From NCBI GenBank assembly GCA_002791275.1, contig PFWT01000009.1, forward strand, positions 211,357-275,356: a DNA stretch of 64,000 nucleotides, given 5' to 3'. Source of the stretch: Candidatus Uhrbacteria bacterium CG_4_9_14_3_um_filter_41_35 (GTDB taxonomy: Bacteria > Patescibacteriota > Patescibacteriia > UBA9934). The translations under genes were made by a program, and so were the position numbers. Position 1 is the stretch's first letter; each line of letters opens with the position of its first letter. Positions 1 through 64,000 of the stretch are shown piece by piece. The notes below the pieces were generated by a model. It was not told where the DNA came from and made no database searches. It saw only the letters and a program-made list of their open reading frames with translations.

Positions 1-153
1 AACTTGAATTTTCGAAGGATCCAGTTATAAATTTCGAGAAACATTGTTACTCCTGCCGTAACGGCCGGCGAAGTATTCCACATCACCCAGCAAAAGTCAA
101 GAGTTTATTCATTTTTTCTTTAAAAAAATACCAGCATTTTGCTGGTATTTTTC

Positions 154-1119
154 TTATCTTAAGCTGTCTGAACTTGTTTCTTTAATTCTGCTTCTATCCA
201 GGTTATCCGCTAAATCCCTTATTCCGTCTAGCAATTCAACCGTAGGCTTGAAACCAAGTTCTGATTGGATTTTGTGAATATCCGCGTGTTGCCCCTTAAC
301 ATAGCCTTCTTTAACTGGATTTTCTATGTAAATCGGTTGAATATTTTTACCCAAAACCTGATTAATAGCTTTAAAAATATCATTAAATGAAGTCGACTCT
401 CCTCGCCCAATATTATAGACCTTGTTACCCAGATTCTCTTTTTCCAAGGCTAGTGTTATCCCAGCCACAATATCTTTTACATTTGTAAAATCTCTAAACT
501 GTTCACCTGTACCGTAAATCACCGGCGGTAAATCTCGAGCCAAATCCCACAAAAACTGCGTTATCATATTGGCATATCTTCCCTTTGCTTCCTCATTTGG
601 CCCATAAACGCTCATAAATCTAAAACCAATTGTGTCCATTTCAGGATATACGTGGTTATACATTCGAGTGCAGTGTTCGTAAGTAAACTTGGTTACTGCA
701 TAATGATTTGGCGGAACTACCTGTTGATCCTCCACAAGTGGCAAAGGATTGTTTCCGTAAATTGATGAGGTTGAGGCGTACAAAAATTTCTTAGCCCCAG
801 TTTTCCGCGCAAACTCCAAAGTTCGAACAAAACTTTCAATTGAGTTCACATAGCCATCTGCAAACCCATCACCCATAAACATTGGTGCTGAACTAGTTCC
901 GGCAAAGTGCAAAACAATATCAAAATCGTCGCCACACTTTGCTAAATCTTCATTTTTGCATGCGTCCCCTTTTATAAACTTAATATCTGGGTGCAAATTT
1001 GAAGGTGTTCCTAAAAACAAGTTATCGAGTACCACAATATCGTACTTTTCTTTGTTAATATTGCAGAAATTTGAGCCAATAAATCCCGCTCCGCCCGTTA
1101 CCAAGACTTTCTTTTTCAT
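154..1119 (-). CDS. NAD-dependent epimerase/dehydratase (extended SDR; UDP-sugar 4-epimerase/decarboxylase-like)
   Basis: N-terminal GGAGFIGS Rossmann motif and a YxxxK catalytic motif (YAVTKFTYEHC). A 321-aa length is typical of this family. The exact sugar substrate cannot be assigned. Confidence 0.75.
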   Translation of the reverse strand: MKKKVLVTGGAGFIGSNFCNINKEKYDIVVLDNLFLGTPSNLHPDIKFIKGDACKNEDLAKCGDDFDIVLHFAGTSSAPMFMGDGFADGYVNSIESFVRTLEFARKTGAKKFLYASTSSIYGNNPLPLVEDQQVVPPNHYAVTKFTYEHCTRMYNHVYPEMDTIGFRFMSVYGPNEEAKGRYANMITQFLWDLARDLPPVIYGTGEQFRDFTNVKDIVAGITLALEKENLGNKVYNIGRGESTSFNDIFKAINQVLGKNIQPIYIENPVKEGYVKGQHADIHKIQSELGFKPTVELLDGIRDLADNLDRSRIKETSSDSLR

Positions 1120-1131
1120 ATTTGTAATTAT

Positions 1132-2574
1132 TTACCAACTTTCCGAAACTGGTTTTCCCTCTTTATATCCCGCTGTAGATTGAACGCCGATAATAGCTTT
1201 CTCTGAAAGTTCGGTTATTGAGCGAGCACCAGCGTAGGTGCAAGAACTCCGAATTCCCGCGGTAATTGTGTCGATGATATCCTCTACACTTTCACTACCT
1301 GGTTTTAAATATAATTTTGAATTACTAATTCCCTCCTCAAAATATTGCTTCATTGCAGAGTCGTAGGAGCTGAACTTAATGTTTCGATCTATCACCGCGC
1401 GGTTCGAAGCCATGCCAAAGTTTTCTTTGTACAGTCGACCTTGCTCATCTTTCATGGCGTCCGCCGGACTTTCGTAAGTTCCAGCAAACCAGCTACCCAC
1501 CATCACTGCACTGGCACCCGCTGAAATTGCGAGCGCTACATCCCGTGGATGCTTCACACCACCGTCCGCCCACACCTGCGCCCCGTATTGCTTAGCTACC
1601 TCCGCGGTCTTAAGCACTGCACTAAACTGTGGCCGACCAACGCCGGTCATCATTCGCGTAATACACATTGCCCCTGGACCAACTCCAACCTTCAAAACAT
1701 TAGCTCCTGCCTTACATAAATCGTGTGCTGCTTCCTCGGAGACAATATTTCCAGCTACCAAAGTTCGATGCGGTCCGATAATCTCACGTACTTTTTTTAC
1801 AGCTCTGATCATCTTTTCCTGATGGCCGTGAGCAGTATCGAGCACAATGGTATCGACTCCTAATTCAAGTAATTTTTGTGTTGTTACCTCAAGATCACGA
1901 TTAACACCAACAGCCACAGCTGTCAAAAGTTCACCATTCTGATTGACCGCTGGTTTGTAAATCTTGGCCCGTAGCGCACCTTTCTTGGTCATGACACCGG
2001 CTAAAGTCCCGTCTTGATTTACCACCGGAACAATTGAGAGACGCTTCTCTTCTAAGACCGTAAATATATCTTCAGGTGTAGCGTAGCTTGGCACTGTTAC
2101 CAAATCAGTTGTCATCACTGCTTCAATTTTTGTAAATTTGTCTTTATGTCGAACATCGGCCTCAGTAAAAATTCCAACTGGTTTATTCAGCTCGTCTACC
2201 ACAACGATCGCCTTATGTGCTCTTTTATGAATTAGGTTCAAAGCCGACTGAACAGACTCGTGCTCTCTAACTACCACCGGTGTTTCAAATAAATGATGAC
2301 ATTTCTTTACATATTTTACTATTTCCTCAATTCGGTCGAGGCTCATATCCTGTGGTAAAACCACAATTCCACCACGACGAGTAACCGTTTCCGCCATACG
2401 TCGTCCAGAAACTGCTGTCATATTGGCAACGACGATCGGAATCGTCATCCCGCCACCATTTTGCGGGGAAAGATCAACCTCCATTCGTGAAGCAATGCTT
2501 GATAACTGAGGCATTAAAAAAACATCCTCATACGTTAACTCCTTTAATTCGTCTTCTTTATGTAGGAACTTCAT
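1132..2574 (-). CDS. guaB: Inosine-5'-monophosphate dehydrogenase
   Basis: 480 aa with a tandem CBS insert, an IMPDH catalytic loop (GVGPGAMCITRMMTGVGRPQ) and a C-terminal GGV..G motif. Confidence 0.9.
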   Translation of the reverse strand: MKFLHKEDELKELTYEDVFLMPQLSSIASRMEVDLSPQNGGGMTIPIVVANMTAVSGRRMAETVTRRGGIVVLPQDMSLDRIEEIVKYVKKCHHLFETPVVVREHESVQSALNLIHKRAHKAIVVVDELNKPVGIFTEADVRHKDKFTKIEAVMTTDLVTVPSYATPEDIFTVLEEKRLSIVPVVNQDGTLAGVMTKKGALRAKIYKPAVNQNGELLTAVAVGVNRDLEVTTQKLLELGVDTIVLDTAHGHQEKMIRAVKKVREIIGPHRTLVAGNIVSEEAAHDLCKAGANVLKVGVGPGAMCITRMMTGVGRPQFSAVLKTAEVAKQYGAQVWADGGVKHPRDVALAISAGASAVMVGSWFAGTYESPADAMKDEQGRLYKENFGMASNRAVIDRNIKFSSYDSAMKQYFEEGISNSKLYLKPGSESVEDIIDTITAGIRSSCTYAGARSITELSEKAIIGVQSTAGYKEGKPVSESW

Positions 2575-2679
2575 ACAAAGTTATCTTATCATAAGTTCAA
2601 AAAATTCGGGAATAGTCCTAGCAACAGAAGCTATAAACAAAAAATGAGCCAATGGCTCATTTTTTGCACTAAATAAAGC

Positions 2680-3084
2680 TTATTTAATTGTTACTGAAGC
2701 TCCAGCTTCTTCCAAAGCCTTTTTGATTGTTTCAGCTTCTTCCTTTGAAACACCAGCCTTTACAACTGTAGGTGCTCCGTCAACCATATCTTTTGCTTCC
2801 TTTAGACCTTCACCAGTCACAGCTCGAACAGCCTTGATCACGTTAATCTTGCTGTCTCCTACTGCTGCTAGTTCAACATCGAAAGATGTCTTCTCTTCAA
2901 CCTCTGCCGCAGCTGCTGCTGGTCCAGCCATCATCATAGCTGGTGCCGCTGCTGAAACTCCGAACTTATCTTCTAGAACCTTTACAAGCTCTGAAAGTTC
3001 GATTACTGACATTTCTGAAACTGTCTTAACTAAATCTGCAAACTTTGCAGGTACTTCTACCTCTGATTTTGTTTCTTCTGACAT
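2680..3084 (-). CDS. rplL: 50S ribosomal protein L7/L12
   Basis: Ala-rich hinge ([16 protein letters not shown]) and a conserved C-terminal domain ([24 protein letters not shown]). Located immediately downstream of rplJ. Confidence 0.9.
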
Positions 3085-3113
3085 ATTTTAATATTAGTTA
3101 TTATTTACTTTAC

Positions 3114-3641
3114 TTATGCGGTTTTTTGATCCTTGATTGCGCCAAGCACAGTTACAAGGCCACGGATATTTCCAGCAAGTACACGTACGAAGCCGGAAAC
3201 AGGAGCGTTAAGTGTTCCAACAAGCTGTCCAAGAAGCTGTTCTTTGCTTGGAAGTAGTGCTAGCTGGTTTACTTCTGCTGCTGATAGTCCTTTTCCTTCA
3301 AGAACTCCAGCTACAAGCTCTACAGAGTCGTTCGTTTTAGAGAACTCCATTAAAAGCTTAGCAGATGACACTTCATCACCATAAGAAACTGCTGTTAGAA
3401 TTGAACCCGCAAAATCATTTGGGTCAATTCCTTCAAAACCAGCTTCCTTTGATGCAAGAGCAAGGAGAGTCTTCTTGGTAATAAATACCTCAGAATTCAT
3501 CTCTCGAGCTTTGTCTCGAAGTGCGTTTGCCTGATCCATGGTAAAGCCGGATACGTTAGAAAATGATGCAGCCTTTGCGTTGCGGAACTTTTCCACGACT
3601 ACGGCGACAATATCCTCTTTCTCTTTCCTAGTCTTTGCCAT
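3114..3641 (-). CDS. rplJ: 50S ribosomal protein L10
   Basis: 175 aa with an L10-family N-terminus. Forms the canonical rplJ-rplL gene pair. Confidence 0.85.
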   Translation of the reverse strand: MAKTRKEKEDIVAVVVEKFRNAKAASFSNVSGFTMDQANALRDKAREMNSEVFITKKTLLALASKEAGFEGIDPNDFAGSILTAVSYGDEVSSAKLLMEFSKTNDSVELVAGVLEGKGLSAAEVNQLALLPSKEQLLGQLVGTLNAPVSGFVRVLAGNIRGLVTVLGAIKDQKTA

Positions 3642-3746
3642 ATTTGTTAGTTAGGTTTAAGGTTTTAGATCAATTTGTGAACAACGGCTTGAATCAGCGA
3701 TTATTCTTAATTATATCCATCACCTAAAATAAATTACGGCCTTAAG

Positions 3747-3821
3747 CCGTAGAAAACAGGGCAAAACAAGTGTTTTGACTATTACCTCGACAGGATTTAC
3801 TTTTATACCTGTTTTCTACGG
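3747..3821 (-). promoter_or_regulatory. Structured 5' leader of the rplJL operon (possible L10-leader-type autoregulatory element)
   Basis: A 14-bp perfect inverted repeat (ccgtagaaaacagg ... cctgttttctacgg) encloses an inner hairpin (caaaac-aagt-gttttg). It lies about 100-180 nt upstream of the rplJ start on the coding strand. Confidence 0.3.
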
Positions 3822-3928
3822 TTTAAGATGTGGCTAAATAATACAACAACCCCCTTTATTTGTCAAGAAAATAGTTGTATAATATCGATTTGCATAAAGA
3901 AAAATAGACCTATAAGGTCTATTTTCAA

Positions 3929-4453
3929 TTATTCACCAACTTCTCCGCTACTTGCGGTGTCGATTGTTAATTGATCACTTGTTCCTTCTGGTTTTACAAA
4001 ATTCAATTCTACTGGAATATCTGACGGGTTTATACTGAAAAACGACACCTGCCAACCGAATTTTTGATCTTGTTTCATATACATGATAACCGGAGCTGTA
4101 GCGTCACCACTGTCTTTAATGGTTCCAACCAGCACTGTTTGTTCAGATTCAGGCATTACCTTATCTATCGCCAAGTAGGTATTTTCAGACAACACTGTGT
4201 GCGCCGAAGAAAAAGCCTGTAGGTCACCAACTGGCACGATCTTCTTAAATTCATCAGTTGTAAGTATATAGGCTTCGTCGGTCCGCCCTTCCGTAAGTAA
4301 CTGCACAAAATTCTCACCCACCTCCTTCGCTTCAGGATTCTTATGAGTCCCTTTTAAAATAAGGAACAAAATGGCGATCACAACTAAAATAGCAACAGCA
4401 GCTATCAAACCTAAAATTTTCCTATTTGTTTTATTTTCATTTAATTCTTTCAT
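3929..4453 (-). CDS. Hypothetical membrane-anchored protein
   Basis: N-terminal transmembrane helix (ILGLIAAVAILVVIAILFLIL) with the remainder predicted outside the membrane. No recognisable family. Confidence 0.4.
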   Translation of the reverse strand: MKELNENKTNRKILGLIAAVAILVVIAILFLILKGTHKNPEAKEVGENFVQLLTEGRTDEAYILTTDEFKKIVPVGDLQAFSSAHTVLSENTYLAIDKVMPESEQTVLVGTIKDSGDATAPVIMYMKQDQKFGWQVSFFSINPSDIPVELNFVKPEGTSDQLTIDTASSGEVGE

Positions 4454-4529
4454 AATGATTTTAATTTATCTTGCAATTTTAAATCCTGAGAGATCCAATA
4501 TAATTCATTTAAAAGTTATCCGCAATCTT

Positions 4530-5234
4530 TTATTTTAGCAATGTCCCCACCCAATTTTCTCCGCTCATTACTTTTTTTAAATTTTCAAGATCAGCACTTG
4601 CAACCGCCACTTCCATTTTATTTTTTTGACAGAATTTTGACGCGATTGGGTCAAACGGTGCGGATTTACCAGGGTGCCAGTTATCGCCAACCATAAGCCT
4701 ATATACCTTCCAGCTTAGTTCGTTAAGAGGTTTAGCCTCAGGATTTTTTCGTGGATCTTCCTCAAACACGTGACTAATATTTGAAACATTCACTACATTT
4801 TTAACGCCTAGCTTGTGCGCCATTCTACTTGCCACGTAATCAGTGCTCCAACCCGGTTTCCAGCCAGAAGCTACAAGCACTTTCCCTTTCCAACGCTTTG
4901 GTGTTTTCGTTGGATCCTTAATGACCACCGGGTGCGCAATATCTCTAAATAATGTCCTAACTAAGTGTGCATTAAGTCGAGTAGCGTGAATCCCGATCCA
5001 ATCTAAATCTTCAGGATCGATCTTGTGAATTTGCGCAGCCGCATCTATATAATGACGCGCGGTTTTTCCACCTCCGCAAATAATAGCCACCAGCTGACCT
5101 TTTTCAACAAAAGATCTGACTAATTTATCCATTCTGTTTAAAAATTCTGTATCTGGTCCACACTCCGGCACAATCATCGAGCCACCAAGTGAAATCACGA
5201 TCGGCTTTTTCTTATCAATTTTGAGTTTCGGCAT
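4530..5234 (-). CDS. pyrH: Uridylate (UMP) kinase, amino-acid kinase family
   Basis: Resembles PyrH across its length. It has an N-terminal ISLGGS and a GGG loop. The C-terminal half (VASGWKPGWSTDYVASRMA...GDNWHPGKSAPFDP...GENWVGTLL) parallels E. coli PyrH (ILSAGTGNPFFTTDSAA...GEKEGTLI). Confidence 0.65.
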   Translation of the reverse strand: MPKLKIDKKKPIVISLGGSMIVPECGPDTEFLNRMDKLVRSFVEKGQLVAIICGGGKTARHYIDAAAQIHKIDPEDLDWIGIHATRLNAHLVRTLFRDIAHPVVIKDPTKTPKRWKGKVLVASGWKPGWSTDYVASRMAHKLGVKNVVNVSNISHVFEEDPRKNPEAKPLNELSWKVYRLMVGDNWHPGKSAPFDPIASKFCQKNKMEVAVASADLENLKKVMSGENWVGTLLK

Positions 5235-5263
5235 AGCATAAAAAATGAAGCAAAAGCTTCATT

Positions 5264-5614
5264 TTATTTTTTCTTAATTAACCAAGTTGTTAGCATTGAA
5301 ACCACCCACAGGAGCAAAGCTCCAGCTAAAGCCTCCCAAAATCCAGCGATGGTAAATCCTTGAATAAAAGTGCTCACGAACCAAAGAAGTAAGGCGTTCA
5401 CCACAAAGGTAAAAGTTCCCAAGGTCATGACGCTAAGTGGTAATGTGAAAAATAGAATCACCGGTCTAATCGTCGCGTTTACAAGGCCAAGGATTAGTGC
5501 AGTAACTAACGCGATGTAAAAACTGCTCACCTCAAAACCTGCTAACACCTGCGTAATTGCAAGTAAAGCTACGGCATTTATAACCCATCTAAAAAGTAAT
5601 TTCATATTATTCAA
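5264..5614 (-). CDS. Small 4-TM membrane protein (holin superfamily IV / PF04020-like)
   Basis: 116 aa with four hydrophobic helices and a KKK C-terminus. The profile resembles the putative-holin PF04020 family. Its function here is unknown. Confidence 0.45.
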   Translation of the reverse strand: MNNMKLLFRWVINAVALLAITQVLAGFEVSSFYIALVTALILGLVNATIRPVILFFTLPLSVMTLGTFTFVVNALLLWFVSTFIQGFTIAGFWEALAGALLLWVVSMLTTWLIKKK

Positions 5615-5825
5615 ATTTCTTTTTTAGTTTAAAAACTTTATTTTCTACTTCCGCCAACTTCTTTTTGCAAATTTCAGCCAACTCCAGACCCTGTTCGTAT
5701 TTTTTCAATCCTTCATCCAAATTAACTTCTTCAGTTTCAAACCACTCCGTAAGTTTTTCAAGTTCCGCAAAAGCTTGCTGAAATGATAATTCTTTTTTAG
5801 TTGCCATATATACTCTAGTCTTCAA
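5607..5825 (-). CDS. xseB: Exodeoxyribonuclease VII small subunit
   Basis: 72-aa coiled-coil protein (LSFQQAFAELEKLTEWFE..LDEGLKKYEQGLELAEICKKKL). It overlaps the upstream xseA stop. Confidence 0.8.
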   Translation of the reverse strand: MKTRVYMATKKELSFQQAFAELEKLTEWFETEEVNLDEGLKKYEQGLELAEICKKKLAEVENKVFKLKKKFE

Positions 5826-6965
5826 TTATTTACCTAAATCCTTAGCTATAACCAGAGAATTAACCCTGCCTTTAGCTAATTGTACTTCAATTACATCCTT
5901 AAGACCAACTTTATTTGCGTCCTTCACAATTTTACCGTCTTTTCTCACAATACTAAATCCTCGATCCAGCGACTTCTGAACATCGAAAGCCTTGAATAAT
6001 CTTACCATACCGTCCACTTTTGACCTCATATTTACTAACTTTGAAGTAATGATCTGATCGATCTTTGAAATACCATGATCAACCGTTCGAGTTTTCCGCT
6101 CAAGCGAAAGTTTAAGGACATCTTCCATTCTGTTTGCAGTGGTTCCGATCTCTCTCAAAATATCCGCTCTATTTGGTACGATCCGTTCAGCTGCGTTGCT
6201 TGGAGTTGAAGCCCGAACATCAGCAACGAAGTCGCAAAGTGATTCGTCCCGTTCGTGTCCAACACCCACCACCACCGGAATCGTTGATTGAAAGACCGCC
6301 CTAGCCGTTTGTTCATCATTAAACGCGTGCAAATCCTCCAAACTTCCACCACCACGAGTTAGTACAATAACTTCTGGTTTTTCTGTGCTCGGCAGTGCAT
6401 TAAACTGATCAAATGCTTCAATAATCTCCCGCACAGCGTGCTGACCCTGAACCGTAACCGGGATATGCACAACCTCTACCCCGCTCCAACGATTGTTCAA
6501 AATCCGTAAAAAATCACCATAAGCTGCTGCCTCACCTGAGGTAATAAGCCCAATTCTTGCCGGGAATTTTGGGATGCTGCGTTTACGTTCAGTGGAAAAC
6601 AAGCCCTCAGCTTGCAATTTCTTTTTGAGGGCTTCGTAAGCTTTTTGCAATGTTCCTACCCCAACCAACTCAACTTCAATAACATTTAAACTAAATTTAC
6701 CAAAACGTTCATACACTTTTGGATAACCCTTAACCGAAATCTTCATTCCACTTTCAAGTGGCAATTGAATTTTAAAAGTTGTTGCGAAACAAGAAATTTT
6801 AACCTCTTCTTCTTGATCTTTTAGGTCAAAATTTATCCATTTACCTTGGCTGACCTTATAGTCAACAATTTCTCCAATAATATTAATAGCCTCGCTTGGG
6901 ATAAGTGCCAACGTATCATTCACTAGCCGTAGATAGTCTGCAACTGTAATAATTTTATTTTCCAT
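5826..6965 (-). CDS. xseA: Exodeoxyribonuclease VII large subunit
   Basis: 379 aa with an N-terminal OB-fold region and a central catalytic region typical of XseA. Located immediately upstream of xseB. Confidence 0.85.
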   Translation of the reverse strand: MENKIITVADYLRLVNDTLALIPSEAINIIGEIVDYKVSQGKWINFDLKDQEEEVKISCFATTFKIQLPLESGMKISVKGYPKVYERFGKFSLNVIEVELVGVGTLQKAYEALKKKLQAEGLFSTERKRSIPKFPARIGLITSGEAAAYGDFLRILNNRWSGVEVVHIPVTVQGQHAVREIIEAFDQFNALPSTEKPEVIVLTRGGGSLEDLHAFNDEQTARAVFQSTIPVVVGVGHERDESLCDFVADVRASTPSNAAERIVPNRADILREIGTTANRMEDVLKLSLERKTRTVDHGISKIDQIITSKLVNMRSKVDGMVRLFKAFDVQKSLDRGFSIVRKDGKIVKDANKVGLKDVIEVQLAKGRVNSLVIAKDLGK

Positions 6966-7146
6966 AACCAGTTATTTTTGCATTAAACACCACAATTCTT
7001 GTTACCTGTATTCTATCACAAAGTTTTTAAATTAAAACCAAACAAACATTAGAAAATTGGTGATAGAGTTATCCAGAGCTCGCATTTAACCAAAACATGT
7101 TCTCGTCATTTATGTTATAATGATTACATAAATAATCAATGTTAAT

Positions 7147-8448
7147 ATGAATCATACTTTTCAATCAAAAAGTTTTGGTCTTATGCTTGGGATGTTTTTA
7201 GCCTTTAGCGCTTCACTCGTTCTTACACCATACGCCAATGCGCAAACTGCGCCCGTTCCCTCACTAACTAGCTCGGCTACTGTAAGCAATGTCCCAACAG
7301 ATGCAAGTCAAGGTGATCTAGTAAAATGTAACACTTCGCCGGCTGTTTACTACTACGGCGAAGACGGCAAACGTTACGTTTTTCAAAATTCAAATTCCTA
7401 CTTTTCTTGGTACGATGATTTTAGTCAGGTAAGAACTATCGCTTGTTCTGATCTTGCTACCTTGCCAATCGGCGGTATCGTGCCCTACCAGGCTGGAACA
7501 AGACTAATTAAAACTCAGCTTGATCCGCACGTTTATGCGGTTCTGCCAAACGGTCGACTTCGACCAGTCAAAAGCGAAGAGCAAGCACAAAAACTTTACG
7601 GCTCAGATTGGGCAACTCGAGTCGATGATATTAACGAAGCCTTCTTCCCGCAATATACAGTTGAAGCTGAACTAGAAGATTCGGAGCTACCAGAAGGTTA
7701 CGTGTTTGGTGACGAAAATAACAACACTTTTCAGGTTGACACTCAGGGGGATGCTGTTCAAATCGACTCCGAAATTCAACACGAAGATCAGCACCGTTGG
7801 GCTGAGTACAAAACAAGTGTAAGTGCGCTTGATAGCACACTTCGCGATTCGCTAAATATTCATAGAGAAGATGACGACGACTTCGAAACTCACGCACCAG
7901 AAGTAAACAGACTTCGAACAAAAATAGAAATTCACCAAAACGAACACGCTACTGAAAGAACTTTCAAAGTTGGGGAACACTCACTTGATTACATTTCAAA
8001 AGCTGAAGAAAACCTAAATCGTGCAAAAGTAGGTCTAGGAGTTACAAACGCTTCTCAGACAAGCTACGCACAGGCAGAAAATCTTGTGACTGAGGCTGAA
8101 AATGCCTTACGCTCAGCTCGTGACGAGTTTTATAATGGTAACTTCGGACTAGCTAAGGACTTGGCTCAGCAATCACGTCGTGCTTCACGCAATGCACTTC
8201 AGGCCATGCGTATAAGCGAAGGAACAGATGAATACGATGACCTAAACGAAAATGACACTGCAGACGACTCGGGTACAAATAGTTCCGATTCAAACTCTAT
8301 TAATGAAGATAACGACTCATCATGGTCAAATGAAGTAAATGACTCAAACTCTGAAAGCGATAATTCAAATCTGAACGAAGTTCAGGATGATAATAACGAG
8401 AATAGTTTTGAGGATAATACTGAACATAACGAAGGCGATTTAAACTAA
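7147..8448 (+). CDS. Secreted hypothetical protein with acidic low-complexity C-terminal tail
   Basis: Signal peptide (MLGMFLAFSASLVLTPYANA). The C-terminal 80 aa are D/E/N/S-rich. No family recognised. Confidence 0.5.
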   Translation: MNHTFQSKSFGLMLGMFLAFSASLVLTPYANAQTAPVPSLTSSATVSNVPTDASQGDLVKCNTSPAVYYYGEDGKRYVFQNSNSYFSWYDDFSQVRTIACSDLATLPIGGIVPYQAGTRLIKTQLDPHVYAVLPNGRLRPVKSEEQAQKLYGSDWATRVDDINEAFFPQYTVEAELEDSELPEGYVFGDENNNTFQVDTQGDAVQIDSEIQHEDQHRWAEYKTSVSALDSTLRDSLNIHREDDDDFETHAPEVNRLRTKIEIHQNEHATERTFKVGEHSLDYISKAEENLNRAKVGLGVTNASQTSYAQAENLVTEAENALRSARDEFYNGNFGLAKDLAQQSRRASRNALQAMRISEGTDEYDDLNENDTADDSGTNSSDSNSINEDNDSSWSNEVNDSNSESDNSNLNEVQDDNNENSFEDNTEHNEGDLN

Positions 8449-8498
8449 GTATAAAAAATACCAGGTTTTCCTGGTATTTTTTATTTTGAAAAATTGAT

Positions 8499-9395
8499 TT
8501 AATTCAAGAAGTTGGAAGTGAAAATTACTCGCTTCTGCCCATTCACTGGGTCGCCACCGTTCCAATCGTGAATTGCGTTCATAATGGTTGAAATGTTATA
8601 AATGTAACTTTCTCCGTTTCGGGTTCCTGGGTCGTTTGTGATGAACTTATCCTTAGTGTAACCCTTTATCACAAACATATGATACAGCGGTCCCTGGCCA
8701 ACAAAATTTGGGTTACCTAGTAGTTGGCCTGCCGAAGGTACGATTACCGGATGACCAGAGGCAATTTCTGTCTTAATCTGTTCAATGCTCGGGTTCTCAA
8801 CCACCACCGCTCCGTAACCATAAAAACTATCAATCAACCGCGAAGTTTCACCAGCTGTAGTGTCGAGATAGTCACCCAGAAAATCTTTTTCAAAAGCCAC
8901 AATCTCCAAGATATTTGTATCCGCCGTATCTGCGTTTATCACGCCAGACAGTGTTCCTTTATAATATTCAGAAACCATATAAATAGACGCTTCTTCACAA
9001 GTTTCTTGATAAGGTAACGCCCAGTTTGAATGTGGTGCTTGCGAAGTAAACGGAACTGCGAGTTTATACTCTTCTGGAATCTGTACAGTCTCCTCAACCA
9101 TAATCGGTGCGTCGTCAACCACTGTTTCTCCTATGGCCCCAGGAGTTTCTTCAGTTACAATTTTTATTTCTGGAAATGTTTGAGTCTCGCCGTTTACCAA
9201 AACCGGTTCTGAAATTACGGTTTCATTCGCCAGTTGCCACTCTGGTGTTTCCTGATAGCCAACCTCCGCAATATTAATAACCTCTTTTTTTGGAGATCTG
9301 TGAACTAAATTATTAAATTGCGCTTGGTTAAAATAAAAGTAGGTACCAAACCCTAAAACTGCAACCAAGGTTAGTTTTAAAGCGAATTTGAGCAT
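8499..9395 (-). CDS. Secreted C39-like (papain-fold) peptidase-domain protein
   Basis: N-terminal TM/signal segment. Candidate catalytic Cys sits in QAPHSNWALPYQETCEEASIYMVSEYYKG and candidate His in GPLYHMFVIKGYTKD, matching the Peptidase_C39_2 pattern (Q..C...S..M...Y ... H.VVV.GY). Confidence 0.45.
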   Translation of the reverse strand: MLKFALKLTLVAVLGFGTYFYFNQAQFNNLVHRSPKKEVINIAEVGYQETPEWQLANETVISEPVLVNGETQTFPEIKIVTEETPGAIGETVVDDAPIMVEETVQIPEEYKLAVPFTSQAPHSNWALPYQETCEEASIYMVSEYYKGTLSGVINADTADTNILEIVAFEKDFLGDYLDTTAGETSRLIDSFYGYGAVVVENPSIEQIKTEIASGHPVIVPSAGQLLGNPNFVGQGPLYHMFVIKGYTKDKFITNDPGTRNGESYIYNISTIMNAIHDWNGGDPVNGQKRVIFTSNFLN

Positions 9396-9727
9396 ACACC
9401 AATATTATTTACATAATCTTTACAGAAAGTACCATACGGACAGCTGATATCGCCAGTACATTCGCAAACCGGAATACAAACCTCGATACAAGGAACATCA
9501 GGCGTTTTACGGCAGGAAGACGCACAATTATTCCACTTACCACCAGACACAGTGCAGGTCTCTTCGGAGAGAATAACTGGAATCACCACCTTAGCCTCCT
9601 GTTTTCTAACCTCGCCAAACCTTTGCACAACACCTAAAACTAGCGAGGCTACTACTACAAACACTATCAAATAACCGTGCCACGGTTTGTAGCTTCCACG
9701 CTCAGTTTTACTTTGAAAAATTTGCAT
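9377..9727 (-). CDS. Small membrane-anchored Cys-rich secreted peptide precursor
   Basis: 116 aa with an N-terminal TM helix. A VSGG motif is followed by a 50-aa core containing 13 Cys. It overlaps the start of the C39-like peptidase gene by 19 nt, consistent with an operon. Confidence 0.4.
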   Translation of the reverse strand: MQIFQSKTERGSYKPWHGYLIVFVVVASLVLGVVQRFGEVRKQEAKVVIPVILSEETCTVSGGKWNNCASSCRKTPDVPCIEVCIPVCECTGDISCPYGTFCKDYVNNIGVCSNSL

Positions 9728-9752
9728 ATAAAACTCGATCCTATTTTTTCAA

Positions 9753-11183
9753 TTACATTAGATTTTCTTTCACCCACTTAATCACATACCAAGTAGCACG
9801 CACATCGTCTTCATTGTAATCAATAATATCTTGAAGTGCCTGCTGATCACTCTCGTTTAGCCATTTTTCGTACCAAATAATCGAATCCACCCCCGTTACC
9901 TCTCCAGCTCGCCACTTAAAACCAAGGTGTTTAGCCACATCTTTTAGCGAGTAAAACGGACTCGGAAAAATAATACTACCTCGCAAACGACCCAGTAGAT
10001 CAATCATATTTTCAGAAAACATTCGTTCTGCAACTTCGGTAACACCGTATTTTGCAGATAATTGTCTAAATCTATCTACTTCGTACCAACCATAGTGATA
10101 TATATTAGCTCCGGCGTATTCCCCAATAAAACTCAAAAAATCACGCCAAGTACTAGCTTCGTCTTCTGGGGTTTCGGCAGTAAATACGTGATAAGTTTCA
10201 TTAGCACCATCAACAACCAGCACACCAAACATAAAATCAACATCTCGCAAGGAGTCACTTTCAATGTCGATTATCAGCACAACTCCATCCTCATTTGGTA
10301 GATCTATATCTCCAATTCTGATTATTTGTTTATCAAGAAGTGAGATTGCTTGTTGTTGCAAAAAATATAAACGATCAAGCGAAACGCCACGAACTTTTTT
10401 TAGAACTTCCGACTTTACCGAAGCTAACTTTGATACCGTATCTATGCCGGCATCCTCAAGTGAATGTGCCTCATTTCGCCAAATTCTATTCAAGACGGAC
10501 AAACTGTCACAACTTTCCGAATCGCCCATACACTCAGAAAACCACGGCGACTGTTTGCAACCGCTAGTTAAAAAGTGCGGCTTATCCTCGCCATCTAAAA
10601 TTTCCTGAATCGAATCTAAAGTCAGATGAAACTCCGTATAAAAATCATTTATAAGATAGCTGTCCACCACCCCATTAGCATGAATAACATAACCATTAAC
10701 TGGCCTTACCCCCTGAAGTTTTCTCAAAATTTGGGCATAAAATACCCCCTGAAATTTGTATTCAGTTTTTAATTGACTCGAACGTTTAATATCGCTTGCA
10801 ACGTAGTACCAATTTCCGAAATTTGACCGACCCTCTACCTTCTCTAAAACATCCGGTCGACCAACCCAGTGACCGTGCACCAAAACCCCTTTATAAATAG
10901 TTTCCGCGCCTTTTTTCATAAGCGTCAAAGTTTCAAGTGCAGCCTCATCCATGTCCTCACTTACAACCTCGGAGATATTCCGATCACGCAAAAGCTCGAG
11001 CTCATGTTCACGGAGAAGCCCTTCGGTCTGCAGTTTTTCAATCAAAGCCTCCTGAAACTGACCCTCGTTTTTAAGCTCACGAGCAATCCACGAGGGACAC
11101 TTTAGATATTTATAAAAGCTTTGTTCTGTAATTATTGGTTTCATACGGTTATTATAACAGAGAGACGCCGAGGATGACAGCAA
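9753..11183 (-). CDS. RecB-family (PD-(D/E)xK, Cas4/TM0106-like) nuclease with C-terminal RNase-H-like domain
   Basis: N-terminal YKYLKCPSWIARE motif and a Cys cluster (C..SPWFSEC..SESC). The C-terminal region IIDIESDSL...DFMFGVLVV is exonuclease/RNase-H-like. Matches the architecture of the TM0106 putative-nuclease family. Confidence 0.45.
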   Translation of the reverse strand: MLSSSASLCYNNRMKPIITEQSFYKYLKCPSWIARELKNEGQFQEALIEKLQTEGLLREHELELLRDRNISEVVSEDMDEAALETLTLMKKGAETIYKGVLVHGHWVGRPDVLEKVEGRSNFGNWYYVASDIKRSSQLKTEYKFQGVFYAQILRKLQGVRPVNGYVIHANGVVDSYLINDFYTEFHLTLDSIQEILDGEDKPHFLTSGCKQSPWFSECMGDSESCDSLSVLNRIWRNEAHSLEDAGIDTVSKLASVKSEVLKKVRGVSLDRLYFLQQQAISLLDKQIIRIGDIDLPNEDGVVLIIDIESDSLRDVDFMFGVLVVDGANETYHVFTAETPEDEASTWRDFLSFIGEYAGANIYHYGWYEVDRFRQLSAKYGVTEVAERMFSENMIDLLGRLRGSIIFPSPFYSLKDVAKHLGFKWRAGEVTGVDSIIWYEKWLNESDQQALQDIIDYNEDDVRATWYVIKWVKENLM

Positions 11184-11254
11184 TTATTCATCCGAGGCTC
11201 AGCCTTGCCAAGGCTAAGCCTCGGATTTATTTAATAGCGACCTTAGTCAAACAA

Positions 11255-11340
11255 AAAACCGCGAATGATGATCCGTACCCCAAAAAGTGGACACGAAAGT
11301 GTTCACTTTTTGGGGTACGGATCAATGAACGCGGTTTTTT
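11255..11340 (-). terminator. Rho-independent terminator (20-bp stem hairpin) downstream of the PPIase gene
   Basis: Hairpin GATCCGTACCCCAAAAAGTG-loop-CACTTTTTGGGGTACGGATC at 11270-11323, with T-rich tracts on both sides. Confidence 0.55.
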
Positions 11341-11345
11341 TGAAA

Positions 11346-12026
11346 TTATTTTGCTTCCTCGATAACAACCTTCTGCATTTTGTCACCACCCACAATCTGA
11401 AGTACAACATCCTGCCCCTCGATTACCTCACCGAAAATTGTGTGAGCTCCTTGTAGCCACTCTGTTGGCACGGTTGTGATAAAGAATTGACTACCATTTG
11501 TACCAGGTCCTCGGTTAGCCATTGCTAGCTTACCTGGCTCGCTAAAGTTAACTTCGTCAGAAAACTCGTCCTCAAAATTGTAACCCGGACCACCAGCGCC
11601 TGTACCAGTTGGATCGCCACCCTGAACCATAAAGTCCTCGATCACGCGGTGGAATGTAAGGCCATCGTAGTAACCTTCCTCTGTTAAATACACAAAGTTT
11701 GAAACAGTCTTTGGCGCAATTTCGTCTAGTAGTTTAATCACTACATCACCGTTCTTTGTGGTAATTCGAACCTGCTTATTGTGAATTTTTTCCGCTGGTA
11801 AAACACCTGGGAAAGCGTATGTTTTTTCTGTCATAGTATTTACATTAGGCTCTGATTCCTTCACCTCCTCTGAGTTAACTGAATCATCGTTTGATTTAAG
11901 TTGAATGTTGGTAGCTTCTAAACCGTCATCGGCACTAGGCACCCCCGTACAACCAGCACCAATAAACAGCAAAAAGCTGAAAATTGCAAGATATTTCATA
12001 ATTATTGTTAAAATAAAAACTTCCAA
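11346..12026 (-). CDS. ppiB: Peptidyl-prolyl cis-trans isomerase, cyclophilin type (lipoprotein)
   Basis: Lipobox FIGAGC and a cyclophilin core ([31 protein letters not shown]). Confidence 0.85.
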
Positions 12027-12068
12027 AATATTATCATAGAGATGAGAATCTTGGAAGTATTAATTGTT

Positions 12069-12440
12069 TTATCGAACTTGTGACTGCAGTACAGCTATGT
12101 GATCCGCTTGAACATTAAGTGCGTAAACGGAGGTTAAAAGGACAGCTGTTAGCGAAAAAGAGAGTACAAGCAATAAACTTACCAGTTCCACACTACCAAC
12201 GGGTAGTGCATTGCAACTTCGACAAACGTTTGCGGAAACAAATGTATTTGTCGGTTTTTTCTTAAGCGGAGTCGATTTCATTGTACTTTTAGCAGGCTTT
12301 TTCCGTGCTGCAACTTTTTTTGCTGGCGTTCTTTTTTTCGTTACCGATGTTTTTTTAACAGTCATACCTCCAATATTATCAATAATTGATAGGTAAATTA
12401 TATCATAAAACCAAAATTCTATTTTGTGTATTTTATACAC
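12069..12440 (-). CDS. Hypothetical small basic protein (Lys/Pro/Ala-rich, C-terminal hydrophobic segment)
   Basis: ORF only. It has a histone-H1-like basic low-complexity stretch (KKRTPAKKVAARKKPAKS) and may be spurious. Confidence 0.25.
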   Translation of the reverse strand: MYKIHKIEFWFYDIIYLSIIDNIGGMTVKKTSVTKKRTPAKKVAARKKPAKSTMKSTPLKKKPTNTFVSANVCRSCNALPVGSVELVSLLLVLSFSLTAVLLTSVYALNVQADHIAVLQSQVR

Positions 12441-12484
12441 ACCCTATTCGGTTGAATAAGGGTATTGATTGAAAATAACTAGGA

Positions 12485-12925
12485 GATGATCAATGTCCTC
12501 AATTGTTTTGAGTTGAATTAATACTTATTTATAATGTGATTCCGAGTGAGATTCTTCGGTGTGATCCACGTTCACCTCAGAATGACGGTTTGTTTAGATT
12601 CTTCGCCGTGATTCACGCTAAGCTATGAATGACGAGGCGATGAGATTCTTCACCGTGATTCACGTTAGGTTCAGAATGACGCTTGGTTTAATGGGCTTAG
12701 CCTTGAACTTCGTCCATCACATATTCCGTCATCCTGAAGCTGGCGACGATTCACGCTGAAGGATCTCCTTCGCCCTGTGCTGAATCGACATTCGCTTAGT
12801 GATTCAGTAATGAGATTCTTCGGTGTAGTTCACGTTCACCTCAGAATGACGGTTTTGTTTGATTTTGTCGGTGTGGTTCACGCCAAGGTCTGAATGATGG
12901 TTTAGTGGCTGTATAGCTTCTCCGA
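12485..12925. repeat. Array of a composite REP/MITE-like repeat family (locus 1)
   Basis: Contains at least four forward units (~GAGATTCTTCGCCGTGATTCACGTTAGGCTCAGAATGACGG) and one diverged inverted unit (CCGTCATCCTGAAGC..CACGCTGAAGGATCTCCTTCGCC). The same family occurs at 18.85-19.6 kb, 26.87-27.17 kb and 58.88-58.99 kb. Confidence 0.8.
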
Positions 12926-12974
12926 TGTTGTAAAAAATAAATCGCAATCTCTGTATGCAAAAAATACTAACGAA

Positions 12975-13008
12975 CTAAGACTGAGTCGCATCTGCAACTC
13001 AGTCTTAG
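12975..13008. repeat. Perfect 12-bp-stem hairpin (CTAAGACTGAGT ... ACTCAGTCTTAG) adjoining the repeat array
   Basis: Inverted repeat seen directly in the sequence. An extended 24-bp-stem version sits at 59144-59194, next to another array copy. The downstream flank TAATAAAAAACTCC is shared by both. Confidence 0.7.
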
Positions 13009-13024
13009 ATAATAAAAAACTCCA

Positions 13025-13055
13025 AAATCAAATCAAATCAAATCAAATCAAATCG
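13025..13055. repeat. (AAATC)n microsatellite, about 6 units
   Basis: Directly visible as aatcaaatcaaatcaaatcaaatcaaatc. Confidence 0.8.
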
Positions 13056-13139
13056 TAACCAAGCCTTGGTCAAGGTAAATCACCAAATTGAAAAGCTCAT
13101 TACACTTCGCAACCTATAGCCCAAAACCTAATACAAAAA

Positions 13140-13470
13140 AAGATCTGCACGCGCAGATCAAAGTAGACGAAAGTGGTCGGGAGACCACGTAAGTGTTAGA
13201 CCAGAGTGCCGCACAGCGACCGTATTTTTAGTCTCTGTACTGTTCAAAGGTTTACAATTACGTAGTCTCCCGCCACCCAAGTGTGCAGTGAGTGAATTCC
13301 GCCTATCGTACCGCCCCGAACAGTACAGTCGGAAAACCCCTCCCCAAGGCACCGCTCTCCAACGGTGACTCACTGCAATAATGAGTTCGAACGCTCCAGT
13401 CAGACTAGCCACTGAGGGGACTAGGAGGTACCGGACATGAGCTCAGCTGTCTGGGCGTTCGAAAGAAAAA
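13140..13470. ncRNA. Unclassified GC-rich structured RNA candidate (strand and identity undetermined)
   Basis: A roughly 330-nt intergenic block is markedly more GC-rich than its surroundings. It has a terminal stem (agatctgc-acgc-gcagatc) and a long-range pairing (gttcgaacgc ... gcgttcgaa). The only ORF across it (13158-13412) is low-complexity, apparently noise. The tmRNA lies elsewhere in this window, so it is not that. RNase P, SRP or 6S RNA could not be confirmed by eye. Confidence 0.3.
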
Positions 13471-13552
13471 TTTATCAAAAGAGCAATAATGATCATACAC
13501 TTACAAAATATATCTGTCAAGTCACCAATCACAAAACCGCCTATTTGGCGGT

Positions 13553-14590
13553 TTATTTTTCAATCCTTTCCCAACTCACCCCGGCTCTTCCAAAGTAACC
13601 GTAATTAGCAACGTCCTGATAGATTGGCTTACGTAGATCAAGCCTTTCCACAATTGCCTCTGGTCTAAAATCGTATTTATCTTTAACTAATTTCGACAAA
13701 TTCTCGCCTTTTCCACCCACAGCTTCAATAAAAATTGGTTCCTGTTGACCAATACTGTAGCCAACCTTGATTAAAATATTACCGACCGCTCCTGAAGCCA
13801 CTATATTTTTTGCAGCATATCGCGCCATGAGCGAGCCAGCTCGACTTGGCTTTAATGGATCCTTTCCTGAAATTGCCCCACCACCACTTGGCAACAAACC
13901 TCCGTAAGTATCAGCAAGCGTTTTTCGACCAGAAGCTCCGGCGCAAGCTGAAAAACCACCGGTACAAAAAGAACCACTTGAATTCACATACATTCTAAGG
14001 CCATCCACCTCACCAAGAATTGGTGTGATTACTGTATCAACCAAAGCCATTTGCATTTGTGCTAACTCCATCTTCGGCGCATGTTGCACTAAAACAGTGA
14101 CCGAAACCGGTCGTTTGCCATCCATTGTTAGTTGAACTTTACCGTCCGGCAATAGCCATTGAAAAGCCTCATCCGTACGTCTGAGGTCATCAATTCTGCG
14201 CGCTAGTGCTGAAGCATAAACATACGCAAGTGGCATCATCTCTCGTGTTTCCCTGGTTGCATAGCCGTGAACAACAGTTGTCCCCTGAGATCCACCGGCT
14301 ACCACAATCTTTGCAACATCTTCGCTTGGCCTTTCAATATTAATAAAAGGTTCAAGCTCATCCTGATTTCCAATATTTTTGTAAACCTTTTGAATAATTG
14401 AAGCTGAATCAAAATCCGCTCTTGAGTCCACACTTCCGCCAATCATAATCATTCCATGACTACCAAGCGCCTGGATATCAACGCGACTTTTCTCATCACG
14501 TCTTAGATATTCATCAAGAATTGCCTCCACTATTCGGTCGCACATTTTATCTGGATGACCAGAAAGTGGAATTTCAACTGTTTTCAGCAT
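13553..14590 (-). CDS. metK: S-adenosylmethionine synthetase
   Basis: GHPDKMCDRIVEAILD N-terminal motif. The C-terminal GGGAISGKDPLKPSRAGSLMARYAAKNIVASG matches MetK [32 protein letters not shown]. Confidence 0.85.
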   Translation of the reverse strand: MLKTVEIPLSGHPDKMCDRIVEAILDEYLRRDEKSRVDIQALGSHGMIMIGGSVDSRADFDSASIIQKVYKNIGNQDELEPFINIERPSEDVAKIVVAGGSQGTTVVHGYATRETREMMPLAYVYASALARRIDDLRRTDEAFQWLLPDGKVQLTMDGKRPVSVTVLVQHAPKMELAQMQMALVDTVITPILGEVDGLRMYVNSSGSFCTGGFSACAGASGRKTLADTYGGLLPSGGGAISGKDPLKPSRAGSLMARYAAKNIVASGAVGNILIKVGYSIGQQEPIFIEAVGGKGENLSKLVKDKYDFRPEAIVERLDLRKPIYQDVANYGYFGRAGVSWERIEK

Positions 14591-14844
14591 ATTTAGAATT
14601 GTACGGATTGTTCCTGTAAGATTTTAAATCAACAATCGGTTGCTAAAACTTATCACTATTTTTGTTTTTGTTCAATCTTCACCAAACCTACTCACAGATC
14701 AAGAAAATAAACGCGTTTCAGCTACGATAAAACAGTTTACTACAAAATAAAATTGCTAATACATCACAAATTTAATTAAAAATATCACTTTATGCGAAAA
14801 TATTTGATATTTTTAATTGAAAGCAACTTATCCACCCTCAAACC

Positions 14845-14892
14845 TTGCGTTCGGTTTTTGTTCGGTTTATAATAGAACAAGAAACGAACATT
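14845..14892 (+). promoter_or_regulatory. Candidate operator/promoter region of lexA (TGTTC-N11-GAACA palindrome plus tandem GTTCGG repeats)
   Basis: The palindrome tgttcggtttataatagaaca lies at 14859-14879, just upstream of the lexA start. It is not a canonical Cheo or SOS box, so the assignment is tentative. Confidence 0.25.
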
Positions 14893-14893
14893 T

Positions 14894-15523
14894 ATGAATC
14901 AACAACCTCCCCTTACGAAAAAACAAACAGAAGTGCTTAACGTTATTCAAACATTCATCCAAAGTAATGGCTACACACCTTCATACCGAGAAATTGCCTC
15001 CATTATGGGTCTATCCTCCCCCTCTACTATCCACCAACATGTTCAGGCACTATGTGAAAAAGGCGTTATAAATACTGGTGATGACGGTACAGCAAGATCA
15101 ATTGAACTTTGTGATGCTGACGATCTGTCTGAAATGAGCATTCTTTTACCCTTGGTTGGTATTATCACCGCGGGTGAACCTATAGAGGCCATTCAAACCA
15201 ATGAAACTATGGTCGTTCCAACAGATTTCGTAGTCGACGCAAGCAAATCTTTTATCCTTAAGGTAAAGGGTCGATCAATGATCGAAGATGGAATTTTTGA
15301 CGGTGATTATGTTGTCATTGAACGTAATCCATCACCAAACAATGGAGACACTGTGGTAGCTCTTCTCGATAACACCTATGCCACACTAAAACGCTTTTAT
15401 CGCGAAGCAAATCACATCAGATTACAACCAGCAAACAGCACGATGGAGCCGATCATTGTTAAAGGTGATATCGACATTCAAGGTACAGTAAGAGCCGTTA
15501 TCCGAAAGTTCTCACAATTCTAA
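14894..15523 (+). CDS. lexA: LexA repressor (S24 peptidase family)
   Basis: N-terminal winged-HTH region (TKKQTEVLNVIQTFIQSNGYTPSYREIA). The C-terminal S24 domain carries the catalytic Ser in VKGRSMIEDGI and the Lys in ATLKRF. Confidence 0.85.
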   Translation: MNQQPPLTKKQTEVLNVIQTFIQSNGYTPSYREIASIMGLSSPSTIHQHVQALCEKGVINTGDDGTARSIELCDADDLSEMSILLPLVGIITAGEPIEAIQTNETMVVPTDFVVDASKSFILKVKGRSMIEDGIFDGDYVVIERNPSPNNGDTVVALLDNTYATLKRFYREANHIRLQPANSTMEPIIVKGDIDIQGTVRAVIRKFSQF

Positions 15524-15667
15524 ACATTCACAACTAGGATCCCCCCTTTATTTTCTACTATAGAACTTCGCTTCCTTTTTAGGATCCCAAGTGAAGTCCT
15601 GGAGTAGAGCCGTAGGGATCCGGCAATATTTCAGCGCGCCCACTACTCCTCTTGTGGGTGCAACTGG

Positions 15668-15704
15668 AAAACACGCCTTGCCCCATAAGGCGTGTTTTCT
15701 TTCG
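15668..15704 (+). terminator. Rho-independent terminator after lexA
   Basis: Hairpin acacgcctt-gccccat-aaggcgtgt followed by a TTTTCTTTC tract. Confidence 0.55.
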
Positions 15705-16070
15705 GCAATTTAATTAATCAGTCCTAATTTTTTCGATTCACTACCAAGTTGAGTATATATTTTATAGTCAACTACATAGCAATCTGAATTTTAGACTATA
15801 AAAAATTTGGGTTCTTATTATTTACTTTAGAATTTAAATTTTAAAAAATTGATCTTACCTAAGATCTCAACCTAATAGTTCATAACCAAAAGCCTAAAGT
15901 TTTTTCACCACCTTACTTATGTCAAACACAACTCTTCGCTTCTACAATTCAACCCTTTCGTACAGTGCAAATTTGCGTGACCGCAAACTACGAGGTATGA
16001 AAAAGCGCTTCAAAACAAGAATTAGCCGAAGACGGGTAAAACAGGTGGTAAATACTATGCTTTATAAATT

Positions 16071-16091
16071 GCAGATGTCATAAACATCTGC
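16071..16091 (+). promoter_or_regulatory. Perfect palindrome GCAGATGT-cataa-ACATCTGC abutting a TATAAAT -10-like box upstream of the small-ORF/polY pair
   Basis: TATAAAT at 16063-16069 is immediately followed by 8-bp inverted-repeat arms. This position is typical of a repressor operator. Confidence 0.3.
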
Positions 16092-16122
16092 TTCAAACTT
16101 ACTTAACCAGCTTCCATTTTCT

Positions 16123-16371
16123 ATGCATCAATTACTAAACGAACCGATTGAAGTTCTCGTTGAGTTCAAAGGAAAACACGTAAAACCAAGACGAATACGT
16201 TGGGGAAATAATATCTACGATATGAACGCCTTTAATTTAGTTCACGGTGTTCTAGAAGGCACAAAACAGGTTTTCTATTTTTCAGTTTCAGACGCTACCA
16301 ATTTTATGAAGCTAAGATTCGAAACTGAATCACTTGAATGGCGTCTGGTTGAACTTTATACCGACGGGTAA
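16123..16371 (+). CDS. Small hypothetical protein preceding the Y-family polymerase (possible accessory, YolD-like position)
   Basis: 82-aa ORF lying between lexA and the polymerase gene. No recognisable motifs. Confidence 0.3.
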   Translation: MHQLLNEPIEVLVEFKGKHVKPRRIRWGNNIYDMNAFNLVHGVLEGTKQVFYFSVSDATNFMKLRFETESLEWRLVELYTDG

Positions 16372-16447
16372 AACCAAAGAACTTAGAACAATCAACAAAC
16401 GTATATCAAACAATAAACAGCACCAATACTTATTCCACCTAGTATCT

Positions 16448-17728
16448 ATGCCTCAAAAAATTATTCTTCATCTTGATTTCAACTCATATTTTGCATCTGT
16501 TGAGCAACAAGCAAATCCATTTTTAAGGGGTAAGGCAATTGCTATTGCTGGAAAAGGCGTAGATTCTATTGATCTGTCGCATACGCATTATAAAAATATT
16601 CGTTTTAATGTTAAACAAGCGAGTTTACAGCGTACGGTCGTAACCACCGCCTCAAAAGAAGCAAAAAAATTAGGTGTTAAAACCGCTATGTCCAGCCTCG
16701 AAGCTCGCCGAATTGCTCCAGAGTTAATAATAATCCCTGGTGATCCAAAGAAATATAGCGAAGTTACCGACAGATTTTTAAAAATACTAAATAAATATTG
16801 CGATAAAGTAGAACAATTTAGTACAGACGAAGCCTTTGCTGATATCACAAACAATGCCGGTGATTACTTTGGCGCCACCATGCTAGCGCAAATGATTCGA
16901 AACGATATCAGACTAGAAATCGGTGAGGCTTGCACTGTTTCTATTGGCATTGCCCCAAATAAACTTGTTGCAAAGTTGGCTGGTGAGTCCGTTAAACCAA
17001 ACGGAATTACAATTGTACCTCCAAAATGCGTGGATAAATTTATTTTATCCAGAAAACTAGACGATATTTGCGGTATAGGCCGAAGCACTGAACGACAACT
17101 TCATTCCCTCGGTATTACCACAATGAAAACCTTAAGAGAAACATCCCTCAAGGATCTTGTAGCGGTCTTCAAAGAAGACCGTGGTTATTTTCTGTACTTT
17201 GCTTCAAGAGGTATCGGAGACGATGAGGTTAATAATGTTGCCGAGGAGCCTAAATCAATTGGTCATTCCTACACCTTTCCTCACGACCTTGATACCGACA
17301 TTGAACTACAAATGAATCTCCTTGCTCTTTGCGATAAGGTGGCTTGGCGAATGCGTCGAGATGGTTTTGTAGCTACCGAAATTGGGGTTTGCGCCAACTA
17401 CAAAGAATCTGGGAGTATTGGTGCGGTCAGAAGATGTCAAACACCTATGGAGGACGGCTTAGCGCTGTTTAAATCAGCCTGGGCAGTGCTCGATAAAGCT
17501 AGAAATCCAAATATTCCAATACGTCTACTTGGTGTTTCAGCTCGAGGTTTAATCAAATCAGAAATGCCACAGGGGCTATTCCCAAAACAAGAAAAAATGC
17601 ACAAAACTCTTCAGGCACTAGACAAAGCGCAAACTCGCCACGGTTCAGGTATTTGGCAACGCGCCTCAACAATGAAAACAAGTTTTAAAGAACGTGTTTC
17701 CGGTTTTAATTACGATCACAAAGTATAA
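16448..17728 (+). CDS. Y-family (DinB/UmuC-type) translesion DNA polymerase
   Basis: The IILHLDFNSYFASVEQ motif matches the Y-family palm motif (hVDMDcFFAsVE), and the SxDEAF motif (STDEAFADIT) retains the catalytic Asp/Glu. A little-finger-like C-terminus is present. Start placed at the ATG at 16448, in frame with ORF 16334. Confidence 0.8.
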   Translation: MPQKIILHLDFNSYFASVEQQANPFLRGKAIAIAGKGVDSIDLSHTHYKNIRFNVKQASLQRTVVTTASKEAKKLGVKTAMSSLEARRIAPELIIIPGDPKKYSEVTDRFLKILNKYCDKVEQFSTDEAFADITNNAGDYFGATMLAQMIRNDIRLEIGEACTVSIGIAPNKLVAKLAGESVKPNGITIVPPKCVDKFILSRKLDDICGIGRSTERQLHSLGITTMKTLRETSLKDLVAVFKEDRGYFLYFASRGIGDDEVNNVAEEPKSIGHSYTFPHDLDTDIELQMNLLALCDKVAWRMRRDGFVATEIGVCANYKESGSIGAVRRCQTPMEDGLALFKSAWAVLDKARNPNIPIRLLGVSARGLIKSEMPQGLFPKQEKMHKTLQALDKAQTRHGSGIWQRASTMKTSFKERVSGFNYDHKV

Positions 17729-17909
17729 TTCATCAAATAATTAAAAACATTATTATGCTTGGTCTCAAACTTTTAGTGCAACTAAATTATTAAATACTTC
17801 ATCTGGTTTTTAATATTCATGAACTACTCTTGTGATCCGTACCCCAAAAAATGGATTACTTATACACTTTTCTTGATTAATTAAATTTATTGTGTTTTTA
17901 TATGTATCT

Positions 17910-18734
17910 ATGCCTGAACTTCCCGAAGTTGAAACCGTTGTCCGACAATTAAACTCTGCAATTGCAAACCTTAAAATTAATGATGTTCAGGTCTATTTTG
18001 GTATTCGCAATCAACCAGAACAGAAGTCGTTCATCAGTACACTTGTCGGGAAAACTATCTTAAAAGTAGAACGCCGAGCGAAGGTAATTATTTTTCGTCT
18101 GTCAGACGATATGACAATGGTGGCGCACTTAAAAATGTCTGGTAAATTTTTTATCCATTTAGCAGAAGTAAAACCAGACAAACACACTCACGTTGTTCTA
18201 AGATTAGATAATGACAAGCAGTTATTTTGGCATGACGTGCGTAAATTTGGTTATTTAAAAATTATGACCAATCTAGAGGTTGATGATTGGTTTTTAAATA
18301 AAAATTTTGGACCTGAACCTCTGCTCGATACATTTACACCTGCCGTTTTTAAACGGCAATTGTTGACCAGAAAAAATGCAAAAATAAAAAACACGCTACT
18401 CGATCAATCGGTTGTAGCGGGTGTTGGAAATATCTACGATATCGAAGCACTCTGGTTAGCAAAGATTCATCCACTACGAGTTATCAACACACTAACCGAT
18501 AGCGAAATTGAACTTCTACACCAGCATATCGTGGCAATCCTTCATAAATCAGTGGCCGCAAATGGCACTTCCTCCGACGACTTCTTAGATACCTCGAAAA
18601 AACGCGGTACTTTCCAAGATGAGCTTAAAGTTTACGGTAAGGAAAACACTCCTTGCCCACGTTGCGCTACGATATTTACAAAGATTAAACTTAACGGTCG
18701 AGGCACAGTTTTTTGCCCAAGTTGTCAAATATAA
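17910..18734 (+). CDS. fpg: Formamidopyrimidine-DNA glycosylase / Nei family
   Basis: MPELPEVE N-terminus with the catalytic Pro2/Glu3, an H2TH region and a C-terminal CPRC...CPSC zinc finger. Start taken at the ATG at 17910. Confidence 0.85.
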   Translation: MPELPEVETVVRQLNSAIANLKINDVQVYFGIRNQPEQKSFISTLVGKTILKVERRAKVIIFRLSDDMTMVAHLKMSGKFFIHLAEVKPDKHTHVVLRLDNDKQLFWHDVRKFGYLKIMTNLEVDDWFLNKNFGPEPLLDTFTPAVFKRQLLTRKNAKIKNTLLDQSVVAGVGNIYDIEALWLAKIHPLRVINTLTDSEIELLHQHIVAILHKSVAANGTSSDDFLDTSKKRGTFQDELKVYGKENTPCPRCATIFTKIKLNGRGTVFCPSCQI

Positions 18735-18849
18735 GACCAGTTTTCTGGTCTTATAGCTATCAGAGTATTTGAGCTAGCCCTGAAGTAATGCTGAATTTAT
18801 ACAATTCACCTTATTTTTTTGTATTTGTTTGTTACCGTCAATTGTTATC

Positions 18850-19615
18850 CGCCAGCCTGAAGCGAACGCTGACTTACGCTGAAGGATCTTTTTTGTTTTG
18901 TGTTTAATCGACATTTACTTAGTAATCCAACACTGAGATTCTTCGGTGTGATCCGTGTTCACCTCAGAATGACGAGGCGATGAGATTCTTCGCCGTGATT
19001 CACGTTAGGCTCAGAATGACGGTTTGGTTTATTTGGTGTAATTGTATTATTTTGACCCGCACCCATACCGTCATCCTGAAGCGAGCGACGACTCACGCTG
19101 AAGGATCTCCTTCGCCCTGTGCTGAACCGACATTTACTTAGTAATCCAACACTGAGATTCTTCGCCGTGATTCACGTTCACCTCAGAATGACGATTTGGT
19201 TAGATTTAATAGGCTTAGTTTTGAACTTCATCCTTCTTCTCATACCGTCATCCTGAAGCAAGCGTTGAGTTACGCTGAAGGATCTCCTTCGTTTAGCCGA
19301 ACCGGCATTTACTTGGTGATTCAGTAATGAGATTCTTCGCCGTGGTTCACGCTAGGCTCAGAATGACGGTTTTGTTTGCTGTATTTTAATGAATTGTCCC
19401 ACACTCATACCGTCATCCTGAAGCGAGCGCTAACTTACGCTGAAGGATCTCCTTCGCCCATTACTAAACCGAGACTTGTTTACACTGTAACTCAACACTA
19501 AGATTCTTCGGTGTGGTCCACGTTCACCTCAGAATGACGGTTTAATTAGATTCTTCGCCGTGATTCACGTTAGGCTCAGAATGACGATTTTATGCGTCTT
19601 CTAGCTACCCCACTG
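18850..19615. repeat. Array of the composite REP/MITE-like repeat family (locus 2, about 4 modules)
   Basis: The module is an inverted unit (ccgtcatcctgaagcgagcg..cacgctgaaggatctccttcgcc), a conserved linker (ctgtgctgaaccgacatttacttagtaatccaacact) and then 1-2 forward units (gagattcttcgccgtgattcacgtt.ggctcagaatgacgg). It is repeated several times. Confidence 0.8.
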
Positions 19616-19642
19616 TTGTAAAAAATAAGACTCCATAACATA

Positions 19643-19676
19643 ATCAAAAAAATAACCCCGGGCTTAACCCGGGGTC
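19643..19676 (-). terminator. Rho-independent terminator downstream of eno
   Basis: Hairpin ccccggg-cttaa-cccgggg, followed on the reverse strand by a TTATTTTTTT tract. Confidence 0.6.
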
Positions 19677-19764
19677 AATTATTAAATCAATAATCTTTTT
19701 TAAGATATCAGATATTCTAAAATATAATCATTACAATTCATCAAACATCTAATACTGTTCCATC

Positions 19765-21045
19765 CTATCTCCTATGAAGTCCTGTTTTTAGGTTTTCCTC
19801 AATTTCCATAAACCGATTATACTTCGCCAAACGCTCCGACCTCGAAGGAGCACCCGTTTTTACATACTCAGCGTTAATCGAAACCGCAAGATCAGCTAGT
19901 GTTGTATCACAAGTTTCACCTGATCTATGAGAAATAACCAACTTTTGTTTATTAGCTCGAGCCAATTTCATTGTTTCCATTGTTTCTGAAATTGTACCTA
20001 TTTGATTCATCTTAATCAAAATTGCGTTGGTTGCTTTCATTTCAATTCCTTTTTTCAATCGTTCAACATTCGTTACATAAAAATCGTCACCAATAACCAT
20101 CATTTTTTTACCTAATCGACGAGTAAATTCTGTCCAGTCTGCCCACGCATCTTGATCTAGCGGATCTTCTATCGAAATAAGTGGATATTTATTACTCCAC
20201 TCCTCTAGTAAATCCGTCATTTCTTCAGCCGACATTTTTCTGCGGTCAGTTTTTAAAACATAGCGATCCCGTTTTATATCATAAAACTCACTTGCCGCCA
20301 CATCAATTCCCAAACCAATATCAACCCCTGGTTTATATTTCGCTCGTTTTATCGCCTTCATCAAATACTCAAGTGCCATTTCTGTTTTACCTACGTTTGG
20401 TGCGTACCCCCCTTCATTTCCTACATCCGTATCAAGACCATCTTCCTTCAAAACCTTCCCAAGTGCGTGAAAAATCTCAGCTCCAGCTTGAACTTTTCGC
20501 GTAAACGTTTTAAATGACTTCGGAATAATAATAAATTCCTGCATATCTAAATTCGTATCCGCGTGGCTTCCACCATTAAAAACATTCATCAGTGGAGTTG
20601 GTAATTTGAATTTTGTTTCCTGAATATCATAAATATTCCGCAAATGCTCATAAAGCGGAATGTTATTTTTCTTTGCCCCCGCGTGCGCCGCCGCCATCGA
20701 TACACCTAAAATTGCGTTAGCTCCGAGCTTATGTTTATTTGACGTCCCGTCTAAAATTCGCATTGCGTCGTCTAGTCCCTGCAAATCCATTACATCCATT
20801 CCCTTTACTGCTTTGCTGATCTTCTTGTTTACATTCTCACAAGCCTGAAGCACCCCCTTACCATCGTAACGATCCTTATCACCATCGCGAAGTTCTAAAG
20901 CTTCGTGAATTCCAGTAGACGCCCCACTCGGTACTGAAGCCGATCCACGTGATCCATTTTTCAAAACTACCGTCACGTTTAGAGTCGGGTTTCCGCGCGA
21001 GTCTAAAATTTCATGAGCATGTACTAAATCAATTTTTTCTTTCAT
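19765..21045 (-). CDS. eno: Enolase
   Basis: 426 aa with N-terminus HAHEILDSRGNPTLNVTV and SGASTGIHEA, plus the enolase signature region. Confidence 0.95.
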   Translation of the reverse strand: MKEKIDLVHAHEILDSRGNPTLNVTVVLKNGSRGSASVPSGASTGIHEALELRDGDKDRYDGKGVLQACENVNKKISKAVKGMDVMDLQGLDDAMRILDGTSNKHKLGANAILGVSMAAAHAGAKKNNIPLYEHLRNIYDIQETKFKLPTPLMNVFNGGSHADTNLDMQEFIIIPKSFKTFTRKVQAGAEIFHALGKVLKEDGLDTDVGNEGGYAPNVGKTEMALEYLMKAIKRAKYKPGVDIGLGIDVAASEFYDIKRDRYVLKTDRRKMSAEEMTDLLEEWSNKYPLISIEDPLDQDAWADWTEFTRRLGKKMMVIGDDFYVTNVERLKKGIEMKATNAILIKMNQIGTISETMETMKLARANKQKLVISHRSGETCDTTLADLAVSINAEYVKTGAPSRSERLAKYNRFMEIEENLKTGLHRR

Positions 21046-21084
21046 ACTTTTCCTCCTTAAGATTTAAGATATATAAATTATACA

Positions 21085-22269
21085 CTATTTTTCAATCAAA
21101 GGTGCAAGCCCTGGCATCTGTTCTCCGCCCAAAAATGCCAACATTGCGCCACCACCTGAGGAAATAAAGGTAAATCTGTCCAAAACTTTTGTAGTTGATA
21201 AAAAACTGATCGTGTCCCCACCCCCAATTACTAAACGTGCATCTGTTAGTTCACTGATAGTTTTTGCGATTTTAAGCGTGCCAAATTCACCTTTTGAATT
21301 TTCCGTCACCCCCATTGAACCGTTCCAAACAACACTTTTGGCCGGCGCTAAAATTTTTTTGTAAAGCTTAATCGTTTTTGGGCCAATATCAATAATTTCC
21401 GAGCTCGGTAACAAATCTTCAATGTCAACTACTAGCACTTTTCCTTGAGTTGTTACAGATACTACATCAATCGGTAAAAACACTTTTTCCTTAAACTTAT
21501 TCGAAATCATTCCAGCAACCTTCTTATCGCCTTCAGAAATCGGTACCCTGTATGGGTTACAGACAACTCCTAAATAATTTTCACAAAAAGCTGAGCCAAC
21601 ACCGCCACCTAACAATACCGCTTCAGCCTGAGGTGCAAGTTTATTAATTAAATTAATTTTTGTTTCGAGTTTTATACCCCCAAGCACTAAAAAGAATGGC
21701 TTAACTAATTTTTTTGAAAGTTGCGTTACCTCTTCATGTAAAAGCGCACCTGCATAAGAAGGTAGAAATTTAGTGATCGCGTTTACCGAAGCATGTTTAC
21801 GGTGACAAGTCGCAAAAGCATTATTAATATAAACATCTCCGAGCTTAGCAAGTTTTTCAGCAAAAATCTTACTGTTTGTTAATTCACCCTTTTGAAACCT
21901 TACATTTTCAAGCATCAGAATTTCCCCCGGTTTCATACTCGAAACTAAAAGTTCCACCTGTTGACCAGTGATTTCTTCGGAAAACTTAACTTCTCTACCA
22001 AGCAACTTTGATAAATAACCAGCGATTGGTTTTAAAGTATAATCTTTGTTTACAATTCCATCCGGTCGACCAAGATGAGAAATGATAATAACTTTCGCTC
22101 CCTTGTCTATCAGCTCCGAAAGTTCTGGAACCGTTTTTTGAATCCTTAAGTTTTCTCCTGTTTTTACCTTGCCATCAACAAGCGGAACATTAAAATCCGC
22201 CCGATAAAGAATTCGGGTTCCCGGCTTCACTTTACTAAGTGGTAATGTTCTTAACTTCATATTAGTCAT
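21085..22269 (-). CDS. pgk: Phosphoglycerate kinase
   Basis: 394 aa with RADFNVPL, IISHLGRP and a C-terminal GGGD/GGGA nucleotide-binding region. Confidence 0.9.
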   Translation of the reverse strand: MTNMKLRTLPLSKVKPGTRILYRADFNVPLVDGKVKTGENLRIQKTVPELSELIDKGAKVIIISHLGRPDGIVNKDYTLKPIAGYLSKLLGREVKFSEEITGQQVELLVSSMKPGEILMLENVRFQKGELTNSKIFAEKLAKLGDVYINNAFATCHRKHASVNAITKFLPSYAGALLHEEVTQLSKKLVKPFFLVLGGIKLETKINLINKLAPQAEAVLLGGGVGSAFCENYLGVVCNPYRVPISEGDKKVAGMISNKFKEKVFLPIDVVSVTTQGKVLVVDIEDLLPSSEIIDIGPKTIKLYKKILAPAKSVVWNGSMGVTENSKGEFGTLKIAKTISELTDARLVIGGGDTISFLSTTKVLDRFTFISSGGGAMLAFLGGEQMPGLAPLIEK

Positions 22270-23515
22270 TTTTCATTAAAGTACGGGTGCCTTTTGACCA
22301 AAATTTAATAGCCTGCAAAGCTGGCATGATCGTTAGGAAGTATCTTAAATCAATCAATCTTCTTAAAACAAAGGCAAAATATCCAGAAAATTTAAAATGT
22401 GATGCCGAACCCACACCGAATTGTCCACCAACAGTTACCGCCACTGGATGTTTTCTTGGCGGAAAATAACTTATAAGTTCCCCACCTTTAGTTAGAGACA
22501 AGATATTTTGTACCGCAACTTTACCAGCATCAACAGCCGCCCAACCAGTTTGTGGCAAAGCCTGAACGTTACCCGCTGGATAAAAGCCAGCGCAATCACC
22601 GATCACAAAAACATCATCAGCTCCTTCGGCTTGCGTAGTTTGCCTCGAAATAATCCGTCCTTTGTTGTCTTTTTTTAATTTTATCGATTTACTAATTTCA
22701 CTAGGCACTATACCACCAGCCCAGATCAAAACATCATACGGAATTTCTTCATTTGTTGTAAAAACAGTTTTATCTTGAACTTTTAAAATAGCTGTCTCTG
22801 TACGGAGATCTACCCCCAGTTTTTTCAATCTATTTGTTGCCACTTGTGAAATATATGGGTCTAAAAAATTCAAAACTCTCGGAGCAGAATCAACTAAACT
22901 AACGCGTATTTTTTCTGAGATCTTAACTCCATTTCGATTGGAAGCTTGAAAAAAATTAACAAGCTCGGCAGCTGTCTCTGTGCCTGTTGGTCCAGCGCCG
23001 ACGATAACAATATTTTTGACCCCACTCTCTCCTGCAATCACCTCTTTTACAAGCTCACCAATTCTCTCCTGAACCTGCATTCCGTCTTCGAGTGTCTTCA
23101 TTGGTAGAGCAAATTTTTCCATCCCCGGAATACCGTAATAAGTTGTCTTGGCTCCAAGCGCAACCACTAAAAAATCATAAGCTAAAGTCATGCCACTTTT
23201 AAGCAGTACATGTTTTGTCTTTACGTCAACGCCCTGAATTTCTGCTTGTCTAAAACGAAGATTTTTAAACCCATGCATTTTTATCAGTTCTTTTATAGAA
23301 ACTGCTGAAACTTTTTTTAGTAACGCGATCTCTTTATTTTTTGGTTTTACCAAAAAACTAGTTGCAACATCATAAAGCCAGGGAGTATACAAATGCTCAC
23401 TGTTTTTATCGATCAGAACAATCTCAAGCTCGTGATTTTTCTTAGCTAATAAAATAGCTGAAACCAGACCACCAAAACCCGCGCCGAGTATCACTATTCT
23501 TTTAGCTTTTTTCAT
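22262..23515 (-). CDS. ndh: Type II NADH dehydrogenase (NDH-2), FAD-dependent pyridine nucleotide-disulfide oxidoreductase
   Basis: Two dinucleotide-binding motifs (RIVILGAGFGGL and NIVIVGAGPTGTE) in a roughly 417-aa protein. Confidence 0.75.
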   Translation of the reverse strand: MKKAKRIVILGAGFGGLVSAILLAKKNHELEIVLIDKNSEHLYTPWLYDVATSFLVKPKNKEIALLKKVSAVSIKELIKMHGFKNLRFRQAEIQGVDVKTKHVLLKSGMTLAYDFLVVALGAKTTYYGIPGMEKFALPMKTLEDGMQVQERIGELVKEVIAGESGVKNIVIVGAGPTGTETAAELVNFFQASNRNGVKISEKIRVSLVDSAPRVLNFLDPYISQVATNRLKKLGVDLRTETAILKVQDKTVFTTNEEIPYDVLIWAGGIVPSEISKSIKLKKDNKGRIISRQTTQAEGADDVFVIGDCAGFYPAGNVQALPQTGWAAVDAGKVAVQNILSLTKGGELISYFPPRKHPVAVTVGGQFGVGSASHFKFSGYFAFVLRRLIDLRYFLTIMPALQAIKFWSKGTRTLMKND

Positions 23516-23517
23516 AA

Positions 23518-24024
23518 TTATCCAAAAAAGATAGTTAACAACTTTTTCTTTTTTCGTAAATTACCTGAAATTAATCCATCAAGTCCGAACACGTGACCAG
23601 CACCACCAGCCATCAATAGAATTAACACAAGCGCGTAAATTATATGTTCATCAATGTATCCATGTGCTGTGTTTTGCTCAAACTGTGCCAGGTAATAGAG
23701 CGTCATCATAAGTGCCCCAAAAAAACCAGCTGGTCTTACCATCAATCCAATAATAAGCGCTAACCCAATTAAAATTAGCCCCCACAAGTTCAGCTGATCA
23801 ACTAGCAAACTACCTGCCAATGACTGAAAAAACGAGGCTAGCGGACCGGTTGCCGAGTTTAAATATCCTGCAGCCGACCAACCCCCAAATTTTGCAATAC
23901 CTGCTGTAAAGAACAAAACGCCAAGTGTTACTCGTGTTAAAACAAGCGCACAGCAAAACCAAACCTCATTCGTAGCGTCAGAAAATGTTTTAAAAGCTGT
24001 TTTTGATCGCATATTATTTTGCAT
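23518..24024 (-). CDS. DoxX-family membrane protein
   Basis: 168 aa with 4 TM helices. The motif LTRVTLGVLFFTAGIAKF is typical of DoxX. Confidence 0.7.
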   Translation of the reverse strand: MQNNMRSKTAFKTFSDATNEVWFCCALVLTRVTLGVLFFTAGIAKFGGWSAAGYLNSATGPLASFFQSLAGSLLVDQLNLWGLILIGLALIIGLMVRPAGFFGALMMTLYYLAQFEQNTAHGYIDEHIIYALVLILLMAGGAGHVFGLDGLISGNLRKKKKLLTIFFG

Positions 24025-25024
24025 TTTTGCTATAGAAAACAGCCATCTCTGCTAATCTATTTGAATAACCCCATTCGTTGTCATACCAAGCCAGAATTTT
24101 TACCAAATCACCACCCACTACTCGGGTCATTTCAAGATCCACGATAGCTGAATACTCATTGCCAATTATATCCGTGGAAACCAACGGCTCTTCTGTAATC
24201 GCCACAACTTTTTTAAATCTTGGTTTTTTTATTGCCGATTTGAAAGCGGTCTTAATTTCGTCTACCGTAACCTTCTTGCTAAGCACCATTGTAATATCAG
24301 AAATAGACCCGGTTGGTACAGGCACTCTAATTGAAATACCGTCGAACTTATTTTTAAGCTGTGGCAGTGTTTTTGTTGTTGCAATAGCCGCTCCGGTACT
24401 CGTTGGAATCATATTTACCGCTGCAGCTCGTCCTCGACGTAGTTCGTTTTGCGGACTATCTACCAAACTTTGAGTTGAAGTATAGCCATGAATAGTTGTA
24501 AGGAGTGCCTTCTTTACCCCAAACGCTTCGTCCATAATGGCCATAACTGGCGACGCACAGTTAGTTGTACACGAAGCATTATTTATTATTTTTGCTCCCT
24601 CTTTCTTCAAGCCTTCTTCGTTTGCTCCAATTACATAAGTTGGAATCGCTTCATCTTTAGCGGGTGCTGAAATCACTACACGCTTTGCCCCAGCCTCTAA
24701 ATGTTTGCTTGCCGCTTCCACAGTTCTGAAAAATCCAGTTGATTCAATTACCACATCAATTTTGTCCTCTGCCCACGGCAAATTTGCCGGATCTCGCTCT
24801 GAGTAAACAGGTATTTTTCTTCCGTCAATAATTAAAAAATTTCCCCTTGATTTTACATCCACATTCCAAATTCCGTAGTTTGAATCGTACTTTAATAGAT
24901 AAGCTAAAGTTTTTGCGTCTGTTAAATCATTAATCGCCACCACGTTAAAATCTGGTTTGTGAAAACCCGCCTTAAAAGCTTGTCTGCCAATACGGCCAAA
25001 ACCGTTAATCGCAATTCGTGTCAT
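24014..25024 (-). CDS. gap: Glyceraldehyde-3-phosphate dehydrogenase
   Basis: RIAINGFGRIGR NAD-binding motif and ASCTTNCASP active site. Start taken at MTRIAING (ATG at 25024) rather than at the ORF-track start. Confidence 0.9.
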   Translation of the reverse strand: MTRIAINGFGRIGRQAFKAGFHKPDFNVVAINDLTDAKTLAYLLKYDSNYGIWNVDVKSRGNFLIIDGRKIPVYSERDPANLPWAEDKIDVVIESTGFFRTVEAASKHLEAGAKRVVISAPAKDEAIPTYVIGANEEGLKKEGAKIINNASCTTNCASPVMAIMDEAFGVKKALLTTIHGYTSTQSLVDSPQNELRRGRAAAVNMIPTSTGAAIATTKTLPQLKNKFDGISIRVPVPTGSISDITMVLSKKVTVDEIKTAFKSAIKKPRFKKVVAITEEPLVSTDIIGNEYSAIVDLEMTRVVGGDLVKILAWYDNEWGYSNRLAEMAVFYSKNAK

Positions 25025-25069
25025 ATTACTTTTTTGAAATAAGTTGAAAACCATAAAGTTATGAATAAA

Positions 25070-25100
25070 TTATAACACAAAAGAGCTCCGAAGAGCTCCT
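25070..25100 (-). terminator. Rho-independent terminator after tsf
   Basis: Hairpin gagctc-ttcg-gagctc with a TTTTGTGTT tract on the reverse strand. Confidence 0.45.
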
Positions 25101-25111
25101 TTGTAATAATC

Positions 25112-25705
25112 TTATCCACCAATCTGGAATCGTGAGAATCTTCCAAGTTGAATATTCTCACCAAGAGACAAAATTTTCTGTTCAATTAACGCTTCGATTG
25201 TAAGATCTTCATCCTTAATGAATTTCTGTTTCATTAGCACAACCTCTTCGTAATATTTGTTGATTTTTCCTTCTGTAATCTTTTCGATCATTTCCTCAGG
25301 CTTTCCTTCGTTTAGAAGTAGGCCCTTAATGATCTCACGCTCTTTCTCCACCACTTCTTCTGGTACATCCTCAACATGAGAATATAGTGGCGACATAGCT
25401 GCGATATGCATAGCGATATCAGCACAGAAAGTTATGAAAGCTTCATTACGTGCCACGAAATCTGTTTCACAAAGTAGCTCTACAGAAACTCCGATCTTTC
25501 CATTTCCGTGAGTGTAAGTGTGCACTCGACCCTCTGAAGTTGTTCGATCAGCTTTCTTAGCTGCCTTTGCAGAACCAGTTGTTCGAAGGTGGTCAATTGC
25601 TTTATCAAAATCCCCTTCGCTAATTGTTAGAGCTTTTTTCGCTTCCATCATTCCTACTCCTGTTACTTGTCGTAATCTTGCAACATCTGCTGCTTTTATT
25701 TCCAT
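25112..25705 (-). CDS. tsf: Elongation factor Ts (short form)
   Basis: N-terminal UBA-like MEIKAADVARLRQVTGVGMMEAKKAL, total length 197 aa. Located downstream of rpsB. Confidence 0.85.
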   Translation of the reverse strand: MEIKAADVARLRQVTGVGMMEAKKALTISEGDFDKAIDHLRTTGSAKAAKKADRTTSEGRVHTYTHGNGKIGVSVELLCETDFVARNEAFITFCADIAMHIAAMSPLYSHVEDVPEEVVEKEREIIKGLLLNEGKPEEMIEKITEGKINKYYEEVVLMKQKFIKDEDLTIEALIEQKILSLGENIQLGRFSRFQIGG

Positions 25706-25840
25706 AGTATTTTTTATAGATACAGGTTTATAAAAGGATAACCATAACCTTCACGTAGAACCCCTGGTGATTTTGAACCAGTAAATTATTTACTGATTTC
25801 AATTTTCACCTAAACCCAAATTCTGTCGTTAAGTTATTAA

Positions 25841-26671
25841 TTACTTTTTGCTCTCTGATGCCTCTTTAACTAACTGATCCTTCATAGCTTCATCTAAATC
25901 CTCCACAGTTTCCTGAGAAGCCTTAGCTACAGCCACCTCTTCTTTTTTATCAGCCTTCTCCTTTACAGCAGTTTCAACAGCTTTCTTGTTAGCCTTTCCT
26001 TCAAGCAAAGCCTGTGACATTAGTTTAGCGATCATTCGAAGTGAAGCAATTGAGTCATCGTTAGCTGGAATTACGTAATCAACCTCAGTTGGGTTTACGT
26101 TTGTATCACAAACTCCAATAACTTTAATTCCACGTTTCTTAGCCTCAACAATAGCAGTTTTGTCATTTCGAACATCTAGAACAAAGATAGCCTCTGGTAG
26201 TTTCTTAAGTTCTGAAATTCCACCGATCTTACCTTCAAGTTCTTCAATCTTTCGGTCAAATTGCAACTGTTCAAGTTTAGTGTACTTCTTTAGCTCACCC
26301 TTTGTTCGCTGATCAATAAGACCAAGGTAGTTTTTGATAAGCTTTTGAATTTCTGGGAAGTTTGTAAAAGTTCCTCCAAGCCATCTTGTATTTACGTATG
26401 GAGCTCCAGCTTCTTCTGCAGACTTCTGAATTAAATCCTGAATCTGTGGTTTTGTTCCAATAAGAACAACGTTACCACCTCGAGACACAATTCCGCTTGC
26501 GTAAGCCAAAGCTTCCTCAAGCATCTTCTGGGTCTGTTCTACGTCAATAATGTGAACACCACCTCTTGAACCAAAAATAAATGGTTTCATCTTAGGGTGC
26601 CAACGGCTAGTTCGGTGTCCAAAGTGAACACCAGCTTTAAGCATTTCCTCAAGTGTAGGCATCTTAGGCAT
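25841..26671 (-). CDS. rpsB: 30S ribosomal protein S2
   Basis: MLKAGVHFGHRTSRWHPKM N-terminal signature. Forms the canonical rpsB-tsf gene pair. Confidence 0.9.
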   Translation of the reverse strand: MPKMPTLEEMLKAGVHFGHRTSRWHPKMKPFIFGSRGGVHIIDVEQTQKMLEEALAYASGIVSRGGNVVLIGTKPQIQDLIQKSAEEAGAPYVNTRWLGGTFTNFPEIQKLIKNYLGLIDQRTKGELKKYTKLEQLQFDRKIEELEGKIGGISELKKLPEAIFVLDVRNDKTAIVEAKKRGIKVIGVCDTNVNPTEVDYVIPANDDSIASLRMIAKLMSQALLEGKANKKAVETAVKEKADKKEEVAVAKASQETVEDLDEAMKDQLVKEASESKK

Positions 26672-26869
26672 ATTTTTTCCTTTTTTACGACGGTTTGACG
26701 AATTTGGGCCCTTTGTAAAAGGGAGGATCTCAAATCGATCGCCTCAAACCTGATTATTAAATTTTGAAGGTAAAAGTCTGAATTTTGCTAAAAATAGCCA
26801 CAAACAGTCCTTCCTGCGATGGCGATAATGTACATTATTTGCGTAGATTAGTCAAATAGTTGGTGAGTA

Positions 26870-27170
26870 AACACTGAGATTCTTCGCCGTGATTCACGTC
26901 AGGCTCAGAATGACGGTTTGATGAGATTTTTCGACGTGGTTCACGCTAGGTTCAGAATGACGAGGCGATGAGATTCTTCACCATAGTTCACGTCAGGCTC
27001 AGAATGACGAGGTGATGAGATTCTTCGCCGTAATTCACGTCAGGCTCAGAATGACGGTTTGGTGTGATTGTGTGGTTTATACATTCATCACCATCTCAAA
27101 TAAACCGTCCACCACTCATTTCGTCATCCTGAAGCGAGCGTCAAATTATGCTGAAGGATCTCCTTCGTTT
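26870..27170. repeat. Array of the REP/MITE-like repeat family (locus 3): four tandem forward units with a 47-bp period, plus one inverted unit
   Basis: Four roughly 47-bp units (gagattcttcgccgtgattcacgtcaggctcagaatgacgg + ~8-nt linker), then an inverted copy at ~27121-27166. Located upstream of rpsB. Confidence 0.8.
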
Positions 27171-27550
27171 TTGTGCTGAACCAACATTTATTAAATGAAT
27201 AATAAAAAGCAAAAGCGGTAGGTGGAAAATTCCAAACCTACCGCTCGATGTAGTCCGCCCTATGCCTACCGGCAATTCCCCGGCGAACCGTGGAAGCCGG
27301 CGAGCAAGTTTTCGCCGGAGTCGAAGCCGTGGAAGCCGGCAATTAACTCGCCGGCTTCCGTTGTCTCCTCACCGCCAAAAGTGGCGGTGAGGAGGAAAAA
27401 AAACAATGAAAATTGAAAACTCATTGTTACTCCCTTTCTTTTTGCCGACAAAAAAATCCTTCGCTTACCTCAGGATTTCACTTTTGCCGACTTACCATAT
27501 TACCACGTTTTTAACGTTTTGTCAAGCTCCGCTTAACAAAACGTACTTAA

Positions 27551-27590
27551 AATAAAGGACCCCTACACTACGAATAGTGCAGGGGTCACA
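27551..27590 (-). terminator. Rho-independent terminator downstream of the GC-rich lipoprotein gene
   Basis: Hairpin gacccctacact...agtgcaggggtc with a CTTTATTTT tract on the reverse strand. Confidence 0.5.
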
Positions 27591-27594
27591 GCGC

Positions 27595-28605
27595 TTAATA
27601 CGTCGCACCCACGTATGCGACGTTAAGCGCGTCGTAGTCCGTGCCGTTGGCGTACGCCCACGGCCGGACTTTGAAGCTCTGGCTCCCGCCGGTGACATAC
27701 ATGTCACCGACGAGGGTCATGTCGTTCTCCACCATGTGGCGCCAGACGCCATGGTGGAGAGCGAAGCCGTTGACGATGATCTGGTCATCGTCAGCGGCTA
27801 CCATAACCACGCAGGGATCCGTCATCCCTGCGTAGAGGCCCCACTCCAAAAAAGTGGGGTCCTCCCAGTTGTACCACTGGGAGTCGTCTTGGACGACCCC
27901 CAGCTTGTCGGTAAGAGCCAAGAACAAACGGAGCTGGGTCACTCCGTCTGCGATAAACTCTGCGGTGTCAACGCAGAGTTTGACGCGCATGTCGTCCGGC
28001 ACAGACGAGGTGCAACCCTCGTCCACCGCACCGTCGCAGTCGTTGTCGAGGCCGTCGTCGCAGACTTCTGCGAACGACGGGTTAACGGCTGCGCGCATGT
28101 CGTCGCAGTCATCGGGACGGGCCACGTAACCAGCTGGCTGGTTACACGCCACAATAGTTACGGCGTTTCCGCCGTAACTGTCGCCGTCGTTGTCTCGGTA
28201 CCAGATCTTGGTACCGACCGCGCCGACATCCACCGTGCCGTCGCAGTTGTTGTCGATGCTGTCGCAGACCTCGGTGGCGCCCGGGTAGATGTTCGGGTTG
28301 GCGTCGTTGCAGTCGACGCCGGCAATGAAGCCGTCGCCGTCCGCGTCCGTGCCGGCGTCCGTGCCGGCGTCCGTGCCAGCATCTGTGCCGGCGTCCGTGC
28401 CGGCGTCCGTGCCGGCGTCCGTGCCAGCATCTGTGCCGGCGTCCGTGCCGGCGTCCGTGCCAGTACCGCTGTCGGTACTGGCAAAATACCCGATCCCACC
28501 TGAAGTGGGATTGGGCGCCCCGCCACAGCCCGTAAGGGCCATGACAAGGGCGAATTCAAACATGCACTTTCGCATGAATCCTCCTTTTTGAGTGCACTTC
28601 TGCAC
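27595..28605 (-). CDS. GC-rich lipoprotein with (GTDA)n tandem repeat and Cys-rich 'putative metal-binding' DCDD/CDGxDNDCDG domains
   Basis: Lipobox LTGC, at least ten GTDA repeats, and two copies of a CNDANP...PGATEVCDSIDNNCDG / CDDM...FAEVCDDGLDNDCDG motif (the myxobacterial-type Cys-rich repeat). The antisense ORF 27577..28503 is compositional noise. Confidence 0.55.
   Translation of the reverse strand: MQKCTQKGGFMRKCMFEFALVMALTGCGGAPNPTSGGIGYFASTDSGTGTDAGTDAGTDAGTDAGTDAGTDAGTDAGTDAGTDAGTDADGDGFIAGVDCNDANPNIYPGATEVCDSIDNNCDGTVDVGAVGTKIWYRDNDGDSYGGNAVTIVACNQPAGYVARPDDCDDMRAAVNPSFAEVCDDGLDNDCDGAVDEGCTSSVPDDMRVKLCVDTAEFIADGVTQLRLFLALTDKLGVVQDDSQWYNWEDPTFLEWGLYAGMTDPCVVMVAADDDQIIVNGFALHHGVWRHMVENDMTLVGDMYVTGGSQSFKVRPWAYANGTDYDALNVAYVGATY
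28323..28470. repeat. 12-nt period tandem repeat (ggcgtccgtgcc)n, about 12 units, encoding (GTDA)n
   Basis: Directly visible in the sequence. Minor variants agcatctgtgcc occur. Confidence 0.85.
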
Positions 28606-28935
28606 TCGGTTTCAAGATTCTCGGAAATCAGCAGAATTTTGAATTCTGCATTATCCCTTTAAACCCACAATCTAGTACTTTGACTATAGGCTCCAAGCGA
28701 TTTTCGTTATTCTGGGACTTTAATTACTTCTATATTCCCTTTTTATAACGACCTACCATAATAGCATAAAATTGTCTTTCTGTCAAGGTCTTAGCTAAAT
28801 AAATACTCTAATCTTAGCAAAAAAAAGATACTCAGAATCTCTGAACATTTATCACAAACCGCGCAATTTTTACAAAAAAAAGACGCCTCTCATTTGAGAA
28901 GCGTCGAAGTGATGATCCATTGACTGCGCTTCAGC

Positions 28936-29583
28936 CTAATGGATCGGATCACCAAACGCGTAAGCGGGCAGCCCGCTTAGCGTAAAGTCAGTGAGCGCCC
29001 CGTCGGCGCTCCGGTCGTCGAACGGGAGGGAGGACTGTGGAACAATCCTCGCGTGCTCGATTTGAACACTTCCGTCTTCACGGAGGTGTTCAAGAGTGAC
29101 GTCTCCGAGGAGCGAGCGCTCCTCGGAGAGGCAGTGCCGGACGGTGTTACCCGTCCAGCAGAATCCGTTCACGATCACACCCTCGTTGGGTGTGATCGTG
29201 AACGGTGCGCTCGAGCACCGCTTCATCCCGCCCGTTCCGGGCGGAATGTTCTGAGCGACGAGGGCGTAACTGCCCTCGTCGTAGAACGTTGCGCCACCAT
29301 CCAGCTCCCGCTGGGTGATGGCGAAGAGGTAGACGTCCGTCGTCACCTCCTCCCCACCGACGCGCTGCGCGCCGGTGAAGCAGATGTAGGCCGCGCCGGC
29401 GTCAGTGCCGGCGCCGTTGCCGTTGCCGTCGGTGCCGGCGCCGGTGTCGTTGCCGGTGTCCCACGTGCCGGTGGTGCCGTCATTCGGCACCATCACGCAA
29501 CCGCCCATAAGGGCGAAAAGAATCATAAACTTCATTTTAACTCCTTTGGCCAGAAACTGGCCGTTGGTTTTCGGACTACCCAA
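28936..29583 (-). CDS. GC-rich lipoprotein with Gly/Thr/Asp/Asn-rich low-complexity linker (hypothetical)
   Basis: The MKFMILFALMGGC lipobox lies after the first in-frame Met, so the true start is probably around 29538. The T/G/D/N-rich stretch is followed by a globular region. GC3-rich codon usage. Confidence 0.45.
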   Translation of the reverse strand: MGSPKTNGQFLAKGVKMKFMILFALMGGCVMVPNDGTTGTWDTGNDTGAGTDGNGNGAGTDAGAAYICFTGAQRVGGEEVTTDVYLFAITQRELDGGATFYDEGSYALVAQNIPPGTGGMKRCSSAPFTITPNEGVIVNGFCWTGNTVRHCLSEERSLLGDVTLEHLREDGSVQIEHARIVPQSSLPFDDRSADGALTDFTLSGLPAYAFGDPIH

Positions 29584-29616
29584 TACTGCCTATGCAGTTC
29601 ATTGGGGAGTCCGCTT

Positions 29617-29666
29617 GCAGGACTCTTAAAATCTATAAATAATTTTATAAACTTTAAGAGTCCTGC
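29617..29666. promoter_or_regulatory. 16-bp perfect inverted repeat (ttgcaggactcttaaa / tttaagagtcctgcaa) around an AT-rich spacer, upstream of the 28936-29583 gene
   Basis: Seen directly in the sequence. No T-tract follows on either strand, which favours an operator over a terminator. Confidence 0.3.
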
Positions 29667-30000
29667 AAAACAACAGAAGAACTTATCATCAACTATCACC
29701 CTTGTCAATAGCTTAATCTTTTTCAACTCTTCCTTTGGTGACGTGCAACATACATCACTTTTATTTTACCCAGGCATCGTGTTTTTGTTTCAGTCGATAT
29801 AACAACATTTTCAGTGTATCCTGCGTAAATTTGATGTATGTTACCAGTCGTAACAGCACCAAAGAAAGAGTTAATTTTTAATAGAACATTTTCAAAGTTC
29901 TCATCGAACATTAAATTTCTTTAATATTCAGTGAAAAATTTAAAGGTGTGGAGCCGGGAAGAATGATTTCACTCATCTTCCCAGCTCCTAGGAGGAGCGC

Positions 30001-30900
30001 TTACTCGCGATCCGCGTGGCTGTTCCACAGCCACGCGAGGTTAGCACTCAGCTCGAGGCGCGTCACAGGCAGTGCCTGGTGACGCGTCCCCTGCAAGCCG
30101 GCGAAAACGCCAGGCTGCAGGGTGAGCTGAAGCTCGCTCCCGACCGGGAGCGAGTACCAGAGGCCACCGTGGCCTCCGATACTCGCTCCGGTGTAGCTCC
30201 AACCTTTGCCGAGACCGGAGTGGTTACCAACCACTCCGGCGTAAAAGCCGAGGTCATTCGACTCCTGTGACCAGTAGGTCACGGAGTCGAATGACCCTCC
30301 GACGTGGTCGGGGCCGAGCTCAAGGCTCGGGATGAAAAGGTGGCCCACCTTGGCCCCCTCCCATCCCCAGATCACTCCCGTCCGGAGTGATCCTTGGACC
30401 GCTCCGGTGGCGCCGGCGATGGGCTGGCCGAAGCCGGCGCCGAGGCCGGCGCTCCAGCCGGCAACCATCCGTCTGTCATCCACGCGCCCGTTAAGCGCGT
30501 AGATGGCGGCGCGGTTACTTGCCACCCCGTCGCCGAGATTGGCGACGTCGGCCTCGAGCTGACCGATTCGCACCAAAAGTGCGGTGCGCTCAACCATCAA
30601 TTCCTCAAACTGTTCCACGATGTCGTGGAACTCCTGACCAGCATACCGGTCAAGTTTTCCGAGGTACACTCGGGTTTCGTTGAGCTTCCGCTCAACGGCC
30701 CCGAGTTGCGCCCGAACGGCACCGATGTCGGTGCTGTTCGTGACCGAGGTTTGCACCTCCGTCACTTCCTGCGTCGCCGGAGCGACGCAGGGGTTCACAC
30801 AGTCCTCCGGGCCGCCAGCGAAAGCGCTGGTGGCCGGAGCGATTACGATCATTACGAAGGCCATAACGGCCTTCGCGGACTTCCTCATTGTGGCCATCAT
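30001..30900 (-). CDS. GC-rich secreted protein: signal peptide, coiled-coil, Gly/aromatic-rich C-terminal domain (hypothetical)
   Basis: Signal peptide MIVIAPATSAFA, a heptad-like region (LEADVANL...), and a C-terminus with alternating G/W/Y/S β-strand-like segments. The antisense ORFs are noise. Confidence 0.45.
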   Translation of the reverse strand: MMATMRKSAKAVMAFVMIVIAPATSAFAGGPEDCVNPCVAPATQEVTEVQTSVTNSTDIGAVRAQLGAVERKLNETRVYLGKLDRYAGQEFHDIVEQFEELMVERTALLVRIGQLEADVANLGDGVASNRAAIYALNGRVDDRRMVAGWSAGLGAGFGQPIAGATGAVQGSLRTGVIWGWEGAKVGHLFIPSLELGPDHVGGSFDSVTYWSQESNDLGFYAGVVGNHSGLGKGWSYTGASIGGHGGLWYSLPVGSELQLTLQPGVFAGLQGTRHQALPVTRLELSANLAWLWNSHADRE

Positions 30901-31237
30901 GACCTCCTTCTGTTGTTTTTTGGCTACTTTCTGATCTCATCATTATTACCGACTTTAAGAAAAATCGGCAAATGCTAAGACCAATAAGTAACCAAAAAAC
31001 TTTGTGCAATGTCGGCTATTCTGAAGCACGACGACGCAACTTAACACAAGCTAAAGTATTTGTCAATAGTCTCTTAGCAAAATAAAAAACCCACTCGGAA
31101 GGCTCGAGATCTAGTCATAATAAGGAGGAGGTATTACGATTTGACACTCGAGCCATCGAAGCAGGCTTTTCAGTGCTGAGACCTTAGCAAAGCCTCAAAA
31201 ATCTGTCAACGGATTTACATTTTTCAGCAGATTTTTC

Positions 31238-31975
31238 TTAATTATTTGGATAAAACTCGCCATTTTTTACAATCTTTTCAAAAAAACGCTTTAAAACCAT
31301 AACTGCAAAAGGAGTTTCACCAACATTGTCCTGCATCACTAAAAGAGCGTCAGCCGACAATTTATAGATGTTTGCATAACGCTTTAAACGCCAGTGAACT
31401 GCTTCTTTATTTAGTTCTGGATGAAAGGTTAGCGCGTAAACCGGTTCGCCTGGAAAAGTGAAAGCTTGAACGCTTGAACGCACGCTCGACGCTAAATTAA
31501 CAGCTCCAACCGGTAAATTCATAATGTGGTCTTTGTGGCCGAGTTGAGCTTCAAAGCTCTCTGGAATTTCGCTAAATACTGGGCAATCCTTAGCCTCAAC
31601 CTTTTTCGTAATCAAAAAAGTGCCAGTTTCCTGATTTGCTTCGTCTAGCTCAACCACCCCACCAAAAGTTTGCGCTAAAATCTGCGCCCCAAAACAAATT
31701 CCGAGTGTTGGAATTTGTTTACCTCTTGCCAAACGAATAATTTCCCCCACCAATCCAACTTTTTCAGGAATATCGCCGTTTGAAAGCAAATAATCACCGG
31801 AACCACCAATAACCAAAGCGTCAACACCATTCAAATCTGTCTCGCTTGGTATTTTTTCTAAAACATTAAGTGAAACAACATCCTCAGCCTTCAAACCAGA
31901 CTGATGCACGAAACATTCAAGTTCGTGCTGTTCGGTTTCTGAATCAGGTCGCAACTGAATAAGCAAAACTTTCAT
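31238..31975 (-). CDS. Class I glutamine amidotransferase-like protein (GATase1)
   Basis: GICFGAQ nucleophile-elbow motif and an H/E dyad region (LTFHPE). Confidence 0.65.
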   Translation of the reverse strand: MKVLLIQLRPDSETEQHELECFVHQSGLKAEDVVSLNVLEKIPSETDLNGVDALVIGGSGDYLLSNGDIPEKVGLVGEIIRLARGKQIPTLGICFGAQILAQTFGGVVELDEANQETGTFLITKKVEAKDCPVFSEIPESFEAQLGHKDHIMNLPVGAVNLASSVRSSVQAFTFPGEPVYALTFHPELNKEAVHWRLKRYANIYKLSADALLVMQDNVGETPFAVMVLKRFFEKIVKNGEFYPNN

Positions 31976-31981
31976 AATATG

Positions 31982-33100
31982 CTAGTACTTCAAATCTTTA
32001 AAATCAGTAAAAGTCACCTCTAAACTAATTAGCGCCCCAGAACGCAATACTGTTAACACTCCCCTATCCCCTACTTCGTGCAGTGCGATAAGCTCTGCGA
32101 GCGACATATTTTTTTCGATATTTTTGTTATCAACCGAAATAATAATATCACCAGCTTCTAGACCAGCGAGCTCTGCTGGTGATTTTGCCAGCACTTCAGA
32201 TTCATTAAGTACTAGCGCCCCAGCTGTCATATTTTGAAGCAGTGATTCATCGATATTTAAAGTTGAATCAATTTCAACAACTCGAACTCCAAGCCCAGCA
32301 CGACTACCCACACCGTCACGAATAGTACTTCGTATAAACGGTAAAATTTGATGCAGTGGAATTCCGCCACCCTCTCCAGTGCTAATTCCCACAAGTTCCG
32401 CCAAAGTATTAAATAGTGGTGCACCTACCGGGTTTTTATTTTCTAGCTCCCAGTTAGTAGTAAAAAATTCAGCAGGATCGGCGACTTCACCAACTCTTGC
32501 GCGGTAGTTTTTTATATTTTCGATAATAACTGACTGATCGTTTTGAATCGCAAAAAGCAAATCGCCACTATTCATCCCTGTTGATGTGCCAAACGCCAGT
32601 GAAGTTAAATTTTTCGATTCAATCTTCACCATCACTAAATCTGTTAAAGTGTCCTCCACGTAATTTGTTATTGCAAACCTGTTACCACCGATCCAAACTT
32701 CCGCCTCGGTTAAAGGGTTTGTGAATTTCTTGAAACTTATTTTATTAAAAACAATCCAGCCGTCATTGGTTACTACAGCTCCAGCCCCCAGCATCGAATC
32801 GTCTTTTATCATTAGTGATAACTCTTTTGTATCCTTGCTAACAGCCCTAACTGTAGCCACACCTGTAAAAGCAACCTCTCTTACTCTTGAAAGTGACTCT
32901 TCGTAGGTTCCCGGTAGTGGTCTTGGTTTTATTTCTGAGAGTGTTACGAACTTTGTATCTTCCTCTAAACTGCGAGTGTAATTATTCAGCGACTCGTTTA
33001 CATTCACCGCCCCAATAACTCCAGCTAAACCACCGGCAATAATCGAAAAGAATATAGAGAGCCCCAAAACACTACCAATTTTTTTATTTTTTTTATCCAT
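31982..33100 (-). CDS. HtrA/DegP-like trypsin-fold + PDZ protein, apparently lacking catalytic His/Ser
   Basis: N-terminal TM segment, a trypsin-like core (DLVMVKIE Asp box) and a C-terminal PDZ domain (LAGLEAGDIIISVDNKNI). The TNxHV box reads TNYVE and the GNSGG box reads GEGGG, so the catalytic His and Ser appear absent. Confidence 0.5.
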   Translation of the reverse strand: MDKKNKKIGSVLGLSIFFSIIAGGLAGVIGAVNVNESLNNYTRSLEEDTKFVTLSEIKPRPLPGTYEESLSRVREVAFTGVATVRAVSKDTKELSLMIKDDSMLGAGAVVTNDGWIVFNKISFKKFTNPLTEAEVWIGGNRFAITNYVEDTLTDLVMVKIESKNLTSLAFGTSTGMNSGDLLFAIQNDQSVIIENIKNYRARVGEVADPAEFFTTNWELENKNPVGAPLFNTLAELVGISTGEGGGIPLHQILPFIRSTIRDGVGSRAGLGVRVVEIDSTLNIDESLLQNMTAGALVLNESEVLAKSPAELAGLEAGDIIISVDNKNIEKNMSLAELIALHEVGDRGVLTVLRSGALISLEVTFTDFKDLKY

Positions 33101-33115
33101 ATAAAGTTTAATAAT

Positions 33116-33880
33116 CTATATCCACCTTGCCGAAGCGAAGATGATTGCTAAAAGTATTACGGCCGTTCTTAAATATCGCATCAAAACTTTTTTCGAAATT
33201 TTTTCAAGCACATGGACTCGTGTGAGGCCAAGGTACAAGTATAGAAAAACTGAAAAAGCGGCTGCGCTCGTTATAAAACTAGTTGGCAACATTGCGAGCG
33301 CTATATATAGTTCGGTCATCAGCAGAGCTCCGGAAAACGCAAAAAGATTACTTACACTGCTTGAAACTTTGCTCACCCAAAAGACCGCGGTGCTCGAAAA
33401 TAACACCACCCAAAAAACTGCCAGCGCTGGCACCCAAACCGGAAGCTGTAAAAAGATCTGCACGGCGTAGGCTCCACTTGTGAAGAAAAAACCGCTCACC
33501 ACAAAGAGCACTAGTGACAGATACTCTAAAGCGTAGGCCTGATACGTACTTGGTAAATGATAAAAAGCAAAAACGTTTTCTGCAAACAACCAGATACCAA
33601 AAGTTACAAATACCCCCAAAGCAATCTTTACCGCCTCAACTTCAAGAAATAAAAAGAAAAAGATTGAGGATACTAAGAAAAATAACGGTATACCTAAAAA
33701 TACCCAAAAAGACGCAAGTTGCCATTCCCATTTCAGAAGTCTTGCAAACAGCATGGGTGAAGCCAGAACCGTGAAAAGCAGTGGGAGACCGATTGGTGTG
33801 TGCGAATAAATAAGGATACCAAAACTAGCAATCGTTGTGATTGCAATAATCATTGGAGTTATTCGATGTAATAGAATCAC
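33116..33880 (-). CDS. Polytopic membrane protein (hypothetical, about 8 TM)
   Basis: Hydrophobicity pattern only. Confidence 0.4.
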   Translation of the reverse strand: MILLHRITPMIIAITTIASFGILIYSHTPIGLPLLFTVLASPMLFARLLKWEWQLASFWVFLGIPLFFLVSSIFFFLFLEVEAVKIALGVFVTFGIWLFAENVFAFYHLPSTYQAYALEYLSLVLFVVSGFFFTSGAYAVQIFLQLPVWVPALAVFWVVLFSSTAVFWVSKVSSSVSNLFAFSGALLMTELYIALAMLPTSFITSAAAFSVFLYLYLGLTRVHVLEKISKKVLMRYLRTAVILLAIIFASARWI

Positions 33881-33901
33881 AGGCGCCTACCTTACAAAAA
33901 G

Positions 33902-34306
33902 TTATTGATTTAGCCAAGGGGTAGCTTTTTTCAACAGATCTAACCTTGCTTGACCACTTGCGGTGTTGCCTAATTTAAAATCGCCAAAAGCAACCACTAA
34001 ATTGAAGTGAAATTCCTTAAATTCAGCCGGCACCCTAAGGTCAAGAAGTGAGGTGTAGGCGCTTTCAGCACTACCTGTTGTTTCAAAAGTAATAACAATA
34101 GTATTAATCTCGGTCTCGTATTGCGAAGTGGTTGGTGACATAACTACCGGTAACTCAACAGGTGGGATTTGTACCGTTCGCGAAATAGTTGGTTGCCAAA
34201 AGGTAGCAACAAACAGAGTAAACGAAACGGCTACACCGATCAGAATAAATGGAAACCAAGTTCTATAAGGCATGTGCATACTATTTATTATTTTTAGATA
34301 ATTCAT
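33902..34306 (-). CDS. Hypothetical membrane-anchored protein
   Basis: A single N-terminal TM helix with a soluble C-terminal domain. Confidence 0.35.
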   Translation of the reverse strand: MNYLKIINSMHMPYRTWFPFILIGVAVSFTLFVATFWQPTISRTVQIPPVELPVVMSPTTSQYETEINTIVITFETTGSAESAYTSLLDLRVPAEFKEFHFNLVVAFGDFKLGNTASGQARLDLLKKATPWLNQ

Positions 34307-35336
34307 CTATTAAAACGCTTATTGCAATTACGGTTGGAATCGCAAGCAGACCACCAAAAAATCCCGCAACTTTAAGACCAATTAAAATTGCAAAAATGCC
34401 AATTACCGGATTAAGTCCTGTAACTTTTTGCATAATTTTTGGTGATAGTACATCTGCCTCAAGCTGTTGAATCAGAAAATAAAACAGTGCCACAAACACA
34501 GCCTGAAGTGGAGAAATTGAAAGCGCAATTATCACCGCTGGTATCACCGAAAGAATTGGTCCAATATATGGGACAATTTCGAGCAAACCAGCGATGAGCG
34601 CCAGCACGAGGGCAAACGGAACCTGAAGAACCGAGAGTACAATGAAGGTAAGCGCAAAAATTATGACCATCACCAGCAACTCAGCTCGAAGCCACGTGCC
34701 TAGCCGATCCCGCATCCTTGGCCCAATAGTCTTTGAAAACTTGTTGTATTTTGTGGAGGCTAGCCATTTTACAAAACCAGCCTTGAAAAAATCCTCCTCC
34801 ATAACCATATAATATGCCAAAACCAGAACAAGGAGGATTGTTAAAATTACCTGAAAAGTTTCGGTAACATAGGTTGCCAGAACCGGTACAGCACTTGAAA
34901 TACCAGATTCTTGAATATGCGAAACAACCTCGGTTAAATTCTGCTCAAATAAATTACCATCGATAATTCCCCCGATAATTGGTTCAGTTTCTTTGAGTTT
35001 ATTGATTGCCGGCGCGTACCTCTCGGCGATTTCCTGAGTTTGTGCTAAGGTTCGAGGGACAATTAGTAAAAGACCACCTGTAAGCACGATCAGAATCCCA
35101 AGATAAACTAGGCCAATCCCAATCCCTTTTGAAATTCCGCGCTTTTTAAACCACGCAGCTGCCGGTTCAATTAATGCTGCGAGCATAAGCGAGGCTAAAA
35201 AAATTGCCAGCAAGTCTCTTAAAAAGAAGATCAGTAGTCCGCCTGCAATAATTGCAAAAACTTGAAAAATAGTGCTGGTCGAAATTTTGACCTGCACCTC
35301 GCGAGCACTTACCCCCTTTGTTTTTGACCTAGGCAT
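34281..35336 (-). CDS. AI-2E family transporter (PerM/YhhT-like, UPF0118)
   Basis: 351 aa with 8 TM helices and the conserved LEIVPYIGPILSVIPAVIIAL region. Confidence 0.65.
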   Translation of the reverse strand: MPRSKTKGVSAREVQVKISTSTIFQVFAIIAGGLLIFFLRDLLAIFLASLMLAALIEPAAAWFKKRGISKGIGIGLVYLGILIVLTGGLLLIVPRTLAQTQEIAERYAPAINKLKETEPIIGGIIDGNLFEQNLTEVVSHIQESGISSAVPVLATYVTETFQVILTILLVLVLAYYMVMEEDFFKAGFVKWLASTKYNKFSKTIGPRMRDRLGTWLRAELLVMVIIFALTFIVLSVLQVPFALVLALIAGLLEIVPYIGPILSVIPAVIIALSISPLQAVFVALFYFLIQQLEADVLSPKIMQKVTGLNPVIGIFAILIGLKVAGFFGGLLAIPTVIAISVLIDELSKNNK

Positions 35337-35373
35337 AATCTATCGCTATTATATCATATATTGAATAAAACCT

Positions 35374-35817
35374 ATGGGTACCTTGGCGAAAAATAGAAAA
35401 GCACATTTTAACTACGAACTCCTCGAAAACTTCGAGGGTGGTTTAGTGCTCTCTGGCGCTGAAGTAAAAGCTGCAAAAAGAGGTCATATAAATATGAAAG
35501 GAGCCTTTTTATCGATCGTGAATAACGAGCTTTGGCTTAAAAATATGCATATCGGTAAATTCGCACCCGCTGGTAAGCAGGAAGACTATGTGCCAACTCA
35601 GAACCGAAAGGTTCTAGTTAAACGCCGAGAAATCAAGTCACTTACTGGAAAAGCTGATCAAAAAGGATTGACAATTGTGCCAATTAGTGTTTATACTAAG
35701 GGAGATTTGGTGAAGCTTGGCTTTGCTTTAGCGAAAGGGAAAAAGAATCACGAAAAGCGTGATGCGATCAAAAAACGCGACATTAGCCGGCACATTCAAG
35801 AAGAAATGAAGCGTTAA
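35374..35817 (+). CDS. smpB: SsrA-binding protein
   Basis: NRKAHFNYELLE...GLVLSGAEVK... with a basic C-terminal tail. It is immediately followed by the tmRNA gene. Confidence 0.9.
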   Translation: MGTLAKNRKAHFNYELLENFEGGLVLSGAEVKAAKRGHINMKGAFLSIVNNELWLKNMHIGKFAPAGKQEDYVPTQNRKVLVKRREIKSLTGKADQKGLTIVPISVYTKGDLVKLGFALAKGKKNHEKRDAIKKRDISRHIQEEMKR

Positions 35818-35884
35818 GGCTAGGCGACGCTTGTCGTCAGGTGCTGTTATCTGCGAAAAGATTTTAAGCTCTTCGCATATTACA

Positions 35885-36274
35885 GGGCCTGCCAGGAATC
35901 GATGGCAGAATCAGACTACTTTTACAATCAAGTCTGGGGGTGTTCACCCAGTTATAGCCGGACACAAATGACTACACGCAAACGTATTCACACAGGCTCG
36001 TAACGCATTTAGCGTTCAAATGCCTGCTCTAGCACTCGCTTAATAGCTGAGGCTCATCAAACTCGCGACATCTACTAGTGAGATCTTGGTGTTATATAAG
36101 TAGATATGAGCCTTCCCTGCTGACTTTGGAAGAACTCAAGATTTGCAAGTCAGAACTATCCAACATTTTTTCTGCGCTTTATATGTTGGGTTGTAAATAA
36201 GCGCGGATAAACTTGTAAGCAATTGTTTGGGGGTCTCTGACCAGACGGGAGTTCAATTCTCCCCAGGTCCACCA
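35885..36274 (+). ncRNA. ssrA: tmRNA (transfer-messenger RNA)
   Basis: 5' GGGCCUG pairs with 3' CAGGUCC-A-CCA, including a G3·U70 wobble. A T-arm is present (gggagTTCAATTctccc). The internal tag ORF GCA AAC GTA...CTC GCT TAA TAG encodes ANVFTQARNAFSVQMPALALA with tandem stops. Adjacent to smpB. Confidence 0.8.
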
Positions 36275-36384
36275 GTTAGATTTTTACTTTGTAGAAGCTA
36301 TTATTTACAAAATTCAATGTTTTGATGTAACCTCTACCAAGTAAACATCTTAAATTAAGAGTTAATCTATTTAATCCAATCACG

Positions 36385-36933
36385 ATGCGCATCCACCGAC
36401 ACCGAAATCGAAAGCCGAAATTTGACATACCTCAGTTTAGAGTTAATAAAAAAATTACCTCGCCTGAAGTGCGTGTGGTTTTGGATGGAGAGAATAGAGT
36501 TTTAAAAACTGAAGAAGCAATTGCGCTCGCAGAAGAGCAAGGTCTGGATCTTATCGAAGTTTCACCAAAAGCAAACCCACCCGTTTGCAAAATAATGGAT
36601 TTTGGTTCGTTTAAGTACCAGAAAGAAAAAGAAGCTAAGAAGCAACGAGCTACTGCAAAAGAAATAGAAATTAAGGGAATTAGACTTTCAATGCGGATTG
36701 GTCAAAACGATTTCGATGTTCGGTTAAAGCAAGCTAAAAAATTCTTAGAAAAAGGGCAAAAACTACGGCTTGAGTTAATTTTACGAGGTCGCGAAAAAGC
36801 TCATCGAGCTCGCGCAAATGAGGTTTTCAATCAATTTACGGAAGCTTTGAAGCTAGATTACGACATTAGAGTCGAGTCACCAACAAAGAGTTTAGGTAAC
36901 CGAATGCAGACAATCATCTCCAGAGTTTCATAA
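36385..36933 (+). CDS. infC: Translation initiation factor IF-3
   Basis: Conserved IF-3 N- and C-domains (EVRVV..G...G, LDLIEVSP.A.PPVCKIMD..K..YE). The true start is possibly a non-AUG codon inside the annotated ORF. Forms the infC-rpmI-rplT operon. Confidence 0.8.
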   Translation: MRIHRHRNRKPKFDIPQFRVNKKITSPEVRVVLDGENRVLKTEEAIALAEEQGLDLIEVSPKANPPVCKIMDFGSFKYQKEKEAKKQRATAKEIEIKGIRLSMRIGQNDFDVRLKQAKKFLEKGQKLRLELILRGREKAHRARANEVFNQFTEALKLDYDIRVESPTKSLGNRMQTIISRVS

Positions 36934-37040
36934 ATATCCTCAGTCATACACTCAGAAGCTTGACGAAAATAGCTAAATAAACTACAATCCTGCATACAAT
37001 ATAGGGTTACCACCTTTTTGGTCACCTTTAGAATCAAAAT

Positions 37041-37238
37041 ATGACACTAAAGACGCATAAAGCGCTTTCAAAGCGTGTAAAAATTACTAAAGCTGGTAAA
37101 GTTGTAAAGCGAACTGCTGGACAGGACCATTTTAATTCTAGAGAATCTGGAAAGGTACGTCGAAATAAGCGTCGTGACAATGAGATGCCAGGAACCCTAA
37201 CTAAGGCAATCAAGACATTGATGCCACACGCGAAATAA
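37041..37238 (+). CDS. rpmI: 50S ribosomal protein L35
   Basis: 65-aa basic protein located between infC and rplT. Confidence 0.8.
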   Translation: MTLKTHKALSKRVKITKAGKVVKRTAGQDHFNSRESGKVRRNKRRDNEMPGTLTKAIKTLMPHAK

Positions 37239-37242
37239 TTAT

Positions 37243-37590
37243 ATGCCACGAGTAAAACGAGGTACACAACACGTAAAACGCCGAAAAAGCCTACTTTCTA
37301 AAGTAAAAGGCTTCAAATGGGGGCGAAAGAACAAGATCAGACAAGCACGTCCTGCCATGCTAAAAGCTGGAGTATATGCCTACCGAGATCGTCGAAATAA
37401 GAAACGAACTTTCAGACAGCTCTGGAACACTCAGATTGGAGCAGCTGCAAAGCTAAACGGAACTTCTTACTCACGACTAATTAACGCTCTTAAAAACGCA
37501 AACATTAGTCTAAACCGAAGAGTTCTATCTCAGATCGCCGGAGAACACCCAGAGGTTTTCACAAAGATTGTAGAAACTTCAAACAAATAA
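37243..37590 (+). CDS. rplT: 50S ribosomal protein L20
   Basis: MPRVKRGTQHVKRRK...KGFKWGR signature. Confidence 0.9.
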   Translation: MPRVKRGTQHVKRRKSLLSKVKGFKWGRKNKIRQARPAMLKAGVYAYRDRRNKKRTFRQLWNTQIGAAAKLNGTSYSRLINALKNANISLNRRVLSQIAGEHPEVFTKIVETSNK

Positions 37591-37596
37591 ATAAAA

Positions 37597-37622
37597 ATTC
37601 AGCCGAAAGGCTGATTTTTTGT
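37597..37622 (+). terminator. Rho-independent terminator after rplT
   Basis: Hairpin tcagcc-gaaa-ggctga followed by T7. Confidence 0.7.
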
Positions 37623-37731
37623 TGCTTGTCAGAACCTGTTCTTGACAACTAACTCAATTTTTGTTAGGTTAAGTCGTCATGTTCACATGGCTGCATTTAA
37701 CCGGGTGTATATGCACCCAAAATAGGGAGGG

Positions 37732-38652
37732 TTGATGAAAGAAGAAAACGAATCTGGCCAGGAAGGGCCGGAAATCAAGATGCCGGAAGCCTCGGCGCGT
37801 ATCCCGCGCCGAGGTCCCGACAACAAGGCCGACGACGTCGGCGCCATTGACCCTAGCCGAAACGCTAGGGCTAACCACACCATCGCCTCGGCGATGGCGG
37901 TCGCGGTCTTCGTGATCATGTGTATGCTCGCGATTGCGGGCTTGCTCATGTTCGCTGAGCCCCAGAGCGTGGCCGTGGCTCAGGCAACGGCCACCGAGCC
38001 AGCGACCTCGCCGGTCGCTGACGCGTCAGTGGTCACTTCGGTGACCACTGACGCCTTCGCGGTCTCGGAGATCGAGCCCACGGAGGCGAGCGCTCCGCTC
38101 GTCGCTCCGCGGCCTCGGATCGACGTCCTGGCCTCCGGCCCGAACGAGGCCGGGGTCGAGTACCTGAGCGGCGAGAGCTGGGATCAGCTCTCCCGCCAGT
38201 TCACCATCAGCCGGGAGGACTGCGCCAAGCTCTTTGGCGCAGACTTCGTCTGCAAGCCGGTTGTGCTCAGCATGGCCGCCGTTACCGCGGCCTACGCGGT
38301 AACGGGTGAGCAGCCGGTGCTCGGCGTGAACGACTACGTCGTTTTCGCCGAGCCTGACGAGAACGGAACGCACCAAGCAGTGCTCCGTTCTTGTGCGCTC
38401 GCGGCCATCACTGGCCTCGCTGTGGCCGAGGGGCAACAGTGCCCCTCGGCCACGATCACCTGGCGCCATTATGGCCAGCGAGAGGCCATGAACTTGGCCG
38501 AACGCAACAAGGCGGGCGCTAAGTCCGGGCAGACTTCGACAACGCCGAAGTCTGCCCCGGCGCTCAAGGCCTCACCGAACTTCGGTGAGGCCTTGAGCGT
38601 CCACGAGCGCCGGCTCCAGGCGCTCGAGGCCAAGACCTTACAGGGAAGCTAG
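37732..38652 (+). CDS. GC-rich membrane-anchored Ala/Pro/Thr-rich protein (hypothetical)
   Basis: Basic N-terminus, then a TM helix (MAVAVFVIMCMLAIAGLLMF), then an extracytoplasmic domain. GC3-rich codon usage unlike the flanking rpl genes. The antisense ORFs are noise. Confidence 0.45.
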   Translation: MMKEENESGQEGPEIKMPEASARIPRRGPDNKADDVGAIDPSRNARANHTIASAMAVAVFVIMCMLAIAGLLMFAEPQSVAVAQATATEPATSPVADASVVTSVTTDAFAVSEIEPTEASAPLVAPRPRIDVLASGPNEAGVEYLSGESWDQLSRQFTISREDCAKLFGADFVCKPVVLSMAAVTAAYAVTGEQPVLGVNDYVVFAEPDENGTHQAVLRSCALAAITGLAVAEGQQCPSATITWRHYGQREAMNLAERNKAGAKSGQTSTTPKSAPALKASPNFGEALSVHERRLQALEAKTLQGS

Positions 38653-38674
38653 CAACTGCTAGCTTCCCAAATAA

Positions 38675-38709
38675 CCCCGTGTATCGAAAGGTACCGGGGC
38701 GTTTTTTTT
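38675..38709 (+). terminator. Rho-independent terminator after the GC-rich gene (preceded by a second hairpin at 38644-38667)
   Basis: Hairpin ccccgtgta...taccgggg followed by T8. Confidence 0.7.
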
Positions 38710-38793
38710 GACTAGGATTTAGATCTTTGGTACAGTCTTACATCACGATTAACAAAAAAAATCGTGAATGATCTTTCATGAACAGGAGTCAAA

Positions 38794-40089
38794 ATGTCAA
38801 CTATTCCAAAGTTGGTTGCCGGTTTGCGCGATGCCGCTCAAATCATTTTCGAAAACCTCGACACTGATCGCTTCAACATGATTTTTAACGATCTTGAGAG
38901 TTCGGCAGACACGTTTTCGCTAAGTGACCTAAAAACTAAGCTCCAAATCTTGCGAGCACAGATTAAAACCTTTCCTCTAGACAGAGCAACAAAATTAGAG
39001 CTTTCAAATCAGTTGAAATTACTAGCTGGCAAGCTGGCAAGTAGCCACAGTCTCCTTGAGGAACCGCTCAGAATTCAAAATCTGAACAGTTCTCTAGATT
39101 ATGTCGATCCACCATCGCTATCGGCGATTCAAATCAGAAAGAGACCCGATGAATTTGAAAAGCCCACCGAACACGCACCCATTCGTGTTCCCCGTACTTT
39201 AGCTACGGTAGAAATTAATGAAGACTTAGTGGAAGCTGAAGAGCGATGGCATAATACAGACGAAGTAGAAGTCGCCGAATTCTTCGGTGATCTTCCCCCG
39301 CCCTCGGACGAAGAGCGTCTGCTTCCGCCGGGCTTTACCGAGGATCCGAGTAACTCTTCGCAACAAAAAGCGCTCGAAGCACAAACCCTAGGAGCTTATT
39401 TTGCTGAAGGAGACGCTATGAACAGCTCTCCGAAGAAAAGGAATGAAGATCGAGCACGCGACACTACCCGACTACTTTTGAACTTTTCGCTCCTTGGTTT
39501 AGTGGCAATTATCGCCATCTGTACCGTTCGTATGAGCACTTTTCAAGACACTCTTAGCTACATCCGGGCTCAAAAGCTGGTACATCTATCATCAGAACCA
39601 CGGATCTCACTCACTGAGAGTCTGTCTGAAGTGCCAGTTCTGGTGGCTAACGTAGCGGAGCAGTCGCCTATCGAAACTGAAATCGATGAAACTGTGACAG
39701 CGGTCATTGACTTCATTACAGCTATCGAAGAAGAACCGGCAACGCGTGGAGAGGAGCTAACAAAAACCCTCACCACCGTGGTCGTCTATGTACCTCAACC
39801 AGTTGAACAAGTGCCCCTACTTCAGACCGCTGTCTCTGAACCCGGAGCTCCAACTAAGGTTCGTATCAAGCCTTCGAGCGACGATCAGCCAGTTCGGTGT
39901 GATGGTGAATTTGCCTACAGTAACCTCCTTTGGCAAAACGGTCATTGGTGGGGACTGCGCGACGTCGAGTGCAACAATGGCCTCTACACCATCACGGTTG
40001 GCGCGTACAAGGGCGAAACTATCCGATCGTCCTGCCTAAACGCCGAAACAAACGGCACCCCCTGGTGCCGTTTGATCGAGCGCTTTTAA
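38794..40089 (+). CDS. Hypothetical membrane protein (single TM, Cys-containing C-terminal domain)
   Basis: An internal TM helix (LLLNFSLLGLVAIIAICTV). The C-terminus carries 4 Cys (CDGEF...CNNG...C...C). Intermediate GC content. Confidence 0.4.
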   Translation: MSTIPKLVAGLRDAAQIIFENLDTDRFNMIFNDLESSADTFSLSDLKTKLQILRAQIKTFPLDRATKLELSNQLKLLAGKLASSHSLLEEPLRIQNLNSSLDYVDPPSLSAIQIRKRPDEFEKPTEHAPIRVPRTLATVEINEDLVEAEERWHNTDEVEVAEFFGDLPPPSDEERLLPPGFTEDPSNSSQQKALEAQTLGAYFAEGDAMNSSPKKRNEDRARDTTRLLLNFSLLGLVAIIAICTVRMSTFQDTLSYIRAQKLVHLSSEPRISLTESLSEVPVLVANVAEQSPIETEIDETVTAVIDFITAIEEEPATRGEELTKTLTTVVVYVPQPVEQVPLLQTAVSEPGAPTKVRIKPSSDDQPVRCDGEFAYSNLLWQNGHWWGLRDVECNNGLYTITVGAYKGETIRSSCLNAETNGTPWCRLIERF

Positions 40090-40215
40090 GGCCTCACCCC
40101 TTTGCTAGTTTGCTGGCCGAGGGGATTTTTTTATTAACTTAGCGAATTAAGTTATATTCAACCAGCTATTGCACGATTTTTAATAATCTGATACTCTACC
40201 TGCACGAATTACCAA

Positions 40216-40292
40216 GGACCGGTAGTTCAATTGGTTAGAGCACCGCCCTGTCACGGCGGAAGTTGCGAGTTCGAGTCTCGTCCGGTCCGCCA
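40216..40292 (+). tRNA. tRNA-Asp (anticodon GTC), CCA encoded
   Basis: Cloverleaf with acceptor GGACCGG/CCGGTCC, D-arm TAGTTCAATTGGTTAGAGC, anticodon loop cCTGTCAc and T-arm GCGAGTTCGAGTCTCGT, ending GCCA. Confidence 0.9.
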
Positions 40293-40295
40293 GAA

Positions 40296-40327
40296 AAATG
40301 CCTCAGCGAAAGCTGGGGCTTTTTTTG
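40296..40327 (+). terminator. Rho-independent terminator after tRNA-Asp
   Basis: Hairpin gcctcagc-gaaa-gctggggc with a U·G pair, followed by T7. Confidence 0.5.
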
Positions 40328-40377
40328 TTGAGTTAAGAATGAAATTAATTCAAGATTCAAGACCTGACCCCCTAGTT

Positions 40378-40548
40378 TATTTTCTCTGAAATTAAAAATA
40401 TCCAAGATCGCAATAAAATGATTTATTTTGCACGAATAATAGCAGGATATTCAATCACCGACATCTCTCAACATCTTCAACTACACCGCTCAACCGTAAG
40501 TCGAATATTTAATGGAAGTCACAGGTAACGACTTGACCCCTCTACTTT
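40378..40548 (+). repeat. 171-bp direct repeat R, copy 1 (carries the 3' part of a small HTH gene; truncated copy)
   Basis: Near-identical to 43558-43728, with about 5 mismatches. It holds a 36-codon remnant (40418-40528) of the 58-aa HTH ORF found intact in copy 2. Confidence 0.85.
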
Positions 40549-40771
40549 TAGCTCAACTAACTATCTGTTTAAACATTCTAGTGTAGTTTAGTGATAAGAT
40601 CATTGAGTATATATAATTTTCGCGAACTTTCGCAAAACTAATGAACAGTTGGCGTTGTGTAGCCACACTACAAAGAATAGAATGTAGTTATACAGTCTAT
40701 AAAATATCTATCTCAATTTATTTTATATAGATGTTGCCGTTTAACTTTCAATAATTAACTCTTTAAAACAT

Positions 40772-42562
40772 ATGACAAAGATCAGCAAGATTTCATCAAT
40801 CATTCTGGGAGTTGGACTTGTTCTTGGTATCGGTGCGCCAAGCAGTTCGTTTGCGGCAACAGACCCTGGATTAGGTGCGGCCTCGACCTTTTCAATCATC
40901 GCCCAAACAGCAATTACCAGAACTGGAACCATTGCTAATGATGTGGGCTTAAATAGCACAGGTGCTGGTATCACAGCGCTCACGGACCTAATGGTTGGTG
41001 GGACTATCTACTCTTCGGATGGAGTGGCACCGAGTACCGCTACGCTTGATCCGAGTGTTCAAGCTAACCTTATAACGGCTAACGGTAATATTTCAGGACA
41101 AGGTTCGACTGCAAGCATTGGTCCAGCGCTTGATGGTTTAAGTCTTGTTCCTGGCGTTTATGACATCGGAGCTGGTCGTCTAAACGGTGGCGTGCTTACT
41201 CTAGATGGAGCTGGAGTCTATATTTTAAGAGCCTCGAGCGACCTTATTTCCTCTGGTTCAATTAATTTTATAAACGGAGCAACAGCTTGTGATGTTTTCT
41301 GGCAAGTTAATTCCCTGGCAACTATCAATGGTAGTTCGTTTGCTGGAACGATTATTGCAGGAACAGGTGTTCATTTTGGGCCTAACGTCACTTTAGCGGG
41401 TAATGCGCTAGCGCTCGGTGGTGACGTAACTTTAAAAAATACAACAATTTCTGCACCAGTTTGTACCGCTGTAGTGCCGTCAACATCAGATATTTATAAC
41501 ACAATTACAGTTATTAAAAATGTTATCAACGATAATGGCGGAACATCTACTTTTAATGATTTCCTTCTTTACGTTGGTGGAACACACGTAACTAGTGGTC
41601 AAAGTGTTCCTTTTCAAGCGGGTACTTATGCTGTGACTGAAACAGGTGTATCTGGTTATTCAGCAACATATAGCGGTGATTGTAACGCAAGCGGTATGAT
41701 TCTTCACGGTGGAGCTAGTACTCGTAACCACATTTGTTTTATTACAAATGATGATATTGGAGCACCCGTAGCGATCCCACCGGTACCACCACTTATTGAT
41801 ATCATTAAGGTTCCAAGTCCAATCAATCTCCCAAATGGGCCCGGTCTTGTAACTTATTCTTTCGCACTCACTAATATTGGAACCGTGCCGGTTACAGATA
41901 TTACTGTAATTGACGACTCATGCAATCCGTTGTTCATTTCTGGCGATCTGAATAATAATAGTGCCCTGGATCTTACCGAAACCTGGAGATATTCTTGTTC
42001 AAAGACCCTGACTGAAACCTACACCAACACCGTTGTAGCAACAGGTTGGGCAAATGGAATTAACGTTAGCGATGTTGCAGACGCAATTGTTACGGTTGGC
42101 ATTCCAGTTGTGCCACCAATAATTCACGTAACAAAAGTTCCAAGTCCACTTATACTCTCAGCTGGTGGTGGCACAGTTACGTACACTAATAAAGTAACTA
42201 ACCCAGGTATAGTTGCTTTAAGTAATATTTATCTTGCAGACGATAAGTGCGAACCTGTTGAATATATCTCCGGTGATATTAATAACGATTCAAAACTTGA
42301 TGTAACAGAGACCTGGACTTACACTTGCCAAACAAATCTAACTACAACTACTATGAACACAATCACCGCGAGTGGTGATGCTAATGGATTGACTGCCAGA
42401 GACTTTGCTAGGGCAACTGTTGTAGTAAACGCTGCTGTTCCGAAGTTACCAAACACTGGAATAACTTCTGCAAAATCAGGTAGCTATACGGGTCTTGTAA
42501 CCGTAAGTCTTTTGACACTCGCTACCCTATTCTACTTGGGTCGAAAGCAACAGCTAATTTAG
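40772..42562 (+). CDS. LPXTG-anchored surface protein with N-terminal ice-binding-like (DUF3494) β-helix domain and two DUF11-type repeats
   Basis: Signal peptide. The motif GAASTFSIIAQTAITRTGTIANDVGLNSTGAGITAL matches the DUF3494 start (GaAanFaVLAgstvTnTG.s.i.GdlGvsPG). Two roughly 80-aa repeats (KVPSP.NL..G.G.VTY...TN.G.V.......DD.C.P...SGD.N....LD.TETW.Y.C) are present. The C-terminus has LPNTG, a hydrophobic segment and GRKQQ. Confidence 0.7.
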   Translation: MTKISKISSIILGVGLVLGIGAPSSSFAATDPGLGAASTFSIIAQTAITRTGTIANDVGLNSTGAGITALTDLMVGGTIYSSDGVAPSTATLDPSVQANLITANGNISGQGSTASIGPALDGLSLVPGVYDIGAGRLNGGVLTLDGAGVYILRASSDLISSGSINFINGATACDVFWQVNSLATINGSSFAGTIIAGTGVHFGPNVTLAGNALALGGDVTLKNTTISAPVCTAVVPSTSDIYNTITVIKNVINDNGGTSTFNDFLLYVGGTHVTSGQSVPFQAGTYAVTETGVSGYSATYSGDCNASGMILHGGASTRNHICFITNDDIGAPVAIPPVPPLIDIIKVPSPINLPNGPGLVTYSFALTNIGTVPVTDITVIDDSCNPLFISGDLNNNSALDLTETWRYSCSKTLTETYTNTVVATGWANGINVSDVADAIVTVGIPVVPPIIHVTKVPSPLILSAGGGTVTYTNKVTNPGIVALSNIYLADDKCEPVEYISGDINNDSKLDVTETWTYTCQTNLTTTTMNTITASGDANGLTARDFARATVVVNAAVPKLPNTGITSAKSGSYTGLVTVSLLTLATLFYLGRKQQLI

Positions 42563-42636
42563 TTGCGGTATGTAAGAGTCAGTTTATAAATGCCAGGCAT
42601 AATTTTGCCTGGCATTTAGCTAGATTTTGAAAAAAT

Positions 42637-43266
42637 ATGCGATCAATAATTACACCAAAAAAAGCTACATATATATTTTTCCCCTCAGGTATAATTCTTT
42701 CTGTTGCCCTTTTACTAAATATTATTCCCCAGAATTCTGTGAATAATAATATAAATCCGACCATAGAAAATAACGTAGTAATTTCTGATGTGGTGCCGGT
42801 AGTAAAACAGATGATTAGTATTGGCTCACCCGTAAGACTTGAAATCCCAGCAATTAACATTAATACTAATATTATTTCCGTAGGATTAACTCCGACTGGC
42901 GCAGTTGCTGTTCCCGATAATCCATTCGAAGTAGCCTGGTACAATCTCGGATCTAAGCCGGGAGAGACCGGTAGTGCAGTTATTGATGGTCATTACGGCT
43001 GGATTAATAACGAACCAGCTGTATTTGATGATTTGAATAAATTAAAAACAGGTGACGAAATTTTTGTCGAAGATAAAAACGGTAGAATTATTAATTTTAA
43101 AGTCCGCGAAATAGCTATTTTCAAAAAAGATGATGATGCCGTAAACGTATTTTTATCAAACGACGGCAAGGCGCACCTCAATCTAATCACCTGCACCGGT
43201 GATTGGAATAAATCAGAAAAAACTTTTTCCGAGCGACTTGTAATATTCAGTGATGTTGCTGAATAA
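42637..43266 (+). CDS. Sortase (class E/F-like transpeptidase)
   Basis: N-terminal TM anchor, the LEIPAININ motif, catalytic His in GHYGW, active-site LNLITCTG (TLxTC) and a conserved Arg region. Located immediately downstream of the LPXTG substrate gene. Confidence 0.8.
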   Translation: MRSIITPKKATYIFFPSGIILSVALLLNIIPQNSVNNNINPTIENNVVISDVVPVVKQMISIGSPVRLEIPAININTNIISVGLTPTGAVAVPDNPFEVAWYNLGSKPGETGSAVIDGHYGWINNEPAVFDDLNKLKTGDEIFVEDKNGRIINFKVREIAIFKKDDDAVNVFLSNDGKAHLNLITCTGDWNKSEKTFSERLVIFSDVAE

Positions 43267-43531
43267 AAGCTAATTTGAATATCTCCGTTCACATATTACA
43301 TATCCAAAAAAAAAGAGCATTTTTGCATCGGGGTCAAGTCGTTACCTGTGACTTTTTTTGATATAATCAGTTTATGAGCCGAGCCCTCCGATTTTAGACA
43401 AGCTGGATGAGCAATGACCTTTTAGCAACATTGCAGAAGGAACAATATTAGGAAGTCCCCAATTTATTTCTTGGGTTTGGGAAAACTTTAATGAAAAAGA
43501 AGAAATCACTGAAATTAAAAAATCTGACAGG

Positions 43532-43708
43532 ATGATCAGCAGACCGAGTTTGGAAGATATTTTCTCTGAAATTAAAAATATCCAAGATCGCAATAAAATG
43601 ATTTATTTTGCACGAATAATAGCAGGGTATTCAATCACCGATATCTCTCAACATCTTCAACTACACCGCTCAACCGTAAGTCGAATATTTAATAGAAGTC
43701 ACAGGTAA
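43532..43708 (+). CDS. Small HTH-domain protein (58 aa; transposase/recombinase-type or Xis-like helix-turn-helix)
   Basis: MISRPSLEDIFSEIKNIQDRNKMIYFARIIAGYSITDISQHLQLHRSTVSRIFNRSHR. The helix-turn-helix lies in IAGYSITDISQHLQLHRSTVSRI. The gene falls below the ORF-track length cutoff. Confidence 0.4.
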   Translation: MISRPSLEDIFSEIKNIQDRNKMIYFARIIAGYSITDISQHLQLHRSTVSRIFNRSHR

Positions 43709-43728
43709 CGACTTGACCCCTTTACTTT
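43558..43728 (+). repeat. 171-bp direct repeat R, copy 2
   Basis: Near-identical to 40378-40548 and directly abuts the partial tRNA-Asp copy. Confidence 0.85.
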
Positions 43729-43794
43729 ACAATTGGTTAGAGCATTGTTTTGTTATGGTGGAAGTTGCGAGTTCGAGTCTCGTCCGATCCGCCA
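43729..43794 (+). pseudogene. Partial tRNA-Asp copy (D-loop plus T-arm/acceptor 3' half; lacks 5' acceptor and anticodon arm), att-like remnant
   Basis: caattggttagagca...gaagttgcgagttcgagtctcgtccgatccgcca matches the 3' 34 nt of the tRNA-Asp at 40216-40292 with one mismatch. Confidence 0.65.
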
Positions 43795-43846
43795 GGACTA
43801 TTTCTTATAGTGCAACCCGAGTGGCTTGCAAAAGATAGGAACGAGT

Positions 43847-43887
43847 CTAAGCCACAAAATCGCCTTAGGGGCGATTTTGTGGCTTAG
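43847..43887. repeat. Perfect 18-bp inverted repeat (ctaagccacaaaatcgcc-ttagg-ggcgattttgtggcttag)
   Basis: Directly visible, about 50 bp right of the partial tRNA. No flanking T-tract. Confidence 0.7.
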
Positions 43888-43964
43888 GGTAAGTGTAAGT
43901 ACCTTTGGAAGTGAACTGGCTTGTTTTGGTTGTTAAATTATAATCTATCCTCTGATATTTTTTT

Positions 43965-44010
43965 TAATAAAAAAAAGACCCCGTCACCGTCGTTACGGTT
44001 CAGGGGTCTA
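43965..44010 (-). terminator. Rho-independent terminator downstream of the 44027-44704 gene
   Basis: Hairpin gacccc-gtcaccgtcgttacggttca-ggggtc, followed on the reverse strand by T8. Confidence 0.6.
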
Positions 44011-44026
44011 AGCTGTTCAGTCTCGG

Positions 44027-44704
44027 TCAGTAGACCTGGAGCTTCGAAGCTGAAGGCACAAAAATACCTGATAGCAACATTTGTCCATGACCTAGAACAG
44101 CGTAGGTTGAACCGGACCAGTGCTCCCCAAGAATACTCGAGTAGGAGTTGATCCAGTTGTCGTAGGCCGTCGTCTTACCGTCGATCGTGGTCTTGTTCGC
44201 GGTCGGAAAATGGAATCGATGATCACAACCACCCCACTCACAGGCCCCGGTGGACTGCCGGTCCATCCACGTGCCAGACGTACAGCCATAACCGCAGCTT
44301 CCGCCGTAAAGTGAGGTCTGGTAAGCTGGGCTCCAAACAGTGCAAGTGCTCTGACCGGGCAGGCATGACCGGTACAGGTCACCCTCTAACGCATCATAAA
44401 CCACCTGTACGTCAAGATCGAACGGGGCGATACCTTGCTTAATGGCCTCCTCAACCACGACGTTCGCGATATAGGTGTTGTCGACGTCCGCCCCCTGGAG
44501 GCGCATAAGCTCATCCATGAAGGAGCGGAGCTCGTTCGGGTCAAGGTTTCGAACCTCGTCGTTGATATCGACAGCCTCCTCGTCGGTGACCTCGAGCTCG
44601 AGATAGCGCCAGGAGAGATCCAACACATAAGTGTTGTTGCTGGTCTCGATGTTGGATTCGATCTCATCATTAATAGTTGTCTGCACACTGCAAGCGGTCA
44701 CCAA
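44027..44704 (-). CDS. Hypothetical secreted/lipoprotein with GC-rich Cys/Gly/Trp-rich C-terminal half
   Basis: Extending the frame upstream gives KNYLFLSLALLVTAC, a lipobox, but no ATG. The start is therefore uncertain (TTG or GTG). The C-terminus has 8 Cys and many Trp and Gly. The 44100-44400 portion is conspicuously GC-rich. Confidence 0.4.
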   Translation of the reverse strand: MVTACSVQTTINDEIESNIETSNNTYVLDLSWRYLELEVTDEEAVDINDEVRNLDPNELRSFMDELMRLQGADVDNTYIANVVVEEAIKQGIAPFDLDVQVVYDALEGDLYRSCLPGQSTCTVWSPAYQTSLYGGSCGYGCTSGTWMDRQSTGACEWGGCDHRFHFPTANKTTIDGKTTAYDNWINSYSSILGEHWSGSTYAVLGHGQMLLSGIFVPSASKLQVY

Positions 44705-44817
44705 AAGAGCCAGGGAGAGAAAAAGATAGTTTTTATTAAAGAGAGTTTCCTTATTTATTCAAGCACAGTTTATCTATGCGCGGGTAAACATAACAATAAC
44801 TGCTCATCGAGTCAAGC

Positions 44818-45186
44818 TTGAACAGAATATCTTGTGATGATAGTGTGATCATACTAAGAATAAATTATATTAAAAAACAAACATACGCCATTTTTGCGAT
44901 ATTGGGTTCAGCTATTTGGTTATTTAGCGAAATTTTTATCCTTCTAACAATCAATGAGGGAATCGAAGTATCAAACCTAGCCTTAATAGGAATTGTATAT
45001 TTTTTTGGAATGATTTCGTTATATATTGGCGCCCCCTTGAGCTTTCTAGTAGGGAAAATTGTTTCTATATTCGGAGCCAACCCTTACGCGGTTTACCCAA
45101 CTCTTTACCCGCTACTAAATACTCTCTCTGTTTTGATTTTAGTTTTTGTAGGGTTAAAAATCTATAGTCGATACAAAAAATCATAG
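44818..45186 (+). CDS. Hypothetical small membrane protein (3-4 TM)
   Basis: Hydrophobicity only. Confidence 0.35.
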   Translation: MNRISCDDSVIILRINYIKKQTYAIFAILGSAIWLFSEIFILLTINEGIEVSNLALIGIVYFFGMISLYIGAPLSFLVGKIVSIFGANPYAVYPTLYPLLNTLSVLILVFVGLKIYSRYKKS

Positions 45187-45392
45187 AAAGTAATAAAATC
45201 GCCTATATACTAGGTGAGCGAGGTGAGATTGACATAGTAGTTCTATTTACTAGAATTAAAGATGAAGATCCCGTTTGGTACCAGAATTGAATATAATCTT
45301 TAGTTCTTTCTACATTTTTACCGTCCTTTTTTTTCGGATGAGCCCTATTCTTATTCTGATAAAGTCGTTGACTTTCAGGTCTCTTCATTTGC

Positions 45393-45548
45393 TTTTATAG
45401 GAAAACTTTCATATCTGGCTTGTAAAATAGTCGACGTCCGCCAACTCTAGTGCAGCCGATCATTCCGCTTTGAAGCATTTGACTGACTCGTTGCTCGGTT
45501 GTGCCGAACAATTCAGCGACCTCTGACCCCAGTATGTAAAAAAAAGAA
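45393..45548 (-). pseudogene. Excisionase-family (HTH_17/MerR-like) DNA-binding gene with start disrupted at a T8 homopolymer
   Basis: Reverse-strand translation gives LGSEVAELFGTTEQRVSQMLQSGMIGCTRVGGRRLFYKPDMKVFL*, which is an Xis/HTH_17 pattern. The only ATG is out of frame across an 8-T run. With 7 T's it would read MFFFYILGSEVAEL... Confidence 0.4.
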
Positions 45549-45585
45549 CATAATTGTTCTTTTTTTCTGTAAACATTTATTTTGA

Positions 45586-46350
45586 CTACCTCTGAAACAA
45601 AACCGTGAAATAGCTCGTTGTAGAGTGAATATCTTCATTTAAGATAATTGCCGAGTTTGAATGATCCAGTTGAATTTGATCATTAGCTCCAAGAATATCC
45701 ATTACCGACAGAAGTGTAATTATTGAAGGTGGTGAATCTAAATAATCACTATTCATTTCTGAAAGTTGGCCATAGTCTTTTTTGAGCATGGCGTCGTACG
45801 TTATCTCATCATTAATATTCGCCTGTTCAAGATTCAAATAATGCGAAAAATCAACGGATGCGATAATCAGAGTATTTTCCCTGGCAAGGACCTGCGCAAG
45901 CTGTGCAGATTCTGAAATACCGTGCCTTGAACTGAGAATAATTGAGACAACCTCCGCCTTCGGAAAATATTCCTGCACATAAGGCAGTAATACTCTAACT
46001 GAATACTCCTCAAACATCACAGAATCGTCCACAGACATATATCCTTCTCTAACAAGCTGTTTTCCAAGGCTGGTACTGAGCGTATCACTATTTATGATCG
46101 CATCAGTATTGCCAAGTTCATAGTGATTCGGGCCGATTAAGATAATCGTTGCAGGATCTGCATTCTGCCTCATTTTCTGAAATGCCTCTTCGATCAAACC
46201 TTCTGCAAGATCGTGGTGAGGCACAATAGCACCCACCACGATTTTACTTTCGGCTCTACTTTCACTATTCAGATTTTGTTTTGTTTTCTCTATCCTGACT
46301 ACCACCATAAGTAGCAAAACAGCTAAAACAAAGACAATTAATTTCTTCAC
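45586..46350 (-). CDS. Memo-family protein (AmmeMemoRadiSam system protein B-like)
   Basis: Signal/TM N-terminus and the motifs GAIVPHHDLA, IILIGPNHY and ASVDFSHY, which resemble the conserved metal-binding motifs of the Memo-family fold. Confidence 0.65.
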   Translation of the reverse strand: MKKLIVFVLAVLLLMVVVRIEKTKQNLNSESRAESKIVVGAIVPHHDLAEGLIEEAFQKMRQNADPATIILIGPNHYELGNTDAIINSDTLSTSLGKQLVREGYMSVDDSVMFEEYSVRVLLPYVQEYFPKAEVVSIILSSRHGISESAQLAQVLARENTLIIASVDFSHYLNLEQANINDEITYDAMLKKDYGQLSEMNSDYLDSPPSIITLLSVMDILGANDQIQLDHSNSAIILNEDIHSTTSYFTVLFQR

Positions 46351-46351
46351 A

Positions 46352-49300
46352 CTATTTTACAGTTATCTCTAGCGCGTCAGAAAAGCTCTGAATGCTAGGA
46401 ACTTTCATTGAATTAATCATGATCGGTTCAACTGTATAAGTTCCCGGATTTGTAACTCTAACGTAATACTTGAAGTAATCACGGCTAGCGTTGTAGCTAC
46501 TAGAATCTGCAGTGAACTTAATTCTTTGACCATCAATTTGGTAAGGATATCGAATTGCTCCCTTTGTTGTATTATCACTATATCTATATGGTCTTGAGAT
46601 AATGCTCATACCGCTTGGAAGAACGTCGGTGATCTGATATTCACCTTCAACGGCATTTTCGATGAATTTAGGGTAAACTCGTACCTCAACAATTCCCCCT
46701 TCTTTAAAGGCATTTGTCTCTACCCCGTCCACGAAATACTTCCTATCTACATCCACATGACTATCATCTATTGAAACATCTTTTAGCGGGACTTCATAGT
46801 GACTTGTTACACCAAGATTTCCTTTAATGTCTAGTAACCGTATTGTGCGTCGCTGTTCCGGAGAAACGCTAATCGTGTGGGTTGAGCCTTTTTCAAGCTC
46901 TACGGTTTCTGTTTTACCATTTACCTCAACCTTAAAGCTCACTGCTCCAGGAACTAGAGTTGGTAGAGTTTTTCCAATAAAGATCGCTCTTTCTAGACTA
47001 ACAAGTCGCTCGTTTGATCTTGCAGTTGCAACATAATTCCATAAAGAATCTTTATGCTCAGCCTGTAATCCAGCTGCCAGCATTGAAGCTAGTGCCGAAG
47101 CTTCAAGAGTCTTATCTTTGTCATCCTCAACGTTAATTCGGATATAGTCTTCATAAGCCTCGCCATTTTCTGCCATGACTTCAGCATATAATGTTCTTGC
47201 ATTTTCTTTATCACCAATTTCCTCTAGCGCAAGCGCAATATAAAGTTTTTCTGTAACTGAAAGATCTTTGATTGCAGCCATATTTTGGATCTTCACAAGC
47301 ACTGGCTCGTTAAGTCCTGCTAATCCCCAAAGTGCCGTAGCAATTTCATCCGTATTCGATTTTTTATTTGCTACAACGTTATAGAAATAGCTCGCAAGCG
47401 CTTCTTTATCAACGTATTTTGCCCCAGCTACTGCTACTTTGGCGCTTAGCACAAGTTCACTGTCAGAATATGGTAGAAGTGAAATACCGCCGCCCTGTTG
47501 ATACAGTGACATATCTACTACATCACCAGTTTTAGGTTCTGCGAAATATGAATCAAGAAGATCCTGCCCGATTTGTCTGCTTAATTTTTGATCAACTCTA
47601 TCTCCATATCCCCATTTTAGTGAACGTAAACTGTTGTACAAACGTCCCTGATTTTCGTCAGAAAAGACAACTGTTGTGCGACCATCTTCCGCTCCGTCTA
47701 CAATCAGATCCTCACTACCAACAGCGAACTTTTGAATAGTTTCCATTAATCTTGATTCTACAACTGAAACTCTGAGTCGTAATGCGTCATTATAATCATA
47801 AGTTGAAGCTCCAAATGTAATACTATGCTCACCAAGTTTATCCGTAAGACTTGGTAGATCAAAGTATGTTGATTTGAAAGCTTTTCCATCCTTCGTCTCT
47901 TCAAGACCCAATGAATCTGACAACACGTTAAACGAGACAGTATCACCAGTTAAAAGTGCCTTACCAAAAGCTCTTACAGCAAAACTTGGCTTATCTGTGG
48001 TTAGATATTCGTCTGCAATAACCACATTAGCAAATATTGGTTTGGTAACTGGTAATTTAGTTACATCAAAACCTGCTTTGATGTCGCTTGAAATTGCCTG
48101 AGTTGTAATTCGCCAGGATGTAATATTGTCTGGCAAAGTGAAAGTAATTTCACCATTTCCGTTTTGATCTGTTTCCAAAGTTTTGAAGACAGCTGCATCC
48201 AAGAATGTTTCGCGAACACTTCCATCACCACCCTTGTCGTTATGAACATAAATATCGTTTGCAAGATAAGTGTGATATGTCTCCACATGGAAGTTGTATA
48301 CGTAAACCGGTTCATGTTTCCATTCGATTGAATCAATTCTCACCGGAAATCCTTCAGAGTTGATTAAAATATCTCCAACTTCAGCGTTTCCAATCACTTG
48401 CCAACCGCCGTTCATATAAACTTTGTGAACCGGAGTTACTTTAAGTGATCCGTTGATAATCATATATTCAGAAACATAGTGCTCAAAAGTTTCAAGAACT
48501 CGGCCTGGAACTAGTGTATTTGATTTTTCACTAAGTCTTGTGAGAATCATATCGCCAGCCTCTATATTCTCAATATTTTTCTTTGAGCCGTCTGCCATCG
48601 TGATCTGTGTTTCTCCTAAGAAGCAACCACCACCCTCGGCTCCACCCGGAATCGTTAATAATCCAGAATACTTATGAGAGAATGAATCGATTATTTCACC
48701 TCCTGGAACTGAAGCGTAAAGATTATCTAAGGTATTAACAGATTCGTTTGAAACCGCGTAATAAGCTTCGTCGACTACATTTACGTTTACGTTAGCTTTT
48801 TTCCCCGCGCCATTTTTATCTACAACTTTTACATTCAGTTTAACCTCTTCGCCCGGTAAATATTCTATTTTTTCAGTTTTTACCTGAATATTTAGTTCGC
48901 TATCCGCAGTATCTAGTTTCGCACCGCTGTAATTGAATTGGTTGCCTGCAATTTTGTATGTTTGTCCATCAAAATATACAGCCTTTAGCACAACGTTAGG
49001 TGCGTGTTTTTGTTCGAAGGTAAACGAATAATCTGCCGAAGAATCAACTTCGTAGGCCCGCAAACCTCTTTGAAGCTGATAGTATAAGAATTTATTTTCA
49101 CCATCTTGAACTCGTTCCTCATTATTTTGTAGCTCAAACTTTGCAAGATCGCCTAGTTTATAGGTCATATCTTTATCAAAGTTTTTTAAGAAGTAATAAT
49201 CACTACTGTATGCAGATCGATATTCAATTGGTGCGTATGCATAAGATGTAGCTTTGTTCATTCTGCCCTCGGCATCGACTACACTGATATTTACTTTGTA

Positions 49301-51943
49301 ACTTTTATCCTGTGTAATTGGGAAATTGTAGTGGTATTCACCGTTACTATCCGAGGTACCACTGAAATTTCCGATCTTATTTTCAATTTTATTATATCTA
49401 TAGGTTTTTCTAACAATTTTATTGATAAAATCGTAATATTCACCAGTTTCAACCCTATTGTATGTGATTTCGATAATGTCTCCTTCAATCCGCAAATCAG
49501 AAACAAGTTCGCCTTCACCACCTGCAAGATCAACGGACCTAACTGTCGCGTTAACTAAAGCAGTTCCGTTATTCCTGATTACCTCCTGATCAATGACGGC
49601 GTTTGCATTGTAAACATTTACGCGTGAGTATTCATTAATTTCTGCAACTTCTGAATTAACTGGACTAACAGATAGAGTCACACTGTTAACCAGGGGACAG
49701 TATGAGCTAGTTAAATTACAGGTTGAGATAACAGGAGTGTATGAAACACTCATCTTTCCGAACTCATCTGTTTTCAGTACCTTATCTACTGCTGATTTTG
49801 AAGTTCCAGAAACACGAACTTTAAATTCTGTATCTGGTAGTGGTGTTCCCTCAAAAAAGTTTGCAGAAATATCAAACTTTACATCTTCGCCAGCAAACAT
49901 AGCAGCCTTCGCTGGTTGAATATCGATACTATAAGCGGGTTTCGTGTAAGTTTGAACGTTGATATAACTACTCTGGATCAAATTGTCACCAACGAAAAAT
50001 TGAAGGTCGTAGTAGCCAGGTGTTGTATTCTCGAGATTAATCGAACCTTCGAAAATTCCATTATTCAAGATTATTTCCTGTTCCTGCAAAACAACATAAT
50101 TGTTATAAAAATCCCTATAACCATTACTTACGAGTTTCACGTGAACTGAATCTGTAGCTTTTAAATCACGATTCTTTACAAATCCCCAATATTTTATTTG
50201 ATCGCCAGGGTGGTACAATGATCTGTCGGTATAAATATACTTCCAATAATCAGATGCAGAGGTCGATGTATTATTATAGTAATAACCATTAAAACGGTTA
50301 AGTACCATAATTAATTCATCATTTCCAGCTTTGATGCTCATGATTTTTTTAAACGCATCTTGGCTGTTAGCATCGATAAGCTTTTCAGTTGCAAAAGTTG
50401 CGATACCAGTACTATTTGTGGTTGCTGTTGTATTATTTTCAGTGAAAGTAAGCTTCGCAGAGACCGTTGGTTGATCTGATTTTACATTATTTACCCAAAC
50501 AAGTGTGTCGGTTTCAGTTACCGTTGCGTAAGCTGAAAGATCCGTAACCTGAATAAATGCTTGTTTATCAAATCGGCTCGCTGACTTATTTTCGAGGACG
50601 TAAAAACCTTTTGGTAAAGACTCTGGCAAGACGAGAAAATGAATCCCGTTATTTACTTCACTAATTGTTTGTATTTCAAGAGTTGCGGTGAATATGCTAG
50701 ACATTTTTGATGTATCTACCAAAAACGCAGATTTTTGGTAGACTGACCAGTCTGGCACTGACATTTTGTCTGAAAGATCTGAAATAAAATCAGTTGAATT
50801 GTTGTATGCGAAAATTTCAACTTCAACTTTTTTTGCTTCTTCGCCGTACGCATAAACTGGGATTGCAATAGTATCTTCAGTTGAATATTGAAGTTCATTT
50901 TCAATAAATGAGACCTTCTGGCGATCATGTTGATTGGCATTATGGGCGCTTGATAATGTTTCAAATTGAAACACGTAATCTTCACCTAGAGTATTTTGAG
51001 AACCAACAACATGTGAAGCTCCGCTAACCGTAACGGTGTACACTGTCCCTTCTGCCAATATTTGAGGTACAAAAACAACTGTTTGACCATGTGTTTCAAA
51101 CCGACCATTCACTTTTGGTGAAATTGTAATGTGATTTTCTACATCTTCAACATTTTCGTGACTAAAAGTAACTTCAATCCCAGTTGAAAGTGGCACATTA
51201 CTTGAGTTCTTTCCTGGTAGCGTGTGTTTTACTTTAAAACTGTCCTTCACTTGAAAAGCCCAAGAATAATCTCTTTCAAAAGAAGTTCCATTTTCTGCAA
51301 TAAATGATGCTGAAATTTCAATATTATAAGTAGTATTGTTTTCAAGTGTCTTAATCGGTGTAACTTTAAAGGTGTGATCGTCGATTACCTCAAAAGTAAA
51401 TTCAGCTCGTGGGCTAAGCGAAATATTTTCTTTTAGTATTTCTGAATCCAAAGCCCCTTTGCTGGTGATAATAAAGCTGGTGTCCGCCTCGACTCCGGTT
51501 GAATCACCGCTTACTGGTTCAATTTCGAAATTATCCTGCGCGTAAGCAGGATCAAGAATCAAACGAGAAAACTCGCCAAATGGGCTAGATGGATTATTCC
51601 TTACTCCTGGCCAGTATTGAAATGTTGTGGCCACAATTGCAACGATTAACAAGCTAGAAACACCAACAACAACTCGCTGGTGGTGAAAACTTGCGAAAAA
51701 CGACATTATTTGCTTATTCATACTTTTTTCTGTTGAAGATGCTCTTTCGGTTCGTCTTGCCCGCAATATGTCCTGTTCTAGCTTTTCTTTGAAGTTAGAA
51801 GATGCGAGATGCGAATCCTGAGCATGCGTTATTAATTTATCTCTTACATTCAATAACGCACAAAGCTCAGGATCATTACAATCCTGCATTTGTTCCTTTG
51901 CCTTTAGAGCTTTTTCAAGCTTTTTTGCTTTTTTATTAAACAT
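46352..51943 (-). CDS. Giant (1863 aa) anti-sigma-factor-like membrane protein with extracytoplasmic Ig/MG-domain array, Hint/BIL domain, alpha-2-macroglobulin domain and thioester-less TED-like domain
   Basis: An N-terminal roughly 110-aa cytoplasmic segment (C-x5-C) precedes a TM helix (VVVGVSSLLIVAIVATTF). Many β-rich repeats follow. The Hint domain runs GGG|CFLGETQI...VYNFHVETYHTYLANDIYVHN. The A2M signature is RETFLDAAVFKTLETDQNGNGEITFTLPDNITSWRITTQAISS (cf. FPETWLW...FTLPDSITTWR). The TED-like region (LYQQGGGISL, LWGLAGL) has GYGD where the thioester CGEQ is expected. The start overlaps the ECF sigma gene stop by 8 nt. Confidence 0.7.
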   Translation of the reverse strand: MFNKKAKKLEKALKAKEQMQDCNDPELCALLNVRDKLITHAQDSHLASSNFKEKLEQDILRARRTERASSTEKSMNKQIMSFFASFHHQRVVVGVSSLLIVAIVATTFQYWPGVRNNPSSPFGEFSRLILDPAYAQDNFEIEPVSGDSTGVEADTSFIITSKGALDSEILKENISLSPRAEFTFEVIDDHTFKVTPIKTLENNTTYNIEISASFIAENGTSFERDYSWAFQVKDSFKVKHTLPGKNSSNVPLSTGIEVTFSHENVEDVENHITISPKVNGRFETHGQTVVFVPQILAEGTVYTVTVSGASHVVGSQNTLGEDYVFQFETLSSAHNANQHDRQKVSFIENELQYSTEDTIAIPVYAYGEEAKKVEVEIFAYNNSTDFISDLSDKMSVPDWSVYQKSAFLVDTSKMSSIFTATLEIQTISEVNNGIHFLVLPESLPKGFYVLENKSASRFDKQAFIQVTDLSAYATVTETDTLVWVNNVKSDQPTVSAKLTFTENNTTATTNSTGIATFATEKLIDANSQDAFKKIMSIKAGNDELIMVLNRFNGYYYNNTSTSASDYWKYIYTDRSLYHPGDQIKYWGFVKNRDLKATDSVHVKLVSNGYRDFYNNYVVLQEQEIILNNGIFEGSINLENTTPGYYDLQFFVGDNLIQSSYINVQTYTKPAYSIDIQPAKAAMFAGEDVKFDISANFFEGTPLPDTEFKVRVSGTSKSAVDKVLKTDEFGKMSVSYTPVISTCNLTSSYCPLVNSVTLSVSPVNSEVAEINEYSRVNVYNANAVIDQEVIRNNGTALVNATVRSVDLAGGEGELVSDLRIEGDIIEITYNRVETGEYYDFINKIVRKTYRYNKIENKIGNFSGTSDSNGEYHYNFPITQDKSYKVNISVVDAEGRMNKATSYAYAPIEYRSAYSSDYYFLKNFDKDMTYKLGDLAKFELQNNEERVQDGENKFLYYQLQRGLRAYEVDSSADYSFTFEQKHAPNVVLKAVYFDGQTYKIAGNQFNYSGAKLDTADSELNIQVKTEKIEYLPGEEVKLNVKVVDKNGAGKKANVNVNVVDEAYYAVSNESVNTLDNLYASVPGGEIIDSFSHKYSGLLTIPGGAEGGGCFLGETQITMADGSKKNIENIEAGDMILTRLSEKSNTLVPGRVLETFEHYVSEYMIINGSLKVTPVHKVYMNGGWQVIGNAEVGDILINSEGFPVRIDSIEWKHEPVYVYNFHVETYHTYLANDIYVHNDKGGDGSVRETFLDAAVFKTLETDQNGNGEITFTLPDNITSWRITTQAISSDIKAGFDVTKLPVTKPIFANVVIADEYLTTDKPSFAVRAFGKALLTGDTVSFNVLSDSLGLEETKDGKAFKSTYFDLPSLTDKLGEHSITFGASTYDYNDALRLRVSVVESRLMETIQKFAVGSEDLIVDGAEDGRTTVVFSDENQGRLYNSLRSLKWGYGDRVDQKLSRQIGQDLLDSYFAEPKTGDVVDMSLYQQGGGISLLPYSDSELVLSAKVAVAGAKYVDKEALASYFYNVVANKKSNTDEIATALWGLAGLNEPVLVKIQNMAAIKDLSVTEKLYIALALEEIGDKENARTLYAEVMAENGEAYEDYIRINVEDDKDKTLEASALASMLAAGLQAEHKDSLWNYVATARSNERLVSLERAIFIGKTLPTLVPGAVSFKVEVNGKTETVELEKGSTHTISVSPEQRRTIRLLDIKGNLGVTSHYEVPLKDVSIDDSHVDVDRKYFVDGVETNAFKEGGIVEVRVYPKFIENAVEGEYQITDVLPSGMSIISRPYRYSDNTTKGAIRYPYQIDGQRIKFTADSSSYNASRDYFKYYVRVTNPGTYTVEPIMINSMKVPSIQSFSDALEITVK
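48240..48625 (-). other. Hint (Hedgehog/intein-like) / bacterial intein-like (BIL) domain embedded in the giant protein
   Basis: An N-terminal Cys follows GGG (CFLGET). C-terminal block HTYLANDIYVHN is followed by Asp rather than Cys, Ser or Thr. This pattern favours a BIL-type domain over a canonical intein. Confidence 0.6.
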
Positions 51944-52505
51944 ATTTGCTATATTCTTCCTTAAATCTTGTTAGTGCTCTGTGAACCTTCACACCAGCGT
52001 TATTTCCTGAAATTTGCAGAACGTTAGCGATTTCATCATTACTGAGCTCGCCAAAAAACTTTAATTGTATAATTTCTTGCTCTTTTTCCTTCAATCTACT
52101 CAATACTTCCCGGATTTTCACGTTTTCTATCGATCTATCTGTAAGCAGTTCCGGCGCAAGTTCACCTGACTCAAGATGATGTATTTCCTCAATATCAACC
52201 TCTATTCGCCGACCTTTTTTCCGATAATGATCAATAATCGTGTTCGTAGCGATACGATACAACCAAGCTTTAAACGAACCAGTGCCTTTTTTGTAGGTAT
52301 CAAGCTTTGTAAAAGCTTTCATGAACGTTTGTGAAACTAAATCTTCTGTTGTTTGGCAGTGCCCGACCCTCTTTGCTGTATAGCCGTAAATTTTTTTAAA
52401 ATAAAATTCATACAAAACACCAAAAGCTTCGTCGTTTACCCTTGCTCTTTCAACAAGTTCTTCTTCGTTTTCAAGCACACTTTGATTTATATTTTTCTCC
52501 TCCAT
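51936..52505 (-). CDS. ECF-type RNA polymerase sigma factor (sigma-70 family, group 4)
   Basis: Region 2 (VLYEFYFKKIYGYTAKRV...EDLVSQTFMKAF) and region 4 HTH (EIANVLQISGNNAGVKVHRALTRFKE). 189 aa. Confidence 0.8.
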   Translation of the reverse strand: MEEKNINQSVLENEEELVERARVNDEAFGVLYEFYFKKIYGYTAKRVGHCQTTEDLVSQTFMKAFTKLDTYKKGTGSFKAWLYRIATNTIIDHYRKKGRRIEVDIEEIHHLESGELAPELLTDRSIENVKIREVLSRLKEKEQEIIQLKFFGELSNDEIANVLQISGNNAGVKVHRALTRFKEEYSKYV

Positions 52506-52667
52506 AATCTTAAACGTATAAAAAGCTTTTTGATTACAATAGTATACCAGAATATTATGGAAGTAAGTTTATAACCATATTAAAATTAATGATTTAGAAA
52601 AGGCCACGTCCCGTGCCTAATTTTTGCGTAAATAAAAAATCACAGGCTTCAACCTGTGATTTTTAAA

Positions 52668-53144
52668 TTATTTTGTTTCGTCTATCTGGACTGTGTTTTC
52701 GTCGATTGGTGGGATTACTATTTCCTGTTGTTTTGCTTGCTCAATCTGCGCCATTATTTCACTGTAAAGTGCTGACTGCATAACTAGAAGCTCACCATCT
52801 TTTGTAATTTTCAGCTCCTGATCTACCGAACCATCCGCTCCGTCTAGAACAAACTTTATGTCATAAAGACCATTCACTTCTTCAATACTTGTAAGAGTAT
52901 ACTTCTCAGCTCCAGCGGTACTGGCATCTACCAAACTAGCGATTCTTGTTGAAACTTCGTCCTGGCTTAGTACTTTCACATCTGAGCTTGGCATTTTAGC
53001 CTGAACTAGGAGAACCACAGCTACAACCGCGATTAAACTGCTAACTGCTGAGATGTTTTTCCAAAAATTTTGATTATTCTCCTTAACTGCCCGTGTTTCC
53101 ATCTTTACTTCTTCAACGTTCTCTGTTTTTACTTCATCTGTCAT
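52668..53144 (-). CDS. Hypothetical membrane-anchored protein (acidic N-terminus, single TM, extracytoplasmic domain)
   Basis: TM helix ISAVSSLIAVVAVVLLV. No recognisable family. Confidence 0.4.
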   Translation of the reverse strand: MTDEVKTENVEEVKMETRAVKENNQNFWKNISAVSSLIAVVAVVLLVQAKMPSSDVKVLSQDEVSTRIASLVDASTAGAEKYTLTSIEEVNGLYDIKFVLDGADGSVDQELKITKDGELLVMQSALYSEIMAQIEQAKQQEIVIPPIDENTVQIDETK

Positions 53145-53379
53145 ATATTTATATTAGCTTATTAAAATCCTCTTAAAATCAATTTCTTAACATCCTCTAC
53201 CCAATCTTTCATAAAGCCACCATAATCCGAACCTTCTAGCATGTTATGACCACTACATTAATCCCCGCCATTTGTGTTTCATATACCCCTACCCTGTGCA
53301 TCTCTGCTTCCATACTGTTTATTGGGCTATTAATTAACGCCTGTATTATATAAAAAGCGATTTTATGCGTCAATCTTTC

Positions 53380-53408
53380 TTGACGAATACACAAAAATAT
53401 GGTAAATA
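53380..53408 (+). promoter_or_regulatory. Sigma-70-type promoter for the marR-MFP-RND operon (TTGACG -17- TGgTAAATA extended -10)
   Basis: -35 TTGACG at 53380-53385, a 17-nt spacer, TG at 53400-53401 and a -10 TAAATA at 53403-53408. This lies about 30 nt upstream of the MarR start. Confidence 0.4.
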
Positions 53409-53439
53409 AAGGCCTCAATAGTTAGGGTTACTAATAGTT

Positions 53440-53913
53440 ATGGATCAAGCAGAACTCCAAAATATAGCAAAACAAATATTTTCTACTATGCCAACTATGT
53501 TTCACGCTGTTATGCGAATGGCGCGTGAGGAAAATTTTGGTTTAGCGCCGAATCAGTTAAAAATCCTGAAGTTTCTGCAAGTTAATTCCGCTAAGCCTAA
53601 TATGATTGCAAAAATGCTTCAGGTGAGCGCCCCGACGGTTTCTGGGGCAATTGAAACCTTAGTTCAAAAGGGTTTAGTTCATAGAGTACCATCTACAACT
53701 GACCGGCGGGTTATTAATTTACACTTAACGCAGGCAGGTGGTGATCTCCTTGAGTCAGCCGAAAATAAAATGATGATCGCCGTTTCAAAAAAACTTGGAG
53801 TGCTTTCTGACGAAAAATTAGTTGAGATCGCTGAGTCTATTCGACTTCTTGAGAAGGTTTTCAGAAAACCTGGTAGCTCAGGATCCGAACTTGAAAACGA
53901 GTGCATAAACTAA
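53440..53913 (+). CDS. MarR-family transcriptional regulator
   Basis: Winged HTH (LAPNQLKILKFLQVNSAKPNMIAKMLQVSAPTVSGAIETLVQKGLVHRVPSTTDRRV). Confidence 0.8.
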   Translation: MDQAELQNIAKQIFSTMPTMFHAVMRMAREENFGLAPNQLKILKFLQVNSAKPNMIAKMLQVSAPTVSGAIETLVQKGLVHRVPSTTDRRVINLHLTQAGGDLLESAENKMMIAVSKKLGVLSDEKLVEIAESIRLLEKVFRKPGSSGSELENECIN

Positions 53914-53948
53914 ACTCACACCAAAATCAATATTCTAGATCAATTAAT

Positions 53949-55736
53949 ATGAAAAATTTCCTAAATTTACACTCAAAAATAATTATAGCTACTGGAGCAC
54001 TTGCCGTTTTAGCTGTCATAATATTTTCGTTTCTGAATTCAGATAAATCTGTTGATGCAGAAACCGATGCGAGTAATAATCTTACAACCCTCAAAGTTGC
54101 TGATTATCAGTCAGCCGTAGACACCGTGTACTCAAGCGGTGAAGTGATTTCTGAAAATCAAGCTACGATTAGAAGCGAGGCCTCTTCGCCCATTGAAGAC
54201 TTTTACATAGAAATCGGCGACCGGGTGCAGACTGGAGATTTACTGGTTGCTTTCAGGCACGATGATTTGAACGCACAATTAACCCAGGCCAATGCTGCAG
54301 TGACGCGAGCTAAAACCGCGCTTGAAGCTCAACAGATGGGAGCTAAAGAAGAGGACAAAGAAAAGGCCAGACTTGCAGTTGAGCAGGCTAAGCTTGGGTT
54401 AACGCAAGCGACTTTGAATTTGAATCAAATTAAATTAGCGCAAACTAGTTCTGAAAATGCTGTTAATGAGGGAATTCAACAATTGTACAAAACAAGTTTA
54501 AGTACGCTTGACGCAAGTGAGCAAACACTGGTCGATTCCTTGGCAACCATCTCGGATTTACAAGTTGATTATTTTAACTGTTCCTCTGATCAAATCTGCT
54601 ACGTAATTGGCAAAGAAAAAGGCACAGCTATTAAAACCTACTTTGCTAAAGAAGGTGCTGATAAATGGAACGCAACTAGCGTTCGCGGGATAAACTCTGG
54701 CTACGCTGAGAAATTAGCTAATTTAAAAATAGCCGAAGCGCCAGACTGGATACTTCGTAGTGAAATTTTAGCTGCACAAATTGTAACTTTGAAACACATT
54801 CAAGCATCACTCACAGCAATTCAAGAAGGTTTTACCCAACCAGTCGCTAACCAAGCGTCTGCTAGCGCTCAAGCCAATACGGCCACAACTTTAGCTACAG
54901 TGAATGCTAAAATTAGTGTTCTTGAAAGTTTACAAACTTCGATAAACGAAGCTGAAGGTTTTGGTTTAGTTGGAGGTGAACCAAAATCTATCGATGACGC
55001 TAAACGTCAGGCCTACCTAGCTATTACTACCGCTGAAACAGCGGTAACAAACGCTACGGTAGCTGTACAGATGTCAGAGCAAACACTTGCTCAAATTGAA
55101 AATGGTCCGCGAGCTATTGATCTTCGACCTTTTGAAATTGGTGTGATTGAAGCCGAGGCAAATTATGCAAATGTTACATCTCAACTACGCCGAGTAATGG
55201 TACGTGCGCCTTTTGACGGTATTATTTCAAGTTTGTCTGGCAATGTTGGTGAGCTAGTTCCCGCTGGACAGCCACTTGTTACAATTGTTGAGCCGAATTT
55301 GATTGAAATTAAAGCTTACGTAAGTGACAAAGATCTTGGAAGTTTTGATCTGCATTCTTCGGTTAAAATTAATGGTAAGAACGACGGCGTGTTAACTTTT
55401 ATTTCACCAAGTATTGATCCGCAAACTCGAAAAGTTGAGGTACATATAGCTGTTTTAGATGAGGCTTCGCTTCTGATTGGTCAATATGTTGATATTGAAA
55501 TCGGAAGTACAAATAAAGAAAAAAGTAAATATTATTTACCGCTTGAGAGTGTAAAACAGTCTCAACTTGGTTCTGTGGTCTACCGTATAAATTCAGATAA
55601 TTTAATGGAAGAAATTCCCGTTGTGACCGGTGACGTGATTGGAGAAACTATCGAGATTACAAGTGGGCTTAATATAGGCGACGAACTAGTTGTTAATGCT
55701 AGAACCGCCAAAGCTGGTAACAGGGTAAGCAAGTAA
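53949..55736 (+). CDS. Efflux transporter periplasmic adaptor subunit (membrane fusion protein, HlyD/RND-MFP family) with extended coiled-coil
   Basis: N-terminal TM helix, a biotinyl-lipoyl-like half (IEIGDRVQTGDLLVAF), a long α-helical hairpin, and a β-barrel/MP domain (VMVRAPFDGIISSL). Start chosen at MKNFLN so that it does not overlap marR. Confidence 0.7.
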   Translation: MKNFLNLHSKIIIATGALAVLAVIIFSFLNSDKSVDAETDASNNLTTLKVADYQSAVDTVYSSGEVISENQATIRSEASSPIEDFYIEIGDRVQTGDLLVAFRHDDLNAQLTQANAAVTRAKTALEAQQMGAKEEDKEKARLAVEQAKLGLTQATLNLNQIKLAQTSSENAVNEGIQQLYKTSLSTLDASEQTLVDSLATISDLQVDYFNCSSDQICYVIGKEKGTAIKTYFAKEGADKWNATSVRGINSGYAEKLANLKIAEAPDWILRSEILAAQIVTLKHIQASLTAIQEGFTQPVANQASASAQANTATTLATVNAKISVLESLQTSINEAEGFGLVGGEPKSIDDAKRQAYLAITTAETAVTNATVAVQMSEQTLAQIENGPRAIDLRPFEIGVIEAEANYANVTSQLRRVMVRAPFDGIISSLSGNVGELVPAGQPLVTIVEPNLIEIKAYVSDKDLGSFDLHSSVKINGKNDGVLTFISPSIDPQTRKVEVHIAVLDEASLLIGQYVDIEIGSTNKEKSKYYLPLESVKQSQLGSVVYRINSDNLMEEIPVVTGDVIGETIEITSGLNIGDELVVNARTAKAGNRVSK

Positions 55737-55738
55737 GT

Positions 55739-58700
55739 ATGTGGAATTTTCTAGTTATACATCAAAAATTTACAATCATAATTATTCTCGCACTAACAAT
55801 TGCGGGGCTTGTTTCCGTAAACCAGCTACCAAAAGAATCAGCTCCGGAGGTAAATATTCCGTTCATCATTGTCTCTACGCCATTTCCAGGCGCAAACGCT
55901 CTTGATGTTGAAAGTTTCGTTACCAACAAAATTGAGGACAATGTTTCTAGCATTGAGGGACTGAAAAATTTAACCTCAACTTCAGCACTTGGTATGTCGA
56001 GTGTAGCGCTTGAGTTTAATGTTGGAGTTGATATTGATAAAAAACTCACTGAAGTAAAGGATGCGACAGATATAGCTAAGCTTGAATTTCCAAGTGATGC
56101 CAAAGATCCGCTTGTTGCCAATGTTAACTTTAACGATACACCGATAAAAACTTACGCTTTGGCTGGCCCTTACAGCCGTGGTGAATTGCAACTTTTTGCT
56201 GAAGAATTAAAAAGTAAACTTGATCAATTGCCAAACGTAGACAGTATTAGTCTAAGCGGTGGCGATAGTGAGCAGGTGCAAATCCTGATTGAGCAGCGCA
56301 GACTTGATCAGTTCGAGCTTTCACTGAACCAAGTTGTGCGAGCTATTCAGTCAGCAAACAGCAATATTCCAATCGGAAGCATTGAGTCGAGCAATAGTGA
56401 TATTTCTGTTCGTTTTGATGGCACAATCAATACTATTAACGACCTTAAAAGAATTCCGCTTAGCCTGAAAAATGGTGCGCCAATTTTTGTTTCCGATGTC
56501 GCTGAAGTTATTTACGGAACTGAAGATAAAACCTCGAGTTCATATTTAAGTACCGATAACAAAGTTTCAAACCCTGCCATATCAATCAGTATTGTGAAAT
56601 CGCCAGGTGGAGATATTTTAAAGCTCGTTAAAAAAGCAGATGAAATAATCTATAGTTCAATTGGCACCACCCTACCAGAGGATCTTCAGGTAGAAGTTAT
56701 TGACGACAGTGCCGAACAAATTAAAGCTGATCTAGGTAACCTAAGTATGAGTGGTCTTGAGACCACTCTGATCGTTACGCTTCTGATTTTCTTCACACTC
56801 GGTTGGCGCGAGGCAATTTTGACTTCACTTTCGATCCCGCTAACTTTCCTGATTACTTTTCTAACCCTGGATTTATTCGGCTACACTCTTAACTTTTTAA
56901 CTCTATTCGCATTAATTCTGGCGCTAGGAATTTTAGTTGACGGTGTAATCGTGATCACGGAAGGTTTGCACTCAAATATCAACAAAGGCTTACCACCAAC
57001 CAAGGCTGCACTTGCAACCATTGCTGAGTTTGAAAAACCACTTATTGCCGGTACCCTAACAACTATTTTTGCTTTCGTACCAATGCTTCTTACCTCTGGA
57101 ATGATCGGACAGTTCATTAAATCAATCCCCGTAACTGTGAGTATCGTTCTCTTCTCCTCGCTCTTTATCGCGCTTGGCGTTATTCCAACACTAGGCACTT
57201 CCCTACTTGGATTGAAGACAAAACCTGGCAAATTTAAGACTCTAACAGATAAGCTTGAGAGTTTTAGAGAAAATTCTATTTTTTATCTACAAAATATTTA
57301 CTCAGGGATAATTGATAAATTCCTGTACTCAAAACCCGCACGAAAAAGTCTTGCTATAATTTTGACTTTTGCTTTTGTGGGATCGCTCGCACTGCCAGCG
57401 CTTGGAATTTTGAAGGTTGATATGTTCCCAAGCAGTGATACTGAGCGCGTATACATTGATTTTTCCTTACCTCAAGGGACTGCACTTTTTGCAACTGAAA
57501 AAACAATGACTGAAGTTGAAAAATATTTGCATAATAAGTCTGAAATAAAATCTTATTTAATTAGCAGCGGAGCCGGTTCTTCGCTCGGTGGTGGTACTGG
57601 TTCAAATATCGGTTCGGTAAATATTAACCTTACTGAAGAGAGACGCGATAGCCGAAAGATTACCGCTGAAATTGAACGTGAAATTACGAGCCTGGTACCT
57701 GAAGCAACCATTTCCGTTGCGCAATTGAGCAGTGGTCCGCCTTCTGGCGCTCCGGTTGAGATTTCTATTGCTGGTCAAGATCTACAGACACTTGAACAAA
57801 TTGCCGAAGAGTTCAAAAAAATTATTACTGAAATTCCAGGCACAAAATCCGTGACAACTTCGGTAGTGAATACTTCTGGAGAGTTTGTATACACCATTAA
57901 CCGCGCAGTTGTAGCCAGATATGGGTTGTCGCCAACTGAAGTGGCGACAACTATGCGAACTGCTTTGTTTGGTAGCACTGTGGCAACTCTTAGTCTAAAC
58001 GGTAACGACATTGATGTTGTAGCAACCTATAAACTAAGCGAAAATGACACTAAACGAAATGCGATTGAAATCGCAAAACTTTCGAGTATCACCATGCAAA
58101 CGCAGTTTGGTGATATTCCAATTTCCACATTCCTAGATACGAATTTGAAACCAAGTCAGGCCTCAATTCCGCACAAGGATGGTGAACGAATTGTAACAGT
58201 CACTGCTGATGTTGAACTTGGTGTTGTGGCGCAGGATGTTTTTACTGAAGTTAAAAAAGAGATGGTAAAAATTGATATTCCCGGCAAATACACCGTAAAA
58301 CTCGGTGGGCAAAATGATGACATCACGCAGTCGTTCACGGACATGGCTAAAGCTATGGTGCTCGGCATCTTTATGATCGCCGGACTGCTTGTTTTGCAGT
58401 TTAATTCATACAAACAACCACTCATCGTCCTCTCCAGTATTCCGCTCGCACTGATCGGGGTTTTACCCGGACTCGTGATTGTGAACCAGACGCTGTCGTT
58501 CCCGGGAGTCATTGGTGTAGTGGCACTTGCCGGAATTGTGGTGAATAACGGGATTATCCTAATTGACCGAATTAACGAAAATCGTCTCGCTGGCATGGAG
58601 ATTCTAATTGCTGTAAAAGAATCAACCATGAGCAGATTAAGGCCAATTCTACTAACAACCATCACAACGGTAGCAGGCCTAGTCCCGCTAGTAATCAGTC

Positions 58701-58816
58701 AACCCGAATGGGCTTCCCTTGGTTACGCTATTATCTTCGGACTAATCTTCTCCACGGTTTCGACTTTGATTGTGGTACCGCTCCTTTACGCAGGGATTGA
58801 GAAACATAGAAAATAA
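55739..58816 (+). CDS. RND-family efflux transporter permease (AcrB/HAE-type)
   Basis: 1025 aa with 12 TM helices, two large periplasmic loops and typical RND motifs (GIVVNNGIILIDRINE). Confidence 0.85.
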   Translation: MWNFLVIHQKFTIIIILALTIAGLVSVNQLPKESAPEVNIPFIIVSTPFPGANALDVESFVTNKIEDNVSSIEGLKNLTSTSALGMSSVALEFNVGVDIDKKLTEVKDATDIAKLEFPSDAKDPLVANVNFNDTPIKTYALAGPYSRGELQLFAEELKSKLDQLPNVDSISLSGGDSEQVQILIEQRRLDQFELSLNQVVRAIQSANSNIPIGSIESSNSDISVRFDGTINTINDLKRIPLSLKNGAPIFVSDVAEVIYGTEDKTSSSYLSTDNKVSNPAISISIVKSPGGDILKLVKKADEIIYSSIGTTLPEDLQVEVIDDSAEQIKADLGNLSMSGLETTLIVTLLIFFTLGWREAILTSLSIPLTFLITFLTLDLFGYTLNFLTLFALILALGILVDGVIVITEGLHSNINKGLPPTKAALATIAEFEKPLIAGTLTTIFAFVPMLLTSGMIGQFIKSIPVTVSIVLFSSLFIALGVIPTLGTSLLGLKTKPGKFKTLTDKLESFRENSIFYLQNIYSGIIDKFLYSKPARKSLAIILTFAFVGSLALPALGILKVDMFPSSDTERVYIDFSLPQGTALFATEKTMTEVEKYLHNKSEIKSYLISSGAGSSLGGGTGSNIGSVNINLTEERRDSRKITAEIEREITSLVPEATISVAQLSSGPPSGAPVEISIAGQDLQTLEQIAEEFKKIITEIPGTKSVTTSVVNTSGEFVYTINRAVVARYGLSPTEVATTMRTALFGSTVATLSLNGNDIDVVATYKLSENDTKRNAIEIAKLSSITMQTQFGDIPISTFLDTNLKPSQASIPHKDGERIVTVTADVELGVVAQDVFTEVKKEMVKIDIPGKYTVKLGGQNDDITQSFTDMAKAMVLGIFMIAGLLVLQFNSYKQPLIVLSSIPLALIGVLPGLVIVNQTLSFPGVIGVVALAGIVVNNGIILIDRINENRLAGMEILIAVKESTMSRLRPILLTTITTVAGLVPLVISQPEWASLGYAIIFGLIFSTVSTLIVVPLLYAGIEKHRK

Positions 58817-58818
58817 AA

Positions 58819-58851
58819 ATACCCCAGCTCTATAGCTGGGGTATTTTTTTA
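58819..58851 (+). terminator. Rho-independent terminator after the RND gene
   Basis: Hairpin accccagct-ctat-agctggggt followed by T8. Confidence 0.7.
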
Positions 58852-58879
58852 CGAACCGTAAATCATTTTTGGTTTAGTA

Positions 58880-58990
58880 ATTCAACAATGAGATTCTTCG
58901 CCATGAATCATGCCAGGCTCAGAATGACGGTTTAATTAGATTCTTCAATGTAATTCACGCCAGGCTCGGAATGACGGTTTGGTTCGTCGT
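58880..58990. repeat. REP/MITE-like repeat family (locus 4, two forward units)
   Basis: gagattcttcgccatgaatcatgccaggctcagaatgacgg and a second diverged unit. These are followed by hairpins at 59028-59055 and 59144-59194. Confidence 0.75.
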
Positions 58991-59143
58991 CTAGCTTGTC
59001 CGGTTTGTCGATAAAAAACACAGCGAGCGGGAGACCGCATGGGGTCTCCCGTACACCTTGACCTTGATATAAGAATGGCCGCACACGGCCACACGTTTGT
59101 TAATATAACTCTGCAATCCCTGTGAGCATAAAATGCTCACAAA

Positions 59144-59194
59144 CTAAGACTGAGTTGCAGATGCGACTAAGTCGCATCTGCAACTCAGTCTTAG
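59144..59194. repeat. Perfect 24-bp-stem hairpin (CTAAGACTGAGTTGCAGATGCGACT-a-AGTCGCATCTGCAACTCAGTCTTAG)
   Basis: Directly visible. It is an extended version of the hairpin at 12975-13008 and is likewise followed by AATAAAAAAACTCC. Confidence 0.75.
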
Positions 59195-59361
59195 TTAATG
59201 AATAAAAAAACTCCGTAATCAAAACAAATCAATACCCCAGGCTTAGCCTGGAGTTAATTGTGAAGTATAAAAACCGTTCAAATTCGTCGCATTTTTTCTT
59301 CTAGTTTAGTCTCGCAACGCTGTACATCACAGCCATCAAATCGCTCACAACCTAGCCCATC

Positions 59362-60081
59362 TTATTCAAACAAATTTTCAGCTATAGTACCCACCCTGGT
59401 GAGTACAAATTTATTTCCGTTCCATTTTATTTTTGCGTAAACATAACCCGACATATTATCGTAAGCCTTAATCTCGGTACCGAACTCTGGGATTTCAACA
59501 AGTGGAGAGAATGTAAGGTCTTCAAAATTTTCATCTGGATTCTCGTTCGCGTACTTAGTTTTTATAGCTAAAACTTCTTCAGTAGTTGGTTCTGTGTTTG
59601 GCCAAAGCTTCGCAGTTTGGTCTACCCACTTGCCATTTACCACTTCGAGCACATAAAGTGTTTGTTCGCAAATTGGTCCGCAACCGCTTCTCTCAACCAC
59701 TACTAATTCGCGATCATCTACTAAAAATACCGCTACCGAGCCCATACCGTCCCAAGTTACTGGCCGGAAATTCAAATAATAGTTAGCTTCATCCAAAATA
59801 TCAACCGAAGCCTTGCGCTCAACAGCCGGAAAACCTGTTAAATACTCGTCTGGGATATCTAAAAAGTAGTCCATTACTGAAGTGTGCACCTTGGCCATCA
59901 CATCACTCAGCGCCTGTTCACCGGTTGGCGGAATGTCTATATTTATATTAATATTCTCGTTATTCTGAGTTTCTGTTGCTGTAATTACAGGTTCTACTGC
60001 TGGTTTTACAGGTTCTACTTGATTTTTCATGCACCCGCCACCAACTAGTAAAAGTATCGTTAATATTGCGAATTTATTCAT
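59362..60081 (-). CDS. Hypothetical lipoprotein
   Basis: Lipobox LLVGGGC with a soluble domain. No family recognised. Confidence 0.45.
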   Translation of the reverse strand: MNKFAILTILLLVGGGCMKNQVEPVKPAVEPVITATETQNNENININIDIPPTGEQALSDVMAKVHTSVMDYFLDIPDEYLTGFPAVERKASVDILDEANYYLNFRPVTWDGMGSVAVFLVDDRELVVVERSGCGPICEQTLYVLEVVNGKWVDQTAKLWPNTEPTTEEVLAIKTKYANENPDENFEDLTFSPLVEIPEFGTEIKAYDNMSGYVYAKIKWNGNKFVLTRVGTIAENLFE

Positions 60082-60139
60082 ACAAAATCATAATATCATT
60101 TCTTTTCAAAACGTCCATAAGTTGTTAAGCTAAAGGTCT

Positions 60140-60871
60140 ATGAACGCCCTTGAAATTCAAAATCTACACAAAACCTACACCGATAAAAAAGGCGAAAAGA
60201 TTGCAGTCGACGACGTGAATTTAACTGTGAAGCAGGGTGAATTTTTTGGCTTACTTGGCCAGAACGGCGCTGGAAAATCAACGATGATTAGTTGTATTAC
60301 CGGGATTAACCAGTTCACTACAGGTTCGATTTTGGTTATGGGCCACGATATTGAAGTGGATTATCAGCAGGCTCGACTGGCTATTGGTCTCTCACCCCAG
60401 GATTTTAATGTTGATGTTTTTGCTAAAATTGAAAAAAGTATTGATCTTGTAGGTGGTTATTTCGGAATGTCAAAAGCTGATCGAAACACTAGAGCTCAAG
60501 AATTATTTGAACTATTTGATCTGGTTCAGTTTAAAGATAAACCGTTTCAGGCATTATCTGGCGGTTTTAAACGGCGGTATGTTTTGGCCCGCGCCCTGAT
60601 GCACGATCCTGACGTCCTTATTCTTGATGAGCCAACTGCCGGTATCGATGTCGAGCAACGTCGGGCACTATGGAAATACTTGCAAGAACTCCACAAACAA
60701 GGAAAAACTATTATTCTAACCTCACACTATCTTGAAGAAGTTGAGCTACTTTGCGACCGCGTGGCGGTGATGAACCACGGTAAAATTATTGCCGATCTCA
60801 CCAAAGCCGAGTTTACAAAAGGCGGAGCAAAGCTCGAGGATACTTATTTGAAATTAACTGAGAGCATTTAG
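60140..60871 (+). CDS. ABC transporter ATP-binding protein
   Basis: Walker A GQNGAGKST, signature LSGGFKRR, Walker B LILDEPTAGID and an H-loop TSHY. Confidence 0.85.
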   Translation: MNALEIQNLHKTYTDKKGEKIAVDDVNLTVKQGEFFGLLGQNGAGKSTMISCITGINQFTTGSILVMGHDIEVDYQQARLAIGLSPQDFNVDVFAKIEKSIDLVGGYFGMSKADRNTRAQELFELFDLVQFKDKPFQALSGGFKRRYVLARALMHDPDVLILDEPTAGIDVEQRRALWKYLQELHKQGKTIILTSHYLEEVELLCDRVAVMNHGKIIADLTKAEFTKGGAKLEDTYLKLTESI

Positions 60872-60872
60872 T

Positions 60873-61634
60873 ATGAATATCATTAGACTCAGTGCCGTTG
60901 CCAAGCGTGAAGTGCAACGCTTTATGCGAATACCGGTGCAGACAATTTTAGCACCGCTCATTTCAGCCGCCCTCTACATTCTAGTTTTCGGGATTATCCT
61001 GGGAAATCGTATCAATTTTCTAGAAAATATTAATTACATCGACTTTGTGTTTCCAGGAATCCTGATGATGCAACTTATCTTTGGCTCTTACAGCCAAAGC
61101 GCATTTTCGCTCTTCTTTCACCGCTCGACTAAAACTATTACCGAAATGCTGACTTCCCCACTGTCGTACTCCGAAATTGTGCTTGGTTACATTATCGGTG
61201 CCACAGCTCGAGCCCTAATTGTAAGCTCGGGCGTGTACGCAATCGCCATAATTTTTACCGACGCAACGCCAGCAAATATCCCATTTTTTATTTTCTACGT
61301 CCTCGTGGTTTCCGTCCTTTTTGCTTTGCTCGGTTTACTAATTGGGCTCTGGGCGGAAAAAATGGAGCAACTCAATATGCTCCAAACCTTCGTTCTGACA
61401 CCACTCATTTATGTTGGTGGAGTGTTTAACAGTATCGATATGCTCCCTGAAAATATCCACTGGTTAGTAAAAATCAACCCTATTTTCTACATGGTCGACG
61501 GTATTAGATACTCTATGATCGGCTATTCAGAGAGTAATTTACTAAGCGGGGCGTTTTTTTTAACAGGAAGTGCGGTTATTTTATTCGCTTTAGTGATTTA
61601 TTTGTTTAAGATCGGCTGGAAATTACGGAGTTAG
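60873..61634 (+). CDS. ABC-2 family transporter permease
   Basis: 6 TM helices. Translationally coupled to the ATPase, with the stop and start 1 nt apart. Confidence 0.7.
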   Translation: MNIIRLSAVAKREVQRFMRIPVQTILAPLISAALYILVFGIILGNRINFLENINYIDFVFPGILMMQLIFGSYSQSAFSLFFHRSTKTITEMLTSPLSYSEIVLGYIIGATARALIVSSGVYAIAIIFTDATPANIPFFIFYVLVVSVLFALLGLLIGLWAEKMEQLNMLQTFVLTPLIYVGGVFNSIDMLPENIHWLVKINPIFYMVDGIRYSMIGYSESNLLSGAFFLTGSAVILFALVIYLFKIGWKLRS

Positions 61635-61757
61635 AAGTTAGTAGAGGCTTTTGATTTTTTGATAAACGTGGGATAAAAATATAATCAGAATCAAAAATCG
61701 CTTCAGAGCTAGTCTTCACAGTGAACCAATAAAAATACCCTCGAGCCGTTCGAGGGT

Positions 61758-62723
61758 TTATTTTGGCCCAGCAAGCATTATGCTGTCACCTGACGTAATC
61801 ACGAAGGTAACCACCCCACCGTTTATGAGAGCTACCTTGCAGTTAACCGTAACTGGTCCGCCGTCCACCGAGTAGTGATTGTCATCGGTGGTGATAATAA
61901 TCCGACTAGACGGTTTACTAATGAGCTGACCTAGCGTAAACGGCGGCACGAGTCCAAACCACACGAATGGCCAAATTAGGCTAAGTGTCCGGTAGGTACC
62001 CCAGTAGGCCACAGAGCCAAACTGACCGTCGTGGATCTTACCGCGAAAAGGCCTTGCCTTTAGTGGCAGTTGCGGTACTGCACTTGCTAGCAGTCCAAGG
62101 TAACTCCTACTTGGAATACTACCTGAATCTATCTGTACATCGCCAAACGTCTGCGAAAGAACGCCATCTGAATCTTTGCCAACAGCAAAGGCCAAGAAGG
62201 CGACTTTCAGGATTTGACCGAAGATTGGCAGTCGACTCTTGTGATGACCGAGCTTTATCCAGCGGAAAAAGCCGTGAAGCAGACCACTACCAAAGACCGT
62301 GCAGTAAAGCACACTCTCCTCTTCGAGAATCTCTACCTTGAGCGGTCGCCAGAAAAATTCCTGAATCTCCACCTTATCTTCAAACAACAGTTTGATATTT
62401 TGCAGTGGATCGATGGATGAAAAACCAACATGAGTGGTCATAAGGCAGTCGTTACCACCCCCGAGCGGTACGAGTGTTGGTCGCTCATCAGTTGGTTGCG
62501 CCATCAGCCAGTTAAGCACTGTCCGAAATGTTCCACCGCCACCAACCACGTAGACTCGATGAACACCGAGCGTACCTAGACCGTTTAGCAGGTTTTGAGT
62601 ACTCCGTTCGTTTGAGGTCAGTACAACCCGGACACTGTCCGGAACTATTCGCTCTATTTCCCTCACAAGTGAGGGATTATCCCGTAACTGGCTTGCTACG
62701 GTATTCAGAACTAAAAAGTCCAT
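61758..62723 (-). CDS. Diacylglycerol kinase catalytic-domain family lipid kinase (DagK/YegS-like)
   Basis: DAGK_cat motifs VYVVGGGGTFRTVLN (the GGDGT-like glycine motif) and VPLGGGND (LPxGTGN-like). Confidence 0.6.
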   Translation of the reverse strand: MDFLVLNTVASQLRDNPSLVREIERIVPDSVRVVLTSNERSTQNLLNGLGTLGVHRVYVVGGGGTFRTVLNWLMAQPTDERPTLVPLGGGNDCLMTTHVGFSSIDPLQNIKLLFEDKVEIQEFFWRPLKVEILEEESVLYCTVFGSGLLHGFFRWIKLGHHKSRLPIFGQILKVAFLAFAVGKDSDGVLSQTFGDVQIDSGSIPSRSYLGLLASAVPQLPLKARPFRGKIHDGQFGSVAYWGTYRTLSLIWPFVWFGLVPPFTLGQLISKPSSRIIITTDDNHYSVDGGPVTVNCKVALINGGVVTFVITSGDSIMLAGPK

Positions 62724-62817
62724 CTTCCCTCCCTTGAACTTAGTTTAACAGTAAGTTGAATTATTAATTTAGTCAATGTTAATTACATAAAAAAACACAC
62801 CCTTGCTAAGGAGTGTG

Positions 62818-63585
62818 CTACAAGATGCAGATGACCTCTTCCGTATCTGAAACCCAAGCGATAAGTGGACCGCCATGTTCCACACCGCAATTTAACATCA
62901 CACGATTAGGCCTTACAACCGGTCGGGGTAAAACCGCGTGACCTGTTACAAGACGTATCGAGGGATGGATATTGGTAGTGTCCGTCGCGTGCGCCGCAGA
63001 GAACACCTGCTCTGGCCCAATACTTCCCCACTCCTGCTGTTGCAGGAGAGATCGCTGAGACTGCCAGGTCGAACTCGAATTCAAACCAGCGTGAACTAAG
63101 ACTAATTCATTACTCTCATAAAACCATGGAAGATTCTGCAAACACCGCTTGTGCCAAGTTGGCATTCTTTGAGCAAGTTCAAGAGCTACCTCTTGATAAC
63201 CCTCTCGGCCTCTTGGTGTCTTTCGTATTCCATAGCTCATAAGAACACCATCTTCATAGTTCCTTGCCCATCTGTTAACCCAGTACTCCCAGTCCCCTGC
63301 ATCTGACTGCAGAATTTTTAGAAGCACCAGGTCGTGATTACCGGCAATGGCAATATGGCCTAATTCAACCAGTGAACAAATAAACTCTAACGTAGCCCTG
63401 GATTCAGGACCACGATCAACATAGTCACCGAGAAAAGCCAGTCGACGACCATCAAGTAGCTGTAACTGGTTGAGCTTCTTAATCAGCCTTACCAACTGGT
63501 CCAAATGTCCGTGAACATCAGGAATGACTATCATCGGTAGAGGTTCTGTACCTGCCTCGCCAATGGTTATATTTCGAGTGTGCAT
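62818..63585 (-). CDS. Calcineurin-like metallophosphoesterase (PPP-family phosphatase / ApaH-like)
   Basis: Motifs IPDVHGH, LAFLGDYVDRG and AGNHD (GDxHG / GDxxDRG / GNHE pattern). Confidence 0.75.
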   Translation of the reverse strand: MHTRNITIGEAGTEPLPMIVIPDVHGHLDQLVRLIKKLNQLQLLDGRRLAFLGDYVDRGPESRATLEFICSLVELGHIAIAGNHDLVLLKILQSDAGDWEYWVNRWARNYEDGVLMSYGIRKTPRGREGYQEVALELAQRMPTWHKRCLQNLPWFYESNELVLVHAGLNSSSTWQSQRSLLQQQEWGSIGPEQVFSAAHATDTTNIHPSIRLVTGHAVLPRPVVRPNRVMLNCGVEHGGPLIAWVSDTEEVICIL

Positions 63586-63693
63586 CTTAGCCTCGTTTTT
63601 GAAAAAATACTTCCGAATTGGAAGTAAATTAACTTAGCCTAAAAACCACTTTTTGTCAAGAAAAAAGTGGTTTTTTACATTCAACAAACTAAA

Positions 63694-63957
63694 CTACCAA
63701 GCGTTATCTAGAGTTGATTGAAGTGCTTCAATCAACTCCTCTTCTGTCTCAAAGCTCGTTGGTTTTACCAATCTATTTTTTACTTTTTGATCGTATATTT
63801 CTAACGTCAAAGGAGAAAATTTATAAATGGCTCCACCCTCATTTTCATCGCGTTTAAAAATAAGTGCATTATCATTATTTTCTATAACTTCACCAATAGT
63901 CATTATTCTTTCTTTAGTGCCGTCAAACCAAGTGATAACGGTTGGTGATATTCTCAC
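63694..63957 (-). CDS. Hypothetical small protein
   Basis: ORF only. Confidence 0.3.
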   Translation of the reverse strand: MRISPTVITWFDGTKERIMTIGEVIENNDNALIFKRDENEGGAIYKFSPLTLEIYDQKVKNRLVKPTSFETEEELIEALQSTLDNAW

Positions 63958-64000
63958 GTTTATAGCATAAAGGACCGTATTGTCCTCAGTTGATTCGACA

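Follow-up and report, generated by a model that had tools for sequence, protein, structure and literature searches.

Is the ECF sigma factor encoded at this locus held at the membrane by the giant protein whose gene overlaps its own and, if so, what does an alpha-2-macroglobulin (A2M)-like body of such a size do outside the cell? CPR/Patescibacteria are largely uncultured and mostly episymbiotic, and their surface biology is almost unexplored. We analysed a stretch of 64,000 nucleotides, hereafter the window, from Candidatus Uhrbacteria bacterium CG_4_9_14_3_um_filter_41_35 (GCA_002791275.1, PFWT01000009.1:211357-275356), in which an initial annotation made from the sequence alone had pointed to this gene pair. 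The answer that we reach is that the sigma, A2M-like and Memo-like genes probably form a three-gene self-regulated cell-surface module of this CPR bacterium.

Operon Layout, Promoter and Flanking Genes

The three ORFs, all on the minus strand, were confirmed (Table 1), and so was the announced overlap of 8 nt between the sigma and giant reading frames, which can be read directly in the sequence (ATGTTTAA); the start codon of the Memo-like gene lies 1 nt past the stop of the giant gene. The start/stop overlaps of the sigma and A2M-like genes point to stoichiometric co-translation. An ECF-type promoter ends 7 nt before the sigma start codon, from which we infer a leaderless or near-leaderless transcript. 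The same motif is found just 5' of the sigma start in eight related loci (L001, L004, L012, L013, L023, L050, L072, and L073); elsewhere in the window it has one match, within the coding sequence of the giant gene, and 24 of 100 shuffles also gave two matches or more by chance. As TGTAAT-N16-CGTTA is kept in front of the sigma gene, we propose that the operon is autoregulated. Further 5', a hairpin that reads AATCACAGG-TTGAAG-CCTGTGATT on the minus strand and is followed by a T-run is the predicted intrinsic terminator of the upstream gene, and would mark the 5' boundary of the sigma operon.

Table 1. Features of the sigma, A2M-like and Memo-like operon. Positions are counted from the first nucleotide of the window; residues are those of the giant protein.
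Feature	Residues	Position	Strand	Basis or remark
Memo-like protein, 254 aa, third operon gene		45586..46350	−	Pfam, NCBIfam
Giant membrane protein, 1863 aa		46352..51943	−	anti-sigma-like N-terminus, TM helix, A2M-like ectodomain with Hint insert
C-terminal MG domain (bMG10/CTMG)	1738-1846	46406..46732	−	Pfam, AF2 beta-domain
TED-like all-helical domain, without thioester	1432-1662	46958..47650	−	AF2 (model residues 553-783), hhalign
A2M (MG7) domain with family signature LPDNITSWR		48026..48190	−	Pfam A2M, invariant columns
Hint/bacterial-intein-like domain	1107-1235	48239..48625	−	between A2M_BRD and A2M domain
Flexible linker ending GAEGGG	1089-1106	48626..48679	−	N-extein end and bait-equivalent site
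N-terminal MG/Ig-like beta-domain array	~139-1063	48755..51529	−	Pfam, AF2 (all-beta), Foldseek
Array members: Big_5; bMG3-like; MG2; bait-region domain A2M_BRD	236-329; 466-528; 569-649; 927-1063			Pfam
Single TM helix	89-108	51620..51679	−	AF2 and flanking sequence
Cytoplasmic N-terminal domain, putative anti-sigma module	1-88	51680..51943	−	AF2
ECF sigma factor, 189 aa		51936..52505	−	Pfam, NCBIfam; sigma-2 and sigma-4 regions only
ECF-type promoter TGTAAT-N16-CGTTTA		52512..52538	−	sequence reading
Terminator hairpin and T-run of upstream gene		52635..52664	−	hairpin scan (palindrome listed on + strand)

The first gene matches the Pfam models Sigma70_r2 (3.5e-17), Sigma70_r4_2 (5.5e-10), and Sigma70_ECF (5.8e-5), as well as TIGR02937 (107.7 bits for a cutoff of 42.9), and its product is, by these profiles, a genuine ECF (group 4) sigma-70 factor. 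Among the specific models, TIGR02952 (BldN family) comes closest, but at 156.1 bits the protein stays below the trusted cutoff of 206.45, and we did not place it in that family.

The third gene, correctly annotated as a Memo-family member immediately downstream of the giant gene, scores 64.7 bits (1e-17, cutoff 27) with Pfam Memo and 85.2 bits (cutoff 26) with TIGR04336; its product carries an N-terminal hydrophobic anchor or signal and is therefore predicted to be extracytoplasmic. Memo is a conserved downstream partner of the A2M-like gene: it directly follows that gene in 37 of 65 related loci, is also present in A2M-like operons devoid of Hint, and is fused to PGA_cap in some loci. Neither an AMMECR1 nor a radical-SAM gene was found beside Memo in the window or in the related loci, where its neighbours are the A2M-like gene, the sigma gene and the PGA_cap fusion.

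A Macroglobulin-Like Ectodomain with a Lost Thioester

The giant protein is 100% identical to the "hypothetical protein COV92_00850" of Candidatus Uhrbacteria. The A2M-family ectodomain with an MG/Ig-like array, proposed from the sequence, is recovered by Pfam, Foldseek, and hhalign alike, and the motifs on which the proposal had been built (RETFLDAAVFK, YQQGGGIS, LWGLAGL, and others) do occur, at residues 1244-1254, 1268-1285, 1481-1488, and 1538-1544. Pfam matches include MG2 (38.3 bits, cutoff 32.8), A2M_BRD (5e-17, 63 bits, cutoff 22.7), A2M (1.4e-7, 31.7 bits, cutoff 21), and bMG10 (8.4e-6), the last at 26.4 bits for a cutoff of 26.2. Two AF2 models were considered, with pLDDT values of 85.7 and 84.3; the best PDB matches of both are ECAM and the Salmonella A2M (4e-36 and 9e-26), and in Foldseek the top hits of the N-terminal array are ECAM (5A42, 9e-26) and the Salmonella A2M (4U48, 1e-24).

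The alpha-helical region predicted in the second half is all-helical in AF2, as expected for a TED, and the Pfam TED model itself has no match in the giant protein. Against thioester-bearing bacterial A2Ms, hhalign gives a probability of 99.7% (E 6.5e-26, 606 columns). In this alignment, the CVEQ, CTEQ, and CNEQ of P0117-P0119 fall on R1449-V-D-Q1452 (47588-47599); the Cys-x-Glu-Gln thioester is thus absent from the giant protein by profile-profile alignment. The initial annotation had recognised this loss but assigned it to a GYGD sequence, which is not the equivalent site. R1449, at the position of the thioester Cys, is invariant in 53 family members. Taken end to end, the ectodomain of about 1750 aa is, from profiles and models, an A2M/TEP-family body that has lost its thioester, with the predicted order MG array, bait-region domain, MG7, CUB-like, TED-like, and C-terminal MG domain.

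A Hint Domain in the Bait Linker

Hint, which the initial annotation had named only as an item to be checked, turned out to be a full, high-scoring domain (Pfam PT-HINT 9e-13, Vint 1.3e-7). Its residues are Cys1 (C1107, one of only three cysteines in the ectodomain), block B T1170..H1173, and the C-terminal H1234-N1235, followed by D1236 at position +1. Each of these catalytic residues (C1, TxxH, and HN) is unchanged in 63-64 of the 65 orthologues compared, at an overall identity of only 30-55%. The +1 residue is D in 31, E in 24, Q in 5, S in 2, and N in 1, never Cys or Thr, and an acidic +1 residue followed by Lys is kept in the family. On the N-terminal side, G-1 is kept in all 65 orthologues and G-2 in 62. 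The closest PDB chain is 2LWY, a "bacterial intein-like domain" (6.5e-12 with the single sequence, 9e-18 with the profile); the BUBL BIL2 chains 6TMM/6Y75 come next (3e-9), and the profile match to the RecA mini-intein (3e-9) is weaker than that to 2LWY.

Comparison with Hint-less homologues indicates a clean insertion into a GAEGGG|GGD linker. The bait site is hypervariable in the family: it holds either a continuous Gly-rich linker (GAEGGGGGD), unrelated variable inserts, or Hint. The linker has a pLDDT below 50 in AF2, and the tethers of Hint score low as well. Hint itself, predicted to be catalytically intact, is carried by these flexible Gly-rich tethers and occupies precisely the position of the bait.

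A canonical class 1 intein was considered and rejected: Cys1, TxxH, and His-Asn are present, but D1236 does not provide the required +1 Cys, Ser, or Thr. The siting is not canonical either, as we have a mini domain of 129 aa without endonuclease in the hypervariable linker of an exported protein. By its sequence, Hint rather fits the traits of the A-type bacterial intein-like (BIL) domains as defined in PMC5874633, namely Cys1, His-Asn, no +1 nucleophile, and a variable exported region.

Hint could then be a domesticated or selfish mini-intein-like element of the A-type BIL kind that splices out after export and restores the linker, without any regulatory or capture role; the mature protein would be an ordinary thioester-less A2M-like anti-sigma/surface protein. 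A-type BILs without a +1 nucleophile can splice fully (PMC5874633), the predicted product ...GAEGGG-DKGGDG... resembles the linker of Hint-less homologues, and the Hint-less P0041 and P0043 nest in the Hint-bearing clade, which amounts to a precise loss with the sigma-A2M-Memo operon retained. We nevertheless hold this reading to be rather unlikely: the domain has no homing endonuclease, its site is a hypervariable linker and not a conserved one, in an exported protein and not in an essential enzyme, and A-type BILs often only cleave (PMC5874633). Moreover, Hint has stayed at one site, its catalytic residues unchanged, over several hundred clusters defined at 50% identity; this, together with the acidic +1 residue and its Lys, argues for selection for activity within the host protein and not for parasitism.

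Covalent capture or adhesion is another explanation, to which we give a small chance. A target bearing an amine or hydroxyl would attack the thioester made by Hint at Gly1106 and become fixed to the membrane-anchored N-fragment; this target could be a protease, a surface protein of the host cell, or a cell-wall component. The TED thioester would be functionally replaced, and sigma would signal that an episymbiotic CPR cell has captured a target or touched its host. The giant protein has indeed lost the TED thioester and gained a thioester-forming Cys1 after an invariant Gly-Gly. The second-closest solved relative, Tetrahymena BUBL BIL2, moves its N-extein onto a lysine through an isopeptide bond (PMC8616854), and the Hint of Hedgehog transfers to cholesterol (PMC5874633). 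The family is also concentrated in CPR lineages, whose A2M-domain membrane proteins have been discussed in connection with host interaction (PMC8080830). On the other hand, the argument is purely by analogy with a putative target, Gly-Gly may serve linker flexibility alone, and the kept C-terminal His-Asn would be needless for a transfer on the N side alone.

We also tentatively imagine, as an outside chance, an A2M-type trap with swapped chemistry, in which the side-chain thioester of the TED has been lost and an intein-type backbone thioester would act at the bait. Such a trap might cut its own bait or hand its N-fragment to an amine of the target, as BUBL BIL2 does, and in the sigma-linked forms this irreversible event might, with equally low probability, be read by the ECF sigma factor re-expressing the trap. 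If true, this would be a new covalent capture device and a new class of input for ECF signalling.

The N-Terminus as a Putative Anti-Sigma Domain

As announced, the giant is a membrane protein with a single TM helix; the Arg/Lys-rich N-terminal flank of this helix implies an N-in/C-out topology, so that the giant counts as a type-II membrane protein. The cytoplasmic part is shorter in AF2 (about 88 aa) than the roughly 110 residues first estimated, with three predicted helices (2-14, 25-41, and 51-79). Its proposed anti-sigma-like C-x5-C motif did not survive comparison, C22 and C28 not being kept in orthologues; the kept positions are N23, L30, F51, L55, and R63.

Profile searches of the giant protein returned A2M, MG, and Hint matches and none to an anti-sigma family such as zf-HC2. 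The N-terminus itself matches no anti-sigma family in Pfam or NCBIfam and nothing in the PDB by profile search, hhalign against zf-HC2 N-termini reaches an E-value of only 0.23, and neither a class I anti-sigma (ASD/zf-HC2) domain nor an H-x3-C-x2-C motif is present. The functional traits of an anti-sigma factor are, however, found: a single-pass protein, an adjacent and co-translated sigma, and an N-terminus that co-varies with sigma.

The pairing seen in the window was found again in related loci, of which 65 complete ones were compared: a pre-TM N-terminus of at least 45 aa goes with an ECF sigma gene directly upstream in 32 of 37 cases, a shorter N-terminus in 5 of 28 (Fisher p=2.8e-8, a value that ignores the kinship of the loci). 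Five loci with long N-termini have no adjacent sigma gene, sigma-linked N-termini can be as short as about 35 aa, and the sigma gene is located after Memo in L009. Across the related loci, four classes of N-terminal motifs co-vary with the sigma clade and the promoter motif. Finally, three distant Chloroflexota-like orthologues (P0090, P0095, and P0104) bear a zf-HC2 domain above the Pfam cutoff (23-26.8 bits, cutoff 22.2), with a sigma gene directly upstream in both cases looked up (P0090 and P0104).

One may object that the N-terminus is a mere signal-anchor with a charged leader, the sigma factor being regulated elsewhere and merely transcribing the A2M-like gene, in which case their adjacency would reflect a regulon and not partner binding. 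The lack of homology to known anti-sigma domains and the many orthologues that have nothing more than a TM anchor, or else a signal peptide, would fit. We consider this very improbable, as N-terminal extensions occur essentially only beside a sigma gene and diversify in step with the sigma clade, a canonical zf-HC2 stands at the same position in distant orthologues, and the start/stop overlaps point to co-translation in fixed proportions. The comparative context, that is, the association of extension and sigma, the co-variation of classes, and the zf-HC2 orthologues, strongly supports the anti-sigma role first suggested for this N-terminus, which no profile or structure match supports. The helical N-terminus of 88 residues is, thus, likely an anti-sigma domain holding sigma at the membrane.

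Family Breadth and Proposed Mechanism

Relatives are encoded in no fewer than 584 species-level genomes. In a representative library, a query made of the bait region, Hint, and MG7 finds 373 clusters at 50% identity (E<=1e-30), and about 135 of the best 150 align with this query end to end, in proteins of 1.7-1.9 kaa; few conserved surface proteins of CPR bacteria are as large. The conserved core of the family is A2M-like(+Memo). The sigma module and Hint have been added to this core and can be separated: each occurs without the other in relatives, and the sigma-A2M-Memo operon is also found without Hint. The Hint-less operons P0043, P0059, and P0068 show that Hint is dispensable for the sigma logic.

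On balance, the explanation that we favour is an autoregulated sigma/anti-sigma pair whose sensor would be a self-processing macroglobulin-like surface protein. Residues 1-88 would likely tether sigma to the membrane as an anti-sigma. Outside the cell, Hint would likely turn the Gly1106-Cys1107 bond into a thioester and/or cyclise Asn1235; with such a chemistry at the bait, the linker would be cut or spliced by the protein itself and not only by an attacking protease. In the solved bacterial A2Ms, a cut in the bait frees the bait-region domain from its tether and sets off a large conformational change (for ECAM, PMC4498604). More speculatively, a bait cut by Hint or by a foreign protease, or a thioester transfer to a target, might switch the ectodomain, which would destabilise the anti-sigma and free sigma; free sigma might then re-transcribe its own operon and replace the single-use surface trap. 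We infer that protease attack could be the signal; protease trapping by the thioester-less body is speculative.

One has to keep in mind a finding that stands against this autoregulated pair with a self-processing sensor: Hint lies about 1000 residues from the membrane, and cleavage there would leave a huge stub. In RsgI/SEAL, juxtamembrane autoproteolysis feeds site-2 proteases, whereas the Hint of the giant is far from the membrane, and the window ORFs that were scanned include no S2P gene.

In the literature, we found no description of the A2M/complement fold, an intein-type Hint, and ECF sigma/anti-sigma signalling in one protein family, nor any report of an anti-sigma factor or A2M-family protein that contains a BIL or PT-HINT domain. 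The ectodomain would be a new class of sensor for ECF sigma factors, and the family offers a possible route to covalent target capture that does not involve the TED. As the cut is predicted to be built in here, it also offers a natural experiment on bait cleavage in A2M-type proteins. The Hint-bearing fragment is small enough for work in E. coli, which puts the central predictions within direct experimental reach.

Comparison with Known Systems

The initial annotation knew of no description of this domain arrangement. We found no description of the sigma pairing and Hint, but A2M-domain membrane proteins of CPR bacteria had already been noted: Vampirococcus lugosii has two, of 1895 and 2368 aa, with a proposed role in defence against host proteases (PMC8080830). 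They may belong to the same family as the giant; that paper makes no mention, for V. lugosii, of a sigma pairing, Hint, thioester loss, or Memo.

The type I bacterial A2Ms, ECAM/YfhM and SaA2M (5A42, 4ZIQ, 4RTD, and 4U48), share their domain order with the giant, and each half of the giant matches them best in both structure and profile. ECAM and the giant are both anchored in the cytoplasmic membrane and face outward; however, ECAM is anchored as a lipoprotein, its thioester is CLEQ, its bait for proteases is disordered, and its partner is Pbp1C, whereas the giant has an N-terminal TM helix preceded by the cytoplasmic domain linked to sigma, reads RVDQ in place of the thioester, carries Hint in the bait, and has Memo as partner. 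Among the type II A2Ms, Pseudomonas MagD belongs to the six-gene mag operon of Gram-negatives, which is not known to contain a sigma factor, Hint, or Memo. The family of the giant differs from MagD by its occurrence in CPR, Chloroflexota-like, and Firmicutes-like genomes and by its extra Big_5 domain. According to PMC5764988, type II A2Ms (MagD and E. coli YfaS) have, as the giant, an A2M fold without thioester; one JGI entry labels a homologue "YfaS (alpha-2-macroglobulin family)".

The C. thermocellum BIL (2LWY), PT-HINT, and BUBL BIL2 share with the Hint of the giant Cys1, TxxH, His-Asn, and the lack of a +1 nucleophile, and BIL/PT-HINT domains are likewise exported and located in a variable region; those known serve toxin release or the processing of variable surface proteins. 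In RsgI/SEAL and FecR/FoxR, an ECF or sigma-I-type sigma factor is held by a single-pass protein with an extracytoplasmic self-cleaving module (PMC10328401, PMC10556640, PMC12036975). Their cleavage is juxtamembrane, at SEA-like or N-O acyl-shift sites and not by a Hint fold, and the RsgI/FecR sensors are small carbohydrate-binding or TonB-linked domains, in contrast to the 1750-aa A2M-like body of the giant; unlike in RsgI/FecR, the self-cleaving module is also found in sigma-less proteins of the family. Complement C3/C4/C5 belong to the same superfamily as the giant by structure and profile matches. They carry an anaphylatoxin domain and a processing site inserted at the bait-equivalent position, and cleavage there activates them. 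The complement insert is, however, cut by convertases or furin, whereas the insert of the giant is predicted to be the cutting enzyme itself.

Operon Organization and Promoter

The ECF sigma gene, the giant-protein gene and the Memo-like gene are tightly packed, all on the minus strand of the window: the sigma stop overlaps the giant-protein start in ATGTTTAA, and a single base separates the giant stop from the Memo-like start. The overlap and the adjoining Memo-family gene, both already proposed in the initial annotation, are borne out by the ORFs. The three genes form their own unit, because the preceding gene closes at its 3′ end in a clear hairpin and a T-run. The giant protein matches "hypothetical protein COV92_00850" from a Candidatus Uhrbacteria bacterium at 100% identity; glycolysis genes, rpsB, lexA, dinB, fpg and tmRNA give the remaining window the look of a small CPR genome.

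Features of the window and their coordinates
Feature	Coordinates	Strand	Basis or remarks
ECF sigma gene, 189 aa	51936-52505	-	ORF call
Giant-protein gene, 1863 aa	46352-51943	-	ORF call
Memo-like gene	45586-46350	-	ORF call
Preceding gene, small TM protein	52668-53144		No family match; upstream of sigma gene
Promoter TGTAAT-N16-CGTTTA	52512-52538	-	7 nt ahead of sigma ATG
Second motif, TGTAAT-N16-CGTTA	51854-51880	-	Exact match; over codons of the conserved CNDPE...CAL motif
Cys742 codon	49715-49717		Ectodomain
Cys749 codon	49694-49696		Ectodomain
Cys1107 codon	48623-48625		Ectodomain
MarR regulator, HlyD-like adaptor, AcrB/RND transporter	53440-58816	+	Transporter, 584 bits
Surface protein, 596 aa, then sortase gene	40772-43266	+	Ice_binding-like, DUF7507, SpaA_2
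HtrA/DegS-like protease	31982-33100	-	Weak Trypsin_2 and PDZ
GC-rich islands	about 27500-31000; about 38000-40100		GC 0.50-0.53 vs 0.39 background
ORF in GC-rich island	27595-28605	-	Cu-binding_MopE repeats, 1e-24
ORFs in GC-rich islands	30001-30900; 37732-38652; 38794-40089		No Pfam match

The promoter motif ahead of the sigma gene recurs at the equivalent position in eight related loci from the genome scan (L001, L004, L012, L013, L023, L050, L072 and L073); the promoter motifs of other sigma clades read CGCAAC-N17-GTTATTG or TGTAATA-N16-NTTATA. The gap between the -10 element and the sigma start codon is only 5-8 nt in the window and the related loci, so the sigma mRNAs of these CPR lineages would be leaderless or nearly so. 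When the window was searched for a regulon with TGTAAT-N15-18-CGTWW, only one match was found beyond the operon promoter, inside the giant coding sequence, with the same spacer as the promoter. At least two motif matches occurred in 24 of 100 shuffles of the window; this second match is probably due to chance, and the operon itself is therefore the only sigma target that can be named.

Several neighbours deserve mention. The RND cluster is oriented oppositely to the sigma operon and the gene preceding it, and such a tripartite-style system is unexpected, since CPR bacteria are thought to have no outer membrane. A few kb from the sigma operon, the surface protein and the sortase are likely a sortase-substrate pair, and the ORFs of the two GC-rich islands may be foreign genes or genes of unusual composition.

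Family Assignment of the Giant Protein

Pfam matches in the giant protein comprise Big_5, bMG3 (weak), MG2, A2M_BRD (5e-17), A2M (1.4e-7) and bMG10. We modelled the protein with AF2 as two halves, from alignments of full-length homologues (pLDDT of 84.3 for residues 1-900 and 85.7 for residues 880-1863); in Foldseek searches of the PDB, E. coli ECAM and Salmonella A2M ranked first for both halves (9e-26 for residues 1-900, 4e-36 for residues 880-1863), followed by vertebrate A2M, CD109, A2ML1, TEP1 and complement C3/C4/C5. ECAM is also matched at the sequence level by the family profile (5e-27), and the model places an all-helical domain resembling the thioester domain (TED) at residues 1432-1662. 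Judged by these profiles and predicted folds, the protein belongs to the A2M family along its whole length, and the A2M-like exodomain of the initial annotation thus stands, through both its Pfam domains and its best structural matches.

The thioester itself is lost, as had been suggested, although the residues that replace it are not GYGD. Profile-profile alignment with three thioester-bearing bacterial A2Ms (P0117-P0119; 99.7% probability, 606 columns) sets their C-V/T/N-E-Q against R1449-V-D-Q of the giant protein, and GYGD was rejected in favour of RVDQ. Arg is invariant at the R1449 position across the family; in place of the thioester Cys, it leaves no TED thioester.

Two observations on the ectodomain can be added. 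The 880-1863 model fits protease- or methylamine-activated A2M-family structures (TM scores of 0.43 for 4ZIQ, 0.42 for 4RTD, 0.42 for 6TAV and 0.41 for 9FX3) better than native forms (about 0.27), which may be a modelling artefact or may reflect a thioester-less body resting in an "induced-like" state. Moreover, only three cysteines occur in the 1755-aa ectodomain: C742 and C749, a conserved C-x6-C pair, and C1107, the nucleophile of the Hint domain described below, which would be the only unpaired extracellular thiol if the pair forms a disulfide.

A Hint Domain in the Bait Linker

Between the bait-region domain (A2M_BRD, 927-1063) and A2M/MG7 (1252-1306) lies a 129-residue Hint domain, an intein-like self-processing domain (PT-HINT 9e-13, Vint 1.3e-7), attached in the AF2 model via two low-confidence tethers. 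When homologues with and without Hint are aligned, it cleanly interrupts a Gly-rich linker, ...GAEGGG|C...VHN|DKGGDG...R..F.D vs ...GAEGGGGGD...R..F.D, and Firmicutes-type homologues have unrelated inserts of 30-60 aa at this place; by sequence comparison, the insertion point is a hypervariable, bait-equivalent site. The bait of ECAM (Arg923-Leu942, disordered) occupies the equivalent place between domains; when it is cut, the BRD loses its tether and the conformational change is triggered (PMC4498604).

Across 65 orthologues whose overall identity is only 30-55%, the catalytic set is kept intact: Gly-1 in 65/65, Cys1 in 64/65, T..H of block B in 64/65 and His-Asn in 63/65. At +1, 60/65 have Asp, Glu or Gln and 2/65 have Ser; Cys and Thr never occur there. 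Among solved chains, 2LWY, described as a "bacterial intein-like domain" (BIL; 6.5e-12), is the nearest; 6TMM/6Y75, the BUBL BIL2 chains of Tetrahymena, come second, and true mini-inteins match far less well. Given this catalytic set, these +1 residues and these nearest chains, a canonical intein was rejected (the +1 nucleophile is missing in 63/65), and the domain fits the description of an A-type BIL (PMC5874633), with a predicted processing activity. A-type BIL domains catalyse cleavage on their N- or C-terminal side and in some cases splice even where the +1 nucleophile is missing (PMC5874633); simple BIL splicing, devoid of any regulatory role, is a rival to the switch that we propose below. 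With BUBL BIL2 as a precedent (PMC8616854), the N-fragment might instead be transferred covalently to a target amine.

The N-Terminus and Its Sigma Factor

The N-terminus resembles no known anti-sigma domain. Pfam and NCBIfam searches for anti-sigma families with the whole protein and with residues 1-113 returned only noise, even with E allowed to reach 10; a profile of 19 N-termini of the same class (type-1) found nothing among PDB sequences; and comparison by hhalign with zf-HC2 N-termini from distant orthologues yielded an E of 0.23. Assignment to the class I anti-sigma domains was therefore rejected, as was a zinc site at C-x5-C, the anti-sigma-like motif of the initial annotation, since orthologues do not conserve C22 and C28. 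AF2 predicts helices at 2-14, 25-41 and 51-79 ahead of the TM helix (89-108).

The comparative context tells more. A genome scan with one genome per species found a relative in at least 584 genomes; among the best 80 loci, 65 complete genes with upstream sequence were retained for association tests. An ECF sigma gene lies directly upstream on the same strand in 37/65, mostly overlapping or within 20 nt. It accompanies 32/37 proteins with a first TM helix beginning at residue 45 or later vs 5/28 with shorter N-termini (Fisher p=2.8e-8, uncorrected for phylogeny), and in all five of the latter the TM helix starts at residue 35-38; signal-peptide forms, e.g., P0082, have no sigma. Four motif classes can be distinguished among the sigma-linked N-termini. 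Each is paired with its own sigma clade (by phmmer E-value) and its own conserved promoter motif, and the ectodomain remains homologous across all four. In addition, three distant Hint-less orthologues (P0090, P0095, P0104) have zf-HC2 above the Pfam cutoff, and a Sigma70_r2 gene lies directly upstream of P0090 and P0104, the two looked up.

One could argue that the sigma factor and the A2M-like gene are merely co-regulated, without sigma binding, a reading to be weighed with the noise-level profile searches on one side and the N-terminus length association on the other. From the sigma association, the co-variation of classes and the zf-HC2 orthologues, we take the anti-sigma::A2M-like fusion to be real and recurrent across phyla, with non-homologous, putative sigma-binding heads. 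The anti-sigma N-terminus previously suggested is hence favoured by its comparative context and not by any profile match to anti-sigma families. As a side observation, the ECF sigma gene of L009 (12460-13032) follows Memo instead of preceding the A2M-like gene, whose product extends about 53 aa ahead of its TM helix; the gene order suggests that the operon has been rearranged here.

Modularity and Distribution

Sigma-A2M-Memo operons without Hint are found for P0068 (Kerfeldbacteria), P0059 and P0043, the last having a type-1 N-terminus as in the window and falling inside the Hint-bearing clade of a rough NJ tree; conversely, 28/65 Hint-bearing proteins have no sigma. Since each occurs without the other in relatives, the sigma head and the Hint domain appear as separable additions to a core made, in this sequence set, of the A2M-like protein, often with Memo. 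In 37/65 loci, the next gene downstream is Memo-like; the window's Memo-like protein is predicted to be extracytoplasmic, and in several loci the gene is fused to a PGA_cap/CapA-like domain, a hint that the target of the Memo partner is a surface polymer or modification. Pfam detects such fusions (CapA being poly-gamma-glutamate capsule protein-like) at L005:8113-10047 and L019:11207-12976; in L012, L026, L031, L051, L053, L060, L064 and L068, a fusion is presumed from a downstream gene length of about 600 aa.

In a representative library of 1.84 billion proteins, giant residues 1040-1320 matched 373 clusters at E ≤1e-30, and the whole BRD-Hint-MG7 query was matched in about 135 of the best 150 clusters, in proteins of 1.7-1.9 kaa. 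Many MAGs with a giant-type protein (L005, L009, L014, L015, L020, L024, L026, L031, L032 and others) carry the names "uncultured Gammaproteobacteria/Pseudomonadales", "Flavobacteriales" or "Nanoarchaeia archaeon"; since gene content and neighbours look patescibacterial, the taxonomic label is probably wrong or the contig was binned wrongly. In L025, L032, L047, L048, L049, L055 and L064, the longest A2M-like ORF is obtained under genetic code 25 (UGA = Gly), not 11, which may be real recoding, as in Gracilibacteria/Absconditabacteria-type lineages (e.g., L025), or may come from a genuine stop read through (e.g., at the Memo overlap in L032, L049 and L055).

Proposed Mechanism and Comparison with Known Systems

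A2M-like proteins in CPR are already known in passing, as the Vampirococcus genome encodes two large A2M-domain membrane proteins with a possible role in defence against host proteases (PMC8080830). Our literature search found no paper joining A2M with anti-sigma/ECF or macroglobulin with Hint/BIL, and A2M, Memo and CPR are all absent from the main text of the ECF re-classification paper. Taken one by one, the parts are of familiar types, and it is their combination that is new: pairing with a sigma factor, loss of the thioester together with gain of Hint, and partnership with Memo appear not to have been described before.

We propose that the giant N-terminus sequesters the sigma factor and that Hint forms the Gly1106-Cys1107 thioester and/or cyclises Asn1235, so that the bait linker would be self-cut or spliced. 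A bait cut, by Hint or by a foreign protease, would switch the A2M-like body, by analogy with ECAM; the anti-sigma function would then be lost and the operon re-expressed, which would suit a putative single-use trap. HtrA/DegS-type enzymes perform site-1 cleavage of some anti-sigma factors, and the window does have an HtrA/DegS-like gene, unlinked to the sigma operon. The path from bait cut to switch to sigma release is the weakest step, owing to the position of the cut and to the lack of a site-2 protease (Peptidase_M50) among about 45 window ORFs searched against Pfam. Indeed, RsgI/SEAL and FecR, autoproteolytic single-pass anti-sigma factors, are cut next to the membrane, whereas the Hint cut of the giant protein would fall about 1000 residues away from it.

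Follow-up and report, generated by a model that had tools for sequence, protein, structure and literature searches.

A putative type-A bacterial intein-like domain at the predicted bait position of an alpha-2-macroglobulin-like surface protein of Patescibacteria

The window analysed here, a 64,000-nucleotide stretch of a Candidatus Uhrbacteria contig, contains a gene (46352..51943) for a 1863-aa membrane-anchored, thioester-less protein resembling alpha-2-macroglobulin (A2M), in which the Pfam models Big_5, MG2, A2M_BRD, A2M and bMG10 were matched. This gene and all features described below are on the minus strand. The protein is identical to the NCBI hypothetical protein COV92_00850 of Candidatus Uhrbacteria bacterium CG11_big_fil_rev. 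A co-oriented gene for an ECF sigma factor (51936..52505; Pfam Sigma70_r2/r4_2/ECF; TIGR02937, 107.7 bits, cut-off 42.9) shares 8 nt with the A2M-like gene, the sigma stop overlapping the A2M-like start, and a Memo-like gene of the AmmeMemoRadiSam system protein B type (45586..46350; Pfam Memo, E 1e-17; TIGR04336, 85 bits, cut-off 26) lies directly downstream. The ECF sigma/A2M-like arrangement recurs at loci L001, L003, L005 and L006 and in 44 of 80 species genomes. The Memo gene, a conserved third member of the cassette, was found downstream at L001, L002, L003 and L006 and in 51 of the 80 species genomes.

The A2M-like protein begins with a cytoplasmic extension (aa 1-88; 51680..51943), a putative sigma-binding (anti-sigma) segment, which is followed by a single transmembrane (TM) helix at about aa 90-110 (51614..51676), the sole hydropathy peak (2.17). 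Further along the chain, the A2M_BRD match (MG5/MG6-beta and LNK; aa 927-1063; 48755..49165; E 5e-17) aligned to residues 525-627 of C5, and the A2M match (PF00207, MG6-alpha/MG7; aa 1252-1306; 48026..48190; E 1.4e-7), which has an LPDNITSWR motif, aligned to human A2M 729-812 and C5 785-842. The C-terminal bMG10 match (receptor-binding/CTMG-like; aa 1738-1846; 46406..46732; 26.4 bits, cut-off 26.2) aligned to the C-termini of canonical bacterial A2Ms. The thioester motif of canonical A2Ms is PYGC(T/L)EQ. In the query a degenerate site, GYGDRVDQ (aa 1445-1452; 47588..47611), was profile-aligned to YPYGCTEQ of the canonical homologue P0118, and CxEQ was absent from the query and from 25 family members inspected, including members without the Hint domain described below. 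The TED-like assignment was made by local profile alignment to canonical homologues. In the PDB, the family profile matched C5, human A2M, CD109, ECAM, SaA2M and TEP1, and Foldseek matches on the A2M side included 5A42, 4U48, 7S62 and C3; searched as a single sequence, the C-terminal 628 aa matched A2M in the PDB only marginally. The protein has the features of the A2M/complement superfamily, namely an MG array with BRD/LNK and a C-terminal MG domain, together with the R..F plug of the alpha'NT segment.

Between the A2M_BRD and A2M matches lies a 129-aa segment running from Cys1107 to Asn1235 and followed by Asp1236 (48239..48625). The initial annotation had recognised a Hint-like domain at 48240-48625; the domain is present with the length described, but its start was misplaced by one base, the actual position being 48239. 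The N-terminal end of the segment reads GGG followed by CFLGETQITMADG, of which Cys1107 is the first residue, and the C-terminal end reads VYNFHVETYHTYLANDIYVHN followed by D. The four Hint blocks were located as block A (CFLGETQITMADG; 48587-48625), block B (TPVH, T1170-P-V-H1173; 48425-48436), block F (VYNFHVETYHTYLAN; 48257-48301) and block G (IYVHN; 48239-48253). The comparison with Pfam Hint profiles that had been proposed as a check gave two matches above cut-off, PT-HINT (PF07591; E 9.1e-13, 49.1 bits, cut-off 27.7) and Vint (PF14623; 32 bits, cut-off 27).

Searches of the PDB pointed in the same direction. By phmmer, the segment matched 2LWY, a 'bacterial intein-like domain' (BIL), at E 2.6e-10. 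A profile built from the family Hints matched 2LWY (3.7e-18), 6Y75, which is BIL2 (2.6e-18), and the Rhs toxin 8W20 (E 1e-13), with canonical mini-inteins scoring below the BILs (1e-10 versus 1e-18). The AF2 model of the Hint segment had a pLDDT of 88.6 overall and above 90 across the Hint core, and it showed the horseshoe-like all-beta Hint fold. Its best Foldseek matches were 6Y75 (E 6e-13, TM 0.77-0.80) and 2LWY (rmsd 1.9 Å), and more than 50 Hint structures were matched at probability 1.0, with TM up to 0.84. The A- and G-blocks read from the sequence in the initial annotation are therefore corroborated by Pfam, by the PDB profiles and by the predicted fold. Membership in the Hint superfamily is confirmed far beyond chance, and in both sequence and fold the solved structures closest to the segment are BILs (2LWY, 6Y75/6TMM), not classical inteins.

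Hint relatives were gathered by HMM search of representatives, and homologues were aligned with local MAFFT and with sub-alignments A1-A3 (82 full-length homologues). Cys1, the T..H of block B, the H/T of block F and the terminal HN were invariant among 41 aligned sequences, and Cys1 and HN were kept in 100 of 100 family Hints and in all 80 species genomes, with a constant length of 129-130 aa in both sets. The residue preceding Cys1 was Gly in 95 of 97 family Hints (Gly1106 in the query), and a Lys stood at +2 or +3 in 100 of 100 (Lys1237, at +2, in the query). At +1, directly after HN, the query has Asp1236, as the initial annotation had noted; among 97 family Hints this position was D in 56, E in 17, Q in 14 and S or T in 4, and in the 80 species genomes it was D in 39, E in 25 and Q in 8.

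Type-A BILs are defined by a C-terminal His-Asn and the lack of a nucleophile at +1 (PMC4031507). The query has Cys1107, TxxH and H1234-N1235 with no Cys, Ser or Thr at +1, and because Asp at +1 occurs together with the C-terminal His-Asn, the sequence identifies the segment as a type-A BIL and not a canonical intein. The +1 Cys/Ser/Thr that a class 1 intein uses for its branched intermediate is replaced by Asp, the 129-aa Hint contains no homing endonuclease, and it sits in a divergent surface protein, not at a conserved site of a housekeeping protein. The earlier preference for a BIL-type domain over a self-splicing intein is borne out by the nearest solved relatives and by a non-nucleophilic +1 residue in the query and about 96% of 100 family members. 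The segment also differs from pre-toxin HINT domains, since what follows it is not a C-terminal toxin but A2M PF00207, the TED-like region and bMG10.

The insertion site could be placed with precision. A flexible linker, the bait-like end of LNK (aa 1083-1106; 48626..48697), precedes the Hint, ends in GAEGGG, scored under 50 in pLDDT in the context model and aligns to the bait region of ECAM at about R941-G949. The Hint is followed by the start of the C-extein and an alpha'NT-like segment with an RxxF plug motif (aa 1236-1250, D-K-GGDGS-V-R-ET-F-LDA; 48194..48238), and both flanking linkers were predicted to be flexible in the context model. Hint-less homologues have an unbroken Gly-rich loop at the same column (GAEGGG-GGD..R.DF.D). 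The Hint columns hold 0-1 residues in most of them; in some the stretch is longer and reaches about 36 aa in a Clostridia-type subgroup. This marks the segment as inserted, as opposed to an Ig/MG domain. The comparison of orthologues with and without the segment, which had been suggested as a test, thus speaks against an Ig domain, and an ordinary MG/Ig domain is ruled out by these homologues together with the Hint fold.

In the family profile, the Hint falls between positions 188 and 189. Profile positions 191-273 align with human A2M 729-812, so that R194/F197 correspond to R732/F735, and the R and F of RxxF (VRETF in the query) are invariant in Hint-bearing and Hint-less members alike. The insertion point lies 5-8 residues upstream of this conserved alpha'NT plug. 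C5 aligns on either side of the insertion, and its furin site and C5a fall in the gap between. The E. coli ECAM counterpart in the profile alignment is F947-GGDGD, inside the bait region, between the protease-cleaved residues 923-942 and residues 956-963. As judged from these alignments, the Hint occupies the bait position just upstream of the alpha'NT plug, topologically the anaphylatoxin site of C3/C5. The bait-region placement in the initial annotation thus agrees with the ECAM match and with the alignment of the human protein.

The A2M-like host family was found across hundreds of Patescibacteria. The 100 Hints in A2M context all fell on one side of a single split against 207 other BILs, which rejects multiple independent acquisitions as the main explanation. 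In distance-based NJ trees of host and Hint, Hint-bearing members were not monophyletic in the host tree (0 of 100 bootstraps), and the Hint-less P0041-43 were nested among Hint-bearing lineages (100 of 100 bootstraps), from which it follows that the A2M-like protein can work without a Hint. Mean pairwise distances were lower for the Hint (0.51) than for the host (0.63), the Hint thus being the more conserved of the two, and the two sets of distances correlated (Spearman 0.70). GC content was 0.377 in the Hint and 0.379 in the gene, with the GC3 of the Hint within the range of the gene. A recent horizontal insertion is rejected by the matching GC and GC3 and by the correlated distances. A single gain of the Hint followed by losses, or transfer within the family, fits these patterns better.

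The anti-sigma reading of the N-terminus is supported by gene context. Among the members for which gene neighbourhoods were retrieved, the N-terminal extension tracked the upstream ECF sigma gene, being present with it and absent without it. The 88-aa extension of the query, before the one TM helix, had no Pfam match, and the N-terminus of homologue P0104 matched zf-HC2 (26.8 bits, cut-off 22.2). Long cytoplasmic extensions were distributed nearly independently of the Hint (26/24 in Hint-bearing and 21/41 in Hint-less members); P0092 has a Hint with neither sigma gene nor extension, and a sigma gene without a Hint is found in P0068 and P0104. The almost independent distribution implies that the Hint is not obligatory for sigma signalling. 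The suggestion that the Hint signals to the anti-sigma N-terminus is accordingly the weakest part of the initial annotation: the overlapping sigma gene and the zf-HC2 homologue agree with a sigma link, but the distribution does not tie the Hint to it.

Several known systems share features with this protein. Type-A BILs of Clostridium thermocellum (2LWY) and of Tetrahymena BUBL1 (BIL2; 6Y75/6TMM) have the same blocks A, B, F and G, Cys1 and His-Asn, likewise lack a +1 nucleophile, and such BILs also reside in secreted or surface, fast-evolving bacterial proteins. However, the A2M-family Hint is found in one host protein and at one insertion site across the whole superphylum, and its position has a defined mechanistic meaning (bait/ANA/alpha'NT). 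Its closest relatives outside A2M mostly have Lys at +1 and form tandem arrays, whereas the A2M-family Hint has an acidic or amide residue at +1 and Lys at +2 or +3. Canonical class-1 mini-inteins (Mtu RecA, Ssp/Npu DnaB, gp41-1) share its fold, size and terminal catalytic residues, but differ in the +1 residue, in having housekeeping enzymes as hosts and in their weaker sequence match. Pre-toxin HINT (PF07591; Rhs toxin 8W20) is the best Pfam model for the segment, although the C-extein here is an alpha'NT-MG-CUB-TED-like-MG10 half; the NCBI label 'polymorphic toxin-type HINT domain-containing protein' on P0010 derives only from the name of that model.

On the macroglobulin side, complement C3, C4 and C5 carry an ANA domain of comparable size at the same MG6 point, between LNK and alpha'NT, with the maturation cut N-terminal to ANA and the activating cut C-terminal to it, just before alpha'NT. 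In complement, furin and convertases make these cuts and set free a signalling peptide, whereas the Hint junctions carry their own predicted chemistry; the two domains are unrelated in fold. Bacterial A2Ms (ECAM/YfhM, SaA2M; MagD/YfaS) share the MG array, BRD/LNK, the RxxF alpha'NT, the TED-like region and MG10, and FGGDGDE of ECAM resembles the Gly-rich stretch at the insertion site. Type I members (ECAM/YfhM, SaA2M) bear a thioester and type II members (MagD/YfaS) are thioester-less (PMC5764988), as is the host family. Unlike them, the host protein has a monoderm-type N-terminal TM anchor in place of a lipoprotein signal, Big_5 and the Hint insertion, as well as an anti-sigma-like N-terminus and a sigma/Memo cassette in place of pbpC or the mag operon.

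The conformational change of A2M is triggered by a discontinuity upstream of alpha'NT (PMC9352918). The explanation we favour, to which we give about an even chance, is that a once-acquired type-A BIL in the bait loop excises or cleaves itself and so breaks the chain at the activation site. In this mechanism, the ectodomain would be exported and the Hint would fold, Cys1107 would carry out an N-S acyl shift at the Gly1106-Cys1107 bond, and cyclisation of Asn1235 would sever the Asn1235-Asp1236 bond. Because Asp at +1 permits no branched ester, the chief outcome would be excision or cleavage and not canonical splicing. The backbone would then be broken exactly where A2M-family proteins need to be cut for their conformational change, leaving a membrane-anchored MG1-LNK half and an alpha'NT-MG-CUB-TED-like-MG10 half, and the cut at the C-junction would free alpha'NT without an external protease. 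The analysis establishes what the domain is, the conservation of its catalytic residues, its exact insertion site, its single origin and its genomic context. We infer the occurrence and relative rates of these reactions, their constitutive (maturation) or conditional (sensing) mode and the conformational change downstream. Constitutive cleavage would presumably preclude a spring-loaded native state unless the N-junction, and not the C-junction, were cut first. Self-cleavage as an alternative trigger, proposed in the initial annotation, is plausible, and the scheme given here makes that hypothesis mechanistically more precise.

Conservation of the catalytic residues is also expected of a passenger that removes itself and ligates its flanks, and alone it does not prove a cleavage that benefits the host. 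It is possible, if doubtful, that the Hint is such a tolerated insertion, spliced out without adding any function. The Gly1106 thioester would be attacked by the alpha-amine of Asp1236 or by the epsilon-amine of Lys1237, and either route, aminolysis or a Lys +2/+3 isopeptide, could restore the continuity that self-cleavage is proposed to break. The product, AEGGG-DKGG..R..F, would be near the AEGGG-GGD..R..F of Hint-less homologues, that is, a continuous Gly-rich bait loop in a mature protein that works as any family member. The nested Hint-less lineages and the non-monophyly of Hint bearers form a gain/loss pattern typical of inteins, and both junction chemistries are conserved, as full excision needs. 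Type-A BILs can ligate their flanks by aminolysis (PMC4031507), and BUBL BIL2 forms Lys isopeptides (PMC8616854), in line with the Lys present at +2 or +3 in every family Hint. However, tested type-A BILs yield mostly cleavage products (PMC4031507; PMC7664689). A single change of +1 to Ser or Cys makes BILs efficient splicers (PMC7664689), yet S/T stands there in only about 4% of 100 divergent members, and the strong preference for D, E or Q indicates that efficient ligation is apparently not what selection favours. The absence of a homing endonuclease, the one acquisition, the fully ameliorated composition and a Hint more conserved than its host also count against a mere passenger.

The remaining explanations concern what else the Hint could do in the bait loop. 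The Gly1106-Cys1107 thioester might be resolved by a nucleophile from outside the protein, for instance a lysine on an attacking protease, an amine in the cell wall or a molecule of the host-cell surface. The membrane-anchored N-half, ending in GGG, would then be covalently attached to its target, standing in for the lost CxEQ. We regard this as improbable, and similarly so its variant, in which such tethering would be coupled to Asn cyclisation that frees alpha'NT and fires the conformational change. The degenerate GYGDRVDQ in a family without CxEQ and the flexible, exposed Gly-Gly-Gly end of the N-extein are compatible with capture; BUBL BIL2, the closest structural neighbour, needs no ATP to pass its N-extein on to lysines in other proteins (PMC8616854), and Hedgehog Hint domains pass theirs to cholesterol (PMC7664689). 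However, capture could proceed without Asn cyclisation, yet the conservation of His-Asn is 100%, and since Hint-less members also lack CxEQ, the Hint is not a required compensation. Cleavage could alternatively serve as a site-1 step, shedding the distal ectodomain to license degradation of the anti-sigma segment and release of the ECF sigma factor. The recurrent overlap with the sigma gene and the zf-HC2 match agree with this, but the near independence of Hint and extension, the members with only a Hint (P0092) or only a sigma gene (P0068, P0104) and the roughly 1000 extracytoplasmic residues that the membrane fragment would retain, in contrast to known site-1 products, make it quite improbable. 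Least probable, with only a slight chance, is a silent folded plug that is structural like the anaphylatoxin domain and is cut off by an external protease. Its ANA position and the flexible linkers, which a protease could cut, would suit such a role, but all residues for the N-S acyl shift and Asn cyclisation are fully conserved over hundreds of divergent sequences, and a purely structural role would not maintain them.

Overall, the core reading of a Hint/BIL domain at the bait position is supported. A literature search that paired macroglobulins with inteins, bacterial intein-like domains and Hint domains yielded no description of such a protein. To our knowledge, what BIL domains do biologically has been unclear ever since their first description. 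One BIL lineage that occupies the same site of a single host family throughout hundreds of species of Patescibacteria, with all its catalytic residues invariant, offers a clean system for studying that role, and a self-cleaving module at the site upstream of alpha'NT would be a natural experiment on backbone continuity as the trigger of A2M and complement. The family may exemplify protease-independent, possibly conditional, activation. The function of this very large and conserved CPR surface protein, often coupled to an ECF sigma factor, bears on envelope sensing or defence in minimal host-dependent cells. If covalent capture of a target did take place, it would be an ATP-independent, intein-chemistry version of thioester capture by A2M/C3 and the first physiological role for BIL domains in bacteria, and the target could be the host-cell surface, to which these bacteria attach as episymbionts. 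The 129-aa Hint, with Gly at -1 and Asp at +1, may also serve as a cleavage tag.

The host ORF, which encodes the 1863-aa A2M-like query protein, is single and intact (window 46352..51943, minus strand), and the homologue search returned a deposited hypothetical protein of Candidatus Uhrbacteria bacterium CG11_big_fil_rev with 100% identity. Its Hint segment of 129 aa (aa 1107-1235; window 48239..48625, minus strand) reads CFLGETQITMADG ... VYNFHVETYHTYLANDIYVHN, followed by Asp1236; the initial annotation had placed it at 48240-48625, which was correct apart from a start that was off by one base. Pfam matches to the segment were PT-HINT (PF07591; 49 bits against a cut-off of 27.7, E 9.1e-13) and Vint, both above threshold. 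Its neighbours in the domain order are A2M_BRD on the N-terminal side (aa 927-1063, E 5e-17) and the PF00207 region of A2M on the C-terminal side (aa 1252-1306). The Hint segment in this A2M-like protein is therefore real, far beyond chance. Matches to the Intein_splicing, Hint and Hom_end_hint models were below threshold.

Structural databases pointed to bacterial intein-like domains (BILs) as the nearest relatives. In a phmmer search of the whole protein against PDB sequences, the best match was 2LWY, a "bacterial intein-like domain" (E 2.6e-10). The 41-sequence Hint family profile matched 2LWY and BIL2 of the Tetrahymena BUBL1 locus (6Y75/6TMM) at about 3e-18, and the Rhs pre-toxin Hint 8W20 at 1e-13; its matches to classical mini-inteins reached no more than about 1e-10. 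In an AlphaFold2 model of aa 1095-1250 the mean pLDDT was 88.6, with the core above 90. Foldseek placed the model nearest to BIL2 (E 6e-13) and 2LWY (rmsd 1.9 A), with mini-inteins (DnaB, gp41-1, RecA) and the Hedgehog autoprocessing domain next. All four splicing blocks were found (Cys1107, T1170-x-x-H1173, block F and H1234-N1235), and the +1 residue is Asp. Class-1 inteins usually have Asp at block-F position 4 (VYDL). Here it is an invariant Asn (VYNF/VYNL; aa 1217, window ~48293-48295, minus strand), which might bias the domain toward cleavage over coupled splicing. Type-A BILs are defined as Hint domains with a C-terminal His-Asn and no +1 nucleophile; a branched intermediate is impossible for them and their products come mainly from N- and C-cleavage, with flank ligation by aminolysis still possible at low yield (PMC4031507; PMC7664689). 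Every testable feature of this definition was found in the query, and its Asp departs from the +1 residue of canonical inteins. Judged by sequence and predicted fold, the domain is a Hint superfamily member that fits the type-A BILs, which agrees with the earlier preference for a BIL over a self-splicing intein.

Homologues found with the full-length protein fell into about 50 Hint-bearing clusters (28-52% identity, 1740-1930 aa) and about 65 Hint-less clusters, shorter by roughly 130 aa. In most Hint-less homologues the Hint columns hold 0-1 residues and the local reading is ...GAEGGG-GGD..R.DF.D..., while Hint-bearing members read ...GAEGGG, C...HN, DKGG..RE.F.D...; the Hint therefore interrupts a short conserved Gly-rich loop, and the segment is an insert. 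A Clostridia-type subgroup of the Hint-less homologues has about 30 extra residues at these columns.

The site was mapped by searching PDB sequences with a profile of aa 915-1330 from which the Hint had been deleted (A2). A2 positions 58-162 and 215-272 aligned with C5 525-627 and 785-842, respectively; C5 carries its beta/alpha processing site and C5a in the unaligned residues 628-784. Positions 191-273 aligned with human A2M 729-812, and positions 91-272 with E. coli A2M (ECAM, YfhM). The Hint inserts between A2 positions 188 and 189. Positions 194 (Arg) and 197 (Phe) do not vary in the family and match R732 and F735 of human A2M, the conserved residue pair of alpha'NT, which threads the MG2-MG3-LNK channel (PMC9352918). 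With A2, the family's Gly-rich loop aligned locally with YfhM F947-G-G-D-G-D952, which falls between the disordered, protease-cleaved ECAM segment Arg923-Leu942 and Arg956/Gly958/Asn963, which dock onto the C-terminal MG domain after cleavage (PMC4498604). A context model of aa 1000-1345 (pLDDT 78.8, Hint core confident) matched BILs as well as ECAM/SaA2M/C3/A2Moo, and its linkers at aa 1083-1104 and 1238-1249 scored under pLDDT 50, as a bait-like linker and an unthreaded alpha'NT should. The bait-region position first proposed for the Hint is therefore correct. It can be sharpened: the C-junction lies 5-8 residues upstream of the RxxF plug, the place of the anaphylatoxin domain (ANA) in C3/C5.

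The query begins with an N-terminal region of 88 aa and a single hydrophobic helix (about aa 90-110); its large ectodomain contains Big_5, MG2, BRD, A2M and bMG10, and the protein has only five cysteines. No CxEQ thioester motif was found in the query or in the 25 family members examined. Alignment to YPYGCTEQ of the canonical homologue P0118 placed GYGDRVDQ (aa 1445-1452; window 47588-47611, minus strand) opposite the canonical PYGC(T/L)EQ. The TED-like region is thus retained, with what looks like a degenerate thioester site; the host is an A2M superfamily member without a thioester. In the Hint-less homologues P0041-43 and P0053-P0116, the "bait" (column aa 1106/1236) is a short conserved poly-Gly, GAEGGGGGD, resembling ECAM FGGDGDE (YfhM 947-952, locus L087) and unlike the long, hypervariable classical A2M baits. 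Such a Gly-Gly "bait" would suit glycyl-glycine (M23) endopeptidases.

The insert was 129-130 aa long in 51/51 Hint-bearing sequences. The columns without variation among the 41 aligned Hints were Cys1 and Phe2, Thr in block A, Thr and His in block B, residues of block F, V-H-N, a Lys at +2 and, in the motif that follows, Arg and Asp. An HMM search over 1.84 billion cluster representatives gave 51,993 matches at E<1e-3, from which the set was enlarged to 100 A2M-context Hints, 97 identified by the downstream R..F.D motif and three from the Hint tree. Cys1 and HN were present in 97/97 and Gly at -1 in 95/97; the +1 residue was Asp in 56, Glu in 17, Gln in 14, Ser and Ala in three each, and Gly, Asn, Thr and Ile once each. 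Lys was at +2 in 96/100 and at +3 in 4/100. A GTDB scan with one genome per species confirmed 410 related stretches, and all of the best 80 carried a 129-130-aa C...HN Hint at the same site (+1: D39, E25, Q8, A3, S3, N2). These 80 were labelled Uhr-, Magasanik-, Peregrini-, Peri-, Gracili-, Moran-, Nomura-, Collier- and Gottesmanbacteria, other Patescibacteria, unclassified, and a few others ("uncultured Gammaproteobacteria"). Several species-representative MAGs (loci L009, L014, L015, L018, L020 and others) carry this Patescibacteria-type gene under the titles "uncultured Gammaproteobacteria" or "Nanoarchaeia archaeon", probably taxonomic mislabels of submitted bins.

Hint and host distances were correlated (Spearman 0.70), and the Hint was the more conserved (mean pairwise distance 0.51 vs 0.63); its base composition was indistinguishable from that of the rest of the gene. 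In a host neighbour-joining tree without the Hint columns, Hint-bearing members were monophyletic in 0/100 bootstraps, and the Hint-less trio P0041-43 nested within a purely Hint-bearing clade in 100/100. In a 307-Hint tree, a single split separated 100/100 A2M-context Hints from 207 other BILs (best-split Jaccard 0.97, moderate bootstrap support); three apparent intruders were A2M-context Hints missed by the regular expression. These distance trees are read most simply as a single ancient acquisition that was then inherited vertically, with several clean losses or exchanges within the family. The closest non-A2M relatives (P0121, P0124, P0128, P0131, P0150) carry 2-11 tandem BIL copies joined only by K-G(-G...) linkers (..VHN, KG, CF.. 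or ..HN, GKGGGG, CF..), and one has a type IV pilin-like N-terminus. The +1 residue was Lys in 142/207 non-A2M BILs.

A type-A BIL with a complete set of catalytic residues is fixed at the bait site, the only place in the A2M family where a backbone discontinuity has mechanistic meaning. The A2M trigger is lost continuity upstream of alpha'NT: A2M with its bait replaced by Gly/Ser stays native, and cleavage does not trigger when a disulfide preserves bait continuity. Furin cleaves complement factors on the N-terminal side of ANA, and the cut that activates them falls on its C-terminal side (PMC9352918). After export, Cys1107 would form a thioester with Gly1106 and Asn1235 would cyclise. Asp at +1 would uncouple both steps from ligation, so that the chain would be broken at or beside alpha'NT. 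The N-junction would be the topological counterpart of the furin site and the C-junction that of the convertase or bait cut, and maturation to a two-chain form and/or a conformational change would be fired with no external protease. We regard this class of mechanism, self-cleavage breaking the chain at the bait/alpha'NT, as having an even chance of being right.

A passenger element that excises and ligates its own flanks is a tentative alternative. It predicts catalytic conservation equally, ligation would restore the Gly-rich loop, Hint losses show that the host works without it, and the invariant Lys at +2/+3 could form an isopeptide, as BUBL BIL2 does (PMC8616854). A single +1 change to Ser/Cys makes BILs efficient splicers (PMC7664689); however, the non-nucleophile +1, mostly D/E/Q, is kept in 96% of this very divergent family. 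That an outside amine takes over the N-extein thioester, in place of the CxEQ warhead that the family has lost, has a precedent in BIL2 and Hedgehog, but it leaves the conserved His-Asn without explanation and is improbable. The least probable reading, an inert structural plug, is contradicted by the invariant catalytic set.

The A2M-like gene lies in a three-gene cassette (window 45586-52505, minus strand), between an upstream ECF sigma factor gene that overlaps its start codon by 8 nt and a downstream Memo-like gene of the AmmeMemoRadiSam protein B type. The full cassette recurs in Hint-bearing loci L001 and L006 and in Hint-less L003 (Kerfeldbacteria); L005 has sigma alone, L002 Memo alone, and a Vallitalea homologue neither. 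A LysM-Peptidase_M23 gene adjoins the cassette at L003. Among the best 80 of the 410 species loci, sigma was upstream in at least 44 and Memo downstream in at least 51. Where context was fetched, members with a sigma neighbour had a long cytoplasmic extension and those without it lacked one. The N-terminus of homologue P0104 matched the zf-HC2 anti-sigma zinc finger above threshold, and the query's own N-terminus had no Pfam match. The extension was present/absent in 26/24 Hint-bearing and 21/41 Hint-less members, so the two features are nearly independent, which counters the suggestion that the Hint signals to an anti-sigma N-terminus. The same distribution contradicts Hint cleavage as a site-1-like step in sigma release, which we consider very unlikely.

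The pieces are already present in automated annotation as precomputed Pfam lists, and one homologue is named "polymorphic toxin-type HINT domain-containing protein" at NCBI. No literature joining macroglobulin with Hint, BIL or intein was found in the searchable library. A Hint at the A2M bait site has a specific, testable mechanistic implication for both the BIL and the A2M/complement fields.

Elsewhere in the window, Rfam identified a full-length tmRNA (35885-36274, plus strand; 82 bits, E 2e-30) that ARAGORN did not report, its sole call in the window being tRNA-Asp (40216-40292). At 40772-43266 (plus strand), a sortase gene follows the gene for a 596-aa surface protein whose domains are Ice_binding-like, SpaA-like and DUF7507, possibly a CPR example of a sortase-dependent surface or pilus protein. 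One operon (53440-58816, plus strand) encodes a MarR regulator, an HlyD-type membrane-fusion protein and an AcrB-type RND pump (1025 aa). Pumps of the RND type normally go with an outer membrane, and this one is curious in a bacterium of a kind generally thought to lack that membrane.
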